Source of the DNA: a virus
Lineage: Duplodnaviria; Heunggongvirae; Uroviricota; Caudoviricetes
Length of the DNA stretch: 64,000 nt
IMG/VR virus record: IMGVR_UViG_2657245091_000008
Direction: 5' to 3' (one strand)
Part shown: positions 1-64,000 of the stretch, one piece after another
How positions within the stretch are numbered: the stretch's first letter is position 1
Layout: each line of letters opens with the position of its first letter
Made by a program: the position numbers and the translations under genes
Notes under the pieces: generated by a model
Seen by the model: only the letters and a program-made list of their open reading frames with translations
Database searches by the model: none
What the model was told of the DNA's origin: nothing

Positions 1-431
1 GTCTGCGTAATGCTTACGTCATTAAGGCTGAACGCGTGGAGAAAGATGCCGAAGGCAATATCACCACCATCTTCTGTACTTATGACGCCGACACCTTAAG
101 CAAAGATCCGGCAGATGGTCGTAAAGTGAAAGGCGTTATTCACTGGGTGAGCGCGGCACATGCGCTGCCGGTTGAAATCCGCCTGTACGATCGTCTGTTC
201 AGCGTGCCGAACCCAGGTGCTGCGGATGATTTCCTGTCGGTGATTAACCCGGAATCGCTGGTGATCAAACAGGGTTTTGCTGAACCGTCGCTGAAAGACG
301 CGGTAGCGGGTAAAGCATTCCAGTTTGAGCGTGAAGGTTATTTCTGCCTCGACAGCCGCCATTCCACGGCGGAAAAACCGGTATTTAACCGCACCGTTGG
401 GCTGCGTGATACCTGGGCGAAGTTAGGTTAA
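1..431 (+). CDS. glnS: glutaminyl-tRNA synthetase, C-terminal fragment (5' end lies outside the window)
   Basis: Open frame from the window edge to TAA at 429-431; translation ...[29 protein letters not shown] is recognisable as the enterobacterial GlnS C-terminus. Confidence 0.9.
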
Positions 432-456
432 TAGGTATTTCGCCACATAAAAAAGT

Positions 457-481
457 AAACGCCGCTACTGCGGCGTTTTTT
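457..481 (+). terminator. rho-independent terminator of glnS
   Basis: GC hairpin aaacgccgc-tact-gcggcgttt followed by a T run, immediately after the glnS stop. Confidence 0.7.
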
Positions 482-1385
482 ACTTCATTATTGCAATTAT
501 ATCGTTAGCAACTACACGTGTTGACGCCTTGCAGGACACCGACCGTCTGGCTGCCATATGATGTACTTTAAACCCGTTTCCTTCATATAGTTCACGGATG
601 TTTGGCGCACCACTATTTGTTATCACTACCTTAGCGCCGCGCTGGTGGGCTTCCACCAATAGAGATACCAGCCGTTTCTGTTCGTCGAAACGGAAGCTAT
701 TTCCTGAATAACTGGTAAACCCTTCTGTATCCGGCAGCGGTTCATACGGCGGATCGCAAAAAATCACATCGCCTTCACCAGCCGCCTCGATGACGCCAGC
801 AAAGTCACCTGATACAAAGTACGTGTTTTTGAGTACGTCATCAGCCAAAAATGCCTCCATCTCTGCATGTGGGAAGTAGGGCGCTTTGTATTTGCCATAC
901 CCCACGTTGAACTCGCCATTTTGGTTGTACCGCGTTACGCCATTAAAACAGTGCCGATTAAGGTACAAAAAGGCGGCAGCATGATGTAGCTGGTCATACT
1001 TTCCTCTGTTAAATGCCTCACGCACTTCGAGGTAAGCGTCAGCGTTGTTGTAATTTTGGAAAAAACTATATGACAGCGTGACGAGCGAATGTCCTTCTCG
1101 CTGCAATGTCTGATAGAAGTTAATCAGGTCACCGTTAATATCATTAAGCAGGTTGTGGCGAAATCCTGCATTTGTAAATACGGAACCGCCACCAACGAAT
1201 GGTTCTATTAACCGCTTGCCGTGTGGTAGATGCTCAAGCACTGTAGGCAACTCTGAGAATTTACCGCCTACCCATTTGAAGATCGGGCGCTCATATTCAT
1301 CCTGAGTCCGAATGGTGCGCATATAGCTAATTTCAGCCATCGTATCCTGTTTTTCTATGGCTATGCTTGCTATAGATTTACTCAT
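480..1385 (-). CDS. DNA adenine (N6) methyltransferase, Dam family
   Basis: PIFKWVGGK motif near the N-terminus and DPPY catalytic motif; start chosen at ATG 1383-1385 (AGGGGG Shine-Dalgarno, ATGAGTAA overlap with the upstream stop). ORF track extends to 1442. Confidence 0.8.
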   Translation of the reverse strand: MSKSIASIAIEKQDTMAEISYMRTIRTQDEYERPIFKWVGGKFSELPTVLEHLPHGKRLIEPFVGGGSVFTNAGFRHNLLNDINGDLINFYQTLQREGHSLVTLSYSFFQNYNNADAYLEVREAFNRGKYDQLHHAAAFLYLNRHCFNGVTRYNQNGEFNVGYGKYKAPYFPHAEMEAFLADDVLKNTYFVSGDFAGVIEAAGEGDVIFCDPPYEPLPDTEGFTSYSGNSFRFDEQKRLVSLLVEAHQRGAKVVITNSGAPNIRELYEGNGFKVHHMAARRSVSCKASTRVVANDIIAIMK

Positions 1386-2028
1386 AGAGCACCCCCTTAT
1401 TCGCTTCGAAAACTGCCTTTGCGAATCCATGCGGAGTAGCACTTCGAAAATTAGCCCTTTCAGGTCCAGGTGGCGCGGTATGGATTCTGTTATCTGGCTT
1501 GCCTAATGATTCGTCCATTAGGGCATCAGGCATGACAAAGCCTTGCCCGCTCCAGAGGCATGTTTTTTTGGTGTAATTGTCTTCCTTGCAATATGCAGTG
1601 AAGTGGTAAGGATGGAAGATGTGATCAGGTTTACGCCAGAATGTCGATATTTGGCTGACCGGGTTTTCAATCATGTACGGGCAACCAATCATCTTTGCAA
1701 TATCGTAACACTGCCAGACGACCTGCATCGCTTTGAACTGGAAAAACGGATCTTTGTCAGCCTTATGCGCAAACCAGCGCGCACCGGAAACAGCAAGGTC
1801 CGTGCACGGCGGAAAACCAGCTAAAAACACAATACGTTGTAAATTATTTCGGAGAAAAGCATAAACTTCATCACTATCGATAATCGCACTGATACGTGTC
1901 AGAACTGCGCCTGATTGCATCAGCTCATCTCTGGTCTCTGCGTGTTGTGGATCGACGATAACAGCATCTATACCATGCTCCAGCCAGGGGGCGACCATTT
2001 TCCCCGTGAAATCACAAAGACTCACCAT
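1378..2028 (-). CDS. small DNA methyltransferase-like protein with C5-cytosine MTase-like motifs
   Basis: Ordered motifs LCDFTGKM (motif I-like), GFPPC (PC catalytic motif) and ENPV (ENV-like); start taken at internal ATG 2026-2028 just after the rdgC-like stop; too short for a full C5 MTase, so the function is tentative. Confidence 0.4.
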   Translation of the reverse strand: MVSLCDFTGKMVAPWLEHGIDAVIVDPQHAETRDELMQSGAVLTRISAIIDSDEVYAFLRNNLQRIVFLAGFPPCTDLAVSGARWFAHKADKDPFFQFKAMQVVWQCYDIAKMIGCPYMIENPVSQISTFWRKPDHIFHPYHFTAYCKEDNYTKKTCLWSGQGFVMPDALMDESLGKPDNRIHTAPPGPERANFRSATPHGFAKAVFEANKGVLYE

Positions 2029-2041
2029 CAGAGGTCTATTG

Positions 2042-2947
2042 TTAACGTTCTGCTTCACCACCAACGGCCTCCACCAGCGAAGTGAACATCGCGGATAATT
2101 CAGCAGTAAACAGGATAAAGTCAGCGTCAAATCGTTGCGCAACATCCTCTCGATCAATATCGTCGTTCTGGTCGTACAATTCGTCGCTGAACGACAAAGC
2201 CTTGATACTCATATCGTCATTCAGTCTGAAAAATGCACGGTCTTGCCAGTTAACCGCAACTGTGGTTGCAACCTTACCAGCTTCTATATGACTCATGATC
2301 TCGTCGGATAGCAGGTCCACTTTTTTGCAGCGGACCGCGCCGCCATCATCAAGCAATGCTTTTAAGGTCGCTTCCTCACCGGCACGGAAACCGTTCGGGA
2401 AGCCATTTTTAATCCAGCCAGTGATGGTCAGTTCTAATGGGTCTTTCGGAGAGAAGGGGACAACGGGCAAGCTGCCAAGCGATTTCCGTAACAAAGCCAG
2501 CTGATCCTCTGCTTTTTTAGCACTGCTGGCCTCGACAAAAACCAGATGATTGCTTCGGTCTATCAGGATTTTAGCGACTGATTTTCTCGTGAAAGCACGA
2601 GGAAGCAGAGAGTGAAGCACTTCATCCTTCAGCGAATCTTTTTCAGTCTTCTTCAGCTTTCTGTCTTGCTCTTCTTCAAGTGTCAGGATTTTTTTCTGTA
2701 ACTCTTCTTTGAGCACTTGAGAGGGTAGGATTTTTTCCTCTCGTTTATGCTGTATCAGAAGAAAACCTTGGTATTCATGGGTGAGGTTGTCGCCAAGAAC
2801 GGGGGTCCAACCAGCTTTAGCCATATCCTGAGAACCGCATGGGGTAAACACAAACTTGCTAAGGGCTGCATTTACTTCTGCAGTATCCCAGCTAACTTCG
2901 CGTGAAAGACGATAGATGAAGATATTTTTGAAAGCGACTGATCTCAT
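2042..2947 (-). CDS. rdgC: recombination-associated protein RdgC homolog
   Basis: 301-aa ORF; N-terminal [12 protein letters not shown]...[14 protein letters not shown] is characteristic of RdgC. Confidence 0.85.
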
Positions 2948-2953
2948 GTCTCA

Positions 2954-2997
2954 CCATTTGTGTTAGAAAATACATATTAATTATCTAACACAAATGG
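2954..2997. promoter_or_regulatory. palindromic pair of operator-like half sites (CCATTTGTGTTAGA ... TCTAACACAAATGG)
   Basis: 14-bp perfect inverted repeat with 16-bp AT-rich spacer immediately upstream of the rdgC-like start; contains the recurrent TGTTAGAAA core. Confidence 0.5.
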
Positions 2998-3006
2998 GTG
3001 CATTTT

Positions 3007-3660
3007 CTATCCTTTCTTGAAATCGAAGTTGCTAGCAGTGGCCTGAAAGGTTCCTCCTGCCTTGAAAGCTATGTCTCCGTTAGCGGTGACAGCAATATTT
3101 TCCCCTTTAACATTGATGTTGTTGGCTGATTTGACGTTAACACTCCCTCCTGCATTCACGATTACATCAGCCGGACCAATGATATATATCTGCCCGGACT
3201 CATTCATGCCAATCCTTGAGCCTGCTGCCGTATTGGCAATTTCATAGCCGCCACCAGCAGTTCGTACTTCAAGAATATTGTTGCGGTGAATAACGAAGTC
3301 TTTCGTTGCTGAGATTTGGGGGCGGGGAGGTGCTCCATCTACTTCCGGCGGCGTCCAGCCGTTGCCTTTGCCAGATGCTTCTGGTGCAACGTTTGGAATT
3401 CCTCCCGGTGCATCCTGAGCGGCACCAACTATCATTGGGCGTCTGGTGTCTATTCGACCGTTAACATCTAAATAAGGAAACTCTACCCAGACCAGGTCAC
3501 CTTTGACTGTGGGTACAAAAGCGTTCCCGATGGGTAACTGGTATTCCGCCCAGGGTAGATCGTCATCAGGAACGCCATTCCAGTCAGGTAAAACACGGAC
3601 TTGAGCACGCATAAGCCCTGCCGGGTGCACAGTTCCAACAATTTGCGCTCTACGCTTCAT
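3007..3660 (-). CDS. hypothetical protein, Gly-rich C-terminal repeats (last gene of a 4-gene operon)
   Basis: 217-aa ORF; start overlaps the stop of the upstream gene; C-terminal G/N/V-rich repeat (NVKSANNINVKGENIAVTANGDIAFKAGG). Confidence 0.5.
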   Translation of the reverse strand: MKRRAQIVGTVHPAGLMRAQVRVLPDWNGVPDDDLPWAEYQLPIGNAFVPTVKGDLVWVEFPYLDVNGRIDTRRPMIVGAAQDAPGGIPNVAPEASGKGNGWTPPEVDGAPPRPQISATKDFVIHRNNILEVRTAGGGYEIANTAAGSRIGMNESGQIYIIGPADVIVNAGGSVNVKSANNINVKGENIAVTANGDIAFKAGGTFQATASNFDFKKG

Positions 3661-4637
3661 TTGTTCGGCACTCCCAATATCATTCGTGTTGTGTAGCCTA
3701 CGCGGTCCTCAAAGTGCGCAACATTTTTTACTATCAGCTTACGGGGCATTGATTCATCAATGCGGTTTTCCTGGTCATAGCGGTATACGATAATCTCTAT
3801 TACCATCCCCGGTTTTATATCAGGATTGCCTGCGACTTCTATATCCATTTTGGGGACGAGAGACAGCTGCATATTGCGAAGAGTTTCCATATCAGAGTCG
3901 GATATATAACGCACTGGGAGTGAGCTATCGCCATATTCGACGTAGCCATCGGTCATGGAATACCCAACAAAACGATATTGATTCTTTGCTGTTGTCGCAT
4001 GTTCCTGTTGGAGTAGGCGCATTTTGGACAAAGTGTATTCTGCTTTAGGGTTATTCCCCTCGTAGGTAAATGATGGCGTTTGCTTCATCAGATCAGCCAG
4101 GGTGTAAAAGTTAAATTCCCCCCGGCATACCCAACATAATGCACCTTTGTCTCGCGCTATCTCCGAAAGCATTTTTGACGGTTTGTCACCGGCATTCAGA
4201 TGATATGTAACTGCGCGTTTTAGCACGCTGCTGGTAATTTTAAGCTTGCCGGAATATGCCTTGAATATAGCGTCTGGTGTTTTGTTGGTATGTAAATTTG
4301 TGCGCGGGGAGGGGATCTTAAACCTGCGCACGTCTTCACTGACAGCAATAACGGTAACAACATCACCAGCCAGCATTGCAGACGTAACAAAGAAATCTGT
4401 TTTAAAAGTGCCTGCATTACCGTTTGGATCGCCCATTTCAGCCACCAGCGATGCACCGTATTTGGCTTTCCAGTCATCAATTACGGTGCCGGTAGCGTCA
4501 TGAATTTCCAGTTTTAGCAAAGGGGCTTTGAGGCTGGTTTTTTCTACATATACTGCGGTAAAAATCCAGTCTCGTGGCACTTTGTTATCGTTAATGAGCA
4601 CTGACTGTAGAAAATATTGTTGTAACTCCTGGGCCAC
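3657..4637 (-). CDS. hypothetical protein (operon gene 3 of 4)
   Basis: 326-aa ORF, translationally coupled to its neighbours. Confidence 0.55.
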   Translation of the reverse strand: MAQELQQYFLQSVLINDNKVPRDWIFTAVYVEKTSLKAPLLKLEIHDATGTVIDDWKAKYGASLVAEMGDPNGNAGTFKTDFFVTSAMLAGDVVTVIAVSEDVRRFKIPSPRTNLHTNKTPDAIFKAYSGKLKITSSVLKRAVTYHLNAGDKPSKMLSEIARDKGALCWVCRGEFNFYTLADLMKQTPSFTYEGNNPKAEYTLSKMRLLQQEHATTAKNQYRFVGYSMTDGYVEYGDSSLPVRYISDSDMETLRNMQLSLVPKMDIEVAGNPDIKPGMVIEIIVYRYDQENRIDESMPRKLIVKNVAHFEDRVGYTTRMILGVPNK

Positions 4638-4640
4638 TTA

Positions 4641-5408
4641 TCACCCCATAGATATCGAGGTTTCGGTAATAATACGTTTTGCGTCCAACTCCCATGCTGT
4701 GATCACGTCTGCAATCACACTTATCGGCGCTTGTGTGGCATAAATACGCTCTTCTCCAATTGGTGCTGAAACATCCGTAAAGCCGACTTCTTTGGCATCC
4801 TGTATCGAGCAAATCAACGGGACCGGGACACGAACAAGGTGAGTGGTGGCTTCAAATTGTGTACCTGTCATCAGGCGAAGCCGTGCGCCCAGTGAATTAC
4901 ACATCAGACTCATGGTCGCTTTATCAGTTGCCATTAACGTAACGTCATACGTCAGAATGGCCTGGGTGTATTCCAGTTCTGCTAAAGGCATTCCGGTATC
5001 CGGTTCGCAAAAACTGGCTACTTTTTTGCGGTCAATCTGCTGATCATCGTTGATATAATTGATATCCATAGTGCGTGAGATATTGACCAGGGGGAGAGCA
5101 TCCCGGTTAATGTTCTGGTTTTCAGGTTTTCTCCCTTGCCCGGCATTTGCGCGACGAACTGCTTTAAGAAACTCGATCGCATTGTCGAAACGGGCCACAT
5201 AGACACGCTCTGCTGGTGGACGATTCAGGAATGACGCAAAGCGTTTTTCTTCCGGCGCGGGGGCCACCAGTAAGATATCAGAAAAAATGTTGCTGATTAG
5301 CGTCGCAAACGCGTTATCCACGCTTTCAAAGCCCGTGGTCTGGAATTTTCCTGTGCGTGAGGTTTGCCATTCACCTGTTCGCGCCAGGAGGGTTTTATTT
5401 GAAGTCAT
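4641..5408 (-). CDS. hypothetical protein (operon gene 2 of 4)
   Basis: 255-aa ORF; 4-bp overlap with the upstream gene. Confidence 0.55.
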   Translation of the reverse strand: MTSNKTLLARTGEWQTSRTGKFQTTGFESVDNAFATLISNIFSDILLVAPAPEEKRFASFLNRPPAERVYVARFDNAIEFLKAVRRANAGQGRKPENQNINRDALPLVNISRTMDINYINDDQQIDRKKVASFCEPDTGMPLAELEYTQAILTYDVTLMATDKATMSLMCNSLGARLRLMTGTQFEATTHLVRVPVPLICSIQDAKEVGFTDVSAPIGEERIYATQAPISVIADVITAWELDAKRIITETSISMG

Positions 5409-6208
5409 TCGATCACTCCGTTTTGAGTCGTATCAAAATTCCTGGCAGGTATGCAGTAGTAAAGCGAACCAACATGCTGTGTGCCGTAGCTAAAAATACG
5501 GTGCACGTACCACCAGCGGCGGGCTACGCCGTTTACCATCTCTTCATTCCATTCAAGAATTGATCCGACGGGGACGTTATTTGCTGCAATACGCAGAATC
5601 AGAACATCATCGGTTAAGCCATCCTGCTCACCGTCTGCGTCAATTGCATGGAAAGAGTCACGCCCGTCCGGGTTATCCAGCACATAAACGATTTCAGGTT
5701 CCTGGTAAGTCAGTTCGCGCTGGTTGTTATCCAGTTCAGTGAATGACTCTTCTCCTGTTTCGTCGCTGACTACCCCATATGTGCCAACATCTGGTCGATA
5801 TAAGAGAGCCTGAAACGCGTCTGGGCTGGATTCAATAATCAGCATCCAGTCTGCGCGGATTTGGTCGTTAAAGGCTTTATGCCCGTTATAGCGTGCTTTT
5901 AACTGTGGAGTCGGTTCTCTGCCAGCCAGGGAAGATGGAAGTATGGCTATATCTGATTCGCCAGCATCCGGAGTAAGGCCACCGTTGCTATCAGCAAAAT
6001 TATCATGGCTATCAGCTTTGGCGGCGGGTTGCTCTTCCAGAATGCTGAATGAATCCGAACCTGTATTGCCATGTTCCGGCGCGCCTCCTGCATTCGCTTC
6101 AATCGGCGCTGGCGTTTCTCTCTGCGTGCTGTCATGTTCTGACTCCTTACTTGCCAGGTTTGCATCGTCAGCAAACCATTCGTCAAAACGGCCCATAAGC
6201 ATCCTCAA
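5405..6208 (-). CDS. hypothetical acidic protein (operon gene 1 of 4)
   Basis: 267-aa ORF with an Asp/Glu-rich low-complexity N-terminal half. Confidence 0.5.
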   Translation of the reverse strand: MRMLMGRFDEWFADDANLASKESEHDSTQRETPAPIEANAGGAPEHGNTGSDSFSILEEQPAAKADSHDNFADSNGGLTPDAGESDIAILPSSLAGREPTPQLKARYNGHKAFNDQIRADWMLIIESSPDAFQALLYRPDVGTYGVVSDETGEESFTELDNNQRELTYQEPEIVYVLDNPDGRDSFHAIDADGEQDGLTDDVLILRIAANNVPVGSILEWNEEMVNGVARRWWYVHRIFSYGTQHVGSLYYCIPARNFDTTQNGVIE

Positions 6209-6290
6209 AGGTCGATCTGTCAGGTATCGAAAGGAAGATTTTCGGGAGATTGTGATTTTGGATGAAGGAGGGGGAATTCATAAAATGCAC

Positions 6291-6319
6291 TTGCGCACAG
6301 TGCAACGGTGCGCTATAGT
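6291..6319 (+). promoter_or_regulatory. sigma70-like promoter with embedded palindrome upstream of higB
   Basis: TTGCGC -35, 17-bp spacer, TATAGT -10; the spacer carries inverted repeat GCGCAC...GTGCGC, a plausible autoregulatory operator. Confidence 0.5.
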
Positions 6320-6358
6320 TATGGCATTCGGTAATCATCACGGAGGATCAAATGACTA

Positions 6359-6661
6359 ATGACCAAAAAAATTAACATAAAGGATTTCAGGGATGCGTGG
6401 CTTGATGATTTTTTTGAATTTTCAACACCACATAGAAAGATACCTCCTGATATTCATATGACATTGTCACGGAAGTTGGACATTATCAATGCCGCAACTA
6501 CCTGTAAGGATTTAAGATCACCACCAGGTAATCGGTATGAGGAACTGTCAGGGAAGCTAAATGGCTATTCATCAGTAAGGGTGAATAAGCAATATAGGTT
6601 AATTTTTAAGTGGGTTAACGGAAAGGCCGAGGACTTGTATCTCGACCCTCACAAATACTAA
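6359..6661 (+). CDS. higB: type II toxin HigB (RelE/ParE superfamily)
   Basis: 100-aa ORF; small basic protein immediately upstream of an HTH antitoxin gene; RelE-like C-terminal region. Confidence 0.75.
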   Translation: MTKKINIKDFRDAWLDDFFEFSTPHRKIPPDIHMTLSRKLDIINAATTCKDLRSPPGNRYEELSGKLNGYSSVRVNKQYRLIFKWVNGKAEDLYLDPHKY

Positions 6662-6731
6662 AACAGATACCCGGTTACGGACCGGGTTCTGACCAGAGTC
6701 CACTTAATACGCACGCTAGTAAGGGCAAAAA

Positions 6732-7070
6732 ATGAAACAGGCAACCAGAAAACCGACGACCGTAGGTGATATCCTGCTGTACGAATACCTGGAGCCGTTA
6801 GAGCTGAAGATCAACGAGTTGGCAGAAATACTTCATGTTCATCGTAACACCGTAAGTGCTCTTGTTAATAATAATCGTAAGCTAACGATGGATATGGCAT
6901 ATCGCCTGGCAAAAGCATTCGATACTTCTGTAGATTTTTGGATTAATCTTCAGACCGCAGTAGACCTGTGGGAAGTCGAAAATGATATGCGCGTTCAGGA
7001 AGAGTTAAGTCGTATCAATACTGCTGAAAAATTTATTTCTCAGCGGAACCTGAATAAAAAAGCAGCCTGA
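6732..7070 (+). CDS. higA: antitoxin HigA (XRE-family HTH)
   Basis: 112-aa ORF with an N-terminal HTH (ELAEILHVHRNTVSALVNN). Confidence 0.75.
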   Translation: MKQATRKPTTVGDILLYEYLEPLELKINELAEILHVHRNTVSALVNNNRKLTMDMAYRLAKAFDTSVDFWINLQTAVDLWEVENDMRVQEELSRINTAEKFISQRNLNKKAA

Positions 7071-7126
7071 TATAGTAAAACACATACAAAAAGCCCACTT
7101 AGCAAGTGGGCTTTCCTTTGTAATTA

Positions 7127-7486
7127 ATGAACATTAAACCTATCCGTACAGAACAAGATTATGAGGCCGCACTGCGTGCGGTCGAACCGATGTTCGATAA
7201 CGAACCGGAAATGAATACTCCGGAAGGTGATTTCTTTGAGGTTATGAGTCTTCTCATTGAGGAGTACGAGAAAAAACATTACCCAATTGAGCCACCATCA
7301 CCTATTGAGGCCATTAAATTCCGTATGGAACAGCAAGGGCTGACCGTGAAGGATCTGGAACCGGCGATTGGTAAGTCAAATCGTGTTTACGAAGTGCTAA
7401 ATGGGACACGAAATTTGACGTTACCTATGATTCGCCGTTTACATTCCCAGTTTGGCATTCCTCTTGAAAGCTTGGTTGGTATTTGA
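7127..7486 (+). CDS. second HTH protein, HigA-like with C-terminal HTH
   Basis: 119-aa ORF; C-terminal HTH (GLTVKDLEPAIGKSNRVYEVLNGTR); no cognate toxin gene directly upstream. Confidence 0.5.
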   Translation: MNIKPIRTEQDYEAALRAVEPMFDNEPEMNTPEGDFFEVMSLLIEEYEKKHYPIEPPSPIEAIKFRMEQQGLTVKDLEPAIGKSNRVYEVLNGTRNLTLPMIRRLHSQFGIPLESLVGI

Positions 7487-7548
7487 GTTTGGCGGTCTGG
7501 ATGACCGCTATTTTCATAAAATAGATATTAGAAATCACGGTAGTTTAT

Positions 7549-8277
7549 ATGAATACAGATTCATCAACAGAAAAATTGACTGAAAATGATCTAATCAAAG
7601 TATCTTTTGGAGATGCCATAAAAGACAAGCTATTTAATAAAGTGTTTGCATATATATTAATTTCTTTTCTAATTATTAATTGGAAAGATATACTAATATT
7701 GATGAAGTCAAAGGATGATATCCTATATACTTTATCTGTAACATTTGTTGGAGGTAAGATTCCTCTAGTTTATGAAGGCGTTTTGTCTCCTTGGCTTTAT
7801 CATTTTTGCTTGCCATTTATTTTTGGAATTATTGCATCAATTGCAGCTCCGATTGTCACTCTTTGCGTATCAAAGCTAACAAGTAAAATATATACAGAGA
7901 TAAGGTATTTGGATGCCGACATGGATCAAAATAAAAGAAAGGCGTTGCAAATAAAAGAGACTGAAATAATAAAAAGCATTAATGATACACAATTCAACAA
8001 AAGAATTATGGATGAAAATAAAAATGAACTTGAGAGATTGCTTAGGCAGCAAAAAGAGATTATGGCGGCAATAAAGTTATTATATGATGATGTTGGAGTT
8101 ATCATTGAGCTTTTTAAAAGTAGAGGGGTTGGTATTGACTCCCCAGAAAAGTTATATGATTTTGTAATGGCAATAAAGAAGACTTCGCTTTATAATGGCG
8201 ATCATGATTTTAATAAATTGGTTGCTGATATTTCAAATTTATTTGATAAAACGGAAATTGATTTTTCAAAAAGATGA
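7549..8277 (+). CDS. hypothetical membrane protein encoded in a strongly AT-rich islet
   Basis: 242-aa ORF; two hydrophobic segments then a charged coiled-coil-like tail; base composition clearly lower in GC than the flanks. Confidence 0.5.
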   Translation: MNTDSSTEKLTENDLIKVSFGDAIKDKLFNKVFAYILISFLIINWKDILILMKSKDDILYTLSVTFVGGKIPLVYEGVLSPWLYHFCLPFIFGIIASIAAPIVTLCVSKLTSKIYTEIRYLDADMDQNKRKALQIKETEIIKSINDTQFNKRIMDENKNELERLLRQQKEIMAAIKLLYDDVGVIIELFKSRGVGIDSPEKLYDFVMAIKKTSLYNGDHDFNKLVADISNLFDKTEIDFSKR

Positions 8278-8310
8278 AAGCCTAGCCTAGGCAGCTAGGC
8301 TATGTGTGGT

Positions 8311-9504
8311 TTATGCTTTTTTTACATACTCCATGAACATTTTTTCAGCTTGTGCTGGTGGTGTTCCAGCCATGACAAGCGCATCAATGAACGCCTGCTT
8401 CTTCAGTGCGAACTGATCGGCAAGGCGTTGCTGAAGCTCCTTGTTTTTCTGTTTCTCACGTTGCAAGGCCGCTTCTTTTGCTGCCGCCCGTTTTTTCTGT
8501 GCATCTGACAACTTTCTGGCCTTGGTCAATTGGTCACGTAGTTTGTCGATCTTGCCGTTGTCCTTTGCCAGTTTTGTACTTAAAGCTGCCTGGCGCTTCT
8601 GATAGAGCCTCCATTCGCGTTTGGCGGCTTCAACGTTCGTTTTACTGCTACGATTGCGATTAAACTCCTTCTCGTCTTCTTTTGAGAAGTGTTTGGTTGT
8701 ACGGCGGCGATCGTCACCAAATGCAATTTGCGTTGCAGCCTTTTGTAGCGCACGAGCAATACTCATTTGCCAACTGGCGGACTGTAACCGCGTCATTGAG
8801 TGGATCACGTGTTTACAGGCGACGCCTTGCAGCTTCGGGTTGCGAACTTTTGGATAGGCGTATTCTTTTGGCGGTGCCAGGGCAAAGTTACCCGCAGTGG
8901 CGATGTAACGATACCAGTATTGATGACGACCACAGTCACAATCGAAAGACACTCGCCCGGCGCACAGTGATTTAGTGATTTTGAGAGCTGATTTATCGTC
9001 TTCTGCGATGTCATCAACCATCTGATCCCATTCTTCAAAGCGTATCCGGACGATATGGTGCTGGTGGACGGATATATCCGATGCTTCTACGCGGATATTA
9101 ATCACATTGTGGCGAAGAGATACGGGTGTAGCTCTTTTGATACCAGATCCGTCATCCACGGCGTTATTTGCACGCTTAATATCGATTGCCTGGCTGGATG
9201 CCACCAGCTGGGCGTATGTGATGCCAGCCGTCTTGCTGTCATATTTTTCGCGCGTTTTACTCCGTAGCTTTTCGAAACCTTTCAGGTCGTCTCGCGTGAA
9301 GAACGTGCCGCCTTTTTTCTTCCCTAACTTGAGAATATCTTCGGCGGATTTGTTCCTCAGTCTACCTGGCGTCAGCGTCCGGTGAGCTTGTCGGCGCTTA
9401 CGGGTTTGTTCTTTCCTGATAAGGTCGAATAAACGCGTGAAGTCCTTAGAGGACAGGCCGTCAGTGATATAGCGCCCGTCCTGGTTTTTCAGGAAATCAG
9501 GCAT
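8311..9504 (-). CDS. SWIM-type zinc-finger protein with basic coiled-coil C-terminus
   Basis: 397-aa ORF; CxC...CxH arrangement (FDCDCGRH...QGVACKHV) and a Lys/Arg/Gln-rich tail. Confidence 0.5.
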   Translation of the reverse strand: MPDFLKNQDGRYITDGLSSKDFTRLFDLIRKEQTRKRRQAHRTLTPGRLRNKSAEDILKLGKKKGGTFFTRDDLKGFEKLRSKTREKYDSKTAGITYAQLVASSQAIDIKRANNAVDDGSGIKRATPVSLRHNVINIRVEASDISVHQHHIVRIRFEEWDQMVDDIAEDDKSALKITKSLCAGRVSFDCDCGRHQYWYRYIATAGNFALAPPKEYAYPKVRNPKLQGVACKHVIHSMTRLQSASWQMSIARALQKAATQIAFGDDRRRTTKHFSKEDEKEFNRNRSSKTNVEAAKREWRLYQKRQAALSTKLAKDNGKIDKLRDQLTKARKLSDAQKKRAAAKEAALQREKQKNKELQQRLADQFALKKQAFIDALVMAGTPPAQAEKMFMEYVKKA

Positions 9505-9826
9505 TTTCTATCTCCGGTTCCGCGCTCGCGTAATCACGGATCTTGTTCCTCAGCCATGCCACATCAGGAAGAGTTAACGTGGTCCCGGCGGGCATTTCTT
9601 CCATTTCTGACTCATGGCCCACCAGCACCCGGAATACCCAGCGCAAATCTGCATTGCCATACGCCCTGTAGGCTGCAAGGTCTGAACGATATACTTCATC
9701 AATCTTTATCGTGTACTGGAAATTATCAGAGTGATACTCCGATACCCGCTTAATCATTTCCTGGTGAAACAGCGCACGAAAAATATCGTCTTCAATGTAC
9801 CTATCGTCGAGTCTGCTATAGCCCAT
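9497..9826 (-). CDS. hypothetical protein
   Basis: 109-aa ORF whose stop overlaps the start of the SWIM protein gene. Confidence 0.45.
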   Translation of the reverse strand: MGYSRLDDRYIEDDIFRALFHQEMIKRVSEYHSDNFQYTIKIDEVYRSDLAAYRAYGNADLRWVFRVLVGHESEMEEMPAGTTLTLPDVAWLRNKIRDYASAEPEIENA

Positions 9827-10154
9827 AACAAAGCCTCTCAGTCATAACCTGGGGGAAACTGTATGCAGGGTGTGAAATGCGAGAAACAGACAGGCCACCA
9901 GTTCAGGGGGATGTGGTTCATAAATCCCCTCACTGGTGACAAGTGACTTTCATTAATCTTTATGCGGGGGCCAGCTTCCTTTGCTGGCATTAGATTAAAA
10001 ATTAAACGGAGTGAATGACATGGATGTTATCTTCGAATTATTAATGCTAATTGATCTGTTTATGAACGCTTCATTGACCACTCAAATACTCGCGTCAATA
10101 TTTTTGTTACTCTTCTACCTGGTATTGAGGGAGTTAACAAAGCTACTAATGTGA

Positions 10155-10808
10155 TCAAAGTATCACGGTATCTTCATCAACTTCTTTCCCAGCCAGTGAC
10201 TTTGGCTGGGAGGTGCCTGCTTTAACTTTTTCATGCCCAATAATGGAAAGGAACGAAGCGAGTATGCCTGTTTTTTGCTCTTTCTCGACTGTACCGGTCA
10301 TCTGCTCTACGTAATCCGCACTGGCAACGTTGTGGTATACGGTCGCGTAGCAACACAGTATCATCAGAATATGCTCCGGCCTGATATCCTGCCAGTTCAC
10401 CCTGTAGACTTCTTCTCCGTTACCGTTGTATTCGGTATCAACGATAGAGTCGGGGATTTCGAAAGCACCTTTGTTATTTTGCGGCAGGGATAATAGCTTC
10501 TGGAGTTTTAACTCTCTGTATCTTTCCATCCCGACGATGATTGCTGCTCTGCCATCGGCATGACGGGTCTTGAGAGTCACCTGGCTTGCTCCGGTGCCAG
10601 CGGAGATCGTTGGCGTAATTTCGTCTACCAGTACCTTAAATTTGCTTTTCCGCAGGGCTGCTATAGCTGGAGGAATTTTTTGCTTTTGCTCCAATGCTGA
10701 CGCGGGAAGGGGTTTTACTTCGTTAATAATGAGAGCGCCGTCTTTCAGTATTGCAGTGAGCATTTGAGGCTTGCTGGTGGTCAGGCTGAATATTGCGATC
10801 TTTTCCAT
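10155..10808 (-). CDS. hypothetical protein
   Basis: Start set at ATG 10806-10808 preceded by GGAGGAAGG; a GC hairpin plus T run lies just upstream on the minus strand. Confidence 0.5.
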   Translation of the reverse strand: MEKIAIFSLTTSKPQMLTAILKDGALIINEVKPLPASALEQKQKIPPAIAALRKSKFKVLVDEITPTISAGTGASQVTLKTRHADGRAAIIVGMERYRELKLQKLLSLPQNNKGAFEIPDSIVDTEYNGNGEEVYRVNWQDIRPEHILMILCCYATVYHNVASADYVEQMTGTVEKEQKTGILASFLSIIGHEKVKAGTSQPKSLAGKEVDEDTVIL

Positions 10809-11153
10809 TGTCCTTCCTCCACGGATGACGGATACAAAAAAAGGCCGCACATGGCGGCCTGCTTTGGCGTTATGACTCCCTACCGCGCTTCGGCTGAAAG
10901 TTAATCGTCAAAAGAACCTTCAACGGGAGCCGTTAGCGCGATGGATTATGTGCAGTTTGTGATTTCAAAAATAGTGTCAACCACTTTTTTTGGATTTTAT
11001 TTTTTGACAGAAATTTGGCCTAAATCATGTTGATTTGGCTGATTATTTTTATAACATAAAAGTCATTTTGATTGCATGAAGGACGGTGCAGTGAAGTTAA
11101 GGGTTTTAGGGACCGCGCTCGCGGCTAAGATGGTAAAGTATGGAGTTAATGAA

Positions 11154-11996
11154 ATGTTTTTTATAAAAAATGGAAAAAGATGTTCCTCAACAATACTTGC
11201 TACTGTTGTTGCTCTCTCTGTTCCCACATTTGCCTTTGCTTATGATTTTAGCAAAATTGACTGCAATGCCCCTAAAACCAGACAGATGTTAATCGATGAT
11301 TATAATGAACTGCTGAAGGACGATCAGGAAGCAATCTCTGTAATTGATGCTTATAATCAGATCAATGAGATAAGAGAAAAAAATAAGCTCCAATGCCTGG
11401 GAACGTATGAATTCTCAGATGGAAGTGCGCTTAGGGTTAGATATAAGTTATATTTAAATAGCCTCGGCACACCCATATATGAATTTGCTCCAGTTGAGGA
11501 ATTAACGCAAGATGACGTAAGTGCATCTATTCATAATTCCCCTGCAACTCCTGCAACTACAGCGAGCATGGCTGGACATGATAAAAAAAATAATGGTGAA
11601 ACGTATGCCTGTAAGGTGGCTGTAACTTACAAGGGGGAGCGTTCTAACTATATGGGGGATTCCGGAACATGGGATCGTGTGATTACTGACTATGGCACTT
11701 ATTTTTCATGGGATTTGCCACGCGGGAACCGAGGTAACAGCACAGGTCAGGATGCTTTTAGTGGCATGGACGAATCAAAGCCTGTATTAGAAAATCAGCT
11801 AGTGAGAAAGGAAATTGAAAAAGATGGTAGCGTGGTTGATGAGTTTAGGACAGAAGTGAGTTATGGAGACAAACAACCGGTACATAAGTTTGTATATGCC
11901 CGTAGAATAAAACCTACAGGAACGAGAGAATATTATGTCACTGATTTGACGGACAAGCGGGCATTTATGTTTCTGAATTGCCAGCGAGATTCGTAA
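11154..11996 (+). CDS. hypothetical secreted protein
   Basis: Signal-peptide-like N-terminus MFFIKNGKRCSSTILATVVALSVPTFAFA; start chosen at the ATG with GGAG 9 nt upstream. Confidence 0.5.
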   Translation: MFFIKNGKRCSSTILATVVALSVPTFAFAYDFSKIDCNAPKTRQMLIDDYNELLKDDQEAISVIDAYNQINEIREKNKLQCLGTYEFSDGSALRVRYKLYLNSLGTPIYEFAPVEELTQDDVSASIHNSPATPATTASMAGHDKKNNGETYACKVAVTYKGERSNYMGDSGTWDRVITDYGTYFSWDLPRGNRGNSTGQDAFSGMDESKPVLENQLVRKEIEKDGSVVDEFRTEVSYGDKQPVHKFVYARRIKPTGTREYYVTDLTDKRAFMFLNCQRDS

Positions 11997-12002
11997 TTGA
12001 TA

Positions 12003-12032
12003 AAGCAGGCTTAACGACTAAGCCTGCTTTTT
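12003..12032 (+). terminator. rho-independent terminator
   Basis: Hairpin aagcaggctt-aacgact-aagcctgctt followed by TTTTT, between convergent genes. Confidence 0.65.
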
Positions 12033-12037
12033 GGATT

Positions 12038-12388
12038 TTACTCGGTAATAGTTTTGCAGTTGTTTTGGTTTAAGGCCAATCCAAGTTTGCTGGCGGCTAA
12101 CTCATTTTCTGTGTGAGAACCAGCAAATACAAATCCTTGTTTTATCTTATTTACGGTGAAATATTTATTGTATATAAATGCCCAGACAAGTGAAGCTACC
12201 CAAGGACCAATTCCTGCAGTGAGAAATGCCAAGATTAGCATCACAACGAACACCCCGATGAAAGTTATAAAGTCTTTCCTGAACAAAGCCGGGAAGGCAC
12301 CAAAAAAGAACGTAGTCCAGGAGAATCCATAAAAGCCTGAGATGGACTCGCCTGTCCGAGGGTTTTCTAAGTTAATTTTAGTAGCCAA
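12038..12388 (-). CDS. small integral membrane protein
   Basis: 116-aa ORF with two long hydrophobic helices. Confidence 0.5.
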   Translation of the reverse strand: MATKINLENPRTGESISGFYGFSWTTFFFGAFPALFRKDFITFIGVFVVMLILAFLTAGIGPWVASLVWAFIYNKYFTVNKIKQGFVFAGSHTENELAASKLGLALNQNNCKTITE

Positions 12389-12556
12389 AGTTATTCATCC
12401 TTTAACGTAAAAAAACAAATAATTATAAAGCTGTGTGAGTGCGCTATTTTACTAATCTACACTATGTTATGCAATTTATTGGTATCAGGCCCCGGCTAGG
12501 CCGGGGCAAAAGCTATTAACTAACGATCCAGTCCATAGCAATAACATCCTCTGGAG

Positions 12557-13456
12557 CTAAATCAATAGCATGGATTTTCCCGTCCCGGATGGTGCGCCAG
12601 TGCTTTCGTGATCCACCTTCGGGCCATACCATACACCTTCAGGCCAGGAAGAACGACGACACACTGTTGCGTATCCAGTCCTGATCTTCTCTCTGGCGGT
12701 ATGTAGTGACAGATTATCCTTTGGGCTTTCAGGCACAGGATGGTGGATTGCCTGAAACATCCCCATCTTTGGATGATACCAGCGTTTATTGCGTGGTTCT
12801 GCCTCCGACATCACCTGCTTAAAGGCTTTCCGGAAGGGGGCCAGGGCCACAATGGAGCGTCGCGCAAGCAAACCATCTGGAGTTAAAAACTCATGCGTAT
12901 CGGTGGGAATCCGGTAAGCGTTGACCAGGTTTCGGCATTTGGCTTCAGTCAGGCCGCATTTCGCCGCCAGCTGGCGGTAGCCAATGTAGCCTTCCGGCAT
13001 ATTGCCTTTCTTTATTTGCTCGACGGTTTCAGCGACTTTGGACACTTGTGCCGATACTTCGGCTACCTGGGCATTAACAGCGTTGATCCGGCGTTCATGC
13101 TCAAGATGCATTTGCGCCATTTCAGCCAGGATTTCGGCTTTTGATTTTAACGGTTCCCTGGCATTCTCCAGTTCGCGCCAGCGGTCCACCAGCCGGGCGG
13201 TGAATTCCGGAGAGAGCTGTGCGACGACAATGATACTATCGCGCTTGCCTTGTTCGCCTTCGAAGACGTAAGCCTCGACACTACGGCGTAGTCCTAAGTT
13301 GTTGATTTTTTCGAAAACCTCAATTTGAGGAAACCGGACAACGCCACCTTTGGCTAATGTCTCAATAGTGCGTTTCACATTATCATGACGCTTACCCACC
13401 AGTTCCGCGATCTCAATACTGGTCATTGTCGCTTTGCGAGAGATGGGCAGATTCAT
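12557..13456 (-). CDS. antirepressor-like protein (Rha/Ant family), copy 1, with C-terminal extension
   Basis: Clear paralogue of the protein at 53637-54344 over about 230 aa; here the stop is absent and the frame continues about 70 aa through sequence homologous to the small ORF 53440-53640. Confidence 0.65.
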   Translation of the reverse strand: MNLPISRKATMTSIEIAELVGKRHDNVKRTIETLAKGGVVRFPQIEVFEKINNLGLRRSVEAYVFEGEQGKRDSIIVVAQLSPEFTARLVDRWRELENAREPLKSKAEILAEMAQMHLEHERRINAVNAQVAEVSAQVSKVAETVEQIKKGNMPEGYIGYRQLAAKCGLTEAKCRNLVNAYRIPTDTHEFLTPDGLLARRSIVALAPFRKAFKQVMSEAEPRNKRWYHPKMGMFQAIHHPVPESPKDNLSLHTAREKIRTGYATVCRRSSWPEGVWYGPKVDHESTGAPSGTGKSMLLI

Positions 13457-13671
13457 CAGTGCACCTCCACGCAGTTCATCGGCAGATTCCAGTAATTGAG
13501 GATCTCCATCGCATCAAGAGTGAAGCGAGCAGCAAAAATGCAGGGTTCTTCGGGAAGGTATGAGCGCGCTTCTGCTTCGGTTGTAGCCATGACGCAGATA
13601 TACAGGTGTTTTTGGCAGGAATAGAAACGCCAGATAAATTCAGAATGAGTTGGGGTAGGGATAGTAGCCAT
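13456..13671 (-). CDS. Icd-like small protein, copy 1
   Basis: 71-aa ORF overlapping the ant start; paralogue of 54344-54568 (shared EFIWRF, TEAEARS); position matches P1 icd upstream of ant. Confidence 0.5.
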   Translation of the reverse strand: MATIPTPTHSEFIWRFYSCQKHLYICVMATTEAEARSYLPEEPCIFAARFTLDAMEILNYWNLPMNCVEVH

Positions 13672-13980
13672 ATTGGCAGCCTCCTTTTGCTAAGTTAAGG
13701 AGCTACCGCGTGAGGTTCCAATCTCAATGGCGGTAGCACTGACTGGGTTGGAACTACCGGCGCAAAAGGGAACCGGCCTGCCTTTCGGCAGCCCAGCCAG
13801 CACTACCATTGATCTCTGAGCTAAACGCTACGTATGGCTGTGCGATGGCATGACACAAAAAAAGACGCTTTCGGCGTCTGTGTCGCCTTTTGCATTATCC
13901 GGGGTTCCAATCCCGGCACCCGTTTTTCTAAGGTGCCGTAGAAATATACCCCACGATAATGCCAGGGCGCAACAGTCAGT
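13672..13980 (-). ncRNA. structured untranslated leader, candidate c4-like antisense RNA region (copy 1)
   Basis: No credible ORF; GGTTCCAATC occurs twice (13706-13715, 13903-13912) with a partial complement at 13736-13745; hairpin plus T run on the minus strand around 13856-13880. Confidence 0.3.
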
Positions 13981-14482
13981 ATTTTATGCTTTGGCGGATT
14001 TCTTCCGGGCTTGCTTGCAGGCGTAGGCCATTGCTTTAGCTTTCACTTCATCCAGCTTCCCGGTAATCACTTCTTTTCCGAGAGTGACAAACCAGTCATA
14101 GCAACCGCCAGTAATGTTCTTGATTTGAAAGTTGAGGTAGCGAACAGTCATTTTGACACCCCCAGCGCGAATAAAGAATGCAGATTATCGCGTGAGTGGT
14201 GGACGACGAGTGATGGGAAAAGACTGTAGTTGTTCATAGTGTAGTGACTCCTTGCTTTCGGAGCCGCCATCGACTGTTCCACGGTCTGGTGGCGGCGCAA
14301 TAAAGGCTGGAACACCGTGAGTCAACGGGGGCTTTTCAGCCACCTATATTGCACCGCCATAGGTATGGCGGCGGCAATAATACGAAAAACTAAATAGTTT
14401 GTCTCAAAAAGTTGACCGGTGTGCCAATCGGTAGTGAATGTACATCGGAGAAATTTTCAATTCAACTTAAAATGTTAGAAAA

Positions 14483-15061
14483 CTAATTTATCAATTCAAT
14501 TGCCATCTGATACAACGCCATTTCATCGGCATTGTGCCGTATGAAATCTGCTTTTCCGCCTATTTTTCCATCAGCATGAACAGGGACCAGCCAGGGATAT
14601 TGTTCTCGGACCTCGGCTGGCGCTGCGTACTGGTGGTGCCATTTACACAAAGGGAGGACATATTTATGCGCGTTCTCTGCCGTTCTCCCGAAGATATGGT
14701 GCAGGGATACCACTGGGCTATGTTGCCCGTGAATATGGCAGGCAATGCAGGGGAGAGTACCGATAGCGGTCTGTATCCGGCGTTCATCGGCTGTGAGTGA
14801 TCTGCCCTTCAGGCCGCGTGACGTGCGTGTTTTTTTGGGCGGAGCGGATACAGCTTTATCTTTTCTCCGCTGTTCATATTGCTTTGCTTTTTCAATTTTC
14901 TTTTGCCGATATTCAGGCGATGCGGCTTTTTCTCTCGCTCGCTGCTGCTGGCGTTGAGCTTGTTGAAGGCGCTTTGCCCTTTGTTCCTCTCGCCAGGCCG
15001 GGTCAGCCAATTTTTGCATGGCCTTTTGTCTCTGTTTCTCCCAATAACTCTGTTTCTGCAT
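14483..15061 (-). CDS. ref: Ref-like recombination enhancement HNH nuclease
   Basis: 192-aa ORF; highly basic Gln/Arg/Lys-rich N-terminal half and Cys/His-rich C-terminal core (PCIACHIHGQH...LPLCKWHH). Confidence 0.55.
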   Translation of the reverse strand: MQKQSYWEKQRQKAMQKLADPAWREEQRAKRLQQAQRQQQRAREKAASPEYRQKKIEKAKQYEQRRKDKAVSAPPKKTRTSRGLKGRSLTADERRIQTAIGTLPCIACHIHGQHSPVVSLHHIFGRTAENAHKYVLPLCKWHHQYAAPAEVREQYPWLVPVHADGKIGGKADFIRHNADEMALYQMAIELIN

Positions 15062-15107
15062 GATGGCTGCCTCTTACTTTTCAGCGATTTTTCTATGATT
15101 GATCAAA

Positions 15108-15140
15108 ATGGTTAGATATTCAAAATTGATTTTCTAACAC
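15108..15140. promoter_or_regulatory. operator-like inverted pair upstream of ref
   Basis: GGTTAGATATTC ... GATTTTCTAACAC about 50 bp upstream of the ref start. Confidence 0.5.
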
Positions 15141-15333
15141 AAAACATTAATATCATTCCTGATAACTGTTTGGAGGACATGATGCTTATAGCTTTAAGTG
15201 CGATCCACCAGCCATCTGTGAATGAGATTGGCCTGTTCTATGTGTTGTTTTTCGGGGCGTTGGCGCTACTTGAGCTTGGTATTGAGCTTTTCGCAGTGCT
15301 TATGTTTTGCGTCACGATTTTGGGGAAATTTTG

Positions 15334-15945
15334 ATGGTGAAACGTGTTTTGAAAATTTACATCGCGGGGCCGATGACTGGTTATCCAGATTACAACCGTG
15401 CGGCGTTTAATGCGAAAGCGAGCGAGCTGATGGCTGAAGGGCATATCGTTCTGAATCCAGCGGTGTTACCTGGTGGCCTTTGCCAGAGTGAATACATGGA
15501 TATTTGCCTGGCAATGGTGCGTTCTGCTGATGCGATCTATTTGCTCAATCGATGGGAAGAATCGGTTGGTGCTCGTGCAGAGCACGCGCTGGCTGAAAAG
15601 CTGGGGCTGACTGTAATTTATGAGTCACCAACCAACATTGAATGCCAGGTTGCTCCGCATATTTACCGGGAACTGGTCAATGCACTGCGTGATATCGCTG
15701 CTGTATATCACGGCACAGAACAGCTTCGTGAGCGTTTAGCCCATACCATTTCCTATTACCTTTCTTTATCTCATGAGCACAAGCTCCGCCAGAAGGTAAT
15801 GATCAAATTTATCATGAGGTTATCGAAATCCCTGGCAAACGCCGATCCAAAGAATCCATTACCGAAAGAGGCAATGAATTACCTGAAGTCCTGCAACGTT
15901 GTTTCTGAAGATGGCGTTCTTTTGGTTAGAAGGAGTTCTGCGTGA
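15334..15945 (+). CDS. DUF4406-like protein (nucleoside 2-deoxyribosyltransferase-like fold)
   Basis: N-terminal IYIAGPMTG motif; start at the ATG with an upstream purine-rich stretch. Confidence 0.5.
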   Translation: MVKRVLKIYIAGPMTGYPDYNRAAFNAKASELMAEGHIVLNPAVLPGGLCQSEYMDICLAMVRSADAIYLLNRWEESVGARAEHALAEKLGLTVIYESPTNIECQVAPHIYRELVNALRDIAAVYHGTEQLRERLAHTISYYLSLSHEHKLRQKVMIKFIMRLSKSLANADPKNPLPKEAMNYLKSCNVVSEDGVLLVRRSSA

Positions 15946-16259
15946 GCTGGCGGGGATGGGGAAGGGCAGAAATCATGATACTCCGCCAGTGCGCCGGAAC
16001 TATGACGGTCGAGAGTATTGGGAAGCTGATCGGTCGTACCGGTGATGCCGTCAGGACTAAAGCGCGGGAGTTGGGGATCAGCATGATTCTGAAAGGAGAC
16101 TTTCATCCGTCAGCCAAATACCGGCAGAGCGATATAGAACTGGCACGGCAGCTTCATCAGTGTGGTGTTCCCCGCCGTGAGATCGCGGAAAAACTCGAAA
16201 TGCCCCTGGGCATGATTAATCAGTACGTTTATTTCGAAAGGAGAGTGTATGAAGTCTGA
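15942..16259 (+). CDS. hypothetical protein
   Basis: 105-aa ORF in a chain of overlapping start/stop early genes. Confidence 0.45.
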   Translation: MSWRGWGRAEIMILRQCAGTMTVESIGKLIGRTGDAVRTKARELGISMILKGDFHPSAKYRQSDIELARQLHQCGVPRREIAEKLEMPLGMINQYVYFERRVYEV

Positions 16260-16644
16260 AGGTTTAACGCCCGCACAACTGGCAGAGCGTAACGCTGAGT
16301 ATGTAACGGAAATTTCCCGGCTTGAGAAAGCGTGTGCTGCGCTGGCGGCGGAGAATGCGGCGCTGAATAAATTTATCGCACAGAGTTGCTACGTGTTTGA
16401 TGGCGAGCAGGATGAAGTATCTGATGCGTATATCTGCGCAACAGATGGAGGGATGCCGCAAACCCCAGCCACCGACGCTTTTCTGGCTGATGTACGGGCG
16501 GTGGCGTTTAACGAGCTTCGCGCGGCGTTTGTCAGGCACGCAAAAGTTGCAGGACTGGATGATGCCGATACCGTAACGCTTAAGGAAGTGACAGAAGCAT
16601 TGTTGCATTGTGCGGAACAGATTCGCAAAGGAGCTGACAAGTGA
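16249..16644 (+). CDS. Ea22-like protein
   Basis: Coiled-coil ALAAENAALN followed by TPATDAFLADVRA, shared with the 17060-17845 paralogue. Confidence 0.55.
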   Translation: MKSEGLTPAQLAERNAEYVTEISRLEKACAALAAENAALNKFIAQSCYVFDGEQDEVSDAYICATDGGMPQTPATDAFLADVRAVAFNELRAAFVRHAKVAGLDDADTVTLKEVTEALLHCAEQIRKGADK

Positions 16645-17051
16645 AGAAGATGATTTTTGTGGCGGCATTGCTGACCATTACCCAACAGGCGCAGGCTTCA
16701 GCAGTTATTGTGGCATCTACCGCCGCGACCACGGCTGCTGTAGCTGCTGCGAACTCTGCGAATATCGCAAACCAACAGTCACAGCGTGCTGCCAATGCAT
16801 CAGCCAGTGTTCACCCAATCGCCATTAAGGCCAGCAAGAAAAATATAGGTTTCATAACATGCGGCAAACGTTCTGACGAGGCTGTAGGTTCGCTTGGATG
16901 TACGGTATATGGGGATAGTGAGAGTAGAGAAATTCCATGGAAAACGTGGCCCGGATACGTTCTCGGCTCGAAGCTTCCTGCCAGCTATGAAGTAAACGCC
17001 GTATCGTTTGATCACTATAACGGTGTGGCAACTGTCTATTTTGCATATTGA
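16641..17051 (+). CDS. hypothetical secreted protein
   Basis: Signal-peptide-like N-terminus MKKMIFVAALLTITQQAQA. Confidence 0.45.
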   Translation: MKKMIFVAALLTITQQAQASAVIVASTAATTAAVAAANSANIANQQSQRAANASASVHPIAIKASKKNIGFITCGKRSDEAVGSLGCTVYGDSESREIPWKTWPGYVLGSKLPASYEVNAVSFDHYNGVATVYFAY

Positions 17052-17059
17052 GGCTCCGC

Positions 17060-17845
17060 ATGAAATTCTCCAAATTTTCTGAGTTGGTGAATCGTATTTT
17101 GTCCAATAACCACAGCCATCGTCGCGATATGGATGTAACGATCGTTGTTCATTCGCCTGGCAGCATTGGTTCAACACCCTCAGTTGAGGTTCAGTCAATT
17201 CACGCTGGTTTTGATTGGGATTCCGGGAAAGTGCTGATTTTCCCAGCACAGCCACTGACTACGCTAACACCAGAACAGATTACTGATATTACTGATAGTG
17301 TGCGCAAAGGTCAGTCCTGGCACGCATATCAGGAATACAAGAAGCATAAAGAGCGGTTGGAAAAATTATCGATTGAACTTGATACCGCAAAACAGCGCAT
17401 TGCAGAGCTGGAGGGTAATCGCGCGGCGCTGGCTGCGGAGAATGCGAAACTGAAGGCGATATGTGAGGATCGCCGCACGTTCATTATGAATGGCGTGCAG
17501 CTTGGTTTTATCAAGGTGCCGACAGTGGAAATAGATCCAGCTCTTGAAACAATTCGTATCGCCCTATCACCACAAAAAACCACTCCTGCGACCGACACTT
17601 TCCTGGATGAAGTGAAGACTGAAGCACGCAAGGAGGGCGCTTACTTTGTGGCGAACAGGATGCTGGCTGCATGGGAAGCTGGTTTTATTGATGATACTGC
17701 GAAGAACGCCGCGGATATTGCCCGGATGATTCTTACCTCTACTGAGTTTATGGCTAATGCGCGGGAAGGCGATTTTGACCGCTCATTCTCTGATGGCGTT
17801 CTCGAAGATATCGCCGAACAGCTTCGAAAAGGAGGCAAACAGTGA
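17060..17845 (+). CDS. Ea22-like protein (longer paralogue)
   Basis: Same ALAAENAKL coiled coil and TPATDTFLDEVK motif; start at the ATG with upstream GAGG. Confidence 0.55.
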   Translation: MKFSKFSELVNRILSNNHSHRRDMDVTIVVHSPGSIGSTPSVEVQSIHAGFDWDSGKVLIFPAQPLTTLTPEQITDITDSVRKGQSWHAYQEYKKHKERLEKLSIELDTAKQRIAELEGNRAALAAENAKLKAICEDRRTFIMNGVQLGFIKVPTVEIDPALETIRIALSPQKTTPATDTFLDEVKTEARKEGAYFVANRMLAAWEAGFIDDTAKNAADIARMILTSTEFMANAREGDFDRSFSDGVLEDIAEQLRKGGKQ

Positions 17846-18090
17846 GTAATTCCGCACGACTACAGCTTGGTTTTTCACCGCTATCAAAAACCATCGTGTT
17901 GGCAAAAATGCGTGACTTAGGGGATGGAACAAAACGTCGTGTCGGCAATGATCGCGGTCGTGATGTAACCAACGAGGCCGCACAACTCGTTTGGCATCTA
18001 GTCATGGCTGAAGGCGGTGAAATTAATTGGGAGCTGGATGATGGTTCTCGCATGGTATTGAAGGCAGAAAAGCAGGAGCCACCACAGTGA
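17842..18090 (+). CDS. hypothetical protein
   Basis: 82-aa ORF with overlapping stop/start coupling. Confidence 0.4.
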   Translation: MSNSARLQLGFSPLSKTIVLAKMRDLGDGTKRRVGNDRGRDVTNEAAQLVWHLVMAEGGEINWELDDGSRMVLKAEKQEPPQ

Positions 18091-18362
18091 ATATCGACAC
18101 CACGATAACAATCGATACGGCCCTAAATACCGGTCTGGCACTTTTCGGTTGGCTTTACATCATGTCCCGTACCTGGCGATGGCTGGGTTCCATTTTCCTA
18201 AAAGAGTGGAAAAAACGGCGCAAACAGGAACTACGCCAGAAGGCATTAGAAGCGTTCTATGACGCATTTGAGCTTAGCCGCATTGAACCAGGCACAACAG
18301 CCAGAATAGCGACAAAAGGCGACCTGATGATAGTGATGTTCAGACAGGAGAAAACCAAATGA
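18087..18362 (+). CDS. hypothetical small membrane protein
   Basis: 91-aa ORF, one hydrophobic helix. Confidence 0.4.
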   Translation: MNIDTTITIDTALNTGLALFGWLYIMSRTWRWLGSIFLKEWKKRRKQELRQKALEAFYDAFELSRIEPGTTARIATKGDLMIVMFRQEKTK

Positions 18363-18583
18363 CAGAACAGACGATGACAAATCGCGAACTTGTTGATGCC
18401 GCGATTGAACTTGCTGGCGATTTTTATTCCATGATGGGTTACGAGCATCGACCTGGTTTTAAGTATTGGGAGTCACCGCATCCGCAAGAACAACAGGTGT
18501 TTGAAATGGCCTGCCGTGCTTTTGAGGTTATTCGCGGTTCTGATGTGATGGAGGCCGTTGCCGACTTGGAGGATGAAGAGTGA
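18359..18583 (+). CDS. hypothetical protein
   Basis: 74-aa ORF, coupled. Confidence 0.4.
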   Translation: MTEQTMTNRELVDAAIELAGDFYSMMGYEHRPGFKYWESPHPQEQQVFEMACRAFEVIRGSDVMEAVADLEDEE

Positions 18584-18891
18584 GCATCATTAAAGAAATG
18601 CCGGTAGAACGTGATGAATATGGCTGCTGGACACATCCGGAGTATGAGAAGTTTTGCGCAGGTCGTGAATATATTTCCACTGAGGAATTTGACGCCTGGA
18701 TGAAGGAAAATAATCTTCAGTGGACTATTCGCAGTATGGATGAAGATGATTTTGATCTGGACGCAGCTGGACCCGATATTGCCGCCTGGGAACCGGAGCG
18801 ACCAGAGGGTGAAGGCTGGTTTGTTGGCTCTATCCATGACACTGAAGATGGTCCAGTTTGTATCTGGCTGCGGGAGAAGGTTGCCGCATGA
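18580..18891 (+). CDS. hypothetical protein
   Basis: 103-aa acidic ORF, coupled. Confidence 0.4.
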
Positions 18892-19580
18892 TCCAGGCTA
18901 TGCATGAAGTGAATTTATATAGCCGTATTGATGGTTCTGGCTACAGAAACATATGGGTTGTTGGTGATCTGCATGGTTGCTACACCAGACTGATGTCCGA
19001 ACTCCATCGTGTGGATTTTGACCCGGCGCAGGATTTACTGATATCGGTTGGCGACCTTATCGATCGCGGCACCGAAAATGTTGAATGCCTGGAGCTATTG
19101 CAGATGCCCTGGTTTCGGTCAGTTATGGGAAACCACGAGCGATTAATGATCGATGCGTTAAGTCCTGATGGCAACGTGAATAACTGGCTAATGAATGGCG
19201 GACAATGGTTCTTCATGCTGGACGCTGATCAGGAAATATTAGCCAGGGCGCTGGTGGAGTTGGTAAGACGTCTGCCCTATATCATTGAGTTGAACACCGG
19301 GCATGAAACTATCGTTATAGCCCATGCCGACTATCCAGGTGGAGAGTACCAGTTCGGTAAGGATGTGTCGCTTTTTGATGTTGTCTGGTCGCGCAGTCGC
19401 GTCGGTGATTCGATAGATGGCATTGGTGGAGAAATCACAGGCGCAGATCGCTTTATCTTTGGGCACACACCGGTACGAAGACCAAAAGCATACTGGAATC
19501 AGCACTACATAGACACGGGTGCGGTTTTTTGCGGAAATCTGACGCTAATGCAGGTGAAGGGAGGGCAGCTTAAAGTCTGA
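18888..19580 (+). CDS. Ser/Thr protein phosphatase (calcineurin-like, NinI/PrpA-like)
   Basis: Metallophosphatase motifs GDLHGC, GDLIDRG, GNHE; start ATG overlaps the upstream stop. Confidence 0.75.
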
Positions 19581-19607
19581 TCAAATCATTTACGCACTCA
19601 AAATTAC

Positions 19608-19636
19608 GTTAGAACATTGATTTTAGTTTTCTAACA
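19608..19636. promoter_or_regulatory. operator-like inverted pair
   Basis: GTTAGAACATTG ... TTTTCTAACAT about 45 bp upstream of the 19679 start. Confidence 0.5.
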
Positions 19637-19678
19637 TATTATTTTACCGCTCGGAACAAAACAGAGTCGGTATGCATT

Positions 19679-20674
19679 ATGAGTGCAATAATCACCCCAT
19701 ATGTCGTAAATGAAACTGGTGTGGCTGTCTTTCCTGTAGATAAGCCCACCAGCAATTACATCGGCGCAGGACGTCGTTTTCTTATATCCCCATTGCCGCG
19801 TGAACAGGCTGAAAACACCCCTGATGGTGTCGTTGACCTGAATTATTCACTGGTTACCAACCAGTCACTGGCACCCTTTTTTCAAAGTGAGCGCGTATTT
19901 AACGCGTTAGGTGGTGAGGATTCTCTCGTTCACTGGGTTAGCACCAACATTCACGATTGCCAGGCGCATGATAAGCGCGATTGCAGCCACCAGCTAACCA
20001 CCCATTTCTATAACGGTTCTGCCGTTCGCCTGTGCTGGAAGCATGATGCGGAATACATGATGAAGGGATACGGCAAGCTGGAAGACCAACTGTCACTGAA
20101 TCGCGCCAACTGGATTATGAACTGGGCTGCCAGCGAGTTAAAACTTCCGCCAGATCGCGATCTGAGCATGGTTGAACTCACCTTTTGGGCCATTCGCCGG
20201 AATCTTAAAGACGAACTGCCTGATGAAGCTGGTCGCATTGCATTTTGTCAGCCAAAAACTGAAATCCCTACCGGCACTCTGAAAGAGTCGGATATTACCT
20301 GGGAGCATAGTACCCGCGAGCTGGTGGATATTTCCGCAGAGCAGATCGTCAATCTGTCCGTCGATGAAGATTCTGGCCTCCTATATATGCGCCGTCCAAA
20401 AACCTTACTCGGAAAAAGCCCGGCTTATCTCCGGTTTGTGGTGTCTCGCCCGTGTGTAGGCTGCGGCGGTAAGGTTAATCACCCATTCATGTACCGCGCC
20501 CGCTCGTTAAACGAACACGACCGCTGGGCTGTTCCTCTTTGCGATGACTGCGCCAGAAGCGCAGAAAACGATGTCCGGGCATGGGAAAAAGCACATGGCA
20601 TACGCCTTTACGTAGCCGCTAACCAGCTTTTCGACTTCGCCATCGAGCGCGGAGTAATCACGTTTAATAACTAA
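19679..20674 (+). CDS. hypothetical protein with C-terminal Cys4 zinc ribbon
   Basis: 331-aa ORF; CVGCGG...CDDC near the C-terminus. Confidence 0.5.
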   Translation: MSAIITPYVVNETGVAVFPVDKPTSNYIGAGRRFLISPLPREQAENTPDGVVDLNYSLVTNQSLAPFFQSERVFNALGGEDSLVHWVSTNIHDCQAHDKRDCSHQLTTHFYNGSAVRLCWKHDAEYMMKGYGKLEDQLSLNRANWIMNWAASELKLPPDRDLSMVELTFWAIRRNLKDELPDEAGRIAFCQPKTEIPTGTLKESDITWEHSTRELVDISAEQIVNLSVDEDSGLLYMRRPKTLLGKSPAYLRFVVSRPCVGCGGKVNHPFMYRARSLNEHDRWAVPLCDDCARSAENDVRAWEKAHGIRLYVAANQLFDFAIERGVITFNN

Positions 20675-20710
20675 TGAGATGGTTCGGATAATTCTTGGCG
20701 GGAATAACGA

Positions 20711-21589
20711 GTGACTATGCATCAAGTCGTCAGTTTTTCAGGTGGACGAACATCGGCCTATCTCGTCCATCTGATGGAGGCACAGCGAAAAGCTGGCGCT
20801 AGCGTCCATTTTATTTTTATGGATACCGGCTGTGAACATCCTCTGACGTATCGCTTTATTCGTGAGGTTGTGAAGTTCTGGAACGTACCGCTAACGGTGT
20901 TGCAGGTCGATATAAATCCAGAACTTGGGCAGCCAAATGGTTATACGGAATGGGAGCCAAAGGATATTCAGACGCGAATGCCGGTGCTTAAACCGTTTAT
21001 GGACATGGTTAAAAAGTACGGTACGCCATACATCGGCGGCGCGTTCTGTACTGACAGGCTAAAACTCACCCCTTTCACGAAATATTGCGATGACCATTTC
21101 GGACGAGGGAATTACATCACATGGCTGGGTATTCGTGCAGACGAACCCCGTAGGCTGAAACCGAAACCGGGCGTCCGGTATCTTGCCGAGCTGTCAGATT
21201 TTGATAAGTCGGATGTTATCCGGTGGTGGCGTAAACAACCTTTTGATTTGCAAATCCCGGAGCACCTCGGGAACTGTGTTTTCTGCATCAAAAAGTCAAC
21301 GCAAAAGCTGGGGCTTGCATGTAAAGACGAACCAGGTCTGATGCGAGTTTTTAATGAGCTGGTTACAGGCAAACACGTCAGGGATGATCATCGCAGAACA
21401 GGTAAAGACATTATGTACCGTGGTCACCTGACGCTTGACGGAATTGCCAGAATGTCTGCCAACAGCGACTACAGAAATTTGTATCAGGCGATGGTACAGG
21501 CCAGGCGATTCGATACCGGCTCGTGTTCAGAGTCATGTGAAATCTGGGGTGATCAATTGGAATTGAAATTCGAAGAGGTAGTGGCATGA
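20711..21589 (+). CDS. phosphoadenosine phosphosulfate reductase family protein
   Basis: N-terminal SFSGGRTS PP-loop-like motif typical of the PAPS reductase / ATP pyrophosphatase fold. Confidence 0.6.
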   Translation: MTMHQVVSFSGGRTSAYLVHLMEAQRKAGASVHFIFMDTGCEHPLTYRFIREVVKFWNVPLTVLQVDINPELGQPNGYTEWEPKDIQTRMPVLKPFMDMVKKYGTPYIGGAFCTDRLKLTPFTKYCDDHFGRGNYITWLGIRADEPRRLKPKPGVRYLAELSDFDKSDVIRWWRKQPFDLQIPEHLGNCVFCIKKSTQKLGLACKDEPGLMRVFNELVTGKHVRDDHRRTGKDIMYRGHLTLDGIARMSANSDYRNLYQAMVQARRFDTGSCSESCEIWGDQLELKFEEVVA

Positions 21590-21789
21590 CAATCGTAAAA
21601 ACCCATACCGGTACCGTGATCACCAAAGATGGCCCGCAGGTAAAAAAACTGCACCAAACAGAGCGGATGTGGGTCGTTGGCAAAAACGAGTTTTACCACA
21701 AAGAAACTGGACGCCGCCATTTTGCAGAAAATACGCGCCGCCGACTGCTGTTAGACACCATCAAGCCTATCGAGGTGAAGCATGTTTAA
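21586..21789 (+). CDS. hypothetical protein
   Basis: 67-aa ORF, coupled. Confidence 0.35.
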   Translation: MTIVKTHTGTVITKDGPQVKKLHQTERMWVVGKNEFYHKETGRRHFAENTRRRLLLDTIKPIEVKHV

Positions 21790-22021
21790 ACAGAACGAAA
21801 AAGCTATCGCTCAAATTGCTGATTATATCCCGCGTGCGTGCCGGGGTATGCAGTTGCAGGAAGCCAAAGCGCGCCTGGAGAAAAAAATTGCGCTCTATAT
21901 TGATGACGGCTGTGATGCCGCCGTTCTTAACGAGGCGTTCGCACCAGCTCTTAACAGTCATACTCGGGAGTCTTTTTTTTCGTGCATCGCAGCGCAACTC
22001 CACCAAGGAGGCATCCAGTGA
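21782..22021 (+). CDS. hypothetical protein
   Basis: 79-aa ORF, coupled. Confidence 0.4.
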   Translation: MFKQNEKAIAQIADYIPRACRGMQLQEAKARLEKKIALYIDDGCDAAVLNEAFAPALNSHTRESFFSCIAAQLHQGGIQ

Positions 22022-22662
22022 GTAACCGTTTTTACATGATGTGCTTGCGTGAAACTGTGGGTAATAACGCCTCATTCCATTGCCATAACGGCAATGGTTA
22101 CAGTTCTGATATCGATCGCGCTCATATTTACACGCTGGAAGAAGCCCAAAAAGCCTGGAATTGTGGGCGAGATATCGATCAGCCTGTTTGTGCCGATAGT
22201 GTGGATGCAATGGCTGTGTGGCACGTTGATTGCCAGTACATCCCTACAGAAAGCCTGATTGAGTCAGATTGCACTGCGTATGTGGCCTACAAAAAAGGTA
22301 GCTGGAACGGCAACGATGTTTACTGGCTTCAACACGGTGGATTGCCAACAGATGACTTCAGTAAAGCGACCATCTTTAGCGTCGCCAACAAAAACGAACC
22401 AGGAATAGTTTGGTTGCCATTTTCCATTGCTGATGCAGCAAAGCGCCGGACGTTCAATATCAATAACTTTAACCGCAGAACAATGGTTCAGGGCGCAGGT
22501 TTGGTCATGCCTGACTGGTTGAAAGAGCAGAACAGAAGAAAGAAGTCGCGAAGCGGGAAGGTGCGTTGGAATTGTCCGCATTGCGGAAAAATAACCTGGC
22601 AGTACAGCCCATATGATTTTGAAGGCTGTAGTGATTACAACTGTGAAGGATGGCGAGAATGA
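22018..22662 (+). CDS. hypothetical Cys-rich protein
   Basis: GTG start overlapping the upstream stop, AAGGAGG 6 nt upstream; C-terminal CPHCG...C cluster. Confidence 0.45.
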   Translation: MSNRFYMMCLRETVGNNASFHCHNGNGYSSDIDRAHIYTLEEAQKAWNCGRDIDQPVCADSVDAMAVWHVDCQYIPTESLIESDCTAYVAYKKGSWNGNDVYWLQHGGLPTDDFSKATIFSVANKNEPGIVWLPFSIADAAKRRTFNINNFNRRTMVQGAGLVMPDWLKEQNRRKKSRSGKVRWNCPHCGKITWQYSPYDFEGCSDYNCEGWRE

Positions 22663-23237
22663 CAATTGACTATCAAGAACTGCGCGAGGCAGCGGAACAG
22701 GCAACTCAAGACGAATGGGTAGCATATATTTTGCCGGGTCATAACGGCATTTATCCTGCGCGCACGTCTGAGGGTAGGCATTGCGGATACTTTATTGACT
22801 GTCCTGGCATTGATGGACAAAGGAATGCTGGTGCTAATGCCCGTTATATTGCGGCTATCCCACCAAAAGTTGCGCTGGCACTCCTGGGCGAAATTAAGCG
22901 CCTGGAAGACACAAATATTGATGCCATGTGCCGAATTGCAGAACTGGAAGCACGGGAAATAAAACCAGCCAAAGGCGAAGTTCTTGTCGTTGTATCTGGT
23001 TTTACTGGTTGCGGAAAAAGCGCCATTGCCGGGGAAATAGAAATTGCGATGAAGGCTATTGGTGTACCGGTTCAGTGGACTAATGGCGATGCAGAAAAGC
23101 GCATGACTGGTGCTGACTGGCTGACAGCAATTGAGATGTACAAACCAACTGTGCGCATCGTGGAAGTTAATGTGCCACGCGTCGCTGGCATTCGCATCAA
23201 AGGAGACGCAGGAGAGCAAAACGATGAAAAACCGTAA
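22650..23237 (+). CDS. hypothetical protein with Walker-A-like motif
   Basis: 195-aa ORF; SGFTGCGKS resembles a P-loop. Confidence 0.45.
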   Translation: MARMTIDYQELREAAEQATQDEWVAYILPGHNGIYPARTSEGRHCGYFIDCPGIDGQRNAGANARYIAAIPPKVALALLGEIKRLEDTNIDAMCRIAELEAREIKPAKGEVLVVVSGFTGCGKSAIAGEIEIAMKAIGVPVQWTNGDAEKRMTGADWLTAIEMYKPTVRIVEVNVPRVAGIRIKGDAGEQNDEKP

Positions 23238-23412
23238 AGCAAAGATTCTGTTAGTTCGTAGAAACGCTCCTGGCGTCTGGCAGTGGGTGAGACTCAGCAA
23301 CCGACGGATGGGGTTGATGAAATATTACGGGATGATGGATTGTGGTTTTTGCAAAAAGCCCAGCGCGGCGCAAAACCGCTGGAAAAACCACTTGCGCACT
23401 AAAGGAGAGTGA
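23224..23412 (+). CDS. hypothetical small Cys-containing protein
   Basis: Start at the internal ATG overlapping the upstream stop. Confidence 0.35.
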   Translation: MKNRKAKILLVRRNAPGVWQWVRLSNRRMGLMKYYGMMDCGFCKKPSAAQNRWKNHLRTKGE

Positions 23413-23413
23413 T

Positions 23414-23929
23414 ATGGCGTTAACACACCGCGAACTCTGTCAGATTGCGTATAAGTTCCTTAAGCGCAACGGGTTCAAGGTTTGTTTTCATGACCGCTTT
23501 ATAGCTGTAACCAGTACCGGAGAACAGCCAGATGCTATGGGATTCAGAAATTCAGCATCATGCCTGATAGAGGCGAAGTGTTCTCGTGCTGACTTGTTGG
23601 CAGATAGAAAAAAGCGTTTTCGTAAAAATCCATCTCTTGGAATGGGCGACTGGCGATTCTTTATTAGTGAGCCGGGAATTATTTCAGTTGAGGATTTACC
23701 ACCTGGCTGGGGATTACTTCACGTTGTTAACGGAAGAGTACGGAAAGTACATGGGTGGCCCAAGGGTAATTGCTGTTGGGGTAATCCTGACGATAAGCCA
23801 TTTACTGGAAATAAGCAGGTTGAATGCGATTACATGTTATCTGCATTAAGGCGCATGGAGTTGAGAGGGCACCTTAATGAAATATATGACGGTGTAATTG
23901 TTAATAAGAAAGAAGGAAACGCGGCATGA
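23414..23929 (+). CDS. PD-(D/E)xK nuclease-like protein (MmcB-like)
   Basis: D...EAK arrangement (DAMGF...LIEAKCSRAD); start at MALTHREL. Confidence 0.4.
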   Translation: MALTHRELCQIAYKFLKRNGFKVCFHDRFIAVTSTGEQPDAMGFRNSASCLIEAKCSRADLLADRKKRFRKNPSLGMGDWRFFISEPGIISVEDLPPGWGLLHVVNGRVRKVHGWPKGNCCWGNPDDKPFTGNKQVECDYMLSALRRMELRGHLNEIYDGVIVNKKEGNAA

Positions 23930-24789
23930 TCACTATTACCAAAGAGCGACTGCTGACAATCAAGCAGTGGCGCGAAACATACGGACCTGATAGCAACGTT
24001 GTACTGCCAGCAGAAGAAGCGGAAGAACTGGCGCGTATCGTGCTGGCATCGCTGGAAGCAGAGCCTGTTCTGTATCAGTCCTGCACTCGCCCCACCTGGA
24101 ATAGCGGTGTTCCGTGGACGGAATGGAAAGAACGTAGTCGTGAGTGCTACGAAGACGATTTGCGTTTTACAGACACGCCTGACCATGCCGGTTGGATATA
24201 CAAATGTCGAAAACTATATACCACTCCGCCAGCGCCGATAGCGTTAGAGGCCATTGAAAACGCAATTGAATACATTCGTAGTATCGCTTTTCACATCGAT
24301 GAAGACGATTACCACGGCAAACATATTGCGTATTTCATGCGACAAGCATTGGCCTGGCTGGAAGGGCATTCATGCAGCGACGACAGACTGGGTAAAGCCG
24401 ACAATCAACCAGTACGCGGCAACCAGGCTGCCGAATCCAATCGCGGTAATGAGTGGACCGGCAATCCTGATATTGATAACGCCATCATCATGCTCGACCG
24501 CATAGATACGCTGGAAAATTGCGATGATGACCGTATTGAGGCTGTTAAGGCTGTTTTGCGTAGACTGGCAGGCAACTCTCCGGTAACTCCGGATGGTTGG
24601 ATAAGCTGTAGTGAGCGAATGCCGGATAAGTTAATTCCGGTAATGGTCATGTATGAAGACGGTGAGATGTGGTCTGCAATGTGGAATGGTAATCGCTGGG
24701 ATGATGGCACCGAATATCCGGATCCGCACTCAGTTACGCACTGGCGTGAAATGCCAGCAGCACCGAAGCAGGAGGTTAACCGTGGCTAA
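23926..24789 (+). CDS. DUF551-domain protein
   Basis: C-terminal ...HSVTHWREMPAAPK resembles the DUF551 signature. Confidence 0.55.
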   Translation: MITITKERLLTIKQWRETYGPDSNVVLPAEEAEELARIVLASLEAEPVLYQSCTRPTWNSGVPWTEWKERSRECYEDDLRFTDTPDHAGWIYKCRKLYTTPPAPIALEAIENAIEYIRSIAFHIDEDDYHGKHIAYFMRQALAWLEGHSCSDDRLGKADNQPVRGNQAAESNRGNEWTGNPDIDNAIIMLDRIDTLENCDDDRIEAVKAVLRRLAGNSPVTPDGWISCSERMPDKLIPVMVMYEDGEMWSAMWNGNRWDDGTEYPDPHSVTHWREMPAAPKQEVNRG

Positions 24790-25081
24790 CCTGCAACTTG
24801 CCGTTAAAGGTGAATACTTCGATGCCATGATTCGCGGAGAGAAAACGGAAGAGTATCGCCTGTGTAATGACTACTGGAATAAGCGAATTATGTTCCGGGA
24901 GTATGACCGCCTGATTATCACAAAGGGATATCCGAAGCGCGACGACTTCAGTCGCAGAATTGACGTCCCGTATAACGGATATGAAATAAAAACAATCACA
25001 CATCCCCACTTCGGCGATAAACCGGTAAAGGTGTTCGCGATAAAGGTAAAATTAACACGGAGTAATTATGTGGCGCGGTAA
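24782..25081 (+). CDS. ASCH-domain protein
   Basis: GTG start with GGAGG upstream; AVKGEYFDAMIRGEKTEEYR matches the ASCH GxKxxExR motif. Confidence 0.5.
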   Translation: MANLQLAVKGEYFDAMIRGEKTEEYRLCNDYWNKRIMFREYDRLIITKGYPKRDDFSRRIDVPYNGYEIKTITHPHFGDKPVKVFAIKVKLTRSNYVAR

Positions 25082-25361
25082 TAATCATGGCGGAAGCCAG
25101 ATGATACTTACCGAATATACGTTCGACCACAAAACCAATAAATCACGTTCAGTATATTTGCTTCGGCACAATAGCCGCGTAAGAAATACCGTGCTGGAGC
25201 AAAATCTGACCGTCGAAATGGATAATTTGGGAAACTTCAAGCCAACAATATCGCTTGATGATTTTCCGTGTGGTTTAAGCGAAAGAGAAGCAATGCTGAA
25301 ATTAGCAGAATGGTTACAAAGATTGAGCATTGCTATTGAAGATAACTGGATTCAACCATAA
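25068..25361 (+). CDS. hypothetical protein
   Basis: 97-aa ORF, coupled. Confidence 0.4.
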   Translation: MWRGNNHGGSQMILTEYTFDHKTNKSRSVYLLRHNSRVRNTVLEQNLTVEMDNLGNFKPTISLDDFPCGLSEREAMLKLAEWLQRLSIAIEDNWIQP

Positions 25362-25385
25362 TGAAAAACAGAAAGAAAGATTGCT

Positions 25386-25595
25386 ATGACAACATTTAGT
25401 AAATTCGCAGTAATTATGATTTTATTAATCCCCCTCACTGTTACAGCAGGGGAACAGCAACATTGCACAAAAGAGAATGAACACCCTTTCATCGTTATTC
25501 AATGCGATGACGGAACGGTGACTGTGGTTAATGTAAGAAATGACCGTGTAGCTGTTTGCCGTAAAGGCGAACCATGCAAGGAAATAAAACTATGA
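25386..25595 (+). CDS. hypothetical small secreted protein
   Basis: 69-aa ORF with signal-peptide-like N-terminus and 4 Cys. Confidence 0.4.
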   Translation: MTTFSKFAVIMILLIPLTVTAGEQQHCTKENEHPFIVIQCDDGTVTVVNVRNDRVAVCRKGEPCKEIKL

Positions 25596-26341
25596 CAAGA
25601 ATCACTAAAGAGCGTATTTCAGATATTATTTCCCGTATCGAAATGTATGGTCACGGTGCTGGATACACAGCAGATGAAGTATTGGAGCTTGCCAAAATAG
25701 CTTTAGCGCCTTGCAAGGATGGTAAAGCTATGACACTGATTGACTTGTTAGTGAAGGAATTATCTAAGGGGCGTGGATGGCCTGATGGAAAAGATTTTTG
25801 CCATCTATCCATTACGATGCCAGGTAGTAGTCGCGCTACGGTTCTTTTTGGTACGCGCCATAAAAATTACCAATCATCAAAGAATTATTCCATTGATGGC
25901 ATTATTTGCGATATCAGTGACCTTGATCGCAGTGCGTTTACATCGGTTGTCACTCGTGAACAGTATGAAGCAGCTCGCATAGCGTCTCAGAAAGTTAAGT
26001 CTGAAAGTAAGGCTTACAAGTTAGATTTTGAGCAATGGCTGGAACAGCAACGCGGGAAAATCGATGTGGACTGCGGTTGTGTGTCTGCGGAAACATTCAT
26101 GCACTGGTTGCGGGTAGCTTATGAGGCTGGCAACCATCCGGATTTTCCGGATAGTTCCCAACAATCGCCCAAGAAAAGCGTAAAAACCACTCTGGAAAGA
26201 GGCTATCTTGAGGCCGCATTAAAGATTAAGCCGGGCCATACGCTAGGCGTCATTGATGCCATGTTGGTTCATGAAATGGCTAAGGCTTTATTGCCACTGG
26301 TAGCAGATCAACATGAGGCGAGTCATGCCAACGAAAGCTGA
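25592..26341 (+). CDS. hypothetical protein
   Basis: Start at the ATG overlapping the upstream stop; about 249 aa. Confidence 0.45.
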   Translation: MTRITKERISDIISRIEMYGHGAGYTADEVLELAKIALAPCKDGKAMTLIDLLVKELSKGRGWPDGKDFCHLSITMPGSSRATVLFGTRHKNYQSSKNYSIDGIICDISDLDRSAFTSVVTREQYEAARIASQKVKSESKAYKLDFEQWLEQQRGKIDVDCGCVSAETFMHWLRVAYEAGNHPDFPDSSQQSPKKSVKTTLERGYLEAALKIKPGHTLGVIDAMLVHEMAKALLPLVADQHEASHANES

Positions 26342-26609
26342 ACTACAGACGCGTGTAGAGGAACTTGAAAAAGAGAACGCTGGCCTCAAAAAAATGCTGG
26401 CCCGGGCAGAAAGGGAGTTGTCCGGCAAACTTCTGCCAGAAGAACTGCCACCAGCAGATATACCCGAGCGAGTGTCCCGGTGGATGAAATCTTTTTGTTT
26501 GCCGTGGGAGACTTTTTGGTGCTACGACCATCGCAGATGGTGTGATGAGCTTGATAGCAGTTTCCCCTATTTTGCGGAAGGGAACTCTTGCCCTGAATGT
26601 AGGAGTTAA
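26313..26609 (+). CDS. small coiled-coil / zinc-ribbon protein (tandem paralogue A)
   Basis: 98 aa; C-terminal W..F.C.DH..W.DELDSSFPYF...CPEC shared with the next gene. Confidence 0.45.
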   Translation: MRRVMPTKAELQTRVEELEKENAGLKKMLARAERELSGKLLPEELPPADIPERVSRWMKSFCLPWETFWCYDHRRWCDELDSSFPYFAEGNSCPECRS

Positions 26610-26914
26610 TGATGACCGGCGAGCTTTATTTTAAAATGGCACGGGAGCGGCGTGTGCATCTGGATCGGATATTTCATCTCCAGAAGAGAGTAGAAGAACT
26701 GGAACGTCGTCTGAACTGTTATCCTGTTGATATGGTGTCTGCAATACCGCCGATTCCAATAGAAATGCAGATCCGCCTATGGATGGAAGAATATGGAATG
26801 CCGTGGGAGATATTTTTCTGCTTCGACCATAAACAGTGGGTAGATGAGCTGGATAATAGTTTCCCATATTTCACAGAGAACACATGCCCAGTATGCAGGA
26901 AGAACGGAATATGA
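26609..26914 (+). CDS. small coiled-coil / zinc-ribbon protein (tandem paralogue B)
   Basis: 101 aa; same C-terminal motif (WEIFFCFDHKQWVDELDNSFPYF...CPVC). Confidence 0.45.
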   Translation: MMTGELYFKMARERRVHLDRIFHLQKRVEELERRLNCYPVDMVSAIPPIPIEMQIRLWMEEYGMPWEIFFCFDHKQWVDELDNSFPYFTENTCPVCRKNGI

Positions 26915-27435
26915 CAAAATTTGGAAAGCTGGAAGCTCATTTGCTAACTCGTAACTACCGCCATGATATACACCCATATAGACAGTGGATCGATGAAAGC
27001 GAAGGAGTAGTTACATTCCCTCTATACAGGTTTGATGGGATGTTGGCTGGGTATCAGACATATAGACCAGGTGCTCCTAAGCAGCATAGCAATCCGAAGA
27101 TGGCCCGGTATTTCACGCGATCACACGGCAGACAGTTACTTTGGGGAACCTATCTTCCTTTAAAAGATGGCCCAATATGGATAACTGAGTCTATTTTTAA
27201 GAGCGCAGCTGTACACAACGCGGGCGGCAATTCGTGGGCGCTGTTAGGTTCAACTTTCTCCGCAGGATTACGCCGTCAACTTGCGATGCTGCCGTATGAC
27301 TTTCGTGTAATAGGTGACAATGATGCGGCTGGTGAATCACTTGTGAAGTCTTTCGGAAAAGGTTTTGTGGCCCCGGATCTTGACGAGCTACAACCACATG
27401 AAGTGTCTCATTTGATTTTTAGCCATAGCCAATAA
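26911..27435 (+). CDS. Toprim-domain protein
   Basis: Conserved ITES...VIGDNDAAG (Toprim Glu and DxD) arrangement; start overlaps the upstream stop. Confidence 0.45.
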   Translation: MTKFGKLEAHLLTRNYRHDIHPYRQWIDESEGVVTFPLYRFDGMLAGYQTYRPGAPKQHSNPKMARYFTRSHGRQLLWGTYLPLKDGPIWITESIFKSAAVHNAGGNSWALLGSTFSAGLRRQLAMLPYDFRVIGDNDAAGESLVKSFGKGFVAPDLDELQPHEVSHLIFSHSQ

Positions 27436-27643
27436 GCATCTCTCCCCTTTGAGGTCACAATTAGTGGCCTTAAACAATGTGTTTTCTACCTCGATTTAGC
27501 CTTTATTATCGTTTTGCATTTCTCTAATCCGGGCAACGAGGTTACGCTGATCCGTTGGTGATGAATAGTAGCAAAGCGCACAAAATCATCAGCGGTGGTT
27601 GATGTACGTAACGCGTTTGCACCAAAGGTGTCTCTTTAATGTA

Positions 27644-27663
27644 TACTGTATAAATGAACAGTA
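27644..27663 (+). promoter_or_regulatory. LexA (SOS) box
   Basis: TACTGTATAAATGAACAGTA fits CTGT-N8-ACAG exactly, 20 bp upstream of humD. Confidence 0.75.
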
Positions 27664-27682
27664 TCATTGAGGTGAAAACGCT

Positions 27683-28072
27683 ATGGGCTTCCCTTCTCCT
27701 GCGGCGGATTATGTTGAAAGCCGAATTTCTCTTGATCAGCAACTAATCAGGCATCCATCAGCAACCTACTTCATGCGGGCGGCAGACAGCCATCACCGTG
27801 AGGGAATATTGCAGGGTGCTTTGCTGGTGGTTGATTCTTCGCTTACTCCAGTTGATGGTTCGCTGCTTGTGTGCGCTATGGAGGGTGAATATCGCATAAA
27901 GAGATACCGAAAGTATCCGCGCCAGCACCTGGAGGATTTAAGCACCGGGAAGAAAGAGGCGTTACCAGTAGATGACGATGGTTACACGGGTAGTAATGCT
28001 GTTTTTGGTGTGATCACTCATGTCATCAATGATGCCCGAAGTGGGGAGTTTGATGATTGTCCGGTCATTTAA
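27683..28072 (+). CDS. humD: UmuD'-like protein (HumD)
   Basis: Begins MGFPSPAADYVE, i.e. at the position of the UmuD cleavage product; SOS box upstream; followed by phd-doc as in P1. Confidence 0.8.
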   Translation: MGFPSPAADYVESRISLDQQLIRHPSATYFMRAADSHHREGILQGALLVVDSSLTPVDGSLLVCAMEGEYRIKRYRKYPRQHLEDLSTGKKEALPVDDDGYTGSNAVFGVITHVINDARSGEFDDCPVI

Positions 28073-28144
28073 GCTGCAAAGTGCTGGTGCTTTATGCCTG
28101 TGAAGTTTATGATTGTGTACACATAACGAGTACACGAGGTGTTT

Positions 28145-28366
28145 ATGCAGTCCATTAACTTCCGTACCGCGCGCGGCAACCTTTCTGAATTGCTCAACAA
28201 TGTTGAAGCCGGGGAAGAGGTTGAAATCACCCGCAGAGGCCGTGAACCAGCAGTAATTGTCAGCAAGGCTACTTTCGAAGCCTACAAAAAGGCGGCGCTG
28301 GATGCTGAATTTGCATCCCTGTTTGACACCCTGGACTCCACCAACAAGGAACTGGTTAACCGATAA
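28145..28366 (+). CDS. phd: antitoxin Phd
   Basis: 73-aa product [39 protein letters not shown]...; GAGGTG Shine-Dalgarno; overlaps the doc start. Confidence 0.9.
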
Positions 28367-28746
28367 TGAGGCATATATCACCGGAAGAACTTATTGCGCT
28401 TCATGATGCGAATATAAGCCGCTACGGCGGCCTGCCGGGAATGTCAGATCCGGGTAGGGCAGAGGCCATTATCGGGAGAGTTCAGGCCAGAGTTGCCTAC
28501 GAAGAGATCACCGACCTTTTCGAAGTCTCCGCAACCTACCTGGTGGCTACTGCGAGAGGGCATATATTCAATGATGCCAATAAGCGTACCGCGCTAAACA
28601 GTGCGCTGCTATTTCTACGCCGTAACGGTATACAGGTATATGATTCTCCCGTGCTGGTGGAACTTGCGGTGGGGGCTGCAACTGGTGAAATCCCCGTATC
28701 TTCAGTAGCGGAAAAACTACGTGAACTATATGGTTCCAATATTTGA
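28366..28746 (+). CDS. doc: toxin Doc (Fic family)
   Basis: 126-aa product [22 protein letters not shown]..., recognisable as P1 Doc. Confidence 0.9.
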
Positions 28747-28781
28747 AAAGAAGCCCGCTCAACCAGGCGGGCTTCCTACTA

Positions 28782-29888
28782 TCACTCAATGATTTTTTCT
28801 GCTGTCAGCCAGCTAATTTCTTGCCTGTCTTTCGGCGGTTTTAGCATGTGGGCGTATTCAGCAACATTCTCCCACGGAATTGTTTTTGCCCACTCAACGA
28901 TAGCATTGTGATCTGCAGTGAAGAGTGGAATGGTGTGCGATTTCAACCACTCCAATGTTGTAACGCCATGTTTTTTGGCGTGGTGCTGTGCATGATGCCG
29001 GGCTATCACTCGTAATGGCATTATCCATTCACTACCATCAGGCATCGAAAAGCGCATTGTCTTCGGCATATCTGATTCAAGAACAGCCTCCCTAATACCA
29101 GGAAACTCACCAAGAACCATACGACGGTAGTAATCGCTGTTTTTACCACCATATATTTCTGCAATGTTATCAAGATAACCTTGAGAAATAATGGGGGTAT
29201 CTTCTGCGTTCAGCTTGATGGCTGTATAAATACCACATGGATTTTCTTCTGATTTAGCACGACCATGATGGGAATCGTAAAAGTGTCCATGCTCCTCCTC
29301 TGAAGGAGCGGACATTAAAAGTATACGTGAATCGTCACTTACTAACGATGCTCTTAACATGCTGAATAGCCGATCGCCAGCAAGAGCCGCCTCCGTAACA
29401 ATGATTAAAAGATGTTCAGCATAATATCCACCGAAACCTTCCTCATAATTTCGGTGATATGGCTTAATTTCGCAGCCCCAATATTCCCGGTAACGATGAT
29501 TGATGCCGTTTCCATCGACTTTAAAATATTCTCCCAGCAATGGGATTCTGTTACTGACTCTATCCCAATACGTACTTATGTATTGGATAACTTGCCTGCG
29601 ACAATTATAGAACTTTGGGGAAACAATAACCGTTTTAGACTCAGGCATCAGGATTGTATAAAGAATACTAATTATAGCGATAACCGTCTTTTGGCCTATC
29701 CCTTCAGGAGTGGTGACGCTGACTGCTGAACCTTTTTGTTGAATCGCCTCAACAATTAGCTTTTGCTGGTGGGTTAACTTAACACCCATCAACTCTTCTG
29801 CTGCTAATGCCCAGTCATGGCTATATTTGCTTACCAGCTCTCTCCACTCTGGTAATTCGGTGATGTTTTTAGGCGTCAGCATCAGCAT
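28782..29888 (-). CDS. terminase-large-subunit (PacB)-like ATPase paralogue
   Basis: Region GFGGYYAEHLLIIVTEAALAGDR...LLMSAPSEEEHGHFYDSHHGRAKSEENPCGIYTAIKLNAEDTP aligns by eye with the PacB core at 35223-36731; Walker-B-like DEAS is replaced by TEAA. Confidence 0.5.
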   Translation of the reverse strand: MLMLTPKNITELPEWRELVSKYSHDWALAAEELMGVKLTHQQKLIVEAIQQKGSAVSVTTPEGIGQKTVIAIISILYTILMPESKTVIVSPKFYNCRRQVIQYISTYWDRVSNRIPLLGEYFKVDGNGINHRYREYWGCEIKPYHRNYEEGFGGYYAEHLLIIVTEAALAGDRLFSMLRASLVSDDSRILLMSAPSEEEHGHFYDSHHGRAKSEENPCGIYTAIKLNAEDTPIISQGYLDNIAEIYGGKNSDYYRRMVLGEFPGIREAVLESDMPKTMRFSMPDGSEWIMPLRVIARHHAQHHAKKHGVTTLEWLKSHTIPLFTADHNAIVEWAKTIPWENVAEYAHMLKPPKDRQEISWLTAEKIIE

Positions 29889-30675
29889 CCTCCGCTACCT
29901 CTGCCTCCACATCTGCCGCGACTTCATCGGACTGTTCTTCTTTGGCCTGTTCTGCAATCGCCGCACGGCATTTGGCCCTTGCTGTGGCGATTGCTTCAGC
30001 ACGCACATCATCAGGAATCGTTGACGTGATATACATATCCAGTTCTTCGGCGCGGAACACTGTTTGGTCCAGATATTCGCGTAGCATCCAGGTAAATTCG
30101 AAATCACACGCGATAATCTCTGCGCTACCTTCTGCACCATTTGGGAAATGAATAAATGCCTGTTTAGCCAAACCGATAACACGACATGCGGTTGCCAAAA
30201 CAGCGACAACCAGATTTACATTTTCACACGCTACGGGCTGATTAACGCCGGAGATTACTCCATTTAACTGTCGGTTATATGGAAGGTAGTTTGAGATGCG
30301 TTCTACGCGCCATGTGCCAGTCAGGCTGCCATTTTTAAAGATAATTGGTGTAACGGATAGCCCAAGCTCGCGTATAAGTCGTTGCGCTATAGCAGGATCA
30401 TTAAACAGGTCTAATGCTACACATTCGAAAGACTGCGCAAGGGCAAACAGTTCTTCCAGAGAGTAGTCTTTGCCCCTGGCGGTGATGTAACGACGAACGC
30501 CGCTGTCTGCATCACTCCATATAGCTACGCCATGCTCTTCATTCAGTTCTTCATTAAAGCCGAGATACGTCATGATAGTGCGTTCAATCGTGTCAAACGG
30601 CAGTGACATGTCGGCGTTAACAGCCACCAGCAGGCCATTACGCAAGCGGTATTGAATTGTTTTGGTGCTTTCCAT
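29869..30675 (-). CDS. hypothetical protein with acidic C-terminal tail
   Basis: 268-aa ORF in the dre operon. Confidence 0.45.
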   Translation of the reverse strand: MESTKTIQYRLRNGLLVAVNADMSLPFDTIERTIMTYLGFNEELNEEHGVAIWSDADSGVRRYITARGKDYSLEELFALAQSFECVALDLFNDPAIAQRLIRELGLSVTPIIFKNGSLTGTWRVERISNYLPYNRQLNGVISGVNQPVACENVNLVVAVLATACRVIGLAKQAFIHFPNGAEGSAEIIACDFEFTWMLREYLDQTVFRAEELDMYITSTIPDDVRAEAIATARAKCRAAIAEQAKEEQSDEVAADVEAEVAEDADADA

Positions 30676-30681
30676 GTCAAA

Positions 30682-31338
30682 TTACTCCACTACAAACCAG
30701 TCACATGCCAGTAAATCAGCAACAGACGGCAACCAAACGTTGTCTATATTTTGCGCATCCTTCAATACAAAATGGTCGCCATAAGGAACCTGAATGTCGT
30801 GGAAATTGACGCACCCAGCTAGAACTAACCAGCAGCATTGCTTTTCGCCTTTCCACCCGCGTCGAGATACCTTTCTTCCTTCTTTCAACCACGTCAGCGC
30901 GACAGAAAAGTCGGCTGCTTCAAGGTCGATTTCTTCTTGTTGGGTAGTGATACCACCAGCAGAAATAGTTACGTCCCTGGCTGTAATGAATGTCACCCCA
31001 TTGTGACCTTCAATCCTGAGCGATACCCCATTTTCGAAGATGTCGTTAGTTCGACTAAAGCCATCTTTAAATTTCTTTTCTGATAAACAGGACAGATGAC
31101 CTTCTTCATCAACGACAAGATAGCCGCCAACTTGTGGTAGGTGTTTTTGCAAAAACATTGCATCAACATAGATTCTTACTCCTTTGGGTTCTGTGACCTC
31201 GATTTCACCACAATTAGGCATCACAGGAGTAATACCACCGATGTATTTGATATTCTTGATTTTCGATGCACTAACGTTTTTGTGAGCTTTGTATTTGGGA
31301 AGGAACTTAAAAAGCTCTTTCGTTGCCATGTTATTCAT
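30682..31338 (-). CDS. protein with C-terminal DUF2829 (Tad2-like) domain
   Basis: C-terminal FSVALTWLKEGRKVSRRGWKGEK matches the DUF2829 pattern A..LK.G.KV.R.GW.G. Confidence 0.45.
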   Translation of the reverse strand: MNNMATKELFKFLPKYKAHKNVSASKIKNIKYIGGITPVMPNCGEIEVTEPKGVRIYVDAMFLQKHLPQVGGYLVVDEEGHLSCLSEKKFKDGFSRTNDIFENGVSLRIEGHNGVTFITARDVTISAGGITTQQEEIDLEAADFSVALTWLKEGRKVSRRGWKGEKQCCWLVLAGCVNFHDIQVPYGDHFVLKDAQNIDNVWLPSVADLLACDWFVVE

Positions 31339-31352
31339 AGTCTTTTCTCTGC

Positions 31353-31847
31353 TTATAACTTTTCGTACTGAAGCGGTGAACGCTTAATTTCAAAGTGGCC
31401 TTCCGATGTGCTACCAAAGCCACCAGCACCACGTTCCGTTTCGTTGAGTTCCTCAACCTCGACTAGTGAGACTTGTTCAACACGCTCAAAAATGCCTTGC
31501 ATGACAGCCATTCCAGGCTTGAGACAAACGCCTTCCCCGCCGGGATCAGTAATCAGTTTTGCCATGATTTCACCGCGATAATCGGAGTCGATAATTCCTA
31601 CGCAGTTAGCCAGGCGAGTATGTTTTTTGCAGCCCAATCCGGATCGCGGATAGAGTTTCAGACACCAGCCGGGCGGGATCTCCATAGCCAGTCCGGTATA
31701 CACCCACCAGCTTGAGGAAATTGCACCATTGCTATCGACGCATGGTTTTATTTCAACAGCCTCAAAATCCATCGCCGCCGATCCGGAGGTGGCATAAGCT
31801 GGAAGTTTTGCTGCCGGATGTAGGCGTTTCACTTTTACGTAAATCAT
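31353..31847 (-). CDS. dut: dUTPase
   Basis: dUTPase motifs GIIDSDYRGE (motif III) and RGAGGFGSTSEG (motif V). Confidence 0.7.
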   Translation of the reverse strand: MIYVKVKRLHPAAKLPAYATSGSAAMDFEAVEIKPCVDSNGAISSSWWVYTGLAMEIPPGWCLKLYPRSGLGCKKHTRLANCVGIIDSDYRGEIMAKLITDPGGEGVCLKPGMAVMQGIFERVEQVSLVEVEELNETERGAGGFGSTSEGHFEIKRSPLQYEKL

Positions 31848-32320
31848 TGTTTTTTAGCTCTCTGCGTGAAGGTGTAAACCCGACGTTTGATATGTGGAAC
31901 GGTAGGAACAGGAAGACAGGAACTTTCAATAACTCCTTGCTCCTCCAGCGATCGCACCGCCCGCAAGAACTGCGACGTGTCGCCGCCAAACTGGCGGGCA
32001 TAGGTGCTGCCGTTATGAAGTATTTGAGCTATTACCCGAGCTTTTGTCTGGCTGACACGATATGCGAATAGCCGCACGGCCTCTTCTGGCGCAATCGCTA
32101 ACTGATAGCCTTTCCCGGCACGGTGTCGAATGAATCCATGCGCCAGTAGGTTTTTGAGTTCGTTACGAGTGCGAACAGATCCGTAATCCAGGAAGTGTGG
32201 ATTGATAACGACTGGCTTAAACCATTCCGTAGGTGCTTTAGCTAATAGAGCTAACAGCTTCCCGGATAATTCTGGATAGGAAGACGGGTAACAATTCAGA
32301 GATGGGTAATAAGTTTTCAC
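31844..32320 (-). CDS. hypothetical protein
   Basis: 158-aa ORF, coupled. Confidence 0.45.
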   Translation of the reverse strand: MKTYYPSLNCYPSSYPELSGKLLALLAKAPTEWFKPVVINPHFLDYGSVRTRNELKNLLAHGFIRHRAGKGYQLAIAPEEAVRLFAYRVSQTKARVIAQILHNGSTYARQFGGDTSQFLRAVRSLEEQGVIESSCLPVPTVPHIKRRVYTFTQRAKKQ

Positions 32321-32661
32321 CGACGCCCCCTTGCAGGATATCGACCTGCATTAGTATCCGGTGCAATAAAGCCGGTAGTGGGGCGAGTGAAAGCGAGATT
32401 AATCTTCTCGACCATAGTGCGATAATTTTCCTGATAGTGGGCCAGGAGTTTTTCGGCGGCAATGATGGTTACTTTCCGGACGTAGCTTTCTGCTTCCTCC
32501 AGATTTCGCCAGTTTTTTTCGAGGGTAAACACAGGGACGGCCTCAAGCCCGGTCATGATGCCGAACACAACGACAGCATGACTGTTCTTAACACCAGCGG
32601 CGAAGGTTACGGTGTAACCATCCACCTTGAAGCGTCTTGATTCCGTGATTTGACTCTGCAA
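32317..32661 (-). CDS. hypothetical protein
   Basis: 114-aa ORF; operator-like site directly upstream. Confidence 0.45.
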   Translation of the reverse strand: MQSQITESRRFKVDGYTVTFAAGVKNSHAVVVFGIMTGLEAVPVFTLEKNWRNLEEAESYVRKVTIIAAEKLLAHYQENYRTMVEKINLAFTRPTTGFIAPDTNAGRYPARGRR

Positions 32662-32706
32662 AGCACCCTCCTAAATAGGCGAGGGTACTTTACAGCAAAG
32701 GCGTTA

Positions 32707-32726
32707 ATCTAAAAAGATGTGTTAGA
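32707..32726. promoter_or_regulatory. operator-like site
   Basis: GTGTTAGAAATTTAAT between the recombinase stop and the next gene start. Confidence 0.45.
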
Positions 32727-32734
32727 AATTTAAT

Positions 32735-33763
32735 TTACGAATCCATCAGGCGGCTATTAGCCCCCACAGACACGCCGCCACGGCGAAGATACCGCATAAG
32801 TGTTTCCGGTTTCTTCCAGGTTCCTTCCTGCATGATCTCCACCATAGACACCTGCTTTTCAGCCATATCAATAGCGGCCCCGACGCGTGCACTATGCCCG
32901 GTCCACGTCCGGTATCTTCCTTTGTTTGGCGTAGCATCTCTTTTATTCAGCAACACCCAGGCGTCGCTGAATATTTTCTCCATTGCAGGTGCAGTAAGGG
33001 GTGTTGTCGTGATCCTGGCCTTATTGCTACGGTGTATCGGCGGGAACAGCACTGCGTCAGGATGTTCGCGAAGCCCGGAAACATCCAGCCAGTCATTCAG
33101 CACAGCGGTAGTGCGACGGGAAAGCACCTTATCAAGCCCGGCGGCGGTCGTTATTGTCTTCGTGTGTGAAATATGTAGCGTGACAGTGTCACCTGTTTGA
33201 TCCAGATCTCCTACACGAATACGCGAGATTTCCGACATACGCATCAGCGTATTGTATGCAACAAAGAGAAAAGCCCGGTTGCGCAGGTCCACCAGCCGTT
33301 CTGACCTGGACAACAGGACGTCGAGCAGTTTCAGATCGTCCCACCGAAGCGGTATAGCCTGGCCTGTTCGTTCGCCTTTTTCAGTTGCCGCTTCGCGCCG
33401 GATGCGCCGCATAGCCAGAGAAACACTTTTATCATCCGAAAGTGGCGGAAGACCACAATGCGAAAGCAGCATGTTCAGCATGGCGTAGTGCTTATCAATG
33501 GTGGTCGAAGCCAGATCGGCATCATGCAGCTGAAGAAAATACTCGCGGGCCATTTCTGGTGAGATCGGAAACCAGGCAAGCTGGCGAGCGTGACACCAGC
33601 GCGCCCAGGAATGAAACACCAACCGGAGGTCGCGCAGAGTATTCGGCGCATAAGCCCCCTGGTCATTCATGAACCGCATAAAGTTTTCTGCGGCTTCCTG
33701 GTACTCTTTGCCAATGTTGCGCAGAAAACCACCGGAACTGCCAGAGATAATTAATTCACTCAT
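32735..33763 (-). CDS. dre: Cre-family tyrosine recombinase (Dre-like)
   Basis: 342 aa; blocks aligning with Cre by eye (AFLFVAYNTLMRMSEISRIRVGDL; TWTGHSARVGAAIDMA with catalytic-region His/Arg, C-terminal Tyr region); a rox-type site about 150 bp upstream. Confidence 0.8.
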   Translation of the reverse strand: MSELIISGSSGGFLRNIGKEYQEAAENFMRFMNDQGAYAPNTLRDLRLVFHSWARWCHARQLAWFPISPEMAREYFLQLHDADLASTTIDKHYAMLNMLLSHCGLPPLSDDKSVSLAMRRIRREAATEKGERTGQAIPLRWDDLKLLDVLLSRSERLVDLRNRAFLFVAYNTLMRMSEISRIRVGDLDQTGDTVTLHISHTKTITTAAGLDKVLSRRTTAVLNDWLDVSGLREHPDAVLFPPIHRSNKARITTTPLTAPAMEKIFSDAWVLLNKRDATPNKGRYRTWTGHSARVGAAIDMAEKQVSMVEIMQEGTWKKPETLMRYLRRGGVSVGANSRLMDS

Positions 33764-33915
33764 GAAACTATTTGACCTCTATATACAGATGACGCTACGC
33801 GAAAAATATAAAAATGACAGGGTAGCTATAAGTTAATTTTCAAAATACAAGCCTTTGATTCGAGGCACGTATTTTCAGTGATGTCAACACTGTTCATCTA
33901 CACATGATTATAGCC

Positions 33916-33947
33916 TAACTTTAAATAATGCCAATTATTTAAAGTTA
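33916..33947. other. rox-like recombination target site (14-bp inverted repeats, 4-bp spacer)
   Basis: TAACTTTAAATAAT-GCCA-ATTATTTAAAGTTA, a perfect inverted repeat; arms begin TAACTT like loxP arms; matches the published rox site as I recall it. Confidence 0.75.
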
Positions 33948-34044
33948 CAGAATGGCGATTTTTTTTAATCCATCATAGATTGATTTTGACCAGTAACACG
34001 TTGCCTTCATGGTCTTTAATTTGCGAAGTGTGGTTTATACAGTT

Positions 34045-34145
34045 GGTTTTCTAAAATTGATGACAAAAAATCACAGTTCGATCCTTTACTCACTCTGTTA
34101 TTCGACATAAATTTGTCATAGTAATTTTATGTTAGAAAACTAAAT
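34045..34145. promoter_or_regulatory. two operator-like sites in the promoter of the candidate repressor gene
   Basis: GGTTTTCTAAAATTGA (34045-34060) and ATGTTAGAAAACTAAAT (34129-34145), the second only 12 bp before the start codon. Confidence 0.5.
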
Positions 34146-34157
34146 CGAGTAGGAATA

Positions 34158-35195
34158 ATGAGTAAGAAGTCGATCGAGAAAGAGTACAAACGGTTCCTGC
34201 AAACCGCTGAACGGTGGAAAGAGCTGGTGGTCGCAAACTCTGTTTTCCATGATACCAGTTATGCTGGCGAGGAATTCCGCCATGTTGCATTAACGCATGA
34301 CCAAAACATATTAGAAGAAGCTGAAAAATGTCTTGCTGAATGGAAAGCCTTCGTTGACATGTGCCGCGATGCCGACGGCAAAGCGTCGAACATTGTTGAG
34401 TCTGTATATTCTCCGATCCCATTCATCATTGAGGACACCAATCAAAGCACGCATGTTGTTGTGCAAAGCGCTACAACAACACGTACATTTACACGTGAAC
34501 AATTGCTCAAAAAATACGACAAAATCATAAAGAAAAGCCTGAAAAATAGGGTTTTTTCTCAAATTGTAGGTGCTCTTGAAGAAGAACAGCGCTTCTTTGA
34601 AGCTGAGCCTGAAGGCGAGATCTACCGGGCGCGTAAAGAGGCATATACAGATGTTGTGCTGACAACAAACATCGAAGGCAGCAATGCCCTTTCTCGCTTT
34701 AGAGTTGGCGCACATGGCGCATTGGTTTTCGCAAGACTACCGAAGACAACGATCCCCGTTGTCAATAATGTTGGTGAACGCCGGAGCATTACAATTTATT
34801 CAGGCGTCGAATCGGTACCTTGCAGCCTTCTCGGCGATTTTAACTTATATCGTGTTCGTGACCTGGAAAAACACCAGCCAAGCTACGTTGCGAAGTCGTA
34901 CATCTTAAGGAACATCGATATTCGCAATGAAAGCCTTAAGCAGAAATCCGCTAAGATGCTGGAGGATGCCGATCCGGCTATTCGCCATATCATTGAGCGT
35001 AAGATACGTACATCACGTGAAGCAATGGCAAGGCTGGATAAAATGGATCTGGAATTGTTAGACGTAATGATGGCCTCTGGAGACGACCTGACCGGCATTA
35101 AACTGAATGAAGCTCGTAAAAAATACGGCAAAGCAATCGAAGAACGTTACGGATACACATTCCCCCAAACGCAGTACGCCGCGAAGCTCTGGTAA
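34158..35195 (+). CDS. candidate master (C1-analogous) repressor
   Basis: 345-aa ORF at the c1 position (convergent with pacB, beside the rox site) with two operator-like motifs just upstream; no similarity to P1 C1 that I can recognise by eye. Confidence 0.35.
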   Translation: MSKKSIEKEYKRFLQTAERWKELVVANSVFHDTSYAGEEFRHVALTHDQNILEEAEKCLAEWKAFVDMCRDADGKASNIVESVYSPIPFIIEDTNQSTHVVVQSATTTRTFTREQLLKKYDKIIKKSLKNRVFSQIVGALEEEQRFFEAEPEGEIYRARKEAYTDVVLTTNIEGSNALSRFRVGAHGALVFARLPKTTIPVVNNVGERRSITIYSGVESVPCSLLGDFNLYRVRDLEKHQPSYVAKSYILRNIDIRNESLKQKSAKMLEDADPAIRHIIERKIRTSREAMARLDKMDLELLDVMMASGDDLTGIKLNEARKKYGKAIEERYGYTFPQTQYAAKLW

Positions 35196-35203
35196 TCACA
35201 ACC

Positions 35204-35224
35204 GGCCCCGCATCGCGGGGCTTT
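35204..35224. terminator. bidirectional terminator hairpin between convergent genes
   Basis: CCCCGC-atc-GCGGGG hairpin flanked by T-rich sequence. Confidence 0.5.
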
Positions 35225-36731
35225 ATATATCCAGATCTGGCATTTCGATATCCGCCAGAACCTGATCTCGGAAAGTTGCCATTTCGGCACCAATATCTTC
35301 ATTAGCAGGCACATAGTCCACCAGCATAGTGAAGCAGTAGGTATCCCATCGGTCAGGCGATTTGATGTTTAGCTTTTGCCGCATGTGCTCTTTGCGCATC
35401 ATCGCCATTTTCCCTTCCTCATTCAGTAAAAAGGGGATTTTTGACGCTTGCTCTGCCGTTTTAGGGTCACTGTCTATCCGCATACGCCCTGACTTTATGG
35501 CATCACGCGCCATAATATTTGCGTAGGCACGCTGATTAACAAATCGCTCCCTGTCTTTGTTCGCAAACATGGGTTTTCCCCACCGAATACGTACCGGGTT
35601 CGCACCACGACGCACCAACTGCGCACACGTATCAGAACCAAAACCATCGGCATCAACCGCGATTGTTATATTCGGGTATTTTTCCGGCGTACATTCGTTA
35701 TATATAAAGTCAGCAAAGGCCAATGGGTCCATAGTGCCAGGCATCTCCATTACCTTAAAGTTAACAACGCGCCGCTTATCCCTGTGACCAGATACCTTGC
35801 AGATGTTGAGGACCGACTTATCTCGCCCATTACCAACGTCAGCCGTTGCCACCCATCCCCAGTTTTTCTCCAACAACACCTTGCGGCGAGCAGCGCGATC
35901 GCATTCATCACGACCAAGCAAATAGCCGTTAATTTCTCGTGGGAACTGACCAAGCACCTTGACCATATACTCAATAGAATCGCGCCCACCATATTCCAGA
36001 AGCTTCTGCTTGATGAATTGTGGTGTGACGAACGGTGATTCTTCCGAGTTAAGAACAATTGCTGTCCAGATCCCTTTCGGGTTGTCTGGGGTTTTTGCTT
36101 GAGAATGGTGCGAATCGTAGAAATAACCACTTGGCCTTGTTGGCTGGGATAGCATCAACATCCGGTTATCTTCTTCAGTAAGAGCACCGGTCATTACGCC
36201 GATCGCCTTATCAGATATACCAGATGCTTCATCCAGAATTAGAAGCAAATGTGCCGCGTGTTCCCCCGCCAGCGCTTCTTCGTTGCCGAGTCGATAACCT
36301 TTGCAGAGAACTTCCCAAATCCCCTTACGGGAGCGCTCATAAAACATGGTGTCAGAGAGGACAAAATAGGTCTGCAACCACCCATGACGCTTAACTGCAT
36401 TCGCCCAATACTGTTTAACGTATTTGAATACGCCTGTTTTTACCTGGCCTATCTTGTTAGCAACAATGATGACACGGGCATCGGGGAACAGGATCATAAA
36501 AATCAACAGCAACATCGCGGTAAGGGACGACTTCCCCGTTCCGTGTCCGGACGTGACGGTCGTCCTACTCCCCGTTTCCTGCACTGACTGAATGATCTGC
36601 TGCTGCTGGTGGGAGGGGAACATCCCAAAAATATCGACAACAGCCTGGGTAAAGTTGTAGCGGTATTTGATTACCATATCGCGCCAGCGTGGATCGCTGG
36701 TGACGCATTTAATCTTGCGCCCGCCAGCCAT
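35223..36731 (-). CDS. pacB: terminase large subunit PacB
   Basis: 502 aa; Walker A TSGHGTGKSS, Walker B LLLILDEASG, C-terminal nuclease-like region; directly after pacA. Confidence 0.8.
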   Translation of the reverse strand: MAGGRKIKCVTSDPRWRDMVIKYRYNFTQAVVDIFGMFPSHQQQQIIQSVQETGSRTTVTSGHGTGKSSLTAMLLLIFMILFPDARVIIVANKIGQVKTGVFKYVKQYWANAVKRHGWLQTYFVLSDTMFYERSRKGIWEVLCKGYRLGNEEALAGEHAAHLLLILDEASGISDKAIGVMTGALTEEDNRMLMLSQPTRPSGYFYDSHHSQAKTPDNPKGIWTAIVLNSEESPFVTPQFIKQKLLEYGGRDSIEYMVKVLGQFPREINGYLLGRDECDRAARRKVLLEKNWGWVATADVGNGRDKSVLNICKVSGHRDKRRVVNFKVMEMPGTMDPLAFADFIYNECTPEKYPNITIAVDADGFGSDTCAQLVRRGANPVRIRWGKPMFANKDRERFVNQRAYANIMARDAIKSGRMRIDSDPKTAEQASKIPFLLNEEGKMAMMRKEHMRQKLNIKSPDRWDTYCFTMLVDYVPANEDIGAEMATFRDQVLADIEMPDLDI

Positions 36732-38095
36732 TAATCATCCTCCGGCGGTTCTATCGCGATATCATCATCTCCGGCGTCATACCCTGCATCAGATGCATCA
36801 TAATCACCGTAAATTTCAGCCGTTGCCGAAGGGTCAATATCCAGCTCTTCGTCGTTGGCCTCGAATTCTCCAGCTTTACGCTCGCCATTGCGGTCGTAAT
36901 CTCCGCACCCCAATTCTTCAACAATGGTTGCCACATCCGCCCGGCGCTCTGCCAGCCATTGCGGATGGTTAGCCTGAAGCGTTGCAAACTCCCTTGCCTC
37001 TTTGTCCAGCTGTTCATCATCAACATCATTGACGTCAGAAACAGGTGGTTCGAGAAGAGTGATAGCTTTCGCCGCGCGCGCCGCGAGGATAGCCGGGACG
37101 CTGACCCCCTGGCGCTCGATGTATTCAGCAACACCGATATCATCCAGTTCCTCGCGCTCACGCATACGTATAGCGGCGGCGATAACTCTGGCAGCGCGTG
37201 CGTCAGCGCCAATGCGATATTCAATCTCTTTGCCACGCTGTTCGGCCTGTAGGCGTGCTAATTCGAGTTTTTCTCTGGCCTCAGCCTCTTTGAATGCTTG
37301 CTGGCGAGCGCTCTGACGAAGCTTTTCATCCCCCTGTCGCAGCTTTTGTTCGGACTGATATATAGCTGCCAACCTACTGATAAAATCATTCATGTAGTAG
37401 GCCGCGTCACTGATTAGACCGAGAAGGCGCTGCCCAGGGTGCATTCCTTCTGGCTCTTTATCGCCCAAGGCGTCTATTTCCGCCTGTAGACGTTCGGCCT
37501 CCTGATCAACAATGCTTTGATACTGAAGTGCGCGCTCTTGCGCCATTTGAATTGCTAACCGCAGGTGTTCTTCTGCGCCGTTCTTCATCATATCGCGAGC
37601 CACATTCGTAGTGGGCAATGTGGCACGCTGCACAGCACCGCCAGGGATCATTGCTGAAGATCCCTCAATTTTTGGGGCGCTTTTATCTTCTTCGGGGATC
37701 ATTTTCGCCATTTTTTCGCGCAATGATCTCCTGACAGATTCTTTTATCTCATTGTTATTATTGGTATTACTTTCATGATCCGAAGTTTTCTTTCTTGGCA
37801 TACTTCGGAAAGAACCTGCACCCTGCGAATTGTCAATTTCTGTAAATTTTGTTTTTTCTGCACCCTCTTCCAGCTTTTTTGTTGCTCTTCCCGCCCGTTT
37901 TTTTTCAGGTGATTTGGTGCTTTTTTTTGTTGTCTTTACCTGCGACCGCACCTCATTTTTTTTCATATTGAGATGCTTTCTGGCTGTATTGAAGCTAAGA
38001 CCATGCTCCTCACAGTATTCCTTTACAGTGATCCCTTTTTCTTCACGCAACGCTATAAAGCGGGCGCGGTGCTCCTCCCAATTAACCAGACTCAT
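36731..38095 (-). CDS. pacA: terminase small subunit PacA
   Basis: 454 aa; N-terminal HTH-like region (MSLVNWEEHRARFIALREEKGITVKEYCEEHGLS), acidic C-terminus; 1-bp overlap with pacB. Confidence 0.7.
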   Translation of the reverse strand: MSLVNWEEHRARFIALREEKGITVKEYCEEHGLSFNTARKHLNMKKNEVRSQVKTTKKSTKSPEKKRAGRATKKLEEGAEKTKFTEIDNSQGAGSFRSMPRKKTSDHESNTNNNNEIKESVRRSLREKMAKMIPEEDKSAPKIEGSSAMIPGGAVQRATLPTTNVARDMMKNGAEEHLRLAIQMAQERALQYQSIVDQEAERLQAEIDALGDKEPEGMHPGQRLLGLISDAAYYMNDFISRLAAIYQSEQKLRQGDEKLRQSARQQAFKEAEAREKLELARLQAEQRGKEIEYRIGADARAARVIAAAIRMREREELDDIGVAEYIERQGVSVPAILAARAAKAITLLEPPVSDVNDVDDEQLDKEAREFATLQANHPQWLAERRADVATIVEELGCGDYDRNGERKAGEFEANDEELDIDPSATAEIYGDYDASDAGYDAGDDDIAIEPPEDD

Positions 38096-38484
38096 AAAGC
38101 AACACCACGCTTTTTAACGGCGGCATTCCACAGCTTATTCGCCATGTCCACCAGCTCTCGTTGCTCTTTTCGCGCCTGTTCGACTGATTTCCTGCTACAG
38201 TTTTTAACCAGTAAGCTACCGTATTCAGGCGTGCGCCCGCGCACCTTGAACTGATATCCGTTCAGACCATGTAGCCAGTATTTTCGTGGATACACACGAT
38301 CATCCAGCTCACAGATTGCCCTGCTTGAACGAACAAAATGACGAATGATGTTAGTTACACTTACTCGTGAAACATGGAGATGAGGGTATTTTTCTTTGGC
38401 GAGAGTGGTAATTTCAGTGACTGTCAGATAGCAGTCAGCCCTGATCATGATATCCGCAATTTCTGCGCTGCTGATTTGTTCCAT
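38092..38484 (-). CDS. lpa: late promoter activator Lpa
   Basis: 130-aa ORF immediately upstream of pacA with an operator-like site in its promoter, as for P1 lpa. Confidence 0.55.
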   Translation of the reverse strand: MEQISSAEIADIMIRADCYLTVTEITTLAKEKYPHLHVSRVSVTNIIRHFVRSSRAICELDDRVYPRKYWLHGLNGYQFKVRGRTPEYGSLLVKNCSRKSVEQARKEQRELVDMANKLWNAAVKKRGVAL

Positions 38485-38560
38485 TAATCCCCCGGGCAGG
38501 AAATGACCGAGGGGATGATAATGAGAATGTTAAAACTGTATAGACTGGTAAAAAGATGAT

Positions 38561-38577
38561 TGTATTAGAAAATTAAT
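38561..38577. promoter_or_regulatory. operator-like site upstream of lpa
   Basis: TGTATTAGAAAATTAAT about 80 bp upstream of the lpa start. Confidence 0.45.
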
Positions 38578-38592
38578 ATTAAACACCTAATG

Positions 38593-38985
38593 CTACCAGC
38601 GAGACAAACGAACAACATGTTTCACTTTTGCGATCCACTTTCCGCGATAACTATTGATTACGGCCTGTGCCAGCTTCAAATTGGCTTCAAAATCAGCCTT
38701 ACTACCATCAGACTCCACCAGCATTCCTCCATCTATTTCTGGTAAACATAGATAATCCTGCTCAACCTGCAGCGGCATTGATGGCTCTCTGAATGGCGTT
38801 ACTTGCTCTGCTTTCCAGCGAAATCTAACCCTCATCCCCCTGGTGGTCATTACTAGATAGCCTGTTATAGTGCTTTTATGGCCCACATCAGTACGCGTGG
38901 CATTGCATGACACGATCTTACAGTTAGCGATAGACCACTCCATATTGGTGGCCTGTTGAGTGCTTAATTTGGTAGTCCCGTACAT
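38593..38985 (-). CDS. hypothetical protein
   Basis: 130-aa ORF. Confidence 0.45.
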   Translation of the reverse strand: MYGTTKLSTQQATNMEWSIANCKIVSCNATRTDVGHKSTITGYLVMTTRGMRVRFRWKAEQVTPFREPSMPLQVEQDYLCLPEIDGGMLVESDGSKADFEANLKLAQAVINSYRGKWIAKVKHVVRLSRW

Positions 38986-39560
38986 CAGAAAGCCTCCCAG
39001 TCAGTCGCGATAATATCCACACCAGTTGCAAACCAGTCTGTCTGCGCCTGTAAATCCCCATTCATCATTACCAGGCGAGGCATCACCATCACATCGCACC
39101 CTTCCACAATATCGAATGCCTCTTCCGGCAAGAATTCGAAGAGCTTTTCTTTGCTGCCAATGCTGCCACGGAACATCGATATATAGCTCCCTTTAGGCCA
39201 TGATGTCCGCCGGGCATCAAGCCCTTTCATCATCCAGTAAAAAGCCGAGGAAAAAGGGATATTCTTTTTGCCAATGATTACATTATTCGCTTCTGTGTAC
39301 TTCAGGAACTTAACTAACCTTACCATTGACTCGGATAACGCAACGTATGGCTCATGATTGATTGCTGACACGCTTACACCGTGCAATCCAACGCTTACCA
39401 CTGTCATATCGCCGCTCTGTGCGGTTTCGATATTGACGCCTTTGCGAACTAATGAGGCGTAAAGTTCCTCTCGCTTTTGGGTCCAGCGTTCCCGCTTCCC
39501 TATGAAGTCACTCAAAATGAGATCTTCTTCTGCATATGCGTTATCGTTCGCCATTAACAT
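38985..39560 (-). CDS. hypothetical protein with DUF2829-like segment
   Basis: 191 aa; FSSAFYWMMKGLDARRTSWPKGSYI resembles the DUF2829 core. Confidence 0.4.
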   Translation of the reverse strand: MLMANDNAYAEEDLILSDFIGKRERWTQKREELYASLVRKGVNIETAQSGDMTVVSVGLHGVSVSAINHEPYVALSESMVRLVKFLKYTEANNVIIGKKNIPFSSAFYWMMKGLDARRTSWPKGSYISMFRGSIGSKEKLFEFLPEEAFDIVEGCDVMVMPRLVMMNGDLQAQTDWFATGVDIIATDWEAF

Positions 39561-40014
39561 AACGTCTCCTTTTTTACGCGCGCGACTATCCCCCGGAAGT
39601 ACCGGTAGTGATGTCGTAACTTCGTATTAATTAAGGGGTACAGCCTGAGCGGCTATATGATGAATTGAAAGGAGTTGTGGCGGTGGTGCCTCCACCTGCC
39701 AGGTTAGCCACTCCTGGCGACGTCACTTATCAGAACGTAGTGAATGAAAATGGCTTCGTCACGAGCGCATAGCCGCAATTACCACAACGGAAACGGCGCT
39801 CGCATTAATTAAACGCCTTTTCCTGTTGTGCGCCGTACTCTTCCGGCTGTCACACCGAATCGCCAGGATGGTGAGTCCCTGAGTCCGCTATCCCTCCAGC
39901 GGTGACTTGCACATTCCGGCTACCTGATGTGCCCATGCAGTGTTAGTAAGGTACCTAACAGCTACACCAGACCGCTAACGACGCATGTGCCATACGTCGT
40001 GTTACAACCAAATA

Positions 40015-40090
40015 TGGTGGCCCCTACCGGATTTGAACCGGTGACCGTGCGATTATGAGTCGCCTGCTCTAACCACTGAGCTAAAGGGCC
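40015..40090 (-). tRNA. tRNA-Ile (anticodon CAU, ileX-like) or tRNA-Met
   Basis: Minus-strand GGCCCTTTAGCTCAGTGGTTAGAGCAGGCGACTCATAATCGC...GGTTCAAATCC...GGGGCCACCA; cloverleaf with CAU anticodon and encoded CCA; very close to E. coli ileX as I recall it. Confidence 0.8.
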
Positions 40091-40227
40091 AGATTACTGT
40101 TAATTCCGCTTACGCTTTTTGCCAGAACCGCGTAAGGCTTTTGCCGCTTGCTCGACCCCATATGCAACCACCAGCAAAAATAAAAATGTCCAACCAGGGT
40201 TCTTATCGGCAAACGCCCAAAAATTCA

Positions 40228-40551
40228 TCACTTACAGCCACCTTGCATTTCCTCGGATAATTCATTGATTTTAGTGCTCAATAAGTAATCAAAGTAAAGA
40301 TAAAACACAAAAGTAACGATAGTGCTTAAAGTGTCTGAAATTGCGTATTTCAGCTCAGGAAGCATGACAAAGCAGACAAATAGCGGAAGAAATAACTGCA
40401 CTATGCACAGGCTCTCCTTCCACAACCATCTATATCTGAAGTCTGACAACAAAAACTCCATTGCTTGAAACTTTATTAGATTGCGGTGCCTGGTGCCTCC
40501 AGGTGACGTTAACCAGTTAACAATTAACGCCGGGATGTTTGACTTAACCAC
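40228..40551 (-). CDS. possible small membrane protein between tRNA genes
   Basis: 107-aa AT-rich ORF with hydrophobic stretches; no clear ribosome-binding site. Confidence 0.25.
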   Translation of the reverse strand: MVKSNIPALIVNWLTSPGGTRHRNLIKFQAMEFLLSDFRYRWLWKESLCIVQLFLPLFVCFVMLPELKYAISDTLSTIVTFVFYLYFDYLLSTKINELSEEMQGGCK

Positions 40552-40711
40552 TAAGGAGGATTGTTTTAACTGTTCCGCGTGCGCTTAGCCGCATTCACCG
40601 CAATGGTAAGAGCACTTGGCTGGCTGGGCGGCGATGACGCCTGTACGCATTTGGTGATCCGGTTCTGCTTCCGGCATTCGCTTAATTAGCCAAATACTCT
40701 TAACGTTGCGC

Positions 40712-40798
40712 TGGCGGAGAGTAATGGAATCGAACCATCATCGCTTGCGCAATGGGACGGTTTTCAAGACCGCTTGAGCACCATGCTCCCTACTCTCC
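40712..40798 (-). tRNA. class II tRNA, anticodon UGA (tRNA-Ser-like)
   Basis: 87 nt; acceptor GGAGAGT/ACTCTCC, anticodon loop CUUGAAA, variable arm with GCAA tetraloop, T loop TTCGATT, discriminator G, encoded CCA. Confidence 0.65.
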
Positions 40799-41170
40799 CG
40801 TTATTGTGGCGACCGGTGCTGATCTCCGGCTTGCGGTTATTTCAGACTCTCACGGGCGTTTAATTGCCCCGCCGAACAGCTCTTTTCCGCAATAGCTGCA
40901 ATGTCTTTCGCGCATCAGCCTGCGCATTCACCACAATGTTGAGAACACTGGTTGTCACGCTGCAACGCAACATTTATTCGTAGATTGGGATATGACCCCG
41001 TTACGCCAGTGTTCTCAACGTTGTAGTGCCGGTTACGGTTCCGGCCAGGCCTCTTCCTCAACGGGGTGTTCTCCATACGGACTACCGTTTATTGGTCGTT
41101 CCTGCGGTTTATGTTGTGAAGCCAGATGCTTATCTTCTGGTTGCTTCAAAGAGCTGCACTTCCTCACAAC

Positions 41171-41244
41171 GGTAAGGGTACTTCGTAGGGATTCGAACCC
41201 TCTGCCAAGCTCGGCGATCTCCGACGTCGCAAAATACCCTTACC
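41171..41244 (-). other. tRNA-like fragment / degenerate tRNA
   Basis: Contains a T-arm-like GGGTTCGAATCCC and a 10-bp terminal inverted repeat (GGTAAGGGTA...TACCCTTACC) but no foldable anticodon or D arm. Confidence 0.3.
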
Positions 41245-41252
41245 TGTTGTGC

Positions 41253-41328
41253 TGGTGCCGATTAACGGACTCGAACCGCTGACCATTCGCTTACAAAGCG
41301 ACTGCTCTACCAACTGAGCTAAATCGGC
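41253..41328 (-). tRNA. tRNA-Thr (anticodon UGU)
   Basis: GCCGATTTAGCTCAGTTGGTAGAGCAGTCGCTTTGTAAGCGAATGGTCAGCGGTTCGAGTCCGTTAATCGGCACCA on the minus strand. Confidence 0.85.
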
Positions 41329-41332
41329 AATT

Positions 41333-41419
41333 TGGTGGGGAGTGATGGAGTCGAACCACCCGAGTCGCAATGACAGTAGATTTACAGTCTACCCCGCTAC
41401 CCCTACGGACTAACTCCCC
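41333..41419 (-). tRNA. tRNA-Tyr (anticodon GUA)
   Basis: 87-nt class II tRNA; anticodon arm GTAGACTGTAAATCTAC, T loop GGTTCGACTCC, discriminator A, CCA. Confidence 0.8.
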
Positions 41420-41424
41420 TAAAG

Positions 41425-41501
41425 TGGCGATGGTGGGTGGATTCGAACCACCGACCGACAGCTTAGAAGGCTGCTGCTCTATCCTACTGAGCTACACCAT
41501 C
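41425..41501 (-). tRNA. tRNA-Arg (anticodon UCU, rare AGA/AGG decoder)
   Basis: GATGGTGTAGCTCAGTAGGATAGAGCAGCAGCCTTCTAAGCTGTCGGTCGGTGGTTCGAATCCACCCACCATCGCCA. Confidence 0.8.
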
Positions 41502-42735
41502 ACTTGCCGGGTACGTCTCCGGCGAGGGCTTCCACCTCCGTATGCTTTTCGGCGCACCGCGCCCTGGCTGCAATTCGGTAACAGGGGATGCATAACCCTG
41601 GCTTCCAGCGTGATTAGCGCCTTCAGCATGACGGGATATACCCGTTACAAGAAATTCCCCCAGGATGCCATTAAGCAATGGCTGTTACGCGGGAGGGACG
41701 TAACAGGTAAGGGCGCTGACCAGAAAGACCTGACCCTTCTCATTCATCTGGTTAATCACACCAGCGCCCTTGCCTGTTATGCCTCCCCGTTCCCTAATAC
41801 ACAGACGGGGACACTCTGCGGTCGATTTTTTGACGGGGGACGACTCATACCCCGTGGCGTCTGGCTTCTTAGGCCGCTACCATCATCAGATCATCGTTTG
41901 CATTTACTTTAATGGTCGGTTTCTAAACCGCCGCAAAGTCGCTAACCATGACGAAAACCCTAAAAAAGCCCACCCGAAGATGGGCAAATACGCTACATCT
42001 CACACAAGAAAGAAGCCGACTGCCTGAGCTGGATTCACTTTCAAATGCCCGCAGAAAGGGATCACAAGTCGGCTTCTTTCTTGATGCGGCACTCTCTCCG
42101 CCCGTCACCGCTCTGTCTCGGTTGTCGCGTTTGCCACGCCAGCCGTAACGAGGTTTAAAGTCTTTGCACGTTTCCATCACTCGACTGCCGTCTGTGGCTG
42201 TTCGTTGCAGCGGGGGTGCCTCCCCCTGGGGATATCCCCGGCCTTACCCCATTCTTTCAAGACACAATGCAAGGCCACATCCGCATAGGTGCATTACCGC
42301 AACATTAAGGAGACTCAGGGCAAAAGGTAACCGCCACAAAAATCCCTATGCCTCCTTAATGTTGAAGATGTGCATTGATGATTAGATGCAGCATGTACTG
42401 TTACTCTCTGCCGGACCATCATCAATGAACACCTTAAAAAGACCTTCCGTGGCTCAACATGTATTGTCGTTTACTCCGCAAAGTGCTCTCTCTGAAACCA
42501 CTTTCCGCACTAAACCTGTTGAACTTTGGTCAGCTCGGTGCCAAAGCGTGCTTTTGCTTTACTATACTTTTCTAACACTTTAATTTGTTAACAGCCGGTG
42601 GGCAAACAATAACCAATAAGTGACTATCAAGCCCAGCAAGCGAAACGTGGGTGCCGCCCACCAGCAAGGAAAATTCTATGTTAAGTTATCATCACAATCA
42701 ATACATTCGAATTGTGATTTTAGATTTCTAACACA

Positions 42736-43959
42736 TTACTTCCCGTAAAGATCTTCTACGCCCCCATTCTTCTTATCCCATTCGTTCGCCCATACCCGGC
42801 AAGCGTCAATGATTTCCTGACGACGATCTCCTTGCATGAACGGGATGCTTTCATGGAAACAGCTTGGAATGCAGGCCACACTGAATACGGTATCAAACTC
42901 CGTCTGCTTGATTGCCTCCAGCGTCTCTGGACGCATTTTTAATTCATCGATTGGCGCATCCTTAGAGTCCATAATCCGGCGATATAAGCGCGGAAAATCC
43001 GTCTCCAGGTACGCCATAATTTTATCTGCGAGACATTCGTCTATGTCGGTATTCCAGTCCTTTTCGAAGCCCGGCAGGCGATAGTAAAGCGGCGTTCCCC
43101 ATACCGATGGGATCACATCCATCGTTAACAGGCGATTGGTTCTGATTTGTTGATGGTAATTAGCCGTCAGCAGTGCTTCGCCACGCTGCCCAGTTTCCGC
43201 AACCAGGCCGTGCGGATACTCATGGATGTAGGCAATGGCATCCCTTCCATCATACATAAGTGGAAATGTCTCTGGTCTTTGTCCCATGCCACAAGCACGG
43301 TTCAGATCGTGACCAAGCTGTGAGCACTCTCGCTTTAATGTTTCGATAATGCTCTGCGCTGTAGCCAACTTTTTACGCAGTGTGACGCCTTCGCCTTGAT
43401 AATCAATGCATTGCTGATTGAGCTTGGTTAAACGCTCTTTTAGTTCCCGGCGCTCTCTTTTCAGCGTGCGGTTATCCTTCTCCGCAACATCCAGCCGCTT
43501 TGTCAGGCTGGGCGGATAGTCTTTTTTGTAACGGTTCAAATCGGCTTCGGCAGATTTACGCAGTGTATTTGCCTGTTCAAGACGCGCTTCCAGATTGCCG
43601 ATCTCATTACGCATATTCGCGGCAAATTGATTAACTGCATCACCCAGGCTTTCAACTGTCGCTGATACGCCTGTGACTTGTGAAAAACGGATCAAGCCAT
43701 CATTAACGGCTTGTTGGTATTCCTCAAACTGATCCACCAGCTTATTGTAATCAACTGCCCCATCATCAAGCAGCTTGTTGATTTCCGCCACCAGGTTATC
43801 TGTAGTGGCAATGACACTCTCGTGCAGTCGCTTTGACAGGTCATCACCCGGATTCCGTTTCTGTATAAGAGCGATTTGTGTGCGCAGCGTTTCAATTGCT
43901 GTCGAGATAATTTCCAGATTAGAAGTATCAGTGTGTTGACTCATTGCTGTTCCCGTCAC
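42736..43959 (-). CDS. hypothetical coiled-coil protein
   Basis: 407-aa ORF; operator-like sites both upstream (43962-43988) and at its 3' end (42719-42738). Confidence 0.5.
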   Translation of the reverse strand: MTGTAMSQHTDTSNLEIISTAIETLRTQIALIQKRNPGDDLSKRLHESVIATTDNLVAEINKLLDDGAVDYNKLVDQFEEYQQAVNDGLIRFSQVTGVSATVESLGDAVNQFAANMRNEIGNLEARLEQANTLRKSAEADLNRYKKDYPPSLTKRLDVAEKDNRTLKRERRELKERLTKLNQQCIDYQGEGVTLRKKLATAQSIIETLKRECSQLGHDLNRACGMGQRPETFPLMYDGRDAIAYIHEYPHGLVAETGQRGEALLTANYHQQIRTNRLLTMDVIPSVWGTPLYYRLPGFEKDWNTDIDECLADKIMAYLETDFPRLYRRIMDSKDAPIDELKMRPETLEAIKQTEFDTVFSVACIPSCFHESIPFMQGDRRQEIIDACRVWANEWDKKNGGVEDLYGK

Positions 43960-44057
43960 CTTGTTAAATTAGTTTTCTAACATATTTTATTAGTTTGATG
44001 GCGGTATCGGAAGATGCAATAAACAAAAAACCCGCTAATTGGCGGGTTTTTATGCAA

Positions 44058-44372
44058 TTACTGTGTTGCAGCCTGATAAATAAGATACGCGATAAATACA
44101 GGTACGATGGCCCATTGCAGCAATGAAAGTAGCCTCATTACTGTTATTGGGGTAACTCCATCCACGTATTGTTTCTCTGACATTTTCCCGAACCAACTAA
44201 CCGACAACAGTGCCGAGTTTTCCCCCAATTCCAGCTCTCTGAGAGCTTCACGGATTAACGGCGCTGTCACAGCCTTAACCGGTGTGCTCAACGTGATACT
44301 CCGCGTCCTCCCCGCATCGTCAGCGAACGCCAGACTCACATAATATTTTTTGCTCAATGTACAAACTCCCAA
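44058..44372 (-). CDS. hypothetical small membrane protein
   Basis: 104-aa ORF with a C-terminal hydrophobic helix. Confidence 0.4.
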   Translation of the reverse strand: MGVCTLSKKYYVSLAFADDAGRTRSITLSTPVKAVTAPLIREALRELELGENSALLSVSWFGKMSEKQYVDGVTPITVMRLLSLLQWAIVPVFIAYLIYQAATQ

Positions 44373-44554
44373 TCATCAGCGCTTGCACTTTCCGGGGTTA
44401 TGTGAACCTTATCGCCAGTAACAATATTGCGAGCTTCAAAACTTCCATTGATACGTTTCGAGATCTCAATACATAGAGCCTGCTGCCATGAGCGACGACG
44501 AGCGATAGCATTAGTTCCTGCAGGGATAAGTTCTGCCACGTTAAGTAAACGCAA
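44354..44554 (-). CDS. hypothetical protein
   Basis: 66-aa ORF overlapping the next gene. Confidence 0.3.
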   Translation of the reverse strand: MRLLNVAELIPAGTNAIARRRSWQQALCIEISKRINGSFEARNIVTGDKVHITPESASADDWEFVH

Positions 44555-44568
44555 AACGATTTCTCCGT

Positions 44569-45063
44569 TTAATCAAGACAAACATACTCCGTGATAGCTT
44601 TTATGGCTTCAGCGGCACTGCGCGCCTCAAAGCAGTAGTAACCGGCTTCAGTGAGGCGAGTCATCCAGACGAGTTGTTCGGGAGTCAGGCGATTTCTCCC
44701 ATGTTTCATCTCAATGCGCATTCCGTGGTATCCCCCACAAGCAAGGTCTATAGAAAGATCGGGATATCCCTTCTTTTGGCCCTCTGCCACCATTTTTATT
44801 GCCGTCCTTATGCCTCGCAGGCCACCGTTTGGAGTGGCGTGAGTATGCTCATACACATAACGCATATTGCGATACAACCAGTCCAGGACGCGAACCTGCT
44901 CGTAATGCTCATGGTTCCTTTTGATTAGATCTGGGTTTTTCTCCAGTTCTCTAAGAGCTGCGGCATGTGGGGATGTTTCAGAATATTCACTGCGACGCCT
45001 TCTCTTTCGCGCTATTTTTCTAACACACCCATTGATAGTAAATGTGCGAAATAATAACAACAA
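44569..45063 (-). CDS. VRR-NUC domain nuclease (start uncertain)
   Basis: ...HATPNGGLRG...GQKKGYPDLSIDL...MRIEMKHGRNRLTPEQLVW matches the VRR-NUC pattern; the ORF begins at TTG and runs through an operator-like site, so the true start is probably further downstream. Confidence 0.55.
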   Translation of the reverse strand: MLLLFRTFTINGCVRKIARKRRRRSEYSETSPHAAALRELEKNPDLIKRNHEHYEQVRVLDWLYRNMRYVYEHTHATPNGGLRGIRTAIKMVAEGQKKGYPDLSIDLACGGYHGMRIEMKHGRNRLTPEQLVWMTRLTEAGYYCFEARSAAEAIKAITEYVCLD

Positions 45064-45199
45064 CGTTAGATTTGTAAAACAAGAGAGATACTACTCAAGG
45101 ATGGTCTATATGCAACAGGTCGGATTTGCTTTTAGAGTAAAGAGTGACCTTAATCAACAAGGAGGGTAAATCGCATGGCATTTACCCAACCTGTTATTT

Positions 45200-45460
45200 T
45201 TAAAGGGTTATTTTATCCTGTTCGGATAATTCTTTGATTGTCTTGTCGATTGCGATCAACCAACCTTCATAGGTTAAATCATCAACAAGTTCTACCAACT
45301 TATCATCGGTGTGAGGAAAGTATATCCAGCTCCAGTTCGCAGGGTTTTCTGCTTTTCGCAGCGTAAAAACCTTCTTGTATCGGTGGAACTCAAGGATATA
45401 CCCCTTCGATATGGAATATTCCTTTAGGTCTTCGACCGTAAACCTACGATTCTTTCGCAT
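45200..45460 (-). CDS. hypothetical protein
   Basis: 86-aa ORF downstream of darB. Confidence 0.4.
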   Translation of the reverse strand: MRKNRRFTVEDLKEYSISKGYILEFHRYKKVFTLRKAENPANWSWIYFPHTDDKLVELVDDLTYEGWLIAIDKTIKELSEQDKITL

Positions 45461-45462
45461 GG

Positions 45463-45897
45463 CTACCCCATGATTCGATATTTCTCTATAGACTCGTCGT
45501 AACTTGTGTACACGTATGGCTCTGTATCATCGGCATAAGGTGCGACTTCCAGAGCATGAACAGGATTGTATACCGCGTCATTTTCCAGGCGATCGCTCGA
45601 ATACAGATGCCCAGCCAAAACCGTAAGCGCCGGGCGACTCATTTTGTAGATCTCTGCCACATCACTATCTACAACTTGTCCAAATGATATGTCGCCGCGC
45701 TCCAGCAATAACGTTTTAAGCGCAGGCCACCACGGCCCATAAAGGTGATAAAGCTGTGGATCTCGTTTCAGCCTTTCCACCATGCCATTCAGATATGCAT
45801 CCAGAAACGCCTCTTCACTCCTGCCATTGAGCGCCTGCGGCAAAATGTCCTCAAGGTAGGATTCCGTCGGTTTTACAGTGTCAATTAATGTCGTCAT
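45463..45897 (-). CDS. hypothetical protein
   Basis: 144-aa ORF downstream of darB. Confidence 0.45.
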   Translation of the reverse strand: MTTLIDTVKPTESYLEDILPQALNGRSEEAFLDAYLNGMVERLKRDPQLYHLYGPWWPALKTLLLERGDISFGQVVDSDVAEIYKMSRPALTVLAGHLYSSDRLENDAVYNPVHALEVAPYADDTEPYVYTSYDESIEKYRIMG

Positions 45898-45933
45898 TCA
45901 AATTCGGCCCCGGTTGGGGCCGCTCCTTATCTG

Positions 45934-48900
45934 TTAGGCCGCATCGGCGATTATTTTACGCAGTTCATCTACCGAGTAACGCGTAGATACCATCCATGCA
46001 GGACGGTCAAAGTTCACATCAGCAACCGGGTTTGCTTCAAAATTCCAGAAACGCCCGCCAATCTTCTTAATCGCGTCTTTGGCGTTCCGTATTGTCGAGG
46101 AACCTGGTTGGTCGGCAATGAGATAAACCGCGCCAACGTCCTCGCTGACGCTCCACCAGCGCCCGCGAACACGCGCCTTAGCGCGAATCGGCTTATCATT
46201 AACCACAATGATATAGTCATCATTCGCCGCTTCATCAGCTCTGGCTTCAGCCACTGCCGCCTGCTCTTCTCTTTTGCTTTCAGCCTGCTCAAGCCTTTCC
46301 GCGATCTCTGATTCAGTGGCCCCGCCGTTTTTCAGCGATACATAGTCCTGCCACGTTGCCGATTTGAGCGCATCCGGCAACTCATTCACATAGTCGCCGT
46401 CTTTCAACTCACGGGCGCGACGGGTAGCCATTTCTACCAGGCGATTAACAGAAACAGCATCAGCAAAATCGTCCTTACTAATGTATTTTTCATCAAATGC
46501 ATTGATGACAGCCCCCACCTTAATCCACTGTGCTGCCGGTGATTCCAGGGGGTTATCAGCCTGAACAATGGCTAGTTTTGCTCCATCTACCCCATTATTC
46601 GCCAGCTGTTCCAATGCCGCCCATCCATCTGCATCACTGAGTGATTTATATTGCTCAAACAATGCATCGCGCCAGGCCACCAGCGCAGAACGTGTTTTTT
46701 CGATCTTCGTCTTAATTTTCGCTATCTTGACCTGATTAAACATCCGTTCAATATCATCGATATTGCTAAAGGCTTTCATCCTGCCCTGGAATAAACGGTA
46801 TGCCAGCACGGTCCTCCAGAATGATTCCAGACCTTCTCCGGACGGTTTGCGGAACAAGCTAAGAATATCTTCAGAAGTGACTTTATTAAGCGAACGACCT
46901 GACAGACCACGCCCAGCCATCCAGTTTTCGAACTCCTGGGCAACATCATCCATCGTTGCCTGTGCGCCCCATGCCTGCATTCCCTGGATGTAATCATACC
47001 CATACAATGCCTGGAGGAATCCCTCGCCGTCCACGATATTCAGCGGGTTATCACTGGCTTGTATTTTTGCCACTTCACGCTTCAGCGCCTCGTCGTTGCC
47101 ATCAGGATATATCCATCGCTCAGGTGCTATATCCGATGCTCGCCCGATTTTTTGGCCTATCACGCCATCATAGGTCGATGACAGTGCGATCTGACCATCA
47201 TCTGTGCGATAAGCCCAGTATTTAATAGCTGACCCACCGCCCCATGCATTACCAGGTTTACCAGCAATAACATTCATTACCCCATTACGAATAGCATCAT
47301 AGAACTGATCGCGAGTAAGTATTGTTGATAGCTGGTGGCACTGAACACCACGCGCAGCCGTTGCGCGCGATTCAGCAACCCCCTCTTCAAAAGTTACCGC
47401 TTCAATCACAGAGTCAAACGGCAATGTAACGATTGACCCCGGTGATCGAGCGTAACGACTTGCTCTATCCAGCCAGGCGATACGGCAGATGTATTGTGCT
47501 TTTTCACCGTCAATTTTTTCCACCCGGACAATCGCTGTTGTTTCGCGATCATCAATGACTGCACGGTAATAACTACCTTTATGCAACAGGATATTCTTGT
47601 CAGTGCGCATATATTCCTGTGGGTTCTGAATAACATCGATACTGATATCCAGCACACCAGACTTAATAGCGCGCTCCACATCACCACGAGAGCGTTTCAT
47701 TATGGTATCCGCGTCTTTTGCCCTGGTGATCGCAAACCGCAGCACCCGCGCACGTTTTCTGTAGCTACTCAACTGCTCAAGCGCGTATTTTTGCCCATTC
47801 CTGTTCGTACCCGCTTTTATCAGGTCGTCAAGATTGCGCTGGTAATACTCTATCTGTTCCATCGCGCTTTTCAGTTCTGTCTCCATCATGCCGATATCTT
47901 TTCCGGCGGCGTTTGCCGCTTTCAGGTAGATATCGAGAGCATTGTTGGCCTCGCGCTGTGCTTTCAGTTTCAGACGTTCTTCACGCTCTTGCGCCTGGCG
48001 AGCCATGATTGCGCGGCGTTCTTCCGGGTTTGCCGCCAGCATAATGGCGCGTTCATCAGCATCATCCGCATCACCATTGGCGATCTCTGACATGTCGGAG
48101 GTCATCACCATCTTGATCCAGTCTTTCTTACGTTTCAGCGTATCCAGACGGAAGTCGTCGAATGTGCCTTTGCCACAATAGTAGTGAACATTGACCTTTT
48201 CTTGCGGTGAACCTACGCGCGCACCGCGCCCATTTCGTTGGTCGATACTGGCTGGCGTCCAGGGCAGTGTCAGGTGGTGGATATCGGTTGTCCCGATGTG
48301 CAGGTTAATACCTACTTCAGCCTTCTTGTTACAGATTATGATGCGCGTGCGACCTTCGTTATAGTCGGCGGCAATACCTTCCATGCCCTCAAGGCCAGCA
48401 TCATTTTTAGCGGAGAGATAATCCTCATATTGGGCAAGTTTGCTGTAGTAGGTTTCCCATGCCCCTTCTTTGTATTCACCGTTTTTGTTTGGAGTAGGTT
48501 CGGTCGGCTTATTCACCTTCTTCAGCTTGATGCCGCCAGCCTGGCTAACTGTCGTTGCATTGATAATGCCAATCTCCTGCTCCGGCATTTGCAGTGCACT
48601 GGCGATAATACGGCGCAGCTTCTGGTGCTGGGCTTTTTCATCAATAAAGACGATCTGCTTACCGTTCTTCAGACCTTCACGAAGATTTTCGATCAGCGCG
48701 GCATACTTCGGCGGGATGGGGTGCGATACCTGCTGCATATCAATACCGGCAGCCGCAATGGCCTTAAGTATTTCAGCTTCCAGTTCAATGCTGGCACGTA
48801 TTTCAACATGCGTCGGATGTTCACTAAAAGCGGTCTTCACTACCTTGCTGGTACGCGTACTGACCAGCCCGCCAGCGCCGTCTTCCTCGGCCTCATCAAC

Positions 48901-51900
48901 ATCATCTGCCACTTTACCGCCAGCTACTTTTGGCAAGGCATCAGCAATAGCTTTTACCTGGTCTGCAAGCTCAACGGGGAACTGGAATGTAATCGCACTG
49001 GCATACAGATCCGGGTCTATAGCAACCTTGTCCATGTCACGGATGATGGAGAAGATGAAATCATCCGGTTTGTCGTTAGTGATATGCCCGTTTTCATCGA
49101 CTGTCAGCTCATCATTGCGACTTAACTCCTGAGCACGCTTACGAAGCTCTTCATAAGCAGTCTCCTGCTCCCCTGTCATCGGGATCTGCAAGGTGTTCTC
49201 AATGATGTCGGGAATTTTAACCGTTGCTCCGACATCTGCAGCAGTCTTCAGAGTGGTCCAACGATGGAAAATACCACGCAGGCCGTCAAGGTTCTGGAAG
49301 CCCACCAGCCCCTGCTTCTCTTCCACTTCCCCGGAAATTTTCTGGACCTGAACTGTGGCTGTTTTGCCAAACACACGAACGAAATCATCAGGCGTAATGA
49401 TGCCCATGCGCATCCACTCTTCCTGCGGAATGACAGTAGACAGCATGTTGAAGGCATCAATCGGACTGTTCACCAGCGGAGTTGCCGTCAGCATGACTAC
49501 ACCACGCCCGTTGTTGCGTTTCATCATGTACGCAGCTTTTACAGCCATGTCGCGGGCCATCTTGGATACTGCCGGGTTAGGCAAATATGCCAGTTGTCCC
49601 GCTTCACGCCCGGCATTAAAGGAGTTGCGGTAGTTATGCCCCTCGTCGGCAATCACGCTATCGAAGTTCATATCCTCAAAGTACGGGATATTCTGCTTCT
49701 TCGTTGTACCGGTATTCGCGGCCTGATCCTTAATCTTGTTCTTCTTCTGCGCATCACGGTGTTTACCGGACGCCAGGTCAAGACGCCCCATTTCCACAGC
49801 ATTAAAGACAGCTTGCTGTGAGTTCTCCTCGATGGTTTTTTCTCGTAGCGGGATAGACGCGAATTGTTCTTTTGTCATGATGACCGTTCGCCAATTTGAC
49901 GACGGGATCATGTTCATGCGCTGAACGATAACGGCGCTGGCGGACTCTTTCACAACATTTCTGGTAAGAGGCTGCCCGTTACTGTCGAGGCGTGGTTCGC
50001 CATTTTCATCAAGCACCGGCGCGGTCAGAATATTTCCGCTGTCATCACGAACTTCATCCAAACCGATAAACATCATATTGGCGAAGGCATCAGCACTGTA
50101 GAAACTCTGTGCCTCGTGATACCAGTTCTGATAAACCGCCTTCGGAACAACAATACACGTGCGTTTAGTGCGACCTGTTTCGAAGTTATACGCCTCAAGC
50201 GCAAGCGCGGTCGTGGTTTTACCCAGCCCGGTACCAAATCCCATGATGCCGCGCCCATCTTCTGACAAGCGCCGAACTTCTTCATTCTGATAAGTCAGAG
50301 GAATGCGCTTTCCACTAATCCCTTCCAGGCCAAGCGGTGCGTCAGAATGCGTGAACGGAATGAAACCATTGAATGCGTCGTTATACTCGCGGGCTATCTG
50401 ATCAGCCTGCGGGTGAGTGCGTAACCAGTCGTTAAAGCTAACTTCCAGTTGAGCAATTTTATCCAGGTACTCGTTAGCGTTCTGCCCACGCGGTTTAACA
50501 CCGTTCAGGTAGTTTTCTAACTGGTTCAGGAAGCCGTCTTTATTGTTGGCCTTCTTGAACTCATTCCCGTTTTTGCCGTTTACGGTTCGTAGCTGATAGC
50601 CGGTAAATACACCGTCCTTACCTTCGTAATCGTCCGGAGATACCAGAATGCCATCGACGACCTTCAGATCAGGTTCAGTGTACTTAAACTCGTCATAGCC
50701 CTGCTCTGCCAGGAACTCTTTTATCAAGCGGCGATCCAGCCAGCGGGCATTCAGATTAACGGTGACTTTATTTAGTGGCGTGAAAATACGTTTCTCTTCG
50801 ATTTTCGCCAACTGACGCTCAAAGTTGGCTTTCTGCTCACCTGTTGACGCATCACGCCAGCTCATCAGCAAAGCTGTTTTGGTTGCAATATCGCCGCTGG
50901 TGGCGCGGTCCATCGGCAGCAGGCAGCCATACCCATCAATAGCGATATCATCAAATTTCGCCAGGTATTCAAGGGCCGCGTCGTCGTCCTCTGGCAGTTC
51001 ACCAGCAAACGCCTCACGAAAGTCTCCCAGCGTTATAGGATTAAGGGCTACATCACTGAAAAGATGTGCTATCACTTGTTCAGGACGTGTAAAGTCAATA
51101 CCGGCAGCACCATCCGTTACATCAAGTCGCCCTGCCAGAAGGTCAGAAGTGGAACCATCCTGTTTCACATTGCCAGTGAACGTCATCCAGTTTTTAGCGC
51201 CAGCTTCAGCAAGCCCATTCAGCTTAATGGCGTGCGGTGGCCCATACTTCGCAACTTCTGCTGCCGCCAGGCGGGATGCATCTGCCAGTTTGTCATCAAC
51301 GTTCACACCCAGGTTACGCAAATCAAGTGCCTTGTTGATCAACTGACCTATCAGCGCACCGCGCATAACGCGCTCCCTGTCTTTTTCTCGCTGCTTGCCA
51401 GCAAAGCGAATCATTGCTGCCACTTCATCACTGACAACCGATGGATAGTCGGACGCGATCGCCGATATCTGGTCCCATGACAAAGCCAGAATCCCGTTTG
51501 TTGACTGGAACGCGATCTGCAGATCGCCAAACGTCGAAACACCATATCGACTTACATCAAGCGCGGAGGATTTGGTTGTCGTGTCCTTAACCCATTTCAG
51601 ACCATCAAACTCATGCCAGATACCGCCTACAAGGCGTTTATCGCCCACTTTCGCGCCCTGCCATGCCTGAGTAGTTACGCCGAGCAAATCCCAATTGATG
51701 CGACTATCAAAGCGACGAGATAGCGCGGTTTTCATCGACTCATTGGATACACGACCGTCTTTTTTCACCACCAGGGTATTGCGGAAGCTGGTACGTTCCA
51801 TGTCGCCGTAAACAAATCGCTTCCCTTCGGTTGTAAACCATTTTCCTTTGAGGAAGGTATCCCAAAGGACGTTTGCCGATTTGAGTGTTGAATCATCCGT

Positions 51901-52770
51901 GTCGGGGATCATCTCCAGGAAGGTTTCCGGGTGTTTACGCAATACCCATACGTCCACCACGGTATCTGTACCGGATTCGCTGAACGTACCAGAAGGCATA
52001 CGATGTGCGCCCAAAAATTCCGCTTTACGGCTGACTTTATCGCGCAATTTTTTATATTTCGCACCATCGGTCATGCCATTCGGCACCACCAATACGATAA
52101 GCCCACCAGGCTTAACCTTGTCGATCGTGCGCAGCACAAAGTAATTGCCAACGTTCTTCTCGTTTGCATATGCCGGATCAAGCCCGGCGACACCGGAACG
52201 CCCTTCACCAAACGGTACGTTACCAACAGCGTGATCATACATTGCGTCTTTCGCCGCCAGCGCCTCAAACGCCCCGATATTCACATCGTCTTCCGGGTGC
52301 AAAAGCTGGTTTATTCGACCGGAAATCGGAGACAGTTCGGCGCTGGTCATTATCATGCCCTGCCGTTTTGTCTCCTGGAAAATACCTGTGCCCGCTGATG
52401 GTTCCAGTACGTGCCCGCCATCAATACCGTAGTCAGCAAACAGATCCCATATACCTTCAGCCATAAACTGTGGCGTGTAGTATTCGTATTGGCTGCCCTC
52501 ACCATCTGTCAGGCCGCCTTCACCGGTATACCCGGCAAGAATCTGACGTTGTTCGTCAGTTAATTTCGCCCCATCGAAGCCGGGCGGAAGGGAATTAAGA
52601 AGATTTACTGCGGCATTATTTGCTGCCCGGCGTGTTTTCTGAATACTGACGCCATCGGCTTTCCTGACGCCAAAGGTCGCAACAGCACGTAATTTATGCA
52701 ACCGACTAACAATTTCAATCAGTTCGCCTAAGCTGGAGGCTTCACTGATTGAATGAAGTAGTTTGTCCAA
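45934..52770 (-). CDS. darB: DarB-like antirestriction protein (N6-adenine methyltransferase plus SF2 helicase)
   Basis: 2278-aa single ORF; methyltransferase motif GNVPFGEG near the N-terminus, helicase DEGH box mid-protein; size and architecture match P1 DarB; TTG start with GAGGGGGA Shine-Dalgarno. Confidence 0.75.
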   Translation of the reverse strand: MDKLLHSISEASSLGELIEIVSRLHKLRAVATFGVRKADGVSIQKTRRAANNAAVNLLNSLPPGFDGAKLTDEQRQILAGYTGEGGLTDGEGSQYEYYTPQFMAEGIWDLFADYGIDGGHVLEPSAGTGIFQETKRQGMIMTSAELSPISGRINQLLHPEDDVNIGAFEALAAKDAMYDHAVGNVPFGEGRSGVAGLDPAYANEKNVGNYFVLRTIDKVKPGGLIVLVVPNGMTDGAKYKKLRDKVSRKAEFLGAHRMPSGTFSESGTDTVVDVWVLRKHPETFLEMIPDTDDSTLKSANVLWDTFLKGKWFTTEGKRFVYGDMERTSFRNTLVVKKDGRVSNESMKTALSRRFDSRINWDLLGVTTQAWQGAKVGDKRLVGGIWHEFDGLKWVKDTTTKSSALDVSRYGVSTFGDLQIAFQSTNGILALSWDQISAIASDYPSVVSDEVAAMIRFAGKQREKDRERVMRGALIGQLINKALDLRNLGVNVDDKLADASRLAAAEVAKYGPPHAIKLNGLAEAGAKNWMTFTGNVKQDGSTSDLLAGRLDVTDGAAGIDFTRPEQVIAHLFSDVALNPITLGDFREAFAGELPEDDDAALEYLAKFDDIAIDGYGCLLPMDRATSGDIATKTALLMSWRDASTGEQKANFERQLAKIEEKRIFTPLNKVTVNLNARWLDRRLIKEFLAEQGYDEFKYTEPDLKVVDGILVSPDDYEGKDGVFTGYQLRTVNGKNGNEFKKANNKDGFLNQLENYLNGVKPRGQNANEYLDKIAQLEVSFNDWLRTHPQADQIAREYNDAFNGFIPFTHSDAPLGLEGISGKRIPLTYQNEEVRRLSEDGRGIMGFGTGLGKTTTALALEAYNFETGRTKRTCIVVPKAVYQNWYHEAQSFYSADAFANMMFIGLDEVRDDSGNILTAPVLDENGEPRLDSNGQPLTRNVVKESASAVIVQRMNMIPSSNWRTVIMTKEQFASIPLREKTIEENSQQAVFNAVEMGRLDLASGKHRDAQKKNKIKDQAANTGTTKKQNIPYFEDMNFDSVIADEGHNYRNSFNAGREAGQLAYLPNPAVSKMARDMAVKAAYMMKRNNGRGVVMLTATPLVNSPIDAFNMLSTVIPQEEWMRMGIITPDDFVRVFGKTATVQVQKISGEVEEKQGLVGFQNLDGLRGIFHRWTTLKTAADVGATVKIPDIIENTLQIPMTGEQETAYEELRKRAQELSRNDELTVDENGHITNDKPDDFIFSIIRDMDKVAIDPDLYASAITFQFPVELADQVKAIADALPKVAGGKVADDVDEAEEDGAGGLVSTRTSKVVKTAFSEHPTHVEIRASIELEAEILKAIAAAGIDMQQVSHPIPPKYAALIENLREGLKNGKQIVFIDEKAQHQKLRRIIASALQMPEQEIGIINATTVSQAGGIKLKKVNKPTEPTPNKNGEYKEGAWETYYSKLAQYEDYLSAKNDAGLEGMEGIAADYNEGRTRIIICNKKAEVGINLHIGTTDIHHLTLPWTPASIDQRNGRGARVGSPQEKVNVHYYCGKGTFDDFRLDTLKRKKDWIKMVMTSDMSEIANGDADDADERAIMLAANPEERRAIMARQAQEREERLKLKAQREANNALDIYLKAANAAGKDIGMMETELKSAMEQIEYYQRNLDDLIKAGTNRNGQKYALEQLSSYRKRARVLRFAITRAKDADTIMKRSRGDVERAIKSGVLDISIDVIQNPQEYMRTDKNILLHKGSYYRAVIDDRETTAIVRVEKIDGEKAQYICRIAWLDRASRYARSPGSIVTLPFDSVIEAVTFEEGVAESRATAARGVQCHQLSTILTRDQFYDAIRNGVMNVIAGKPGNAWGGGSAIKYWAYRTDDGQIALSSTYDGVIGQKIGRASDIAPERWIYPDGNDEALKREVAKIQASDNPLNIVDGEGFLQALYGYDYIQGMQAWGAQATMDDVAQEFENWMAGRGLSGRSLNKVTSEDILSLFRKPSGEGLESFWRTVLAYRLFQGRMKAFSNIDDIERMFNQVKIAKIKTKIEKTRSALVAWRDALFEQYKSLSDADGWAALEQLANNGVDGAKLAIVQADNPLESPAAQWIKVGAVINAFDEKYISKDDFADAVSVNRLVEMATRRARELKDGDYVNELPDALKSATWQDYVSLKNGGATESEIAERLEQAESKREEQAAVAEARADEAANDDYIIVVNDKPIRAKARVRGRWWSVSEDVGAVYLIADQPGSSTIRNAKDAIKKIGGRFWNFEANPVADVNFDRPAWMVSTRYSVDELRKIIADAA

Positions 52771-52921
52771 AGGATTTCCCCCTCTAAACCGTAAAAAATT
52801 CCGCTATGCGGTACGGTTGAGAGGGTATGGAGAATGTTATTTTCAGGGGGACGATACTACCGTCAAAATCACATACTCCCCATAGTTTGCCTACTTATTA
52901 ACCCATGACCGGGAGAAAAAT

Positions 52922-53407
52922 ATGGCAAACATTGAACCTCGCTGGCTAATTGAAGCCCGTAAGCACATTGGCCTGACTGAAATAAAAGGCGCTAAACACA
53001 ACCCTGAAATCGTTCAGTTCTGGCGCGACATCAAGCGCGGCGGAATTAAAGACGATGAAACGCCGTGGTGCGCAGCATTTGTCGGTGCAATGCTGGAACG
53101 TGTAGGCATCCGCTCAACAAGATTTGAGTCGGCAAAATCCTATCTGGATTGGGGCGAGAAATTAGATACACCGGCATACGGATGTATCGTTGTATTTACC
53201 CGCGTAGGCGGTGGACACGTAGGCTTCGTTGTCGGACGCCGCGCCAATGGCGATCTGCTTGTCTTGGGTGGGAACCAGGGGGATGCGGTTAATATTCGCG
53301 CATTCCCAACATCAAGAGTGTCTGGCTATCGCTGGCCTGCTGGCGAACCACGCAATACCGCTCTGTTACCAGTCGGAGACGCAGCAACCTCAACTAATGA
53401 GGCATGA
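52922..53407 (+). CDS. putative cell-wall hydrolase (NlpC/P60-CHAP-like, TIGR02594-like)
   Basis: 161 aa; conserved Cys in TPWCAAFVG and His in GGGHVGFVVG. Confidence 0.5.
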   Translation: MANIEPRWLIEARKHIGLTEIKGAKHNPEIVQFWRDIKRGGIKDDETPWCAAFVGAMLERVGIRSTRFESAKSYLDWGEKLDTPAYGCIVVFTRVGGGHVGFVVGRRANGDLLVLGGNQGDAVNIRAFPTSRVSGYRWPAGEPRNTALLPVGDAATSTNEA

Positions 53408-53431
53408 AAAAAGCCCCGGCCAGGCCGGGGC
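53406..53431 (-). terminator. GC hairpin plus U run (minus-strand terminator); also present as a repeat at 12489-12507
   Basis: GCCCCGGCCAGGCCGGGGC preceded on the plus strand by AAAAAA. Confidence 0.5.
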
Positions 53432-53439
53432 ATCACGCT

Positions 53440-53640
53440 TCAAGTCACGATCCAATCATTACCGACTATATCAGCCGTCGATAAATCAACTTCCCGGATC
53501 TGGAGTCCATTAATACAAAACCATCCGGTAGTAGAGTAATTATCAGGCCAGGCCCATACACCAACACTCCATGCTTTACGGCGGCACACTTCAGCCTGTC
53601 CTTCCCTGATTTTTTTTACCGCCTGCATGATGTCCATCAC
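53440..53640 (-). CDS. hypothetical small protein downstream of ant copy 2
   Basis: 66-aa ORF; its homologue in copy 1 is fused in frame to the ant gene. Confidence 0.35.
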   Translation of the reverse strand: MMDIMQAVKKIREGQAEVCRRKAWSVGVWAWPDNYSTTGWFCINGLQIREVDLSTADIVGNDWIVT

Positions 53641-54344
53641 TCACCTCCCCAACCGATCACCTGGAATTGCCCCATTTTGGGGTGATACCAGCGTTTTCCT
53701 CGGTGTTCAGCCTCCGACATCATCCGGTTAAAAGCATTCATGAAGGGATATAAGGCCACGATGGAACGACGCGACAATACCCCCTCTGGAGTTAAAAACT
53801 CATGCGTATCGGTGGGAATCCGGTAAGCGTTGACAAGGTTGCGGCATTTGGCTTCAGTCAGGCCACATTTCGCCGCCAGCTGGCGGTAGCCAATGTAGCC
53901 TTCCGGAATATTGCCTTTCTTTATTTGCTCGACGGTTTCAGCGACCTGGCTAACCTTTGACTCAACAGCATGAATCCGCTTTTGCTGCTGAACTGCATTC
54001 GCAGCCATTGCAGCGATCATCTCTATTTCGGTCAACGGCTGGCGTACTTGTTCTTCCAGTTCGCGCCAGCGGTCCACCAGCCGGGCGGTGAATTCGGGAG
54101 AGAGCTGCGCGACGACAATGATGCTGTCTCGTTTGCCTTGCTCGCCTTCGAAGACGTAAGCCTCAACGCCACGACGCAATCCTAAGTTATTGATTTTTTC
54201 GAAAACAGCCATTGGCGGTTTTCGGATAATGCTTCGAGCAACCATACGCTCAATACTACGTTTAACGTCAGAGTGTTGGCTTCCCACCAGCTCCGCAATC
54301 TCAATGCTGGTCATTGATAGTTTTTCGAGAATGCAGATACCCAT
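53637..54344 (-). CDS. antirepressor-like protein (Rha/Ant family), copy 2
   Basis: 235 aa; paralogue of 12557-13456; coupled to the upstream Icd-like ORF. Confidence 0.65.
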   Translation of the reverse strand: MGICILEKLSMTSIEIAELVGSQHSDVKRSIERMVARSIIRKPPMAVFEKINNLGLRRGVEAYVFEGEQGKRDSIIVVAQLSPEFTARLVDRWRELEEQVRQPLTEIEMIAAMAANAVQQQKRIHAVESKVSQVAETVEQIKKGNIPEGYIGYRQLAAKCGLTEAKCRNLVNAYRIPTDTHEFLTPEGVLSRRSIVALYPFMNAFNRMMSEAEHRGKRWYHPKMGQFQVIGWGGE

Positions 54345-54568
54345 CAGTGAGCCTCCGCAATGCCGGGATTGGTAATATTGCGATACCAGGGATTAGTGTT
54401 TGGTTGTGGGGAAGTAGAGAAACGACCAGTAAGAACACCATGCTGATCAGGGATCAGAGAACGGGCTTCTTTTTCGGTTGCGGCAATTGCGAAGTGATCG
54501 CAGCGTTTTTGCAGGGAGTGGAAACGCCAGATGAATTCTGGACGTGAACAAGGATTGGCATTAACCAT
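54344..54568 (-). CDS. Icd-like small protein, copy 2
   Basis: 74 aa; paralogue of 13456-13671. Confidence 0.5.
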   Translation of the reverse strand: MVNANPCSRPEFIWRFHSLQKRCDHFAIAATEKEARSLIPDQHGVLTGRFSTSPQPNTNPWYRNITNPGIAEAH

Positions 54569-54890
54569 AGTTACGGCCTCACTAACAGGTTTAACAACCT
54601 GCCACCCGCTGTCAAACAGGTGGCAGGACGTGACAGGGTTGACAGACTGGCGTTAGTGAAACCAGCAGGCCGAAGCCTCCCCATCACGCCCCACCATAAT
54701 TCGGGCGTAACGCGGTTTACGGACACAAAAATACCGCAATATCGGAAATCTGCGGTTGTCCGCACTAACATTCAGGCTGTCAAACCCGGTCGCAGAATTT
54801 GCTACGACGGCATGAATATAAGCCTGAAAACATGGAAGATCAACTAAAAATTTCAGCAATGGATGACTTCAGTCGATGATGCAGATCATA
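54569..54890 (-). ncRNA. structured untranslated leader, candidate c4-like antisense RNA region (copy 2)
   Basis: CTGTCAAAC occurs twice (54609-54617, 54777-54785) with its complement GTTGACAG at 54638-54645; 9-bp stem hairpin CCTGCCACC...GGTGGCAGG. Confidence 0.3.
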
Positions 54891-54894
54891 CATT

Positions 54895-54931
54895 CCGTTT
54901 TAGAAACAGCAAATTAATTTTCTAACATAAA
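54895..54931. promoter_or_regulatory. operator-like inverted pair upstream of immI-like module 2
   Basis: GTTTTAGAAACAGC ... ATTTTCTAACATAAAT. Confidence 0.5.
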
Positions 54932-54981
54932 TCATCGGCCGAGCATTTTCCGATCATTGGGATGTTTTGTAGACACACAGG

Positions 54982-55944
54982 TCATCCCCTAAATCCCGCA
55001 GGGATTGACCAATCCTCACGGTCAAATTCAGACCGATAGCCACGCTGTTTCATCAGGTCAAAGGCTTCACCAATGGTTGCACACCCCTGGGAGCCAGAAT
55101 AATCCATTGAGAAATCTAGGGCACTGGATTGTTTAGGCTTATTCACTGCGGTAGCGGCACTACGTATCCATGCAAATTTTTTTGCCAGCTTTTCAGCGGT
55201 ACGATACAGAGCCTGCCGTTTTGCGTGCCCCTCGTCTGAACGACGCTTTGCAGCTCTCGCTTTTGCCGCCGCCAGGCAGTGGTTGGTATGTTCTTCCCTG
55301 ATTACTGGTTTTTTATCCAGTACCACGTTATCCGTTTGAGAACTATCTGCTGGTGAAGCCTTTGGCTGAACCGCGCATGATCTTTCTCTTCTTTTGGCTA
55401 TAGAGTGACTCTTATTTTCTATTGGCTGTTCATTTTGAACATGGGGGGACTTGTTCAATTTGAACAGGGGGTTCCCAGTTTCAAAAAAATAACGAACCTT
55501 TGAAATCAACTGCTTAACCAGTTTTGTGGCGTTGGCAAATTTGATGCCCTGCTTACCCCCTATCTCCATTGCTACATGAATGAAGTGGAGAAATTGTGTC
55601 GTAAACCGATATACGTTACACACCTGGGCATTGTTATTCGCTACCTGATGTTGCTTAACAAGCATTCCGCACTTCGTCGCTTCAGCAAATGCCCGGCGCA
55701 CAGTAGAAATACTGCGTCCTGTAATCTCGGACATATCAGCATATGAGCGACGGATCATGTATTCATCGGTAGACCCTGCCAGGTTAGCGAACTCGGCAAT
55801 AATGGCGCTATGTGAAGGGGAAAGAAGACCGCTATGACGAGCAAAAAAACTCAACTGATGACCTTTGATTTTTTTGTGGTATTCAGTGTTGTTTTTATAC
55901 TCAGAAGTGTTGAAAGTTACTGAAACTGAATTTAAAATACTCAC
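54982..55944 (-). CDS. putative replication / DNA-binding protein with HTH (RepL-like?)
   Basis: 320 aa; HTH-like segment YADMSEITGRSISTVRRAFAEATKCGMLV and a basic C-terminal half; operator-like site in its promoter. Confidence 0.35.
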   Translation of the reverse strand: MSILNSVSVTFNTSEYKNNTEYHKKIKGHQLSFFARHSGLLSPSHSAIIAEFANLAGSTDEYMIRRSYADMSEITGRSISTVRRAFAEATKCGMLVKQHQVANNNAQVCNVYRFTTQFLHFIHVAMEIGGKQGIKFANATKLVKQLISKVRYFFETGNPLFKLNKSPHVQNEQPIENKSHSIAKRRERSCAVQPKASPADSSQTDNVVLDKKPVIREEHTNHCLAAAKARAAKRRSDEGHAKRQALYRTAEKLAKKFAWIRSAATAVNKPKQSSALDFSMDYSGSQGCATIGEAFDLMKQRGYRSEFDREDWSIPAGFRG

Positions 55945-56112
55945 CAGATAGTTCCGTGAAAAAATCTATCTACCGTATAAATCTATGGCAGTGGATTTAT
56001 ACACCCAAAAAGCCGCTTCTCAGCGGCTTTTGCTTTTTTGGCAGTCGCTACCGGAGCAGTGACCGCGATCCTACTCGATCCCATCCACCAGGATCAACAG
56101 TGTATATAAATA

Positions 56113-56132
56113 CACTATGTTAGAAATTTAAC
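56113..56132. promoter_or_regulatory. operator-like site
   Basis: ATGTTAGAAATTTAAC upstream of the 55944 start. Confidence 0.45.
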
Positions 56133-56144
56133 TTAACAAGGCGA

Positions 56145-57143
56145 TTACCCCCTTCTAGAAACGAAGAGTAACGGGGTGGTGTTTTTGTTCTCTTTCGGTG
56201 ATAACTCTGGTTCTTTCTTGCCTGATACCGGTAAGCCATAAGTAGCATTTGCCCCAAGAGATTCAAGCATCGCAGCCACTATGCGGGCATCATCTTCAGA
56301 CTGCATACGGCAGAGCGCCCGGCGCTGTTCTGCGCTGATAAAAACAGGCATTTCCTGGATAGCGTCACGCAAAATCCGGCGGCATTGCTTTGCATTTTCC
56401 CCCTGGCTTTCCATCATCGCTGTTTGAGCGCGCAGCTTATCTCGAAGCTGTATGTTTTCCACTTCAAGGAGCATCAATTCTGATTCCAGGGCTTCACGAT
56501 GTGCAGATTCGAGCATGGCTTGCTGATTTTTCATTGCTGAAAAGTGGTGAACCAGATCCGTAGCAGCGTTATCAGTAAAACCTTGTTCGATAAGTGCTGC
56601 ATGAATAGCCGCATCGCGCTCTTCTGCTGATTCAAGCATCAGGCTTTTCTTGTCGAGGCTGATATAGTTAGGCACAGTTACGTAATCAAAGCCGTGGAAA
56701 GACTTTACCAGGGATACCGATGAATCTGGACCAGATGTAGCCCACGACCAACCACCAGCACCAGAATTAATCATGCCCTGAACAATACGCCCGGTGTCTG
56801 TATCCAGTATTTCCTGCGTATGCGTAACAATGCCGTTGTCGTCAATCGAAATGTCGATAGTCCTGTTTGACGGCACGTTCTCCAATACAACAGGCTTCCC
56901 ATCTACCATCACAACAGAGACTTCCGGCAAGTTCAGGCTTTTCGTTTTGTTATAGTGCATCGCCCGGCGACCATGACCGTAATAACCATACATCTCACCC
57001 AGCGCGATACGCTCTTTTGTTTCTGGCGAGTTGAATGTGTCTCGTACCGACTGAATGACGTAATTTCGGTTGTTCTGCGGTGTGTGTTTGCGGATTTTCT
57101 CTACCAGGGAGAAGCGATCCGTAACAGTATTCAGTGATTGCAT
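56145..57143 (-). CDS. hypothetical protein
   Basis: 332-aa ORF, 13 bp downstream of the 560-aa gene. Confidence 0.45.
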   Translation of the reverse strand: MQSLNTVTDRFSLVEKIRKHTPQNNRNYVIQSVRDTFNSPETKERIALGEMYGYYGHGRRAMHYNKTKSLNLPEVSVVMVDGKPVVLENVPSNRTIDISIDDNGIVTHTQEILDTDTGRIVQGMINSGAGGWSWATSGPDSSVSLVKSFHGFDYVTVPNYISLDKKSLMLESAEERDAAIHAALIEQGFTDNAATDLVHHFSAMKNQQAMLESAHREALESELMLLEVENIQLRDKLRAQTAMMESQGENAKQCRRILRDAIQEMPVFISAEQRRALCRMQSEDDARIVAAMLESLGANATYGLPVSGKKEPELSPKENKNTTPLLFVSRRG

Positions 57144-57156
57144 TATTTCCCTCCGG

Positions 57157-58839
57157 TTAATTGCTCATCACAAATTTTGCAAAGTTTATTAACTGTTCTG
57201 GCGTCCAGTTTTCCGGATCGTCACCGGACGACAACGGCGCGGATTCGTACATACCATGCTCGTTGTTTTGCTCTGATTCATTCGCCTTAAACTCTTTGAT
57301 CATGGTGTTGAGAGTGTCATCGTCGATGTGCAACTGCTCGATGAACAGATAACGCATAAACGCGTCACTACCAGCCAGTTTCGGGTTGTTCTGGATCTGG
57401 TCCATAATTTGGGAGATGACAGCAACAAAGTTGGCGCGTGCATCCAGTTCCCGGTTTTCCTCTTCCTGGATAGCAGTGTTCATTGAGTTGAATTGCACGT
57501 CATAAGGACGGTTTTTTTCGGTGTAAACCTTCCCGTATTTATAAGCGAGGTGAATATCATGAAGCCGATAAATAGTTCGCTGGGCGGCCTGTCTGATCCA
57601 GTTCGCACGTAATGCGGCCTGGATAGCTGTTTGCTGCCAACCGCCTTCCCCAAGTCCACCACTCATCTGATCAGCCCAGCCAAGCATTGTTGCGTCAATG
57701 CCTAGGCTTGCAGCAAGCTGCCGGAGGTGAAACATAACGTCTTCGATACCACTGATATCTGCGGGTATGGATTGCGTATCAATGGTGATGCCATTCTTCC
57801 CATCCCCCATAACAGGTATCAGGTGGTTTAGCACCGTCGGAATAGCGTTGGCATTAATCGACCTTTGCGCCACCAGGTCACTATGACGCTTCAATGCCTG
57901 ACTGACGCCACGCGTATAGTTCGCCGCATTAACCGGGTCCAGTGTATTCGTCGTAAGAGCAATCAGGCGGTCAATTTTGGCTGCATTATTTCGCGTTGAT
58001 TTCAGCGCGGCGAGCGCAGCACATAAATTCAGGTAAGGTTCATAGCTGTATTCAAGGAATGAAGTTCCGTAATTCTGCGTCTCCATTAACGGCTTATCAG
58101 CCTGCTCACTTAACAGTGAGTACCCTTTTGTGCCGTAGCTAACCGGAATAACTTTATGCTGCGGCGTCCAATAGGGATTTTTCATGGAAACCAGATTCCA
58201 CGGTTCGGTTATTACTCTGCGCAAACTATGCGTATCCAGGATGTAATCACCACTGAAACCTACCAGCTGGCTACCACGATAAAACTCCTGGACGAAGTGT
58301 GGCAGAGTGTAATAACTGGACTCAATGCCTGTTATCCCCCTGCCCTGTTCAGCATAAGGGCGGACATAAGACACCCCAAAGATCGCCATAATCATGGCCC
58401 ATGAAGGAAGTCCGTCATTAATCATCGCCCCCAAATCAGCGGTTAACTCTTCACATCTACTTACTGCCTCGGCATCGGAACCATCCTTTGGCGAAAGGAT
58501 GAATGCTTGTCCGGTTTTTTTTGAAGGCGCAAGCGCATGTGCAATGTGAATGTTTAAAGCCGTCGAGATAGTCGGGCTTTTAGCCATCGTTTCCAGGATG
58601 TTGTACTTTTGCAGGCGCTCGCCGGGCAGTTCAGCGGATAAAGAAATTGAATCTGCTGCACTCGTCATGCCATCGCTGTTGCTCCCCAGTATACCTGGAC
58701 GTAAAGCAGACAGGCCGGAACGAGCAACGACACTATGCCCGCTCGTAAAAACGACCGGATCGGCGGGCGTAACATCACCACCGTTGAAGGCTTTCTTCAA
58801 TGCTGACAGAAAGCCTTTATTTTTGTCTTTCGTTGCCAT
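57157..58839 (-). CDS. hypothetical protein, possible virion structural protein
   Basis: 560-aa ORF in the late-looking operon; no diagnostic motif recognised. Confidence 0.45.
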   Translation of the reverse strand: MATKDKNKGFLSALKKAFNGGDVTPADPVVFTSGHSVVARSGLSALRPGILGSNSDGMTSAADSISLSAELPGERLQKYNILETMAKSPTISTALNIHIAHALAPSKKTGQAFILSPKDGSDAEAVSRCEELTADLGAMINDGLPSWAMIMAIFGVSYVRPYAEQGRGITGIESSYYTLPHFVQEFYRGSQLVGFSGDYILDTHSLRRVITEPWNLVSMKNPYWTPQHKVIPVSYGTKGYSLLSEQADKPLMETQNYGTSFLEYSYEPYLNLCAALAALKSTRNNAAKIDRLIALTTNTLDPVNAANYTRGVSQALKRHSDLVAQRSINANAIPTVLNHLIPVMGDGKNGITIDTQSIPADISGIEDVMFHLRQLAASLGIDATMLGWADQMSGGLGEGGWQQTAIQAALRANWIRQAAQRTIYRLHDIHLAYKYGKVYTEKNRPYDVQFNSMNTAIQEEENRELDARANFVAVISQIMDQIQNNPKLAGSDAFMRYLFIEQLHIDDDTLNTMIKEFKANESEQNNEHGMYESAPLSSGDDPENWTPEQLINFAKFVMSN

Positions 58840-58903
58840 GAATCACCGCAAATTGTTTCCAGTTTTGCGGCAGCATAATCAGTATGTGATTTCAGCGGTT
58901 GGT

Positions 58904-60301
58904 TTAGTTTTCCGTACGGCAATTATTTAAATCTGTAGAATTTTCAAACATAGCAAAGTTCAGACCTTTCCCTTCGCCAAATTCACCCTCAATTTCATCA
59001 GATACAGCAGACAAAATACGACGCAGATCAACATCGCCACCGCCGAACATATCGCCTAATGCCTGTTGTTTATGAGTCAGCTCGTCGTTGATTTTTTGCG
59101 CCATTTTTTTGAATGCTGCCCCCATACGCTTCGCACTGCGATTATTTGCTACGATGAATAACGCCAATGCCTCAGCTTCCGGTGTACTGTCGCCGAATAA
59201 CCCCCTTTGGGCGATCACTTCTTCAACGGCCTGACCGTTGTCTTTGGCTTCACGTACAAGATTAATTGCTTCCTGGAGTGCTGCTATCGCCTGTGTATCC
59301 AGGCTATTAACCTGCTCTATACCGTCCACTAATCCTGTTACTGCGTCATGGTGAGCGTCGCCAGACAGCGACTGCATTTGCGCAAAATCGCTGGCTGCCG
59401 TATTTAATGCGGTCAGGATATTACGCATTTCCGGATCTGGCTCTTCCGACACCAGCCGAACAAGCCTTTCATCCTTGTACGCTTTGGCAAAAATTGCATT
59501 CTGAATGCGATCGATAAGCTGTTTCGTGGGACGCCCATCGGCAGTAAGCAAGCCTGCCGTCGCTGTATCGCCAATTTCACGCAAAAACGCACGAATAAAC
59601 GCATCATTGGATCGCGCCAGCAGATTTCCATCATCTGAAGGATTAAATAGCGCCATGACGCTCTCAGTGAGAAATTGCGCATCCGCATACGCTTTTTCAC
59701 TTGCTGCCATCTCTTGCAGATCGCTAATGTTTGAATCGCGGGCAAATTGAGCGCGGTCTACATCTGTGAGTCTTTCTCGCACCAGTACGGGCATAGACAT
59801 TTGCGAAATTTCGTCAGGATTCAGACCAAACTCTTTCGCATGGTCGATCAGGTACTGGCGATACTCATCCGCCTGTCCCTGCTCATAGGCACGCCAGATA
59901 CCCATACTCCTTCCGTTGCCGGATTCAACAACGTTGTCCGGACCGACTATCGGCGCTCCGTGGCTGCTCATACCGGAATCCGTTAATTGTGCCGGGCGTA
60001 AATTAGAGGCAATACGGTTAACCTGGAGTTTGCTGGATAGCCGGGTACGATCTCGTGGTTGGAGTTCTTCCGGGAAGGCCGGGTTAATCGTACCGTCAAG
60101 GTTGTTCGAAATGATCAGACTGCTGGCATCAACGACCTTAAAAGCCGTCTTTACCTCTGCACCTTTGCTGGTGACTACGTAGCTACTTCGCCCCAGACGT
60201 GTTTCTTCCCTTTCTAATGAAGAAACCAGAGCAATGACGCTGTTAATATCTGCGGCCTCGGAAAGCGCAGAAGTAACTGATTTGTTCAAAATACACTCCA
60301 A
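58904..60301 (-). CDS. hypothetical protein (DdrB position in a Dar-like operon)
   Basis: 465-aa ORF. Confidence 0.4.
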   Translation of the reverse strand: MECILNKSVTSALSEAADINSVIALVSSLEREETRLGRSSYVVTSKGAEVKTAFKVVDASSLIISNNLDGTINPAFPEELQPRDRTRLSSKLQVNRIASNLRPAQLTDSGMSSHGAPIVGPDNVVESGNGRSMGIWRAYEQGQADEYRQYLIDHAKEFGLNPDEISQMSMPVLVRERLTDVDRAQFARDSNISDLQEMAASEKAYADAQFLTESVMALFNPSDDGNLLARSNDAFIRAFLREIGDTATAGLLTADGRPTKQLIDRIQNAIFAKAYKDERLVRLVSEEPDPEMRNILTALNTAASDFAQMQSLSGDAHHDAVTGLVDGIEQVNSLDTQAIAALQEAINLVREAKDNGQAVEEVIAQRGLFGDSTPEAEALALFIVANNRSAKRMGAAFKKMAQKINDELTHKQQALGDMFGGGDVDLRRILSAVSDEIEGEFGEGKGLNFAMFENSTDLNNCRTEN

Positions 60302-60383
60302 CTATAGAGAAAGCTGTGAGTGTAAAAAGTGTGTGATTTATGTGAGAACAGATAAGTGAAAGGGGCATTTCAGCCCCTTTTGA

Positions 60384-60752
60384 TTACCCGGCATAACCGT
60401 TAGCTTTCACCCAGCTTATGGTCTGCTCTTTAGCCTGCTCCAACGTAAGGAACTCGCCAACATAGTTTGAGATCCCACGCAGCGCATCAATAAATTCCAT
60501 TTGTGTGGACTTTGTGAAGACACCGCCCAAGAAGTCAGTCACTATCTTAGGGACTTCATCTACAACAGGATCAGTCTGTTGTTGCGGTTCCGCTACCGGT
60601 TGCGCGGCAGTCCCCAGGCCCAATTTCAGCATCACATCAACAATCTGCTTACCAATGGTGACGCGTTGCAATACTGGCGCAGTTTTCTGCGCCTGCATTA
60701 GATCTGATAGCTCTTTACCTAATTTCAGGCGGTCTAAAACAGATATGGTCAT
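60384..60752 (-). CDS. hypothetical protein (DdrA position)
   Basis: 122-aa ORF, 1-bp overlap with the upstream gene. Confidence 0.4.
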   Translation of the reverse strand: MTISVLDRLKLGKELSDLMQAQKTAPVLQRVTIGKQIVDVMLKLGLGTAAQPVAEPQQQTDPVVDEVPKIVTDFLGGVFTKSTQMEFIDALRGISNYVGEFLTLEQAKEQTISWVKANGYAG

Positions 60753-62671
60753 TAAGCACCTCCCTGCTGAATTTCAGCCAGAATGTTGATCAGGTAGTCA
60801 ACTGCTGCACCCACAGTGGCTTCGTTCTCGTCGTATCGACCTGCACTGATTAGAGCGTTTGCTGCTTCCTGCACATGATCAAGTTCAGCACTGATGACCG
60901 TCAGATCGCGGGATGTAAACTGCTCCGGCACGGATTTCAGGTACTCCAGCGCTTTATCTGCCTCCTGATCAGCTTCACTTGCTGATTCACCCGTTTCTTC
61001 TGGCTCCTGTTCTGGTGCTGGTTGTGGTTGTGATTCTGGCTCAACCATATGCTCTGTTTTTACTTCGCTTGAATGATTTTGAAGGGCGTTATACACGTCC
61101 ATAATGAAAAGGTTCTCCCCATCACTAAGTGGATACGCCACGTTTGGAAACGCTTTGCGGAAAAGAATTTTCACTTGCGCCTTGAATGTTTTCAGGTCAC
61201 TGCCAAACAGGTCCACATAGCCATCAATATGTTTCGACATGCTGGACGCAACCAATTGGCCTGCAAAATCTTTCAGCTCATCTTCATCAGGAAGATAGAG
61301 CAACTCGTACTGGCTGACTTCTTCATCTGTCAGTTTACGGTCATACGTAATGATACCGTGACGAGCATATTCGTAATACTGATCAGCCTGGTCAGGACGA
61401 TCAAGCACGGCTTTATTTCCATCCGGAACAGCACCAACACCAGCCGGGCGAGATTGAAGTGCATAGTGGTATTTACCTACATCTTGGCTCTCTGGTTGTA
61501 ATACTGGGTTCGTTTCGGGGTCTGTCTGTGGTGGTTCGGAGTCTTCCAACTGGCCTGGTAACACATCAACTTTATATTTATCTGCGTTATGCTCTCGGTA
61601 GGCTTTAAGTAATTTGGTTGCAGCATCTGCCAAACTGCCTCCTTTGACAGCACTGGCATCAATACTGAATTTACCTTCAGGTGCTACTATCGTAACGAAA
61701 TTGTCACTGCCGGACGTGACATAATTAACTTCAGCGCCATTATCCAGCACTGTTTTTCCGTCAATGGCAAGATTATGTTTTACATGTCGCAGCTGGTCAC
61801 TAAACGCTCGTTCTTTCGTTTTTTCACCTTTAGCAGACAACAATTTATCGCGTTTTGCTTGTAATTCCTCGTTGATGGCTTTCTGGGCATCAAGTTTTTT
61901 TTGCATCTCCGTAAGAGCAGCACGCTTTTCAGTCAGCCCACGTTGCGCAACTTCCACCTGATCAATCATTATTGACCGTTCTTCTGCCAGTTTATCTGCT
62001 TCATTGAGATAACTCTCAATATCTGCCTTCATTTTGTCCTGGCGCTCTTTTGCTTTCTTAAATTTTTCGCTGTTACGCTCAATCAAATTAGATAGCGCCT
62101 GGCATACCTGGCTTAAAGAAACATCTCTCCCACCAATCGGGGCGACAACGTGAGTTACGTTACGTTTATTAAGTAAAAACTGAAATGCAACAAGCTCGTC
62201 GTTACTCTTTATTTTTGCCCCGTCAGCTGTTGGAGAGTGGAAAATTATGCTTGTACTCTGCCCGTCAGTAAGCGGTATCTGCGCGGTCAAAACAGGGATA
62301 TTAGCTACCCGACGTACACGACCGATAATCGCACCACCAATACAATTACGTCCATTTTCATCGGTCCCAGCTTCATCAGTCCCTGCCATAATATTCGTAC
62401 CATTCAGGCCACGATTCAGCGCACGGACGAAAGCTCGCATTGTTTGAGCTAACCGAATTCTGGTTGTAGTTATGGACTCAAACATAGCTTCGTCAGACAC
62501 AACCAGAATTTCATTGCCCATATAGGCAAGCTCAATATCTTCTAAGGTCGCCGCCTCAAAAATCAGGTCATCTTCGCTTAATTCTTCTGAAGACCAGCGA
62601 CTTGGCATATAGCCGGGGATCGTATCAGCAAAAGTAGACTGAATATTAATTCGTAAAGGATTGTTAATCAT
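60752..62671 (-). CDS. DarA-like internal head / antirestriction protein (tentative)
   Basis: Start placed at the ATG with GGAGG 6 nt upstream, giving about 639 aa; coiled-coil middle and acidic C-terminus; operon context with a DarB homologue elsewhere. Confidence 0.35.
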   Translation of the reverse strand: MINNPLRINIQSTFADTIPGYMPSRWSSEELSEDDLIFEAATLEDIELAYMGNEILVVSDEAMFESITTTRIRLAQTMRAFVRALNRGLNGTNIMAGTDEAGTDENGRNCIGGAIIGRVRRVANIPVLTAQIPLTDGQSTSIIFHSPTADGAKIKSNDELVAFQFLLNKRNVTHVVAPIGGRDVSLSQVCQALSNLIERNSEKFKKAKERQDKMKADIESYLNEADKLAEERSIMIDQVEVAQRGLTEKRAALTEMQKKLDAQKAINEELQAKRDKLLSAKGEKTKERAFSDQLRHVKHNLAIDGKTVLDNGAEVNYVTSGSDNFVTIVAPEGKFSIDASAVKGGSLADAATKLLKAYREHNADKYKVDVLPGQLEDSEPPQTDPETNPVLQPESQDVGKYHYALQSRPAGVGAVPDGNKAVLDRPDQADQYYEYARHGIITYDRKLTDEEVSQYELLYLPDEDELKDFAGQLVASSMSKHIDGYVDLFGSDLKTFKAQVKILFRKAFPNVAYPLSDGENLFIMDVYNALQNHSSEVKTEHMVEPESQPQPAPEQEPEETGESASEADQEADKALEYLKSVPEQFTSRDLTVISAELDHVQEAANALISAGRYDENEATVGAAVDYLINILAEIQQGGA

Positions 62672-63284
62672 GCTCATCCTCCAGGCGCGCGATTTCTTCT
62701 TTAAGAGCACGTGTCTTAGCTACTTCCTGAGACAAGGCAGCTTTAACATTACCCGTATCTTGCATTACTTTGTCTGACTTGCTCTGGAGTTTAGACAGTT
62801 TGTCGTTAGCATTAGCGATATCTTCACGGAGTGCATCACGTGATTCTTTCGCTTCAGCTAATTTCTGAGCGTTAGATTTAACTCCCTGCCGCTTCTTATT
62901 TCCGTCATCAATATTTTTTGCTGCACGAGCAAGTTTTCGAGCTAATGACTTCTGGAAAGAAGTTGCTCCACGATTAAATAAAGCCGCAAGAGATTGCCCC
63001 AAAGCCGACATTGTTTTTACTGGCTTGAACGGTACTGTTTTACCATTCAGTTTGATCCCAGATATATCACCGGTATCGTTAACCTGAACTTCCATTGTCT
63101 GTTCATCAATACCAATAAGGGTAAACGTGCGCGTCATGATCCCATCTTTCTTCCTGCCATTACTTGCAGGGATCACCCTCGCTATCTTGTAACCACCTTT
63201 GCTGATTTCTTTGACGAGTTTTGCCAGCCCCTTTTCGTTTAACTCATCATAATTAAGAAGAACATAATTATTCTTATTTGACAT
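62664..63284 (-). CDS. hypothetical protein (Hdf position, tentative)
   Basis: About 206 aa from the ATG preceded by GAAGGAGA. Confidence 0.35.
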   Translation of the reverse strand: MSNKNNYVLLNYDELNEKGLAKLVKEISKGGYKIARVIPASNGRKKDGIMTRTFTLIGIDEQTMEVQVNDTGDISGIKLNGKTVPFKPVKTMSALGQSLAALFNRGATSFQKSLARKLARAAKNIDDGNKKRQGVKSNAQKLAEAKESRDALREDIANANDKLSKLQSKSDKVMQDTGNVKAALSQEVAKTRALKEEIARLEDEHD

Positions 63285-63720
63285 CCCAGTCTCCTTCACG
63301 CTTTTCGATCGTAAACTGGCGCTCTATGCAGTCATTGATAGGGAAAATGCGATAAAGCGGATTCAGTCGACAGTTACCGTTAGTCAATGTGACTTTCAGA
63401 TCCCACTTCGTTGGCTCAAGATATTTCGTATCGATGAGCAAATACTCTTCTCTCTCACCGCGTTTTGAGGCGTCAACTGGTCGCGTTTTCCCTGAAATAA
63501 CCACAGATGGATTTTTCAGGTCTTGCAACCAATATTCGATTTGAGCATTGCTGACCCAGCTTCGCTTAACACGTAGCGAAACAGGAAATGCTATAGCGGA
63601 TTCTTTCACTACAGCGTCACCAATACTCAAAATCTCAACACTCTTGCGACGAAAAATGAAACGGTCAATGATGGCAACAAATGCCATGATAAAAATGAAA
63701 TAATTTCCAAAGTTACCCAT
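63274..63720 (-). CDS. membrane protein (LydB-like position, tentative)
   Basis: 148 aa with an N-terminal transmembrane helix. Confidence 0.35.
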   Translation of the reverse strand: MGNFGNYFIFIMAFVAIIDRFIFRRKSVEILSIGDAVVKESAIAFPVSLRVKRSWVSNAQIEYWLQDLKNPSVVISGKTRPVDASKRGEREEYLLIDTKYLEPTKWDLKVTLTNGNCRLNPLYRIFPINDCIERQFTIEKREGDWDVK

Positions 63721-63920
63721 TATTTCTCTCCACCTTTTCCCCCATTCGCTATTACGCTTAAGAGATTCAAGACGTTACTAGCTCTGGACTTCAAGCCCTG
63801 TAAAATTTCACTACCGTTGTTACTGGCAATCAGAACAACGCAGAAAATGATACCTTCAGGCCATTCTTGGCTAACCGCCACCCCATACCCCGCAAGCCCG
63901 GCTGTTACCGCAGTAAACAA
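63720..63920 (-). CDS. small membrane protein (holin-like position, tentative)
   Basis: 66-aa hydrophobic ORF at the window edge. Confidence 0.3.
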   Translation of the reverse strand: MFTAVTAGLAGYGVAVSQEWPEGIIFCVVLIASNNGSEILQGLKSRASNVLNLLSVIANGGKGGEK

Positions 63921-64000
63921 TTCACTCGCAAGATTGAGCAGGGACGCAGAAATGCGCCCGTCTCTAACTCCGAGAAGGAATACGCCGGTTCCACTTAGTA

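What the first reader, a model, noticed from the sequence alone, without database searches (positions are those of the whole stretch)
12557..13456. Ant copy 1 is a stop-loss fusion with the small downstream gene present separately in copy 2
Copy 2 ends ...RWYHPKMGQFQVIGWGGE-stop and is followed by a 66-aa ORF (53440-53640, MMDIMQAVKKIREGQAEVCRRKAWSVGVWAWPDN...). Copy 1 reads ...RWYHPKMGMFQAIHHPVPESPKDNLSLHTAREKIRTGYATVCRRSSWPEGVWYGP..., continuing in frame through a homologue of that small ORF. This is either a natural fusion, a decaying paralogue, or a sequencing frameshift.
Basis: seen in the sequence. Interest (0 to 1): 0.45.

Follow-up and report, generated by a model that had tools for sequence, protein, structure and literature searches.

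The report
Frameshifted antirepressor fused to Tad2-like domain
The "fusion" is the normal, conserved form of this antirepressor gene in D6-like phage-plasmids (antirepressor plus a small domain resembling phage Tad2 immune-signal sponges), and what is special about this plasmid is only a genuine one-base deletion that cuts that domain in half.

Summary
The window is contig JXVZ01000026.1, a D6-like phage-plasmid of E. coli. The quoted sequences are correct, but the reading is incomplete.

1. **The fusion is not local.** Phage D6 (orf82) and hundreds of E. coli and Salmonella contigs carry a 313-aa orthologue: a Rha/Roi-type Ant plus an in-frame 66-aa C-terminal domain. That domain matches the whole copy-2 small ORF (42% identity, no gaps) and is under purifying selection (pN/pS 0.12).

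2. **The window allele has a one-base deletion.** GGG became GG at 12629-12630. Only the first 29 domain residues stay in frame, and 20 junk residues follow. The other 36 residues are intact in the -1 frame (12519-12626, stop at 12516-12518). A second assembly (CP031917) shares the deletion, so it is most likely real.

4. **The family is tied to C4-antisense-RNA (immI-type) operons.** It occurs alone, as a separate gene after ant, or fused to Rha- or ORF6N-type Ant.

The allele itself is ordinary. The domain identity is a modestly novel lead.

The parts
12557..13456 (-). Copy-1 ant ORF as it stands (299 aa). It has a Rha/Roi-type Ant body (residues 1-~247, Phage_pRha domain at 11-98), a linker, the first 29 residues of the Tad2-like domain, and a 20-aa out-of-frame tail.
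   Evidence: PF09669, 35.9 bits against a cut-off of 29.9; identical to P0112
12629..12715 (-). N-terminal part of the fused Tad2-like domain, still in frame with ant (NLSLHTAREKIRTGYATVCRRSSWPEGVW).
12629..12630 (-). Site of the one-base deletion. The GG here is GGG in D6, pF719-4, pIDPH8234-1 and window copy 2.
   Evidence: Inserting one G restores a 313-aa ORF.
12516..12626 (-). Remaining 36 codons of the Tad2-like domain plus the TAA stop. They are intact but lie in the -1 frame relative to ant.
12489..12507 (-). GC-rich hairpin GCCCCGGCCTAGCCGGGGC after the original stop. It is homologous to the copy-2 terminator stem but has no T-run here.
   Evidence: The terminator scan did not call it.
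13456..13671 (-). icd-like ORF (71 aa). Its stop overlaps the ant start.
   Evidence: phrog_1426
13726..13813 (-). C4 antisense RNA of immI-type operon 1.
   Evidence: RF01695, 76.7 bits
53637..54344 (-). Copy-2 ant (235 aa). It is a complete Roi-type protein that ends like phiP27 L14.
53440..53637 (-). Free-standing Tad2-like small gene (65 aa from the ATG; phrog_7385). Its ATG overlaps the ant TGA by one base and follows a GGAGG.
53413..53431 (-). Intrinsic terminator after the small gene.
54344..54568 (-). icd-like ORF of operon 2.
54616..54701 (-). C4 antisense RNA of immI-type operon 2. Its a1/b1 target lies at 54769-54821.

Best explanation
**Shown.**
- Copy 1 is the D6-lineage immI-1 antirepressor. 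It is a conserved natural fusion of a Rha/Roi-type Ant body to a ~66-aa C-terminal domain.
- The same plasmid also encodes that domain as a separate, translationally coupled gene after the second Ant (copy 2).
- Both copies lie in P1-style operons ordered C4 antisense RNA, icd, ant.
- In this plasmid lineage a single G was lost from a GGG run inside the fused domain. The protein keeps an intact Ant body but only helix alpha1 and strand beta1 of the domain, followed by 20 junk residues. The rest of the domain is still readable in the -1 frame, so the lesion is recent.

**Inferred direction of change.** The fused form is derived. Roi homologues in lambdoid phages end where copy 2 ends, and distant relatives of the domain are free-standing.

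**Inferred mechanism.**
- The domain has a Tad2/DUF2829-like fold: alpha1, then beta1-beta5 with a short helix.
- Because C4 RNA silences these operons in the lysogen, the domain would be made immediately on infection or derepression.
- This timing fits an early counter-defence sponge for a nucleotide immune signal. I put that function at about 0.35-0.4.
- If so, the frameshift abolishes that function for copy 1. The copy-2 gene and a canonical DUF2829 protein at 30682-31338 remain intact.
For: **Fusion is conserved.**
- D6 orf82 and pF719-4 encode 313 aa with the full domain.
- About 100 of the top 120 clusters are 313 aa, some seen on 336 or 467 contigs.
- pN/pS in the domain is 0.12 between D6 and pF719-4.

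**Deletion.** It is visible in alignments with D6, pF719-4, pIDPH8234-1 and copy 2.
- All 39 other listed E. coli records (of 64 matching genomes) span at least one more base than the matched stretch of the query.
- The 299-aa product occurs on one contig among 15 billion proteins.

**The deletion is real.**
- The window is identical to JXVZ01000026.1.
- CP031917 shares the deletion, although it carries four homopolymer deletions of its own within 5 kb that the window lacks.

**Operon context.**

**Tad2-like identity.**
- PF11195 is the top or only Pfam hit, with full-length alignments: E 0.034 for the small ORF, 0.012 for P0001, and 6.2e-5 (23.9 bits, cut-off 25) for the relative P0124.
- An AlphaFold2 model reached pLDDT 79.4.
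- Seven of the top 8 Foldseek hits are SPO1 Tad2, with probability 0.92-0.99.
- DGKIHAIDLAPEDVVATDW against SPO1 DNKIHAWVPSQTDVLAEDW gives 10/19 identities, z 6.3.
- The predicted topology matches the published Tad2 description.

**Link to C4.** Free-standing relatives sit directly after C4 RNA in two other phage-plasmids. An ORF6N-type Ant carries the same domain in a third C4 locus of pF719-4.
Against: - No window sequence reaches Pfam's gathering score.
- hhalign against the window's own canonical DUF2829 domain aligns only 13 residues (probability 5%).
- Profile searches of PDB sequences do not retrieve Tad2.
- Foldseek E-values are only 0.035-0.19, and the query is a predicted model.
- Of the SPO1 ligand-contact residues, W25, D67, H71 and D79 have counterparts in the fused type. 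N26, W73, S76 and T78 do not.
- The strain behind JXVZ01 is unknown. It may be the same isolate as FWSEC0003, and the two assemblies could share Illumina reads.
- No expression or binding data exist.
Confidence: 0.8

Rival explanations
1. The frameshift is a sequencing or assembly error, and the real plasmid encodes the intact 313-aa fusion.
For: The lesion is the loss of one base from a short G run. The related complete assembly CP031917 (MinION plus Illumina) shows four homopolymer deletions within 5 kb.
Against: Both assemblies share the same deletion. The window is correct at A7, T5, A5 and G4 runs where CP031917 is short, which gives intact Ref and simB-like ORFs. An error at a G3 run in such an assembly is unlikely, and a coincident error in both is more so.
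Confidence: 0.07
2. This is a recent stop-loss fusion specific to this plasmid.
For: Copy 2 in the same window has the two genes separate.
Against: The fused 313-aa form is present in phage D6, pF719-4 and hundreds of contigs. The junction is a different ~40-nt segment, not a mutated stop. In copy 2 the small gene is in another frame.
Confidence: 0.02
3. The fused form is ancestral, and copy 2 is a fission product.
For: Fission by frameshift is seen in pIDPH8234-1, which has 212-aa and 99-aa ORFs. C-terminal-only ORFs occur in the database (P0128-P0133). The two loci share their 3' hairpin.
Against: phiP27 L14, a Roi-type protein from a lambdoid phage, ends ...FQVIGWQK*, exactly like copy 2. 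The most distant relatives of the domain (P0124, P0125) are free-standing and have no ant beside them. Copy 2 has a proper Shine-Dalgarno sequence and an overlapping stop and start.
Confidence: 0.2
4. The C-terminal domain or small protein is not an immune-signal sponge. It is part of the switch itself, for example an oligomerisation or C1-repressor-binding module, or the actual antirepressor.
For: The domain is always found in C4-controlled operons. In two phage-plasmids it is the first gene after C4, and no ant is adjacent. It is fused to two different Ant N-terminal types. Half of the Tad2 pocket residues are missing. The plasmid already has a canonical DUF2829 protein.
Against: No known antirepressor has this fold. 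Tad2-family proteins tested so far are ligand sponges with varied specificity. Copy 2's Ant is complete without the domain.
Confidence: 0.4
5. Programmed -1 ribosomal frameshifting restores the full domain in this allele.
For: The downstream frame is still open to the original stop.
Against: There is no slippery heptamer at GTATGGTATGG. The arrangement is unique to this lineage, and all relatives read straight through.
Confidence: 0.01

Closest known systems
Phage D6 orf82 'anti-repressor Ant' (YP_009914759.1), together with orf18 and orf17
   Same: It is orthologous to the window locus. The gene order C4, icd, ant is the same, as are the 313-aa fused architecture at locus 1 and the split 235-aa plus 65-aa arrangement at locus 2.
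   Different: The window allele lacks one G and is truncated to 299 aa. The window also lacks the pmgF-like gene that follows ant in D6.
Phage P1 immI operon (c4 antisense RNA, icd, ant1/ant2)
   Same: Both have a C4 RNA with a1/b1 targets and an icd-like ORF whose stop overlaps the antirepressor start. This implies the operon is silent in the lysogen and active on infection (the P1 mechanism is from established knowledge).
   Different: The Ant here is Rha/Roi-type (PF09669) and was not compared with P1 Ant1/2. The element has two such operons, or three in pF719-4. It also carries an extra Tad2-like module that P1 immI is not known to have.
Tad2 / DUF2829 (PF11195) phage sponges: SPO1 Tad2, ModTad2, HgmTad2 (AcrIIA7)
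   Same: The size and predicted topology agree (alpha1, then beta1-beta5 with a short helix). Tad2 proteins are the best fold matches by two methods. The C-terminal D-x-K-I-H-A...D-V-x-A-x-D-W motif is shared, and counterparts of W25, D67, H71 and D79 are present.
   Different: The match is below Pfam's threshold. N26 and W73 are missing. There is a two-residue insertion before the conserved Trp, and a CRR motif is invariant in this family. The domain is fused to a DNA-binding antirepressor and placed under antisense-RNA control. No ligand is known.
Roi / Rha-family proteins of lambdoid phages (phiP27 L14, HK97 Roi)
   Same: The Ant body is homologous over its whole length, and the C-terminus is identical in style to copy 2.
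   Different: The DNA match to these phages covers only the ant body, so no homologue of the small gene is seen there, and phiP27 L14 carries no fused domain.

Membership tests
P1-type immI operon | C4 antisense RNA upstream of the operon | tested here: met
   RF01695 scores 76.7 bits (13726-13813) and 68.8 bits (54616-54701), against a gathering score of 45.
P1-type immI operon | a1/b1 target sites upstream of c4 | tested here: inconclusive
   RF03163 is met for copy 2 (54769-54821, 55.2 bits). At copy 1 the equivalent position matches isrK (RF01394, 62.5 bits) instead.
P1-type immI operon | icd-like ORF translationally coupled to ant | tested here: met
   Both icd-like ORFs belong to phrog_1426 and share one base with the ant start (13456 and 54344). 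Actual coupling was not tested.
P1-type immI operon | Ant inactivates the C1 repressor | not testable with these tools
   This needs genetics or biochemistry. The name 'Ant' here rests on position and on Rha/Roi homology.
Rha family (PF09669 Phage_pRha) | N-terminal Rha domain above the Pfam gathering score | tested here: met
   Copy 1 scores 35.9 bits and copy 2 scores 30.5 bits, against a cut-off of 29.9.
Tad2 / DUF2829 (PF11195) | Pfam model match at or above the gathering score (25 bits) | tested here: not met
   Scores are 15.1 bits for the small ORF, 12.4 for the D6 C-domain, 16.5 for P0001 and 23.9 for the relative P0124. PF11195 is nevertheless the best or only hit, with full-length alignments.
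Tad2 / DUF2829 (PF11195) | Fold: N-terminal helix plus a five-stranded antiparallel sheet with a short helix before the last strand | tested here: met
Tad2 / DUF2829 (PF11195) | Ligand-pocket residues of SPO1 Tad2 (W25, N26, W73, D79, plus D67, H71, S76, T78) | tested here: inconclusive
   Counterparts of W25, D67, H71 and D79 are present in the fused type. N26, W73, S76 and T78 are replaced. The copy-2 protein keeps W25, S76 and D79 only.
Tad2 / DUF2829 (PF11195) | Homotetramer that sequesters gcADPR or another immune signal and inhibits Thoeris, Pycsar or CBASS | not testable with these tools
   This needs SEC-MALS, binding assays and plaque assays.

The most novel reading that the evidence does not exclude
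D6-like phage-plasmids may place a divergent Tad2-like immune-signal sponge (phrog_7385) under C4 antisense-RNA control. It occurs alone, as a coupled gene, or fused to the antirepressor. The same RNA switch that decides lysis or lysogeny would then release a counter-defence protein in the first minutes of infection. A more radical alternative is that this Tad2-fold module is itself the repressor-inactivating part of the switch.
Probability: 0.3. Interest if true: 0.7.

Novelty: new variant of a known kind. Interest (0 to 1): 0.4.

Why it matters
**For the window.** The question is settled. The gene is a truncated allele of a known, conserved fused gene. It is neither a new fusion nor an assembly error.

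**Beyond the window.**
- A 65-aa protein family of unknown function (phrog_7385), and the unannotated C-terminus of the D6-type Ant, get a testable identity as a Tad2-like fold.
- The family has a regulatory context, the C4-controlled immI operons, and occurs in three gene architectures.
- If the family proves to be a sponge, it would be a sponge domain fused to a transcription-factor-like antirepressor and governed by an antisense RNA. The papers searched here describe no such link.
- The result also warns that PGAP marks even the intact fused gene as 'incomplete', so pseudogene flags at this locus are unreliable.

Tried and rejected
- **Word-indexed homologue search with the small ORF.** It found only 3 close hits.
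- **Full HMMER scan of 1.84 billion representatives with a two-subfamily profile.** It found only 6 hits, so the family is narrow.
- **Sequence searches of the PDB.** Searches with the small ORF, with profile A5 and with P0124 did not retrieve Tad2.
- **hhalign of the family profile against the window's own canonical DUF2829 domain.** It aligned only the last 13 residues.
- **First AlphaFold2 model (4 sequences, pLDDT 70.5).** It gave Tad2 as the top hit but at E 0.3. It was replaced by a 10-sequence model.
- **NCBIfam.** It has no model for the small protein.
- **PGAP 'pseudogene' flag in CP031917.** I first took it as support for the frameshift. I rejected that because PGAP gives the same 'missing C-terminus' flag to the intact 313-aa ORF of pF719-4.
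- **5-bp or 20-bp duplication as the cause of the frameshift.** I rejected this once the nearest relative showed GTATGGGTATGG.
- **Strain behind JXVZ01.** It could not be identified.
- **Gilcrease and Casjens D6 genome paper.** It was not in the searchable library.

Full report
**Identity of the window.** The 299-aa product of 12557..13456(-) is found on exactly one contig, JXVZ01000026.1 (GCA_000948555.1, 64,839 bp), at the same coordinates. A 6.9-kb stretch of that contig is 100% identical to the window. The region is 89% identical to phage D6 and 100% (rounded) identical to plasmid NZ_CP031917.1 of E. coli O45:H2 FWSEC0003. The element is a D6-like phage-plasmid.

**The observation.**
- Copy 2 is a 235-aa Rha/Roi-type protein at 53637..54344(-). 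A small ORF follows it.
- The small ORF's ATG (53637) overlaps the ant TGA by one base and sits six bases after a GGAGG. It is 65 aa, as in D6 orf17 and cluster P0001.
- Copy 1 does read in frame from the Ant body into a homologue of that ORF.

Aligning the window with D6, pF719-4 and pIDPH8234-1, and also with copy 2, shows a single missing base. The others have GTATGGG(T/C)..., while the window has GTATGG-T....
- The GG lies at 12629-12630.
- Upstream of it, 29 residues of the domain are in frame.
- Downstream, the 299-aa ORF reads 20 junk residues to a TAG.
- The true continuation (WPEGGSRKHWRTIRDGKIHAIDLAPEDVIAMDWIVS*) is intact in the -1 frame at 12519-12626.
- Inserting one G restores a 313-aa ORF.
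- The repaired domain aligns with the small ORF over all 65 residues without gaps (42% identity, E 1e-19).

**The fusion is the norm.**
- D6 orf82 and the pF719-4 orthologue are 313 aa with the complete domain.
- A search of 5.8 billion protein clusters returned 5,541 relatives. Most of the best 120 are 313 aa, and some were seen on 336 or 467 contigs of E. coli and Salmonella.
- Between D6 and pF719-4 the domain has 18 synonymous and 7 non-synonymous differences (pN/pS 0.12). This is as constrained as the Ant body, at 0.14.
- The junction is not a mutated stop. After ...FQ(A/V)I, copy 1 has the linker HHPVPESPKDN. Copy 2 has GWGGE*, the same ending as the Roi-type protein L14 of phage phiP27 (...FQVIGWQK*).
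- Roi proteins and the most distant relatives of the domain both exist independently. I therefore infer that the fused form is derived. It is old enough to be shared by the D6 lineage.

**Is the deletion real?**
- All 39 other listed E. coli records (of 64 matching genomes) span at least one base more than the matched stretch of the query.
- CP031917 shares the deletion.
- Over 5 kb, CP031917 differs from the window only by one substitution and four homopolymer deletions of its own (A7 to A6, T5 to T4, A5 to A4, G4 to G3). These break Ref and a simB-like gene, which are intact in the window.
- CP031917 came from MinION plus Illumina data.
- The window assembly is therefore the more accurate of the two, and the two assemblies agree on GG. 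I put an artefact at about 7%.
- PGAP's pseudogene flag is not evidence. It gives the intact pF719-4 ORF the same 'missing C-terminus' label.
- Other lesions occur in this gene elsewhere:
  - a +C frameshift in the Ant body of pIDPH8234-1, the nearest relative, which leaves 212-aa and 99-aa ORFs;
  - a different frameshift in a Salmonella Montevideo protein (P0113);
  - an in-frame 7-aa deletion (P0067).

**Context.** Both copies sit in P1-style immI operons. A C4 antisense RNA comes first (76.7 and 68.8 bits), then an icd-like ORF whose stop overlaps the ant start, then ant. The literature already notes two immI-like regions in D6-like plasmids (PMC6799933). pF719-4 has a third such locus. 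Its Ant has an ORF6N N-terminal domain instead of Rha but carries the same C-terminal domain.

**What the small domain is.** PHROGs files it as phrog_7385, of unknown function. Several independent but individually weak lines point to the Tad2/DUF2829 fold.
- PF11195 is the best or only Pfam hit, with full-length alignments. E is 0.034 for the small ORF, 0.012 for P0001 and 0.25 for the D6 domain.
- A relative found by an exhaustive profile scan (P0124, E 3e-10 to the family profile) reaches 23.9 bits against a cut-off of 25.
- An AlphaFold2 model from a 10-sequence alignment (pLDDT 79.4) has a helix, four strands, a short helix and a last strand. This is the topology published for SPO1 Tad2.
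- Foldseek puts SPO1 Tad2 chains at seven of the first eight ranks (probability 0.92-0.99, E 0.035-0.19).
- The last 19 residues of the fused domain match SPO1 Tad2 at 10 positions (z 6.3, 0 of 500 shuffles).

The evidence against is also real.
- Sequence-only searches of the PDB fail.
- hhalign to the window's own canonical DUF2829 protein aligns only 13 residues.
- Only about half of the SPO1 ligand-contact residues have counterparts: W25, D67, H71 and D79 do, while N26, W73, S76 and T78 do not.

I therefore call it a Tad2-like fold (about 0.75), but not a demonstrated member of the family.

**A recurring association.** The two most distant relatives are P0124, from a Raoultella plasmid, and P0125. 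Both are free-standing genes placed 45-55 bases after a C4 RNA with a1/b1 sites, and no ant gene is adjacent. The family therefore occurs in C4-controlled operons in three architectures: alone, coupled after ant, and fused to ant.

**Mechanism (inferred).** In P1, C4 RNA blocks expression of icd and ant in the lysogen (established knowledge). Genes in these operons should therefore be made only on infection or derepression. Tad2-family sponges must be present early to soak up immune signals (discussion of the Tad2 paper), so this placement would suit a sponge. Equally, the module could be part of the switch itself. Nothing here decides between these two readings.

**Consequence for this plasmid.** Copy 1 keeps its Ant body but loses strands beta2-beta5 and helix alpha3 of the domain, including all C-terminal pocket residues. 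Copy 2's separate gene is intact, and so is a canonical DUF2829 protein at 30682-31338 (62.3 bits).

**Verdict.** The 'stop-loss' reading is wrong, 'natural fusion' is right, and the frameshift is real but lies elsewhere. The allele is ordinary. The domain assignment and its link to C4 are a modestly novel, testable lead. The papers searched here describe no such link.

Noticed in passing
window 30682-31338 (-): A 218-aa protein next to dut (31353-31847) has a canonical Tad2-like/DUF2829 C-terminal domain (PF11195, 62.3 bits, residues 143-217). With it, the plasmid carries three Tad2-like modules, one of them broken.
   Followed up: partly
L008 3752-4291; L009 3746-4207: Distant free-standing relatives of the small ORF (P0124, P0125) lie directly downstream of a C4 antisense RNA with a1/b1 targets, in other D6-like phage-plasmids (Raoultella and a Logan assembly). 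They have no icd or ant. They sit between the PAAR cluster and the capsid gene, the same slot that holds a third c4-icd-ant locus in pF719-4.
   Followed up: partly
L012 (NZ_OY754396.1) 48006-49473: pF719-4 has a third C4-icd-ant operon. Its 332-aa Ant has an ORF6N N-terminal domain (46.4 bits) but the same middle region and Tad2-like C-terminus as the Rha-type fusion. This indicates a swap of the DNA-binding module.
   Followed up: partly
window 11377, 13923, 14406, 14750 (compared with NZ_CP031917.1): The complete FWSEC0003 plasmid assembly is one base short at four homopolymers (A7, T5, A5, G4) relative to the window. This produces a 'frameshifted' Ref nuclease and a split simB-like gene in RefSeq. 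These look like residual long-read errors.
   Followed up: yes
L012 27917-28627 (NZ_OY754396.1); L004 1456-2076 (NZ_CP031917.1 85955-86575): PGAP annotates this gene as 'Rha family transcriptional regulator, incomplete, missing C-terminus' even where the 313-aa ORF is intact. The fused C-terminal domain appears to be outside its evidence model.
   Followed up: partly
window 13690-13809 (-): The 39-aa 'ash family protein' CDS (PF10554), annotated in RefSeq and called on the contig, overlaps the C4 RNA gene (13726-13813) almost entirely. One of the two annotations is probably spurious.
   Followed up: no
window 13858-13936 (-): Upstream of C4 in operon 1, the sequence matches the Rfam family isrK (62.5 bits) rather than c4-a1b1. 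The latter is what matches at the equivalent place in operon 2 (54769-54821).
   Followed up: no
L011 (NZ_CP077453.1) 1201-2143; proteins P0067, P0113: Other independent lesions occur in the same gene. There is a +C frameshift in a C run of the Ant body (giving 212-aa and 99-aa ORFs), a different frameshift in a Salmonella Montevideo allele, and a 7-aa in-frame deletion (VWVWPEG). The deleted 7 aa correspond to the stretch between the direct repeats CCTGAAGGTG and CCCGAAGGTG seen in the related DNA.
   Followed up: partly
window 12389-12556: The window lacks the ~350-bp pmgF-like gene that lies between ant and the 116-aa membrane-protein gene in phage D6 (orf81) and pIDPH8234-1.
   Followed up: no
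window 45934-52770 (-), 52922-53407 (+), 40018-41501 (-): Three other features lie elsewhere in the window: a DarB-like 2278-aa methylase/helicase, a CHAP-domain (TIGR02594-type) peptidoglycan hydrolase next to operon 2, and a cluster of four tRNA genes.
   Followed up: no

What the first reader, a model, noticed from the sequence alone, without database searches (positions are those of the whole stretch)
26313..27435. Tandem duplicated coiled-coil zinc-ribbon mini-proteins feeding into a Toprim protein
Two adjacent 98- and 101-aa ORFs share a C-terminal module (W..F.C.DH..W.DELD.SFPYF...CP.C) with diverged N-terminal coiled coils, and the second overlaps the start of a Toprim-domain gene.
Basis: seen in the sequence. 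Interest (0 to 1): 0.45.

Follow-up and report, generated by a model that had tools for sequence, protein, structure and literature searches.

The report
Paired small zinc proteins beside mini-primase
Two neighbouring small genes in a P1-like phage-plasmid are real, old relatives of each other, each a helical zipper plus a tiny zinc-binding domain of unknown function. They are swappable accessory genes and not partners of the primase-like gene that follows them.

Summary
The window is a P1-like phage-plasmid. Gene A (26325-26609), gene B (26609-26914) and a 174-aa Toprim gene (26911-27435) lie head to tail with TAATG and ATGA overlaps. A and B are 42% identical (E 6e-24). Both belong to phrog_3797, a narrow family of free-standing ~90-115-aa phage proteins (about 40 clusters among 1.84 billion representatives). 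Each has an N-terminal zipper helix and a 50-residue C-x2-H-x18-C-x2-C domain. The domain models confidently (pLDDT 93) and has no Pfam or PDB match.

The pair is not a recent duplication. Synonymous sites are saturated, and each gene has closer orthologues elsewhere than its neighbour. The A-then-B order recurs in two other phage lineages without any Toprim gene.

The functional link to Toprim is not supported. In PLSDB plasmids, A occurs in 133, full-length Toprim in 48 and B in only 14. Phage PhiR41_1 carries the same Toprim without A or B. Five sampled, more distant mini-Toprim loci have no A/B neighbour.

Toprim is a DnaG-type catalytic core from a large family of stand-alone ~174-aa phage proteins.

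Most likely A and B are independent accessory binder proteins in P1 variable region 8. Their function is inferred, not shown. Interest is modest.

The parts
26325..26609 (+). Gene A: 94-aa member of phrog_3797 (A clade). N-terminal leucine-zipper helix, LLPEELPPADIP linker, and a C-terminal C-x2-H-x18-C-x2-C domain. The longest ORF starts at 26313.
   Evidence: ORF. GAGG Shine-Dalgarno sequence before 26325. phrog_3797 E = 1.3e-54 over residues 5-98 of the long ORF. dN/dS 0.16 against the common P1-like allele.
26609..26914 (+). Gene B: 101-aa member of phrog_3797 (B clade). Its start overlaps the stop of A (TAATG). Helix 2-36, IPPIP linker, and a zinc domain with C71, H74, C93 and C96.
   Evidence: E = 1.6e-36. 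AGGAG Shine-Dalgarno sequence. AlphaFold2 full length pLDDT 83. Domain alone pLDDT 93.4, pTM 0.75.
26911..27435 (+). Mini-Toprim gene: 174-aa DnaG-type catalytic core without a zinc-binding or helicase-binding domain. ATGA overlap with gene B. Acidic motifs are kept: E in WITESIF, DND in GDNDAAG, D in DLDE.
   Evidence: RefSeq start. phrog_849 'DNA primase', positions 143-333 of 435, E = 5.5e-54. Family profile against PDB DnaG fragments, E about 9e-4. hhalign against E. coli DnaG, probability 94.5%. Alignment.
26481..26572 (+). First copy of the 92-nt direct repeat that encodes the conserved zinc module (in gene A).
   Evidence: family D1.
26780..26871 (+). Second copy of the 92-nt direct repeat (in gene B), 72% identical to the first. 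It is a plausible substrate for the natural A/B hybrid proteins P0002 and P0007.
   Evidence: Hybrids seen.
25574..26341 (+). Upstream mosaic 255-aa gene whose stop overlaps the start of A. Its conserved C-terminal ~56 aa precede A in all P1-like loci examined.
27448..27474 (+). Terminator-like hairpin just after the Toprim stop. It is the likely end of the long plus-strand accessory operon.
   Evidence: This is a consensus scan only.

Best explanation
A and B are two anciently diverged members of a small family restricted to phages (phrog_3797). Each protein is a short leucine zipper, presumably for dimerisation, joined by a proline-rich linker to a ~50-residue domain held by one zinc ion. 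The ligands are Cys-x2-His and Cys-x2-Cys.

The genes are mobile accessory cassettes. They sit in the non-essential, recombination-prone parts of temperate enterobacterial phages: next to xis/int in lambdoid prophages, in the nin region of P22-like phages, and here in P1 'variable region 8' upstream of humD.

Inferred mechanism: each dimer presents two copies of an acidic, aromatic-rich zinc domain (W-M-x-E-Y, P-W-E-x-F, W-x-x-E-L-D-x-S-F-P-Y). This domain binds a conserved cellular or phage protein stoichiometrically, as a modulator or inhibitor. It is unlikely to be an enzyme or a DNA binder. Where A and B are adjacent they may also pair with each other.

The following Toprim gene is a separate cassette, a stand-alone DnaG-type catalytic core. 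It happens to be joined to B in one recently spread P1-like lineage. The ATGA overlap reflects the tight packing of this operon, not an obligate partnership.

Shown: paralogy, purifying selection, the ligand pattern, family size and distribution, cassette behaviour, and the DnaG-type nature of Toprim. Inferred: zinc binding, dimerisation, and the binder or modulator role.
For: Identity of the element: the window is 99.9% identical to an E. coli P1-like plasmid. The region is P1 variable region 8 (pmgT...lxr-humD) according to PMC9603915.

Family:
- 55 clusters at 90% identity and only 40 representatives among 1.84 billion proteins. Nearly all are 90-115 aa and stand alone.
- The ligand His is replaced by Cys in some members (P0083, P0088, phage SE1), as expected of a metal ligand.
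- dN/dS is 0.08-0.16.

Cassette behaviour:
- IMG/VR loci outside P1-likes: 17 A-only, 4 B-only, 5 A-B pairs and 6 divergent singles, none with Toprim.
- IMG/VR P1-like loci: 12 A-B-Toprim, 1 A-B without Toprim, 2 with A, then other genes, then Toprim, and 26 with A only before humD.
- PLSDB counts are 133 (A), 14 (B) and 48 (full-length Toprim). Breakpoints fall exactly at the B/Toprim boundary.
- PhiR41_1 has Toprim with no A or B.

Other points:
- Distant Toprim homologues have unrelated neighbours.
- A and B are acidic, pI 5.1 and 5.6, with zinc-domain pI 4.6-5.1. A has no basic region ahead of its zipper.
- No Pfam, NCBIfam or PADLOC hit to the zinc domain. No PDB fold neighbour.
Against: - No direct evidence on function, and no partner identified.
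- In PLSDB all 14 B genes are flanked by both A and Toprim. However, all B copies are at least 99% identical, so this counts as a single evolutionary event.
- The A-then-B order with overlapping or near-overlapping stop and start recurs in three lineages. The pair may therefore be a functional unit rather than two independent genes.
- The ligand spacing resembles the CHC2 zinc site of DnaG (recalled from memory). Stand-alone primase zinc ribbons next to DnaG-type Toprim proteins are reported in jumbo phages (PMC7824862).
- B has a short basic stretch (KMARERR) before its zipper.
Confidence: 0.6

Rival explanations
1. Split primase. The Toprim protein is a DnaG-type catalytic core lacking its zinc-binding domain. 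B (and perhaps A) supplies that template-recognition zinc module in trans, with B and Toprim co-translated through the ATGA overlap.
For: - Toprim aligns only to the catalytic centre of DnaG, residues 203-319, and to positions 143-333 of 435 of phrog_849. It therefore lacks a zinc domain.
- B has C-x2-H-x18-C-x2-C, close to DnaG's CHC2 spacing (from memory).
- B and Toprim overlap by ATGA.
- All 14 B genes in PLSDB abut Toprim.
- A review reports stand-alone primase-type zinc ribbons accompanying DnaG-like Toprim in jumbo phages (PMC7824862).
- hhalign gives a weak local match of the ELDxSFPY..CxxC stretch to T7 gp4 residues 6-24 (probability 18.8%).
Against: - No hit to zf-CHC2 or Prim_Zn_Ribbon in any of 45 members.
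- hhalign probability against the DnaG zinc domain is 0.4%.
- The predicted fold is helix / hairpin / loop / helix, not a ribbon.
- The A/B family has about 40 clusters and the Toprim family at least 720.
- A/B loci without Toprim are the majority.
- Toprim occurs without A or B in PhiR41_1 and in at least 34 PLSDB plasmids that lack B.
- Neighbours of nine distant mini-Toprim genes include no A/B family member and no Pfam-recognisable zinc ribbon; one neighbour in L009 has an unclassified Cys-rich tail.
Confidence: 0.07
2. Obligate heterodimer. A and B work only together, as a zipper heterodimer carrying two different zinc domains. The tandem pair is the functional unit. Single-copy relatives are homodimeric ancestors or degenerate forms.
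For: - The A-then-B order with overlapping or adjacent stop and start is kept in three separate lineages at 56-72% identity: P1-likes, L031-35 and L026.
- The two share a zipper core, LQxRVEELE.
- In PLSDB, B is never found without A.
Against: - A alone is the commonest state in P1-likes (about 119 of 133 plasmids; 26 IMG/VR loci) and in lambdoid prophages (17 loci).
- B alone occurs in at least 5 distinct loci.
- Both clades are under purifying selection as singles.
Confidence: 0.2
3. Small DNA-binding regulators: bZIP-like dimers, or zinc-finger DNA binders that control phage or host transcription.
For: - Weak bZIP_1/bZIP_2 Pfam hits to the zipper (E 0.003-0.03).
- phrog_4580 'transcription factor' hit to the zipper of A (E 7.7e-5).
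- B has a short basic run (KMARERR) before the zipper.
- Zinc domains often bind nucleic acids.
Against: - The hits cover only the coiled coil and fall below Pfam cut-offs.
- A starts directly with the zipper and has no basic region.
- Both proteins and their zinc domains are acidic (pI 4.6-5.6).
- No DNA-binding fold was recovered.
Confidence: 0.1
4. Phd-type antitoxin, as the NCBI and UniRef name 'antitoxin PHD' for A-type proteins implies.
For: The database name only.
Against: - No Phd/YefM Pfam or NCBIfam hit.
- No adjacent toxin gene.
- The genuine phd-doc pair lies at 28139-28746.
- The predicted fold is unrelated.
Confidence: 0.01

Closest known systems
PHROG family phrog_3797 (unknown function)
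   Same: Both A and B match it over their full length (E = 1.3e-54 and 1.6e-36). Same size and same architecture.
   Different: The family has no assigned function, no Pfam model and no solved structure. The split into A and B clades and their recurrent tandem arrangement are not described, as far as the paper library shows.
Zinc-binding domain of DnaG / T7 gp4 primases (Pfam zf-CHC2, Prim_Zn_Ribbon), including the stand-alone primase zinc ribbons of jumbo phages (PMC7824862)
   Same: Four-ligand Cys/His site with CHC2-like spacing. It sits immediately upstream of a DnaG-type Toprim core that lacks its own zinc domain.
   Different: No sequence or profile similarity (weak 19-column match). The predicted fold is not a ribbon. 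It is fused to a zipper. Its genomic distribution is decoupled from Toprim.
Lambda Ea8.5-type small zinc proteins of the pL-distal accessory region (recalled from memory: about 93 aa, hybrid homeodomain/zinc-finger fold)
   Same: Small zinc-binding non-essential proteins encoded just upstream of xis/int in lambdoid phages, with unknown function.
   Different: No match to any PDB sequence or fold. Different ligand pattern and an N-terminal zipper.
Leucine-zipper (bZIP-like) dimerisation helices
   Same: A heptad pattern of about four repeats. In A, L7/L14/L21/A28 fall at d positions and V11/N18/L25/L32 at a positions. An Asn at an a position is typical of parallel dimers (established knowledge for GCN4). 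AlphaFold2 gives a single long helix.
   Different: No bZIP basic region. Pfam scores are below cut-off. The oligomeric state has not been tested.
Stand-alone ~174-aa DnaG-like Toprim proteins of phages (phrog_849 and related; annotated 'DNA primase')
   Same: The window's Toprim protein is a typical member. There are at least 720 clusters, nearly all 171-180 aa, and 490 phage records. The Toprim acidic residues are conserved.
   Different: In lytic Kagunavirus the gene follows an SNF2 helicase in the replication module. Here it is an accessory cassette in a phage-plasmid that already uses host replication functions. Primase activity of this minimal form is unproven.

Membership tests
phrog_3797 | Full-length match to the family profile | tested here: met
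   A: E = 1.3e-54, profile positions 1-94 of 94. B: E = 1.6e-36.
Primase zinc-binding domain (zf-CHC2 / Prim_Zn_Ribbon) | Sequence or profile similarity to the primase zinc-domain families | tested here: not met
   No Pfam hit at E <= 10 in 45 members. hhalign probability 0.4% against DnaG residues 1-100 and 18.8% over 19 columns against T7 gp4 residues 1-70.
Primase zinc-binding domain (zf-CHC2 / Prim_Zn_Ribbon) | Four Cys/His zinc ligands in two knuckles | tested here: met
   C-x2-H-x18-C-x2-C is invariant. The His is replaced by Cys in some members. Zinc binding itself cannot be tested with these tools.
Primase zinc-binding domain (zf-CHC2 / Prim_Zn_Ribbon) | Zinc-ribbon (all-beta) fold | tested here: not met
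Primase zinc-binding domain (zf-CHC2 / Prim_Zn_Ribbon) | Fusion to, or consistent co-occurrence with, a primase catalytic domain | tested here: not met
   None of the 40 representatives is fused to Toprim. Co-occurrence is limited to one P1-like lineage.
Phd/YefM antitoxin | Match to the Phd/YefM family and an adjacent cognate toxin | tested here: not met
   No Pfam or NCBIfam hit. The neighbours are B and Toprim. The real phd-doc pair is 1.5 kb downstream.
bZIP transcription factors | Basic DNA-contact region directly N-terminal to the zipper, and a score above the Pfam cut-off | tested here: not met
   bZIP_1 scores 18.1 bits against a cut-off of 27.6, over the zipper part only. A has no basic region, and B has only KMARERR.
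DnaG-type Toprim primase core (the downstream gene) | Toprim acidic motifs (E; DxD) together with the DnaG motif region upstream of them | tested here: met
   Alignment. hhalign probability 94.5%, E = 8e-8, to DnaG residues 203-319. PDB DnaG fragments at E about 9e-4. phrog_849 E = 5.5e-54. The window protein itself has no Pfam hit, but 8 of 13 relatives hit Toprim_2.
DnaG-type Toprim primase core (the downstream gene) | Primer synthesis activity | not testable with these tools
   Requires biochemistry. The zinc-binding and helicase-binding domains are absent.

The most novel reading that the evidence does not exclude
B, and perhaps A, is a previously unrecognised non-ribbon zinc module carrying a dimerising zipper. 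It acts in trans as the template-recognition subunit of a DnaG-type mini-primase that lacks its own zinc domain. This would be a split, dimer-tethered primase carried as an accessory cassette by a phage-plasmid.
Probability: 0.06. Interest if true: 0.6.

Novelty: new variant of a known kind. Interest (0 to 1): 0.3.

Why it matters
The result removes a tempting but unsupported 'three-gene system'. What remains is a compact, well-conserved family of phage proteins with a confidently modelled zinc domain that matches no Pfam family or PDB fold.

Such small early or accessory proteins of temperate phages are a main source of newly found host-takeover and anti-defence factors. The clear ligand pattern, the invariant surface motif and the natural single and paired variants make this family easy to test.

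The analysis also shows that P1 variable region 8 exchanges whole genes at exact gene boundaries with lambdoid phages. Finally, the ~174-aa stand-alone DnaG-like Toprim proteins form a very large phage family whose 'primase' label is untested.

Tried and rejected
- Sequence search of PDB with B and with Toprim found nothing useful.
- PADLOC gave only a marginal hit of Toprim to a DRT DnaG-like model (E 0.049). NCBIfam gave nothing.
- Rfam found no RNA family in 24000-29000. There are no inverted repeats in the locus.
- Literature searches for the protein accessions and PHROG ids found no paper. A phage-plasmid survey preprint does not mention these genes.
- I looked for a conserved neighbour of A or B across 24 loci. 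The only recurrent one is a 112-aa Cys-rich protein downstream of A in lambdoid prophages. It is absent from the window.
- A link to umuD'-like genes (adjacent in L031-35 and near humD in P1-likes) is most simply explained by shared synteny of related accessory arrays. I did not pursue it.
The structure tool takes single chains, and the genes are in different reading frames.
Full report
**What the window is.** The 2.2 kb around the finding is 99.9% identical to an E. coli O45:H2 plasmid and 94-96% identical to many other non-mobilisable ~92-100 kb plasmids of E. coli, Salmonella and Shigella. It also matches P1-group phages (SJ46, P1, P7, RCS47, D6) piecewise. Downstream lie humD, phd and doc. 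The window is therefore a P1-like phage-plasmid. [quoted passage not shown] In relatives the same long plus-strand array carries Ead/Ea22-like, Eaa, DUF551 and ASCH genes typical of lambdoid accessory regions.

**The observation.**
- ORFs of 98, 101 and 183 aa are at the stated coordinates.
- The two small proteins are 42% identical over 89 residues, E = 6e-24. The shared module is also visible as a 92-nt direct repeat at 72% identity.
- Shine-Dalgarno sequences, the PHROG profile and the homologue alignments place the real starts at 26325 (A), 26609 (B) and 26911 (Toprim).
- The junctions are therefore TAATG and ATGA overlaps. A's start also overlaps the end of the preceding 255-aa gene.
- A terminator-like hairpin follows the Toprim stop.
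- No Rfam family and no inverted repeat is present.

**What A and B are.**
- Both match phrog_3797 (unknown function) end to end. Neither matches anything in Pfam, NCBIfam or PADLOC beyond weak coiled-coil noise.
- A word-indexed search of 5.8 billion protein clusters found 55 clusters. An exhaustive profile search of 1.84 billion representatives found only 40. Nearly all are 90-115 aa and stand alone. The few longer ones are fusions to the upstream gene or noise.
- Across 45 members the invariant or near-invariant positions are C, H, W, L-D, F-P, C and C, in the pattern F-x-C-x2-H-x2-W-x3-L-D-x2-F-P-x(5-7)-C-x2-C. The His is Cys in some members, including a P22-like phage. This is the behaviour expected of a metal ligand.
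- AlphaFold2 models B as a long helix (residues 2-36), a proline-rich linker and a small C-terminal domain (pLDDT 83).
- Modelled alone with 45 sequences, the domain reaches pLDDT 93.4 and pTM 0.75. It has two short helices, one hairpin bearing the C-x2-H knuckle, a long loop and a terminal helix starting at C-x2-C.
- In A the heptad positions L7/L14/L21/A28 and V11/N18/L25/L32 form a four-heptad zipper with Asn at an a position. This is my reading of the sequence; the dimer inference rests on general knowledge of GCN4-type zippers.
- Both proteins are acidic (pI 5.1 and 5.6), and so are their zinc domains (pI 4.6-5.1).
- The genes are under purifying selection: dN/dS is 0.16 for the window's A against the common P1-like allele, and 0.08 between two B orthologues.

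**Is it a tandem duplication?** Not a local, recent one.
- Synonymous sites between A and B are saturated (pS 0.73).
- The family splits into an A clade (MPTKAELQ..., LLPEELPP linker) and a B clade (ELYFKMARERR..., STIPPIP linker).
- Each clade has orthologues in other phages that are closer than the two window genes are to each other: A 56-64%, B 58-72%.
- The order A then B, tightly abutted, does recur outside P1-likes: in four 83-90 kb contigs (L031-33, L035) and in a small integrase-bearing contig (L026). In the first group the pair follows a umuD'-like gene in an array that shares DUF551 and ASCH genes with the window.
- The pairing is therefore old or repeatedly assembled. It may reflect heteromer formation, but single A and single B loci are more numerous.

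**Is Toprim a partner?** The comparative evidence says no.

In 75 IMG/VR loci fetched with the family profile:

| Locus type | State | Count |
|---|---|---|
| Non-P1 | A only | 17 |
| Non-P1 | B only | 4 |
| Non-P1 | A-B pair | 5 |
| Non-P1 | divergent single | 6 |
| P1-like | A-B-Toprim | 12 |
| P1-like | A-B then other genes, no Toprim (L025) | 1 |
| P1-like | A, ~630 bp of other genes, then Toprim (L039, L043) | 2 |
| P1-like | A only before humD | 26 |

None of the non-P1 loci has a Toprim gene.

- In PLSDB, A is present in 133 plasmids, B in 14 (all at least 99% identical) and full-length Toprim in 48.
- All 14 B genes have both junctions. The other 34 Toprim genes have a different upstream neighbour, and similarity breaks exactly at the gene boundary.
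- Two P1-like phage genomes, PhiR41_1 and CMS-2020a, carry the Toprim gene at 98-99% identity yet are absent from the list of phage records encoding any A/B relative. In PhiR41_1, Toprim follows an EaA-like gene.
- Toprim homologues at 38-64% identity in five other phage contigs have unrelated neighbours.
- Because every B copy in P1-likes is nearly identical, the B-Toprim junction counts as one evolutionary event.

**What the Toprim protein is.**
- It matches phrog_849 'DNA primase' over profile positions 143-333 of 435.
- A profile of its family hits the RNA-polymerase domains of DnaG in the PDB at E about 9e-4.
- It aligns to E. coli DnaG residues 203-319 with hhalign probability 94.5%. Its match to T7 gp4 is poor.
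- The Toprim Glu and DxD are conserved.
- It lacks the zinc-binding and helicase-binding domains.
- A profile search found at least 720 clusters, almost all 171-180 aa, and 490 cultured-phage records.
- Contexts vary: after an SNF2 helicase in the replication module of Kagunavirus, among small genes in a ~300 kb phage contig, next to a T4 Rnl1-type RNA ligase, and next to an RtcB-like ligase in an Erwinia jumbo phage.
- Its biochemical role (primase or another Toprim activity) is open.

**The split-primase idea.** It deserves a hearing. The ligand spacing resembles DnaG's CHC2 site (from memory), and a jumbo-phage review reports stand-alone primase-type zinc ribbons accompanying DnaG-like Toprim proteins (PMC7824862). 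It fails every test available here:
- No zf-CHC2 or Prim_Zn_Ribbon hit in 45 members.
- hhalign probability 0.4% against the DnaG zinc domain, and 18.8% over 19 columns against that of T7.
- A predicted fold that is not a ribbon.
- No fusion to Toprim in any family member.
- No co-distribution (previous section).
- No Pfam-recognisable zinc ribbon or A/B relative next to the other mini-Toprim genes examined. One downstream neighbour in L009 has an unclassified Cys-rich tail.

I leave it at about 6-7%.

**Other readings.** The database name 'antitoxin PHD' attached to A-type proteins has no support. A bZIP-like DNA-binding role is unlikely: A has no basic region and both proteins are acidic.

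**Where the family lives.**
- In lambdoid prophages it lies towards the end of the early-left operon, one or two genes before xis/int.
- In P22-like Salmonella phage SE1 it lies between ninF and ninG, where GenBank annotates only a 54-aa fragment.
- In P1-likes it lies in variable region 8.
- Hosts named in records are Escherichia, Salmonella, Shigella, Klebsiella, Pantoea, Erwinia, Proteus and Vibrio.
- These are the classic non-essential, mosaic accessory regions of temperate phages.

**Verdict.** The sequence observation is correct. The 'system' is not. A and B are ancient paralogues of an uncharacterised zipper-plus-zinc-domain family that behave as independent, exchangeable accessory genes. 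Toprim is a separate cassette. My best mechanistic guess is dimeric zinc-stabilised binders of a conserved protein target, possibly heteromeric when paired. This is an inference from architecture, charge, conservation and genomic position, not a demonstrated function.

Noticed in passing
window 26911-27435; loci L092, L094, L096: The ~174-aa stand-alone DnaG-like Toprim family is very large: at least 720 clusters and 490 phage records. In two unrelated phages it sits next to RNA ligases, a T4 Rnl1-type ligase plus a Band_7 protein in L092 and an RtcB-like ligase in Erwinia phage Special G. In Kagunavirus it follows an SNF2 helicase. An RNA-end-processing role instead of priming is possible.
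   Followed up: partly
window 26481-26572 and 26780-26871; proteins P0002, P0007, P0009, P0033, P0076: Public data contain natural chimeras: A N-terminus with B C-terminus, B fused to the HumD C-terminus, the upstream mosaic gene fused to A, and A truncated into the humD leader. This suggests frequent recombination or deletion across the repeated module and its neighbours.
   Followed up: partly
window 26325-26609 (A-type proteins in NCBI/UniRef): A-type proteins are named 'antitoxin PHD' in NCBI and UniRef records without any detectable similarity to Phd/YefM. This is probably a propagated misannotation. The true phd-doc pair is at 28139-28746.
   Followed up: yes
L095 3932-4300 (Salmonella phage SE1, between ninF and ninG): A family member of about 100-120 aa, with CPEC...CRCKC ligands, is annotated in GenBank only as a 54-aa hypothetical protein.
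   Followed up: partly
window 27644-27663: A LexA-box-like palindrome, TACTGTATAAATGAACAGTA, lies 20 nt upstream of the humD start. This fits the LexA site annotated at this position in P1 and P7 records.
   Followed up: no
L003 5293-5631, L042, L055, L075, L077: In lambdoid prophages the A-type gene is regularly followed by a conserved 112-aa Cys-rich protein (MAKSAAERKAAQRARQ...CGRCGD...). It has unknown function and is not present in the window.
   Followed up: partly
L031-L033, L035 (83-90 kb IMG/VR contigs): A distant element shares the DUF551, ASCH, A and B genes with the window. It places a umuD'-like gene (31% identical to HumD) directly upstream of A. This may be a second phage-plasmid-like lineage with a related accessory array.
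   Followed up: partly
window 27300-27700 versus P1 and P7 records: Phage P7 and some P1 records match only from about window 27300, the 3' end of the Toprim gene, onward (features upf93.6 and upf94.2). In PLSDB, 94 of the 142 plasmids that match Toprim cover less than 80% of the gene. Toprim remnants therefore appear to be widespread.
   Followed up: no
L096 2408-3017 (Erwinia phage Special G gp48/gp49): The mini-Toprim homologue is split into two ORFs, and the segment around the catalytic Glu is missing from both. This could be a frameshift, an insertion or pseudogenisation.
   Followed up: no

Follow-up and report, generated by a model that had tools for sequence, protein, structure and literature searches.

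The closest described relatives of the locus analyzed here are the humD-phd-doc regions of P1 and P7. The P1 record (AF234172) annotates a LexA site, humD, the sigma-70 promoter Pphd, phd and doc, and the P7 record (AF503408) likewise annotates a LexA site, humD, Pphd, phd and doc. In P1, the 20-mer is described as the “LexA binding site in the regulatory region of lxr and humD”, whereas the P7 record ties its LexA site to “regulation of humD expression”. A note on P1 humD states that the gene “functionally complements E. coli UmuD'”. The gene has also been described as a LexA-regulated SOS gene within the “humD-phd-doc cluster” (PMC9603915). Regarding the downstream module, phd-doc is autoregulated by Phd with Doc as a corepressor, under conditional cooperativity (reviewed in PMC3920265). 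In P1 lysogens, humD and phd have been followed by RT-qPCR upon thermal C1.100 induction rather than DNA damage, the two serving there as genes outside C1 control (PMC4713147). Therefore, as these records and papers attest, the arrangement of a LexA box, a pre-cleaved UmuD′ and phd-doc is already known and is textbook P1 biology. The P1 humD-phd-doc region was reportedly described in 2004 by Lobocka et al. (J Bacteriol 186:7032). The HumD protein of P1 was reportedly shown by McLenigan et al. in 1999 (J Bacteriol 181:7005) to substitute for UmuD′ in SOS mutagenesis, with complementation in recA430 hosts. It reportedly comes without a cognate umuC, uses host UmuC and is poorly expressed.

The window, i.e., the whole stretch of viral DNA that was analyzed (64,000 nucleotides, IMG/VR record IMGVR_UViG_2657245091_000008), carries a close relative of this region. 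Its identity to P1, P7, SJ46, D6 and RCS47 is 94-96%, and over 3.5 kb it reaches 99.9% to NZ_CP031917, a non-mobilizable E. coli O45:H2 plasmid of 95 kb. The locus is very probably the humD-phd-doc of a P1-like phage-plasmid, consisting of two independently mobile and independently regulated cassettes arranged head to tail (Table 1). As found, it re-identifies the textbook P1 region on a P1-like E. coli phage-plasmid and matters little. The sole new element is the idea that DNA damage might also switch on phd-doc, which the layout of the locus allows.

Table 1. Features of the humD-phd-doc locus and its flanks (positions in the window)
Feature	Position	Strand	Basis or remark
Co-directional ORF, 183 aa	26884-27435	+	RefSeq name: toprim domain-containing protein
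Terminator-like hairpin closing the toprim-domain ORF	27448-27474	+	11-pair stem, T-rich tail
Candidate weak sigma-70 promoter of humD	27617-27647	+	Rough log-odds scan, 7.9 bits
LexA operator (SOS box) TACTGTATAAATGAACAGTA	27644-27663	.	Motif match; annotated LexA protein_bind site in P1, P7
Shine-Dalgarno GAGGTG of humD	27669-27674	+	8 nt before ATG, from sequence
humD, 129-aa pre-truncated UmuD′ homologue (M-GFPSPAADYVE...)	27683-28072	+	Pfam, NCBIfam, alignments
humD-phd spacer, 72 nt	28073-28144	+	Leftmost part of the autonomous phd-doc cassette
Pphd	28085-28113	+	Transferred from the P1 annotation (sigma-70)
Phd/Doc operator, two 8-bp GTAC-core palindromes	28115-28135	.	Sequence and PMC1802561
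phd, 73-aa antitoxin and repressor	28145-28366	+	PhdYeFM_antitox (Pfam), phd_fam (NCBIfam)
doc, 126-aa Fic-fold toxin	28366-28746	+	Fic/DOC (Pfam), DOC_P1 (NCBIfam)
GC-rich hairpin (10 bp) separating doc from the convergent ORF	28750-28775	.	dG -19.7 kcal/mol, z = -2.7
Convergent ORF, 368 aa	28782-29888	-	ORF list

HumD is assigned to the UmuD family by several independent comparisons. It matches Peptidase_S24 (Pfam PF00717) with 36.1 bits against a cut-off of 23.3, and the NCBIfam HumD equivalog NF051876 with 220.2 bits against a cut-off of 120, covering positions 1-129 of 129. The protein is identical to P7 HumD at all 129 residues and to P1 HumD at 128 of 129 (G103 here, C103 in P1). Alignments with UmuD and UmuD′ place the Gly at residue 2 of HumD opposite Gly25 of full-length UmuD (8gmt_B 25-136, E ~1e-22) and opposite the first residue of UmuD′ in the crystal structure (1umu_A, E = 2e-23). 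Therefore, the product begins at the Cys24/Gly25 autocleavage site, as the sequence-only reading had proposed; HumD is devoid of both the 24-residue N-terminal arm and the Cys24-Gly25 cleavage site. The positions of the S24 Ser/Lys dyad are kept at the level of alignment (HumD Ser36 and Lys73 for UmuD Ser60 and Lys97). As Gly follows Met1, removal of Met1 by methionine aminopeptidase is expected. A umuC partner was not found adjacent to humD. The umuDC operon of E. coli also has a promoter controlled by a LexA box, and it is residues 25-136 of its UmuD that align with HumD. Since HumD is without the N-terminal arm of E. coli UmuD, no RecA*-mediated self-cleavage is required. It had been stated more broadly that the product needs no RecA-mediated activation. 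That statement holds for the bypassed conversion of UmuD to UmuD′, but not for the remaining steps: derepression at a LexA box requires RecA*-stimulated cleavage of LexA, and the activity of Pol V itself requires RecA-ATP.

The LexA box TACTGTATAAATGAACAGTA is the single occurrence of CTGT-N8-ACAG in 64 kb. The bare core is not rare, with 0.79 copies expected per 64 kb and at least one found in 53 of 100 shuffles, and to this extent the 20-mer could be viewed as a chance palindrome without a regulatory role. The probability of this view is nevertheless negligible when the full 20-mer is considered. Scored against the gammaproteobacterial LexA operator consensus TACTG(TA)5CAGTA (20 nt), it agrees at 17 of 20 positions, and a match as good, i.e., with three or fewer mismatches, occurred in none of the 100 shuffles. 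All three mismatches are central and both arms are perfect; calling the box “perfect”, as had been done, is slightly generous because the (TA)5 centre is imperfect. The box is also identical base for base in P1, P7 and the window, though the flanking bases vary, and an equivalent box lies 5′ of every humD homologue examined. On the shuffle test of the 20-mer and the conservation across P1, P7 and the homologous loci, a chance origin was rejected. The distance from the end of the box to the ATG of humD (27683) is 19 nt, the same as in P1 and P7, so that the position claimed for it, shortly 5′ of the gene, was confirmed. Another view assigns the box to the divergent lxr gene, in which case it would be a leftover in the window and humD would be expressed from elsewhere or not at all. 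In P1, the box indeed sits between the divergent lxr and humD, and the promoter PhumD is predicted ~480 bp upstream, inside lxr; the window is without lxr, and its homology to P1 starts only at 27532. However, the box remains with humD where lxr is missing (the window and NZ_CP031917), and the P7 record assigns it to humD regulation. Moreover, CTGT-N8-ACAG is present in all four homologous loci that were fetched (N15, HK639, BTP1 and G19), where the upstream genes are unrelated and the 20-mer ends 14-19 nt before the ATG. An origin as an lxr remnant is thus very improbable, if somewhat less so than chance. LexA control of humD, as annotated in P1 and P7, is thus the favored reading. The wording that the box is “driving” the gene is inexact, as a LexA box acts as an operator and transcription is not driven by it.

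The humD promoter was sought with two kinds of scan. A strict consensus sigma-70 scan at the box gave no site in the window, N15, HK639, BTP1 or G19. A rough scan, based on position weight matrix log-odds, yielded the candidate in Table 1, in which the -35 TTGCAC (27617-27622) and the -10 TATACT (27642-27647) are separated by a non-optimal 19-nt spacer, and the -10 overlaps the left arm of the LexA box. A comparable geometry recurs in the window, N15, HK639, BTP1 and G19: a -35-like hexamer lies 23-27 bp 5′ of the box, the left arm of which holds the -10 (TATACT or TACTGT), and the scores in this rough scan are only 5-8 bits. From these sites, we infer the position of the humD promoter, which appears to be weak. 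This candidate conflicts with the PhumD predicted in the P1 record, the region of which is absent from the window because P1 homology begins downstream of it. On the upstream side, the 183-aa ORF had no match in Pfam or NCBIfam, and the hairpin closing it (11-pair stem) is predicted to isolate humD from transcription coming from upstream.

Downstream of humD, phd and doc follow as had been read from the sequence, with a spacer of 72 nt (the reading had given 70 bp), and their families were confirmed by Pfam and NCBIfam; the NCBIfam matches of humD, phd and doc all exceed the curated cut-offs, and the Pfam families are Peptidase_S24, PhdYeFM_antitox and Fic/DOC, respectively. Phd is identical to P1 Phd at 72 of 73 residues. 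Doc is 90% identical to P1 Doc, with the differences concentrated in the C-terminal ~38 amino acids and the HIFNDANKR motif intact. The two genes overlap by 1 nt (TAATG, 28364-28368). Pphd consists of a -35 TGGTGC (28085-28090) and a -10 TATGAT (28108-28113); the G at 28111 is shared by the window and NZ_CP031917, whereas P1, P7, pHNSHP24 and phi456 have TATAAT. The operator is formed by the palindromes GTGTACAC (28115-28122) and GAGTACAC (28128-28135), the centres of which are 13 bp apart, and it is identical in P1, P7, pHNSHP24 and phi456. This geometry agrees with the published Phd operator, which has two 8-bp palindromes spaced 13 bp centre to centre (PMC1802561). A repeat search with a 6-nt seed missed these palindromes, which were located by eye and confirmed against the same paper (PMC1802561). 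The hairpin beyond doc has a T-run on the minus strand only and was scored as terminator-like on that strand. A search for known RNA families across 26800-29600 gave only sub-threshold chance matches.

The distribution of the two halves of the locus points to a modular origin. HumD homologues aligning from residue 1 in tblastn include N15 gp26, phiKO2, HK140, HK639, BTP1, Pantoea phage G19 and others, and the proteins start with M-G-F-P (ATG-GGx-TTC-CC) in N15, HK639 and G19 and with M-E-F-P in BTP1. The box with humD is found in 657 plasmid records, of which 610 are non-mobilizable. The segment comprising the spacer, phd and doc (674 bp) is found in 1,241 plasmid records, of which 532 are of conjugative or mobilizable plasmids, and in most plasmids carrying it the phd-doc cassette occurs without humD. 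A probe spanning the humD-phd junction (27960-28220) was covered by at least 80% in only 432 of 1,219 plasmid records; among the other matches listed, most begin at query position 110, where the stop codon of humD lies. Two examples illustrate this breakpoint. In the IncF plasmid pHNSHP24 and the P1-like phage phi456, homology to the window begins at 28069/28070, at the TAA of humD. Both have the same spacer and phd-doc, but a divergent type I R-M methylase gene lies upstream, and the LexA box and humD are missing. Since homology of the cassettes without humD starts at the humD stop, the whole spacer belongs to the phd-doc cassette. Judged from these homology boundaries, the box with humD and the phd-doc module are two cassettes, each mobile on its own, and the stop codon of humD marks the exact point where they join. 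A junction at this position means that humD is without a terminator of its own. The modularity of the locus, as well as its anatomy, its identities and the missing terminator, was observed directly in the compared sequences.

A terminator between humD and phd had been set beforehand as the finding that would count against read-through from the SOS promoter into phd-doc. No terminator-like site was found in 28073-28144, and no stable RNA structure was found in the spacer, which folds no better than its shuffles (z = +0.44). Other humD cassettes differ in this respect: in N15, a rho-independent terminator is annotated directly behind gp26, and in HK639 and BTP1, the stop codon of the humD homologue is followed at a distance of ~20 nt or less by a terminator-like hairpin. 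As the spacer has neither a terminator nor a structure, SOS-driven read-through into phd-doc is plausible and structurally allowed. Such read-through is not required for phd-doc expression, because phd-doc has its own autoregulated promoter. Dependence of the toxin-antitoxin (TA) module on an upstream SOS promoter was thus not found, Pphd and the operator both lying in the spacer.

A stronger proposal is that humD-phd-doc is a true SOS-inducible operon, in which LexA cleavage would meaningfully raise phd-doc mRNA by read-through. Several features are consistent with it. All three genes share one strand, no terminator-like site or significant structure is present in the 72-nt spacer, and the locus truly differs from the N15, HK639 and BTP1 cassettes in having no hairpin after the stop codon. 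Conservation of the junction extends to 432 plasmids, and the weakening of the Pphd -10 from TATAAT to TATGAT would raise the relative weight of an upstream input. A precedent is dinB-yafN-yafO-yafP of E. coli, where a type II TA module lies behind a LexA-controlled translesion polymerase gene. The evidence on the other side is weightier, and a true operon seems unlikely. Not only does phd-doc have its own promoter and operator and mostly occur without humD, but humD is also found without phd-doc; since each cassette occurs without the other, their adjacency resembles a mosaic junction more than an operon kept by selection. The promoter of humD seems to be weak, and HumD is, as mentioned above, reportedly poorly expressed (McLenigan 1999). 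In addition, operator-bound Phd/Doc could act as a roadblock to read-through, and autorepression would buffer what passes. No supporting experiment was found in the literature, the RT-qPCR of PMC4713147 having used thermal induction, and a search for P1 lysogen transcriptomes or for a response of phd-doc to SOS induction or mitomycin gave no relevant report. The reading of two independently regulated cassettes head to tail is therefore preferred over that of an operon.

Combining the two cassettes, the locus would work as follows. In an undamaged cell, LexA on the box would block the weak humD promoter, and upon DNA damage, RecA*-stimulated cleavage of LexA would derepress humD. HumD would be made directly in the UmuD′ form, and after loss of Met1, its N-terminal Gly would correspond to the first residue of UmuD′. 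Being already in this form, HumD could pair with host UmuC, skipping the slow RecA-mediated cleavage of UmuD. Downstream, Pphd would be controlled by the two GTAC-core palindromes overlapping it on its downstream side, where Phd dimers are expected to bind with Doc as a corepressor, and phd and doc would be translationally coupled. Transcripts from the LexA-controlled promoter probably enter phd-doc to some extent, as we infer from the missing terminator. The expression of phd-doc would be independent of this read-through from humD, and Phd/Doc autorepression would buffer the extra input. In this scheme, LexA regulation, the function of HumD and Phd/Doc autoregulation are taken from the literature.

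A further idea goes beyond passive read-through. The humD cassette might have lost its terminator on fusing to phd-doc at the stop codon, such that SOS transcription would push through the operator occupied by Phd/Doc and enlarge the Phd/Doc pool, or alter its ratio, specifically during DNA damage. This idea is doubtful, even more so than the operon proposal. If it were true, plasmid addiction or Doc-mediated translation arrest would be linked to the SOS response, and the effect might be larger in variants with the weakened Pphd -10 (TATGAT). Significant read-through would make DNA damage a further input to a TA system that is among the best studied of those with conditional cooperativity. With the cassette junction lying at the humD stop and the hairpin missing in comparison with N15, HK639 and BTP1, the question of read-through is well posed and cheaply testable.

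Compared with P1 and P7, the core of the locus is nearly unchanged. The LexA box and its 19-nt distance to humD are the same, HumD is 99-100% and Phd 99% identical, the overlap of phd and doc is alike, and the spacer with the operator differs from that of the window by one base only. The differences from P1 are minor. Upstream, P1 has the divergent lxr, whereas the window has the co-directional toprim-domain ORF and its terminator-like hairpin instead. Downstream of doc, P1 has pdcA/pdcB, and the window has the convergent 368-aa ORF in their place. P1 also has TATAAT as the Pphd -10 and another Doc C-terminus, where the window has TATGAT and ~38 diverged C-terminal amino acids.

The stand-alone humD cassettes (N15 gp26, HK639 UmuD, BTP1, G19 and phiKO2 Gp23) are more distant, with protein identities of 41-70% to HumD, and each has its own neighbors. 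The homologue is flanked by a tail fibre gene and sopB in N15, by a tail protein gene and int in HK639, and by gtrA and int in BTP1; in these three, the genes after the humD cassette (sopB, int) are convergent and unrelated. G19 has an RNA polymerase gene upstream and a MazF-like TA module downstream, but the latter is convergent. In pSCU-306-2, which represents a divergent P1-like lineage, hot and an ORF precede the box and humD, followed by a convergent apbC, and there is no TA module. Among the cassettes compared, the P1 type alone has humD abutting a co-directional TA module without a terminator. The nearest parallel outside the humD cassettes is the dinB-yafN-yafO-yafP operon of E. coli, in which, as here, a type II TA pair lies on the same strand behind a translesion-synthesis gene controlled by a LexA box; the read-through proposal builds on this functional analogy. 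Co-transcription of the TA genes from the LexA-controlled promoter has been reported for that operon, whereas the TA module of the P1 type brings its own autoregulated promoter.

Regarding the region upstream of humD, lxr, the divergent LexA-regulated gene of P1, is absent from positions 26884-27643 of the window, and homology to P1 starts only at 27532. In its place lies a 183-aa ORF, which is named toprim domain-containing protein by RefSeq and for which searches of Pfam and NCBIfam found nothing. The tandem paralogues encoded before it are 42% identical to each other (E = 6e-24) and have in common the C-terminal motif PWE.F.C.DH..W.DELD.SFPYF...CP.CR, possibly a zinc-binding one. The P1 record places its predicted PhumD some 480 bp before humD, within lxr, which points in the opposite direction. 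Such a location is difficult to square with a LexA box and humD cassette that functions in elements lacking that region.

Coordinates of features in the window and in related phage and plasmid records
Feature	Coordinates	Strand	Remarks
Tandem paralogues, 98 and 101 aa	26313-26609, 26609-26914	+	Small ORF pair
183-aa ORF	within 26884-27643	co-directional with humD	Toprim-like motif E...DxD (ITESIF...VIGDNDAAG)
Terminator-like hairpin	27448-27474		3' of the 183-aa ORF
Pphd -10 hexamer	28108-28113		Variant base 28111
MW1434 family type I TA system toxin gene	about 30682-31221	-	From 5679-6218 of L009 (plasmid NZ_CP031917); RefSeq annotation
'Predicted sigma 70 promoter PhumD'	AF234172 87080-87106		2148-2174 of L001 (extract of the P1 record); P1 record annotation
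Pantoea phage G19 humD-like locus	1468-2435 of L004 (extract of the G19 record)
Salmonella phage BTP1 humD homologue	1166-1623 of L006 (extract of the BTP1 record)

In Pantoea phage G19, a LexA box and a humD-like gene are directly followed by a convergent TA pair (MazF/PemK-like toxin, SpoVT/AbrB antitoxin), the end of which overlaps that gene; G19 is a second, independent instance of a humD cassette adjoining a TA module. In Salmonella phage BTP1, a LexA box (TACTGTATTAATATACAGTA) is accompanied by a humD homologue starting with M-E-F-P, which is unannotated on its strand, the minus-strand hypothetical gene BTP1_017 being annotated over the same stretch. As the tblastn match is split into two pieces, this homologue may be frameshifted.

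At the other end of the locus, Doc residues ~89-126 (the C-terminal ~38; 28630-28746) diverge from those of P1 and P7; at the nucleotide level, homology to P1 stops at about 28703. When the two types of doc 3' end were told apart by where matches to the 674-bp spacer-phd-doc query ended (window type, 664-674; P1 type, near 631), the P1 type was no more frequent than the window type in a spread sample of plasmid matches. Downstream of doc (28747-29888), the window contains a 368-aa ORF, convergent with doc and without a Pfam match, whereas P1 contains pdcA/pdcB. The MW1434 family gene, mapped from the near-identical NZ_CP031917 to a site some 2 kb past doc, would, judging from its annotation, place a second gene of the toxin type near phd-doc.

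Within the 72-nt humD-phd spacer, base 28111 is the sole mismatch of the window to P1 and P7 in the alignment. The resulting Pphd -10 hexamer, TATGAT, is also present in NZ_CP031917 and may make the addiction operon's own promoter weaker. In contrast, the hexamer is TATAAT in P1, P7, the IncF plasmid pHNSHP24 and phage phi456, the spacers of the latter two differing from the window at one further base.

Follow-up and report, generated by a model that had tools for sequence, protein, structure and literature searches.

The gene for the terminase large subunit is regarded as a hallmark of tailed phages that is present in single copy. Its product is also a prime target of pattern-recognition immunity in bacteria. 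Phage-plasmids of the P1/D6 type are frequent in E. coli and Salmonella from clinical and livestock sources. The large subunit of the P1, P7 and D6 type is PacB, which gives a weak match to the Pfam family Terminase_6N and belongs to PHROG 2. The TerS-like redirectors of PICIs and the SaPI protein Ppi are packaging hijackers that interfere with terminase by non-enzymatic binding. Encoded by satellites, these proteins act on the small subunit of terminase or imitate it.

A further terminase-like protein, vs.8, is encoded by T4. It is described as a terminase-ATPase paralogue, of function not known, that triggers the sensor EcAvs2 (PMC13601566). The authors suggest that vs.8-like proteins may be anti-defence factors (PMC13601566). 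They report that the ATPase domain of terminase suffices to activate EcAvs2, which touches the ATP bound there, and that Upx tolerates terminases with Walker B mutations (PMC13601566).

Here, we describe a PacB-like protein encoded by a 64,000-nucleotide stretch of DNA from a Caudoviricetes virus (IMG/VR record IMGVR_UViG_2657245091_000008; hereafter, the window). We found no description of this paralogue in the literature. Like T4 vs.8, it is an extra terminase ATPase domain that lacks a nuclease and occurs beside the true terminase in one phage lineage (PMC13601566). The two also differ when compared by description: vs.8 keeps both Walker A and Walker B and is of T4-type terminase origin, whereas the paralogue derives from PacB and has lost these motifs (PMC13601566). 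Furthermore, the paralogue family frequently carries a second module as a fusion, unlike the free-standing T4 protein (PMC13601566). The PICI and SaPI hijackers can be compared by concept. In contrast to these, the paralogue would mimic the ATPase domain of the large subunit, and it is found inside a complete phage-plasmid.

Results

The paralogue gene

The initial annotation had placed a 368-aa open reading frame on this DNA, and we recovered it on the minus strand. Coordinates of the gene, its parts and its surroundings are listed in Table 1. A GGAGG sequence abuts the first ATG and is 6 nt ahead of a second ATG at position 29882. Because database homologues begin at the position of the second ATG (P0001, 366 aa), 29882 is the likelier start of the paralogue, and the protein would then be 366 aa long. 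The protein matched the profile of PHROG 5902, a family of unknown function, over its full length (E=1.7e-133; residues 7-367 on positions 3-358 of 359). Pfam and NCBIfam returned nothing useful for the open reading frame, and PADLOC defence-system models gave 0 families at E<=0.1.

Table 1. Coordinates of the paralogue, its operon and the resident terminase genes in the window.
Feature	Position	Strand	Basis or remark
Whole ORF, paralogue of the PacB ATPase	28782..29888	-	368 aa from first ATG; stop codon 28782-28784
N-terminal pseudo-ATPase domain, residues 1-268	29085..29888	-	BLASTP against window PacB, AF2, Foldseek
Degenerate Walker A/P-loop, residues 61-68, PEGIGQKT	29685..29708	-	Alignment; model helix from residue 66
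Degenerate Walker B, residues 160-168, LLIIVTEAA	29385..29411	-	Alignment with PacB
C-terminal module of ~100 aa, residues 269-368, in place of the nuclease domain	28785..29084	-	Profile matches
IsaA-like gene, 268 aa, directly upstream	29869..30675	-	Stop overlaps paralogue start by 14-20 nt
Rest of operon	30682..33763	-	Five genes, including dre, dUTPase and Tad2-like
dre recombinase	32735-33763	-	Operon head
Two ORFs without assigned function	32317-32661 and 31844-32320	-	dre operon
dUTPase	31353-31847	-	dre operon
Tad2-like/DUF2829 protein, anti-defence-type domain	30682-31338	-	dre operon
σ70-like promoter match, TTGGCA, 16 nt spacer, TATAAT	33907..33934	-	11/12 consensus, upstream of dre
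Terminator-like hairpin, GCCCGC...GCGGGC then T-run	28753..28768	-	14 nt past stop, before convergent doc gene
Resident terminase pair pacB and pacA (comparator)	35223..38095	-	pacB 35223-36731, 502 aa; pacA 36731-38095, 454 aa

The N-terminal module, an ancient relative of the PacB ATPase domain

A likeness to the ATPase core of PacB had been noted by eye. Pairwise BLASTP bears this out: residues 7-263 of the paralogue align with PacB of the window at 34% identity (E=2e-52), and the PacB proteins of P1, P7 and D6 matched in tblastn searches with E=1e-44 to 1e-49. Hence, the similarity is far above chance. The structural comparison agrees. The AlphaFold (AF2) model of the paralogue has a pLDDT of 91.6, and its top Foldseek matches are solved ATPase domains of large terminases (P74-26, T4 gp17 and Sf6 gp2; probability 1.0). 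We conclude that module 1 (approximately residues 1-268) arose long ago as a paralogue of the ATPase domain of PacB, the large terminase subunit. The two proteins have the ASCE ATPase fold in common and both carry the family motifs QQ, FYDSHH, LNxEDSP and YGG-x5-Y-x5-G-x-F. In a neighbour-joining tree, the paralogue clade is monophyletic and falls within the PacB-type terminases. It is approximately equidistant (34-36% identity) from D6-type and P1-type PacB.

Members of this family have been labelled 'terminase large subunit' in some genomes, including the P1-type entry MH422554, whose protein is 49% identical to the paralogue. Entries of this kind and PHROG 5902 belong to the same family, to which databases assign either the wrong function or none. 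Despite the label, the family is not a terminase.

Catalytic residues are lost from the whole clade

Resident PacB has intact GHGTGKS and LDEAS motifs. The equivalent positions in the paralogue are degenerate. The Walker A segment, GHGTGKS in PacB, is PEGIGQK; the alignment is in register, the lysine is replaced by Q66, and P61 occupies a position where canonical relatives have glycine. In the model, a helix begins at residue 66, the site of the lysine replacement. The change of the Walker B DE pair to TE, reported previously, is correct (PacB LLLILDEAS; paralogue LLIIVTEAA), with T165 in place of the aspartate and E166 kept. Motif III, the coupling motif, reads QPT in PacB and APS in the paralogue, and the invariant histidine of AGEHA is missing. 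The dead Walker A motif had been overlooked by the initial annotation, as had the foreign domain that stands where the nuclease should be.

These losses extend to all 12 relatives that form a single clade. A word-indexed search for homologues, with either the full protein or the family profile, returned only 7-9 proteins, and an exhaustive HMMER search was used instead. None of the 12 clade members retains the Walker A lysine (0/12), His156 (0/12) or the motif III threonine (0/12), and 2/12 have the catalytic glutamate. By comparison, the Walker A lysine is present in 7/7 canonical relatives aligned with the clade. All 12 also lack the nuclease domain. Conversely, structural residues are kept: G63, G65, F122, W137, G154, F203, P232, Y254 and F262 each occur in 11-12 of the 12. 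Judged from these alignments, loss of catalytic residues together with retention of structural ones is a pseudo-enzyme signature. Since all residues for ATP binding and hydrolysis have been lost while the fold is kept, module 1 is best described as a pseudo-ATPase. In the wider set of N-domain relatives (n=145), the 125 canonical proteins have a median length of 498 aa; the truly degenerate relatives (n=17) are all 230-444 aa long and all lack the nuclease.

Conservation of the catalytic core is 35-37% within the paralogue clade versus 54-62% among PacB proteins. The best conserved part of the clade is the lid region, residues 201-265 (53%). This pattern indicates a shift of constraint from the catalytic core to the lid.

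The nuclease domain is replaced by an unrelated module

The nuclease region was correctly reported as missing: BLASTP found no similarity between residues 269-368 of the paralogue and the C-terminal half of PacB (residues 265-502). In the model, residues 269-368 form a different, small alpha/beta module. We considered that this might be a diverged nuclease, and rejected the idea given the failed alignment; BFVD matches were uncharacterised phage proteins only, and a PDB profile search was empty. Pfam has no match to the module, and neither a DNA-binding motif nor a fold match was found in family and structure searches.

Residues 270-368 match the C-terminal part of PHROG 17928 (E=8e-14). An alignment of 8 sequences has 13 invariant columns and the conserved pattern MPDGS-W-VP...PLF...W...W...W. 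At least 1,329 clusters belong to this family at E<=1e-3, and the domain occurs there alone. The free-standing proteins of ~100 aa, for which there is no Pfam family, are homologous to the C-terminal module of the paralogue; they are mostly single-domain, whereas the paralogue has the module fused to a pseudo-ATPase. Temperate phages encode them in early or accessory regions, for instance after a DnaB-type helicase, in the nin region or near int. A specific link to the DnaB-type helicase was rejected: it is present in some contexts, and in one fused form, but absent in others. Hence, we prefer the description 'early/accessory region'.

Fusions of the two modules exist in both orders, and either module can also stand alone. 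At the locus L010 the C-domain stands by itself, and the orthologous locus L005 has the fusion; this comparison places insertion of the N-domain upstream of a pre-existing C-domain gene. The N-domain alone is found at the same dre-operon locus, and in P0025 the order is permuted, with the C-domain preceding the N-domain.

The gene ends an operon headed by dre

As stated by the initial annotation, the paralogue lies at the end of the operon headed by the Cre-like recombinase. It is on the same strand as dre and is the last gene of a dre-dut-Tad2-like-IsaA-like operon with tight or overlapping junctions. The further statement that it is far from pacAB does not hold; the end of pacB is just 5.3 kb away, and dre and a c1-type repressor gene lie in between. 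The site upstream of dre is the only strong minus-strand promoter-like match within 28300-34300. The promoter, terminator and operator assignments used here are consensus matches only. On this basis, the paralogue is predicted to be co-transcribed with the dre, dut, Tad2-like and IsaA-like genes and not with late packaging genes.

In P1-type phage-plasmids, the IsaA-like gene and the paralogue form a pair between ssb and hxr. There, the paralogue follows ssb behind a match to the C1 operator, with no terminator-like site between. No P1-type C1 operator was found in the window, which fits a different, D6-type repressor. Fused and N-only forms adjoin dre/cre-like recombinases, dut, ssb, ban-like dnaB and a gene for a Ref-like RecA-dependent nuclease. 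We also considered the IsaA-like protein as an obligatory partner. This was rejected: it is not encoded upstream of P0007, P0011 or P0014, the partial gene upstream of P0009 has no similarity to it, and both P1 and D6 have IsaA without the paralogue. Similarly, P1 IsaB is not an IS1-truncated remnant of the paralogue, as there is no similarity between them.

An accessory gene under purifying selection

The paralogue occurs in 164 plasmid records, compared with about 760 that have PacB; it is absent from ~78% of PacB-bearing plasmids. P1 and D6, which are viable phages, do not have it. One carrier is the plasmid NZ_AP027414.1, whose sequence is identical to the window. Thus, PacB is core and the paralogue, which is not beside pacA, is accessory. 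Where present, the gene is full length in 162/164 records. The dN/dS ratio is 0.27-0.48 for the N-domain and 0.08-0.19 for the C-domain. The paralogue is under purifying selection and is an accessory, dispensable gene.

Variation is concentrated in one segment. Backbones that are 98-100% identical at the nucleotide level drop to 46-74% between positions 30010 and 29110, with dS up to 1.4. Among plasmids that share 99-100% identity in PacA and PacB, the amino-acid identity of the N-domain ranges from 53 to 100%. Hence, the N-domain is exchanged as divergent alleles between near-identical backbones. Positive selection as the cause of this divergence is unsupported; dS is high too, and dN/dS is below 1. 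These two properties instead identify recombination of old alleles as the source.

Discussion

The paralogue is a two-module, non-catalytic protein. Because it can neither translocate nor cut DNA, we infer that it must act by binding, and binding rather than catalysis is probably its mode of action. We tentatively propose that it mimics terminase without catalysis and serves in conflict, a reading to which we assign a probability of about 0.35. By resembling the terminase ATPase domain, it would occupy whatever normally recognises that domain. A role in conflict is preferred to tuning of the carrier's own packaging because the gene is accessory, because its N-domain alleles are swapped against constant PacA and PacB, and because its neighbours are of early or anti-defence type. 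The leading candidate partner would be a host immune sensor of terminase ATPase domains, of the Avs1-3 or Upx type. An ATP-free mimic could bind such a sensor, or escape it, while leaving the ATP-dependent activating interface incomplete. The next candidate would be a rival P1-like element, whose packaging motor the paralogue might poison.

The immune version can be stated more fully, and in that form we think it rather unlikely. An inert mimic of the terminase ATPase, made early and before PacB, would occupy or blunt Avs1-3 and Upx; the lost ATP site would remove the activating ligand, and allele swapping in the N-domain would reflect an arms race with sensor variants. A terminase-like protein is no less likely to set off an Avs sensor than to block it, as T4 vs.8 sets off EcAvs2, and the tolerance of Upx for Walker B mutant terminases is a further objection (PMC13601566), as is the empty PADLOC search. 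Also weighing against conflict, most neighbours are DNA-metabolism genes (dre, dut, ssb, ban/dnaB and the Ref-like nuclease), which a replication or recombination role fits equally well.

What else could the protein be? The loss of the catalytic motifs and of the nuclease domain is what a functionless, slowly decaying remnant of a duplicated pacB might look like. This reading is effectively refuted: 162 of the 164 plasmid records have an intact reading frame, dN/dS is well under 1, the predicted fold is confident, structural residues are conserved through a deep clade and a second conserved domain has been gained. The initial annotation's 'inactive paralogue' is thus right for the enzyme, whose ATP-hydrolysis motifs are gone clade-wide, and wrong if it implies decay. 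The paralogue might still be an ATPase that uses a non-canonical site, such as K67, shifted by one residue, together with E166. A lysine does follow Q66, the glutamate is kept in this allele, and 11-12/12 clade members have the QQ motif that precedes the P-loop. However, the lysine position and the next residue vary across the clade (RP, ET, TT, MH, TH, TN, IS), as does the Walker B pair (VD, IN, LN, PN, LH, PQ), and no alternative catalytic set is conserved. Residual ATPase activity is therefore very improbable.

Three readings accept a pseudo-ATPase and differ in what it does. Inactive subunits can poison ring ATPase motors, and the paralogue may be a dominant-negative packaging subunit. It would co-assemble with, or compete for the PacA or portal of, a heteroimmune P1-, P7- or D6-type element, stall its pentameric motor and so benefit the carrier. 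Such a role, which is possible although we would not bet on it, suits a protein that still shares its fold, N-terminal helices and lid with PacB, the lid being its best conserved part. It also suits an accessory gene with diverse alleles beside unchanged resident PacA and PacB, and with predicted non-late expression in the D6-type context. Against it, the clade is monophyletic and about equally distant from D6- and P1-type PacB, no allele resembles a mimic of a given rival, and the carrier's own motor would be threatened too. Much the same standing, plausible in outline but doubtful, is held by an early DNA-metabolism factor, in which the C-terminal module, acting alone in over a thousand phages, would be the functional core, the pseudo-ATPase would be an added DNA-binding or oligomerising scaffold, and the task would be replication, recombination or plasmid maintenance in place of packaging or immunity. 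The C-domain family greatly outnumbers the fusion and is encoded in early regions, the neighbours listed above would be apt, and the orthologous loci suggest that the N-domain was merely inserted upstream of an existing C-domain gene. Yet N-domain-only proteins are maintained without the C-domain, and the N-domain must therefore have a function of its own; moreover, no neighbour is consistent, linkage to DnaB fails in several contexts, and the C-domain has no DNA-binding motif or fold match. The initial annotation had also raised a 'regulatory decoy'. A decoy as such is possible. Taken as a regulator of the phage's own packaging, it would titrate PacA or cap PacB so that pac is not cleaved too early in the plasmid-prophage state, or it would time packaging. 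Homology to PacB over regions able to contact PacA, and predicted transcription apart from pacAB in a recombinase-headed operon, would be compatible with this. Nevertheless, we disfavour this regulatory role and consider it unlikely, because the gene is absent from viable P1 and D6 and from most PacB-bearing plasmids, and because the N-domain differs by up to 47% of its amino acids while PacA and PacB stay constant.

The family matters beyond this locus. If the immune version of the mimic were true, the paralogue would be the first anti-defence protein made by duplicating and disarming the sensor's own target. Where the family is mis-annotated as 'terminase large subunit', phage phylogenies built on marker genes can go astray, and so can the typing of phage-plasmids. 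Against the background of P1 genetics, the paralogue is a tractable model for a question of 2026, namely why phages encode terminase-like proteins that are not terminases, such as T4 vs.8 and Ksap1/2. A catalytically dead terminase copy, maintained by selection in roughly one-fifth of P1/D6-type phage-plasmids, points to undescribed biology around the packaging motor, be it immune evasion, interference with related elements or re-use of the fold.

A PacB-type ATPase fold with predicted loss of catalysis

The initial annotation had aligned the paralogue by eye with the ATPase core of PacB. BLASTP against the window's PacB (35223-36731, −) bore this out, with 34% identity over residues 7-263 (E=2e-52). 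In tblastn comparisons with PacB of P1, P7 and D6, E values were 1e-44 to 1e-49. An AlphaFold2 model, built from an input alignment of 34 sequences, had a mean pLDDT of 91.6. The top Foldseek matches in the PDB were the large-terminase ATPase domains of P74-26, T4 gp17, Sf6 gp2, HK97 and D6E (probability 1.0 each). The altered Walker B motif (LLIIVTEAA, compared with LLLILDEAS in PacB) and the missing nuclease half were as first described; residues 269-368 do not resemble PacB. Walker A is in register (PEGIGQK, compared with GHGTGKS in PacB) and, in the model, Q66 occupies the lysine position, where the P-loop helix begins. Judged by these motifs, the paralogue is a predicted pseudo-enzyme, beyond a mere Walker B variant.

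When 1.84 billion representative proteins were searched exhaustively with HMMER, 905 matched, and the 145 containing the N-domain (residues ~1-268) were aligned. The canonical Lys and D/E-E pair are present in 125 of the 145 (median length 498 aa); these are true terminases. Seventeen are truly degenerate, all of 230-444 aa and without a nuclease domain, a count that leaves out one intein-containing terminase and two fragments. The 875-aa PacB-type terminase P0092, also from the database search, has ~370 aa inserted directly behind its Walker A GK. This insert, which ends ...LTHN/S, looks like an intein within the P-loop.

Twelve of the 17, including the window protein, form one clade without a canonical member in a neighbour-joining tree. 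Residue loss was scored at positions invariant across seven canonical relatives. The Walker A Lys, the invariant His of AGEHA and the motif III Thr are each retained in 0/12 clade members, and the catalytic Glu in 2/12; structural glycines, aromatics and prolines are retained in 11-12 of 12. The original observation is thus confirmed and extends to losses of Walker A, the His and motif III. Replacements of the Walker B pair vary by member (TE, AE, MD, VD, IN, LN, VN, TD, PN, LH, PQ, PD), and therefore no alternative active site has evolved in the clade. Conservation in PacBs peaks in the catalytic core (61-200; 54-62%). Clade members instead conserve the lid region best (201-265; 53%) and the core least (35-37%). 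By this measure, constraint has moved from the catalytic core to the lid region.

Genetic context and distribution

Features of the window around the paralogue
Feature	Coordinates	Strand	Size	Remarks
Paralogue ORF	28782-29888	−	368 aa	
Promoter-like site	33934-33907			Upstream of dre; 11/12 consensus matches; only strong one
Terminator-like hairpin and T-run	28768-28753			After paralogue stop; consensus match
Repressor gene	34158-35195	+	345 aa	Adjoins pacB
Tad2-like/DUF2829 protein	30682-31338	−	218 aa	C-terminal domain, Pfam E=6.6e-17
Toprim-domain ORF	26884-27435			Follows the 98-aa/101-aa ORF pair

Around the paralogue, the sequence matches Escherichia phage D6, from which the Dre recombinase comes, at 96% identity but over only 72% of the query. 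E. coli plasmid NZ_AP027414.1 encodes a protein 100% identical to the 368-aa paralogue. Going by these two matches, the window belongs, as a D6-type member, to the P1 group of phage-plasmids. The paralogue gene is missing from phage D6 itself, where a small pdcA lies instead between doc and the IsaA-like gene. The paralogue probably starts at its second ATG (29882; 366 aa), because database homologues begin at this ATG. GGAGG lies 6 nt ahead of it.

The gene had been described as far from pacAB, but the end of pacB is only 5.3 kb distant, on the far side of dre and the repressor gene. The placement at the end of the dre operon does fit the layout. From dre onward the genes share a single strand, their junctions being 0-73 nt gaps or overlaps, and candidate promoter and terminator sites are consensus matches. 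Transcription from dre through to the paralogue would fit this arrangement. A close homologue of the repressor, at locus L024, is annotated with the Pfam family Phage_P7_repressor_C1. No P1-type C1 operator (ATTGCTCTAATAAATTT, up to 3 mismatches) was found across the 64-kb window. Elsewhere, two adjacent small ORFs (26313-26609 and 26609-26914, +; 98 and 101 aa) appear to be tandem paralogues. They have a common C-terminal motif, ...W(E/C)...FxxDH(R/K)xWxDELDxSFPYFxExxxCPxCR.

Among PLSDB records, the PacB homologue is found in 760, the IsaA-like gene in 461 and the paralogue in 164. In D6-type plasmids the paralogue is always last in the dre operon. In P1-type genomes a 49%-identical version is located, next to an IsaA homologue, in the stretch separating ssb from hxr, which is known as the isaA-IS1-isaB variable region. 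IsaB of P1, considered as a relative, is unrelated. The P1-type locus has a C1-operator match ahead of ssb and a 10-bp-stem hairpin after the paralogue version; no terminator-like site was seen between the operator match or ssb and this gene. This arrangement suggests early, repressor-controlled expression of the P1-type version.

Selection and allele exchange

The window was compared with two other D6-type plasmids. Values of dN/dS were 0.48 and 0.27 for the N-domain, and 0.19 and 0.08 for the C-module (residues 269-368). The paralogue is full length in 162 of the 164 plasmid records carrying it. Together with the low dN/dS, this effectively rules out a decaying remnant.

A 6.7-kb region is 98-100% identical to the two plasmids except for the stretch 30010-29110 (61-87% and 46-74% identity), comprising the 3' end of the IsaA-like gene and the pseudo-ATPase domain. 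Beyond it, the C-module is back at 94-99% identity. Synonymous divergence is likewise high in the stretch (dS 0.29 and 1.41, compared with 0.07-0.10 in the C-module), which rules out rapid point mutation. The pattern is that of replacement by old, divergent alleles, with a breakpoint at the domain boundary. For these plasmids, PacA and PacB match those of the window at 99-100% identity.

The IsaA-like protein has a strongly acidic C-terminal tail (29869-29940, −; ...EEQSDEVAADVEAEVAEDADADA), which lies within the recombining variable block and is different in D6. The upstream neighbour but one of the paralogue has a Tad2-like (Thoeris anti-defence 2) domain. Its N-terminal half (~31300-30800) is a second divergence island, with 62-88% nucleotide identity to an otherwise 98-100% identical plasmid; phage D6 holds only the 146-aa C-terminal part.

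A separable C-terminal module

The C-module matches the C-terminal end of PHROG 17928, a family without assigned function, and its profile hits at least 1,329 clusters at E<=1e-3. Among the 120 matches listed, nearly all are free-standing ~100-aa proteins that have neither a Pfam domain nor a name. Modelled alone (pLDDT 84), it forms a beta-hairpin, four helices and two strands. BFVD matches were uncharacterised phage proteins only, and a profile search of the PDB gave no match. Free-standing members are located in early or accessory regions: directly 3' of a DnaB-type helicase gene in one phage-plasmid, in the nin region of lambdoid prophages, and near int or in other early operons.

The N-domain and C-module are, on comparison of related loci, separable units. 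Of two syntenic phage-plasmid contigs (~80% nucleotide identity), one has a 98-aa C-module alone after dnaB. In the other, ~800 nt of pseudo-ATPase is inserted ahead of the C-module, giving a fused 365-aa protein. Another D6-type element encodes an N-domain-only protein (266 aa) at the dre-operon locus. The N-domain-only homologue P0011 (within 5336-6792 of locus L025) has a 4-nt overlap with the stop of the gene before it, which encodes a Ref-like RecA-dependent nuclease. L025 belongs to another ~84-kb phage-plasmid lineage, and P0011 is downstream of a Cre-like integrase gene, echoing the window's dre-operon position. A further N-domain-only homologue, P0014 (264 aa; within 8001-9013 of locus L006), is translationally coupled to a downstream 73-aa strongly hydrophobic ORF; a radical-SAM gene lies ahead of it. 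One lineage has the permuted order, C-module then pseudo-ATPase (locus L009, 8001-10384). This gene is cut off by an opposite-strand Tn3-family transposase gene, and an AbiH-domain gene is a few kb away.

Possible roles and relationship to known families

The paralogue is homologous to the ATPase domain of PacB and is predicted to be unable to hydrolyse ATP. It has no nuclease; in its place is a second module that is also widespread independently. The gene is dispensable and maintained by selection. Hence, we infer that it must act by binding.

The initial annotation had proposed a regulatory decoy or an inactive paralogue, an interpretation that receives partial support. Loss of the ATPase motifs supports inactivity as an enzyme. 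A role in regulating packaging of the phage itself is unlikely, because relatives are viable without the gene and variation in the N-domain does not follow that of the resident terminase. We favour a role in conflict, since accessory status, allele exchange and early or anti-defence-type neighbours all fit. Within such a conflict role, an ATP-free mimic could engage or evade terminase-recognising sensors such as Avs2. The terminase ATPase domain alone is reported to activate E. coli Avs2, which contacts the bound ATP (PMC13601566). Just as well, a protein resembling terminase could poison the motor of a rival element. Alternatively, the fold may have found a new use in early DNA metabolism, alongside dre, dut, ssb, ban and ref.

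Functionally, the nearest analogue is T4 vs.8; unlike the paralogue, it retains its Walker motifs. The Avs2 study describes vs.8 as a free-standing terminase-ATPase paralogue without assigned function and suspects a possible anti-defence factor (PMC13601566). Our literature searches found no paper describing a P1/D6 pseudo-terminase family. The paralogue is a full member of PHROG 5902, a family without assigned function. Although homologous to the large terminases, it is not a functional member of that family: of six defining features it keeps the ATPase fold and lacks the other five (Walker A Lys, Walker B, motif III, nuclease domain and adjoining pacA). P1-type members are mis-annotated as 'terminase large subunit' in MH422554.1 (16006-17100) and MH445380.1, although the P1-type protein has neither a nuclease domain nor any of the ATPase motifs. 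This annotation error could mislead marker-gene analyses.
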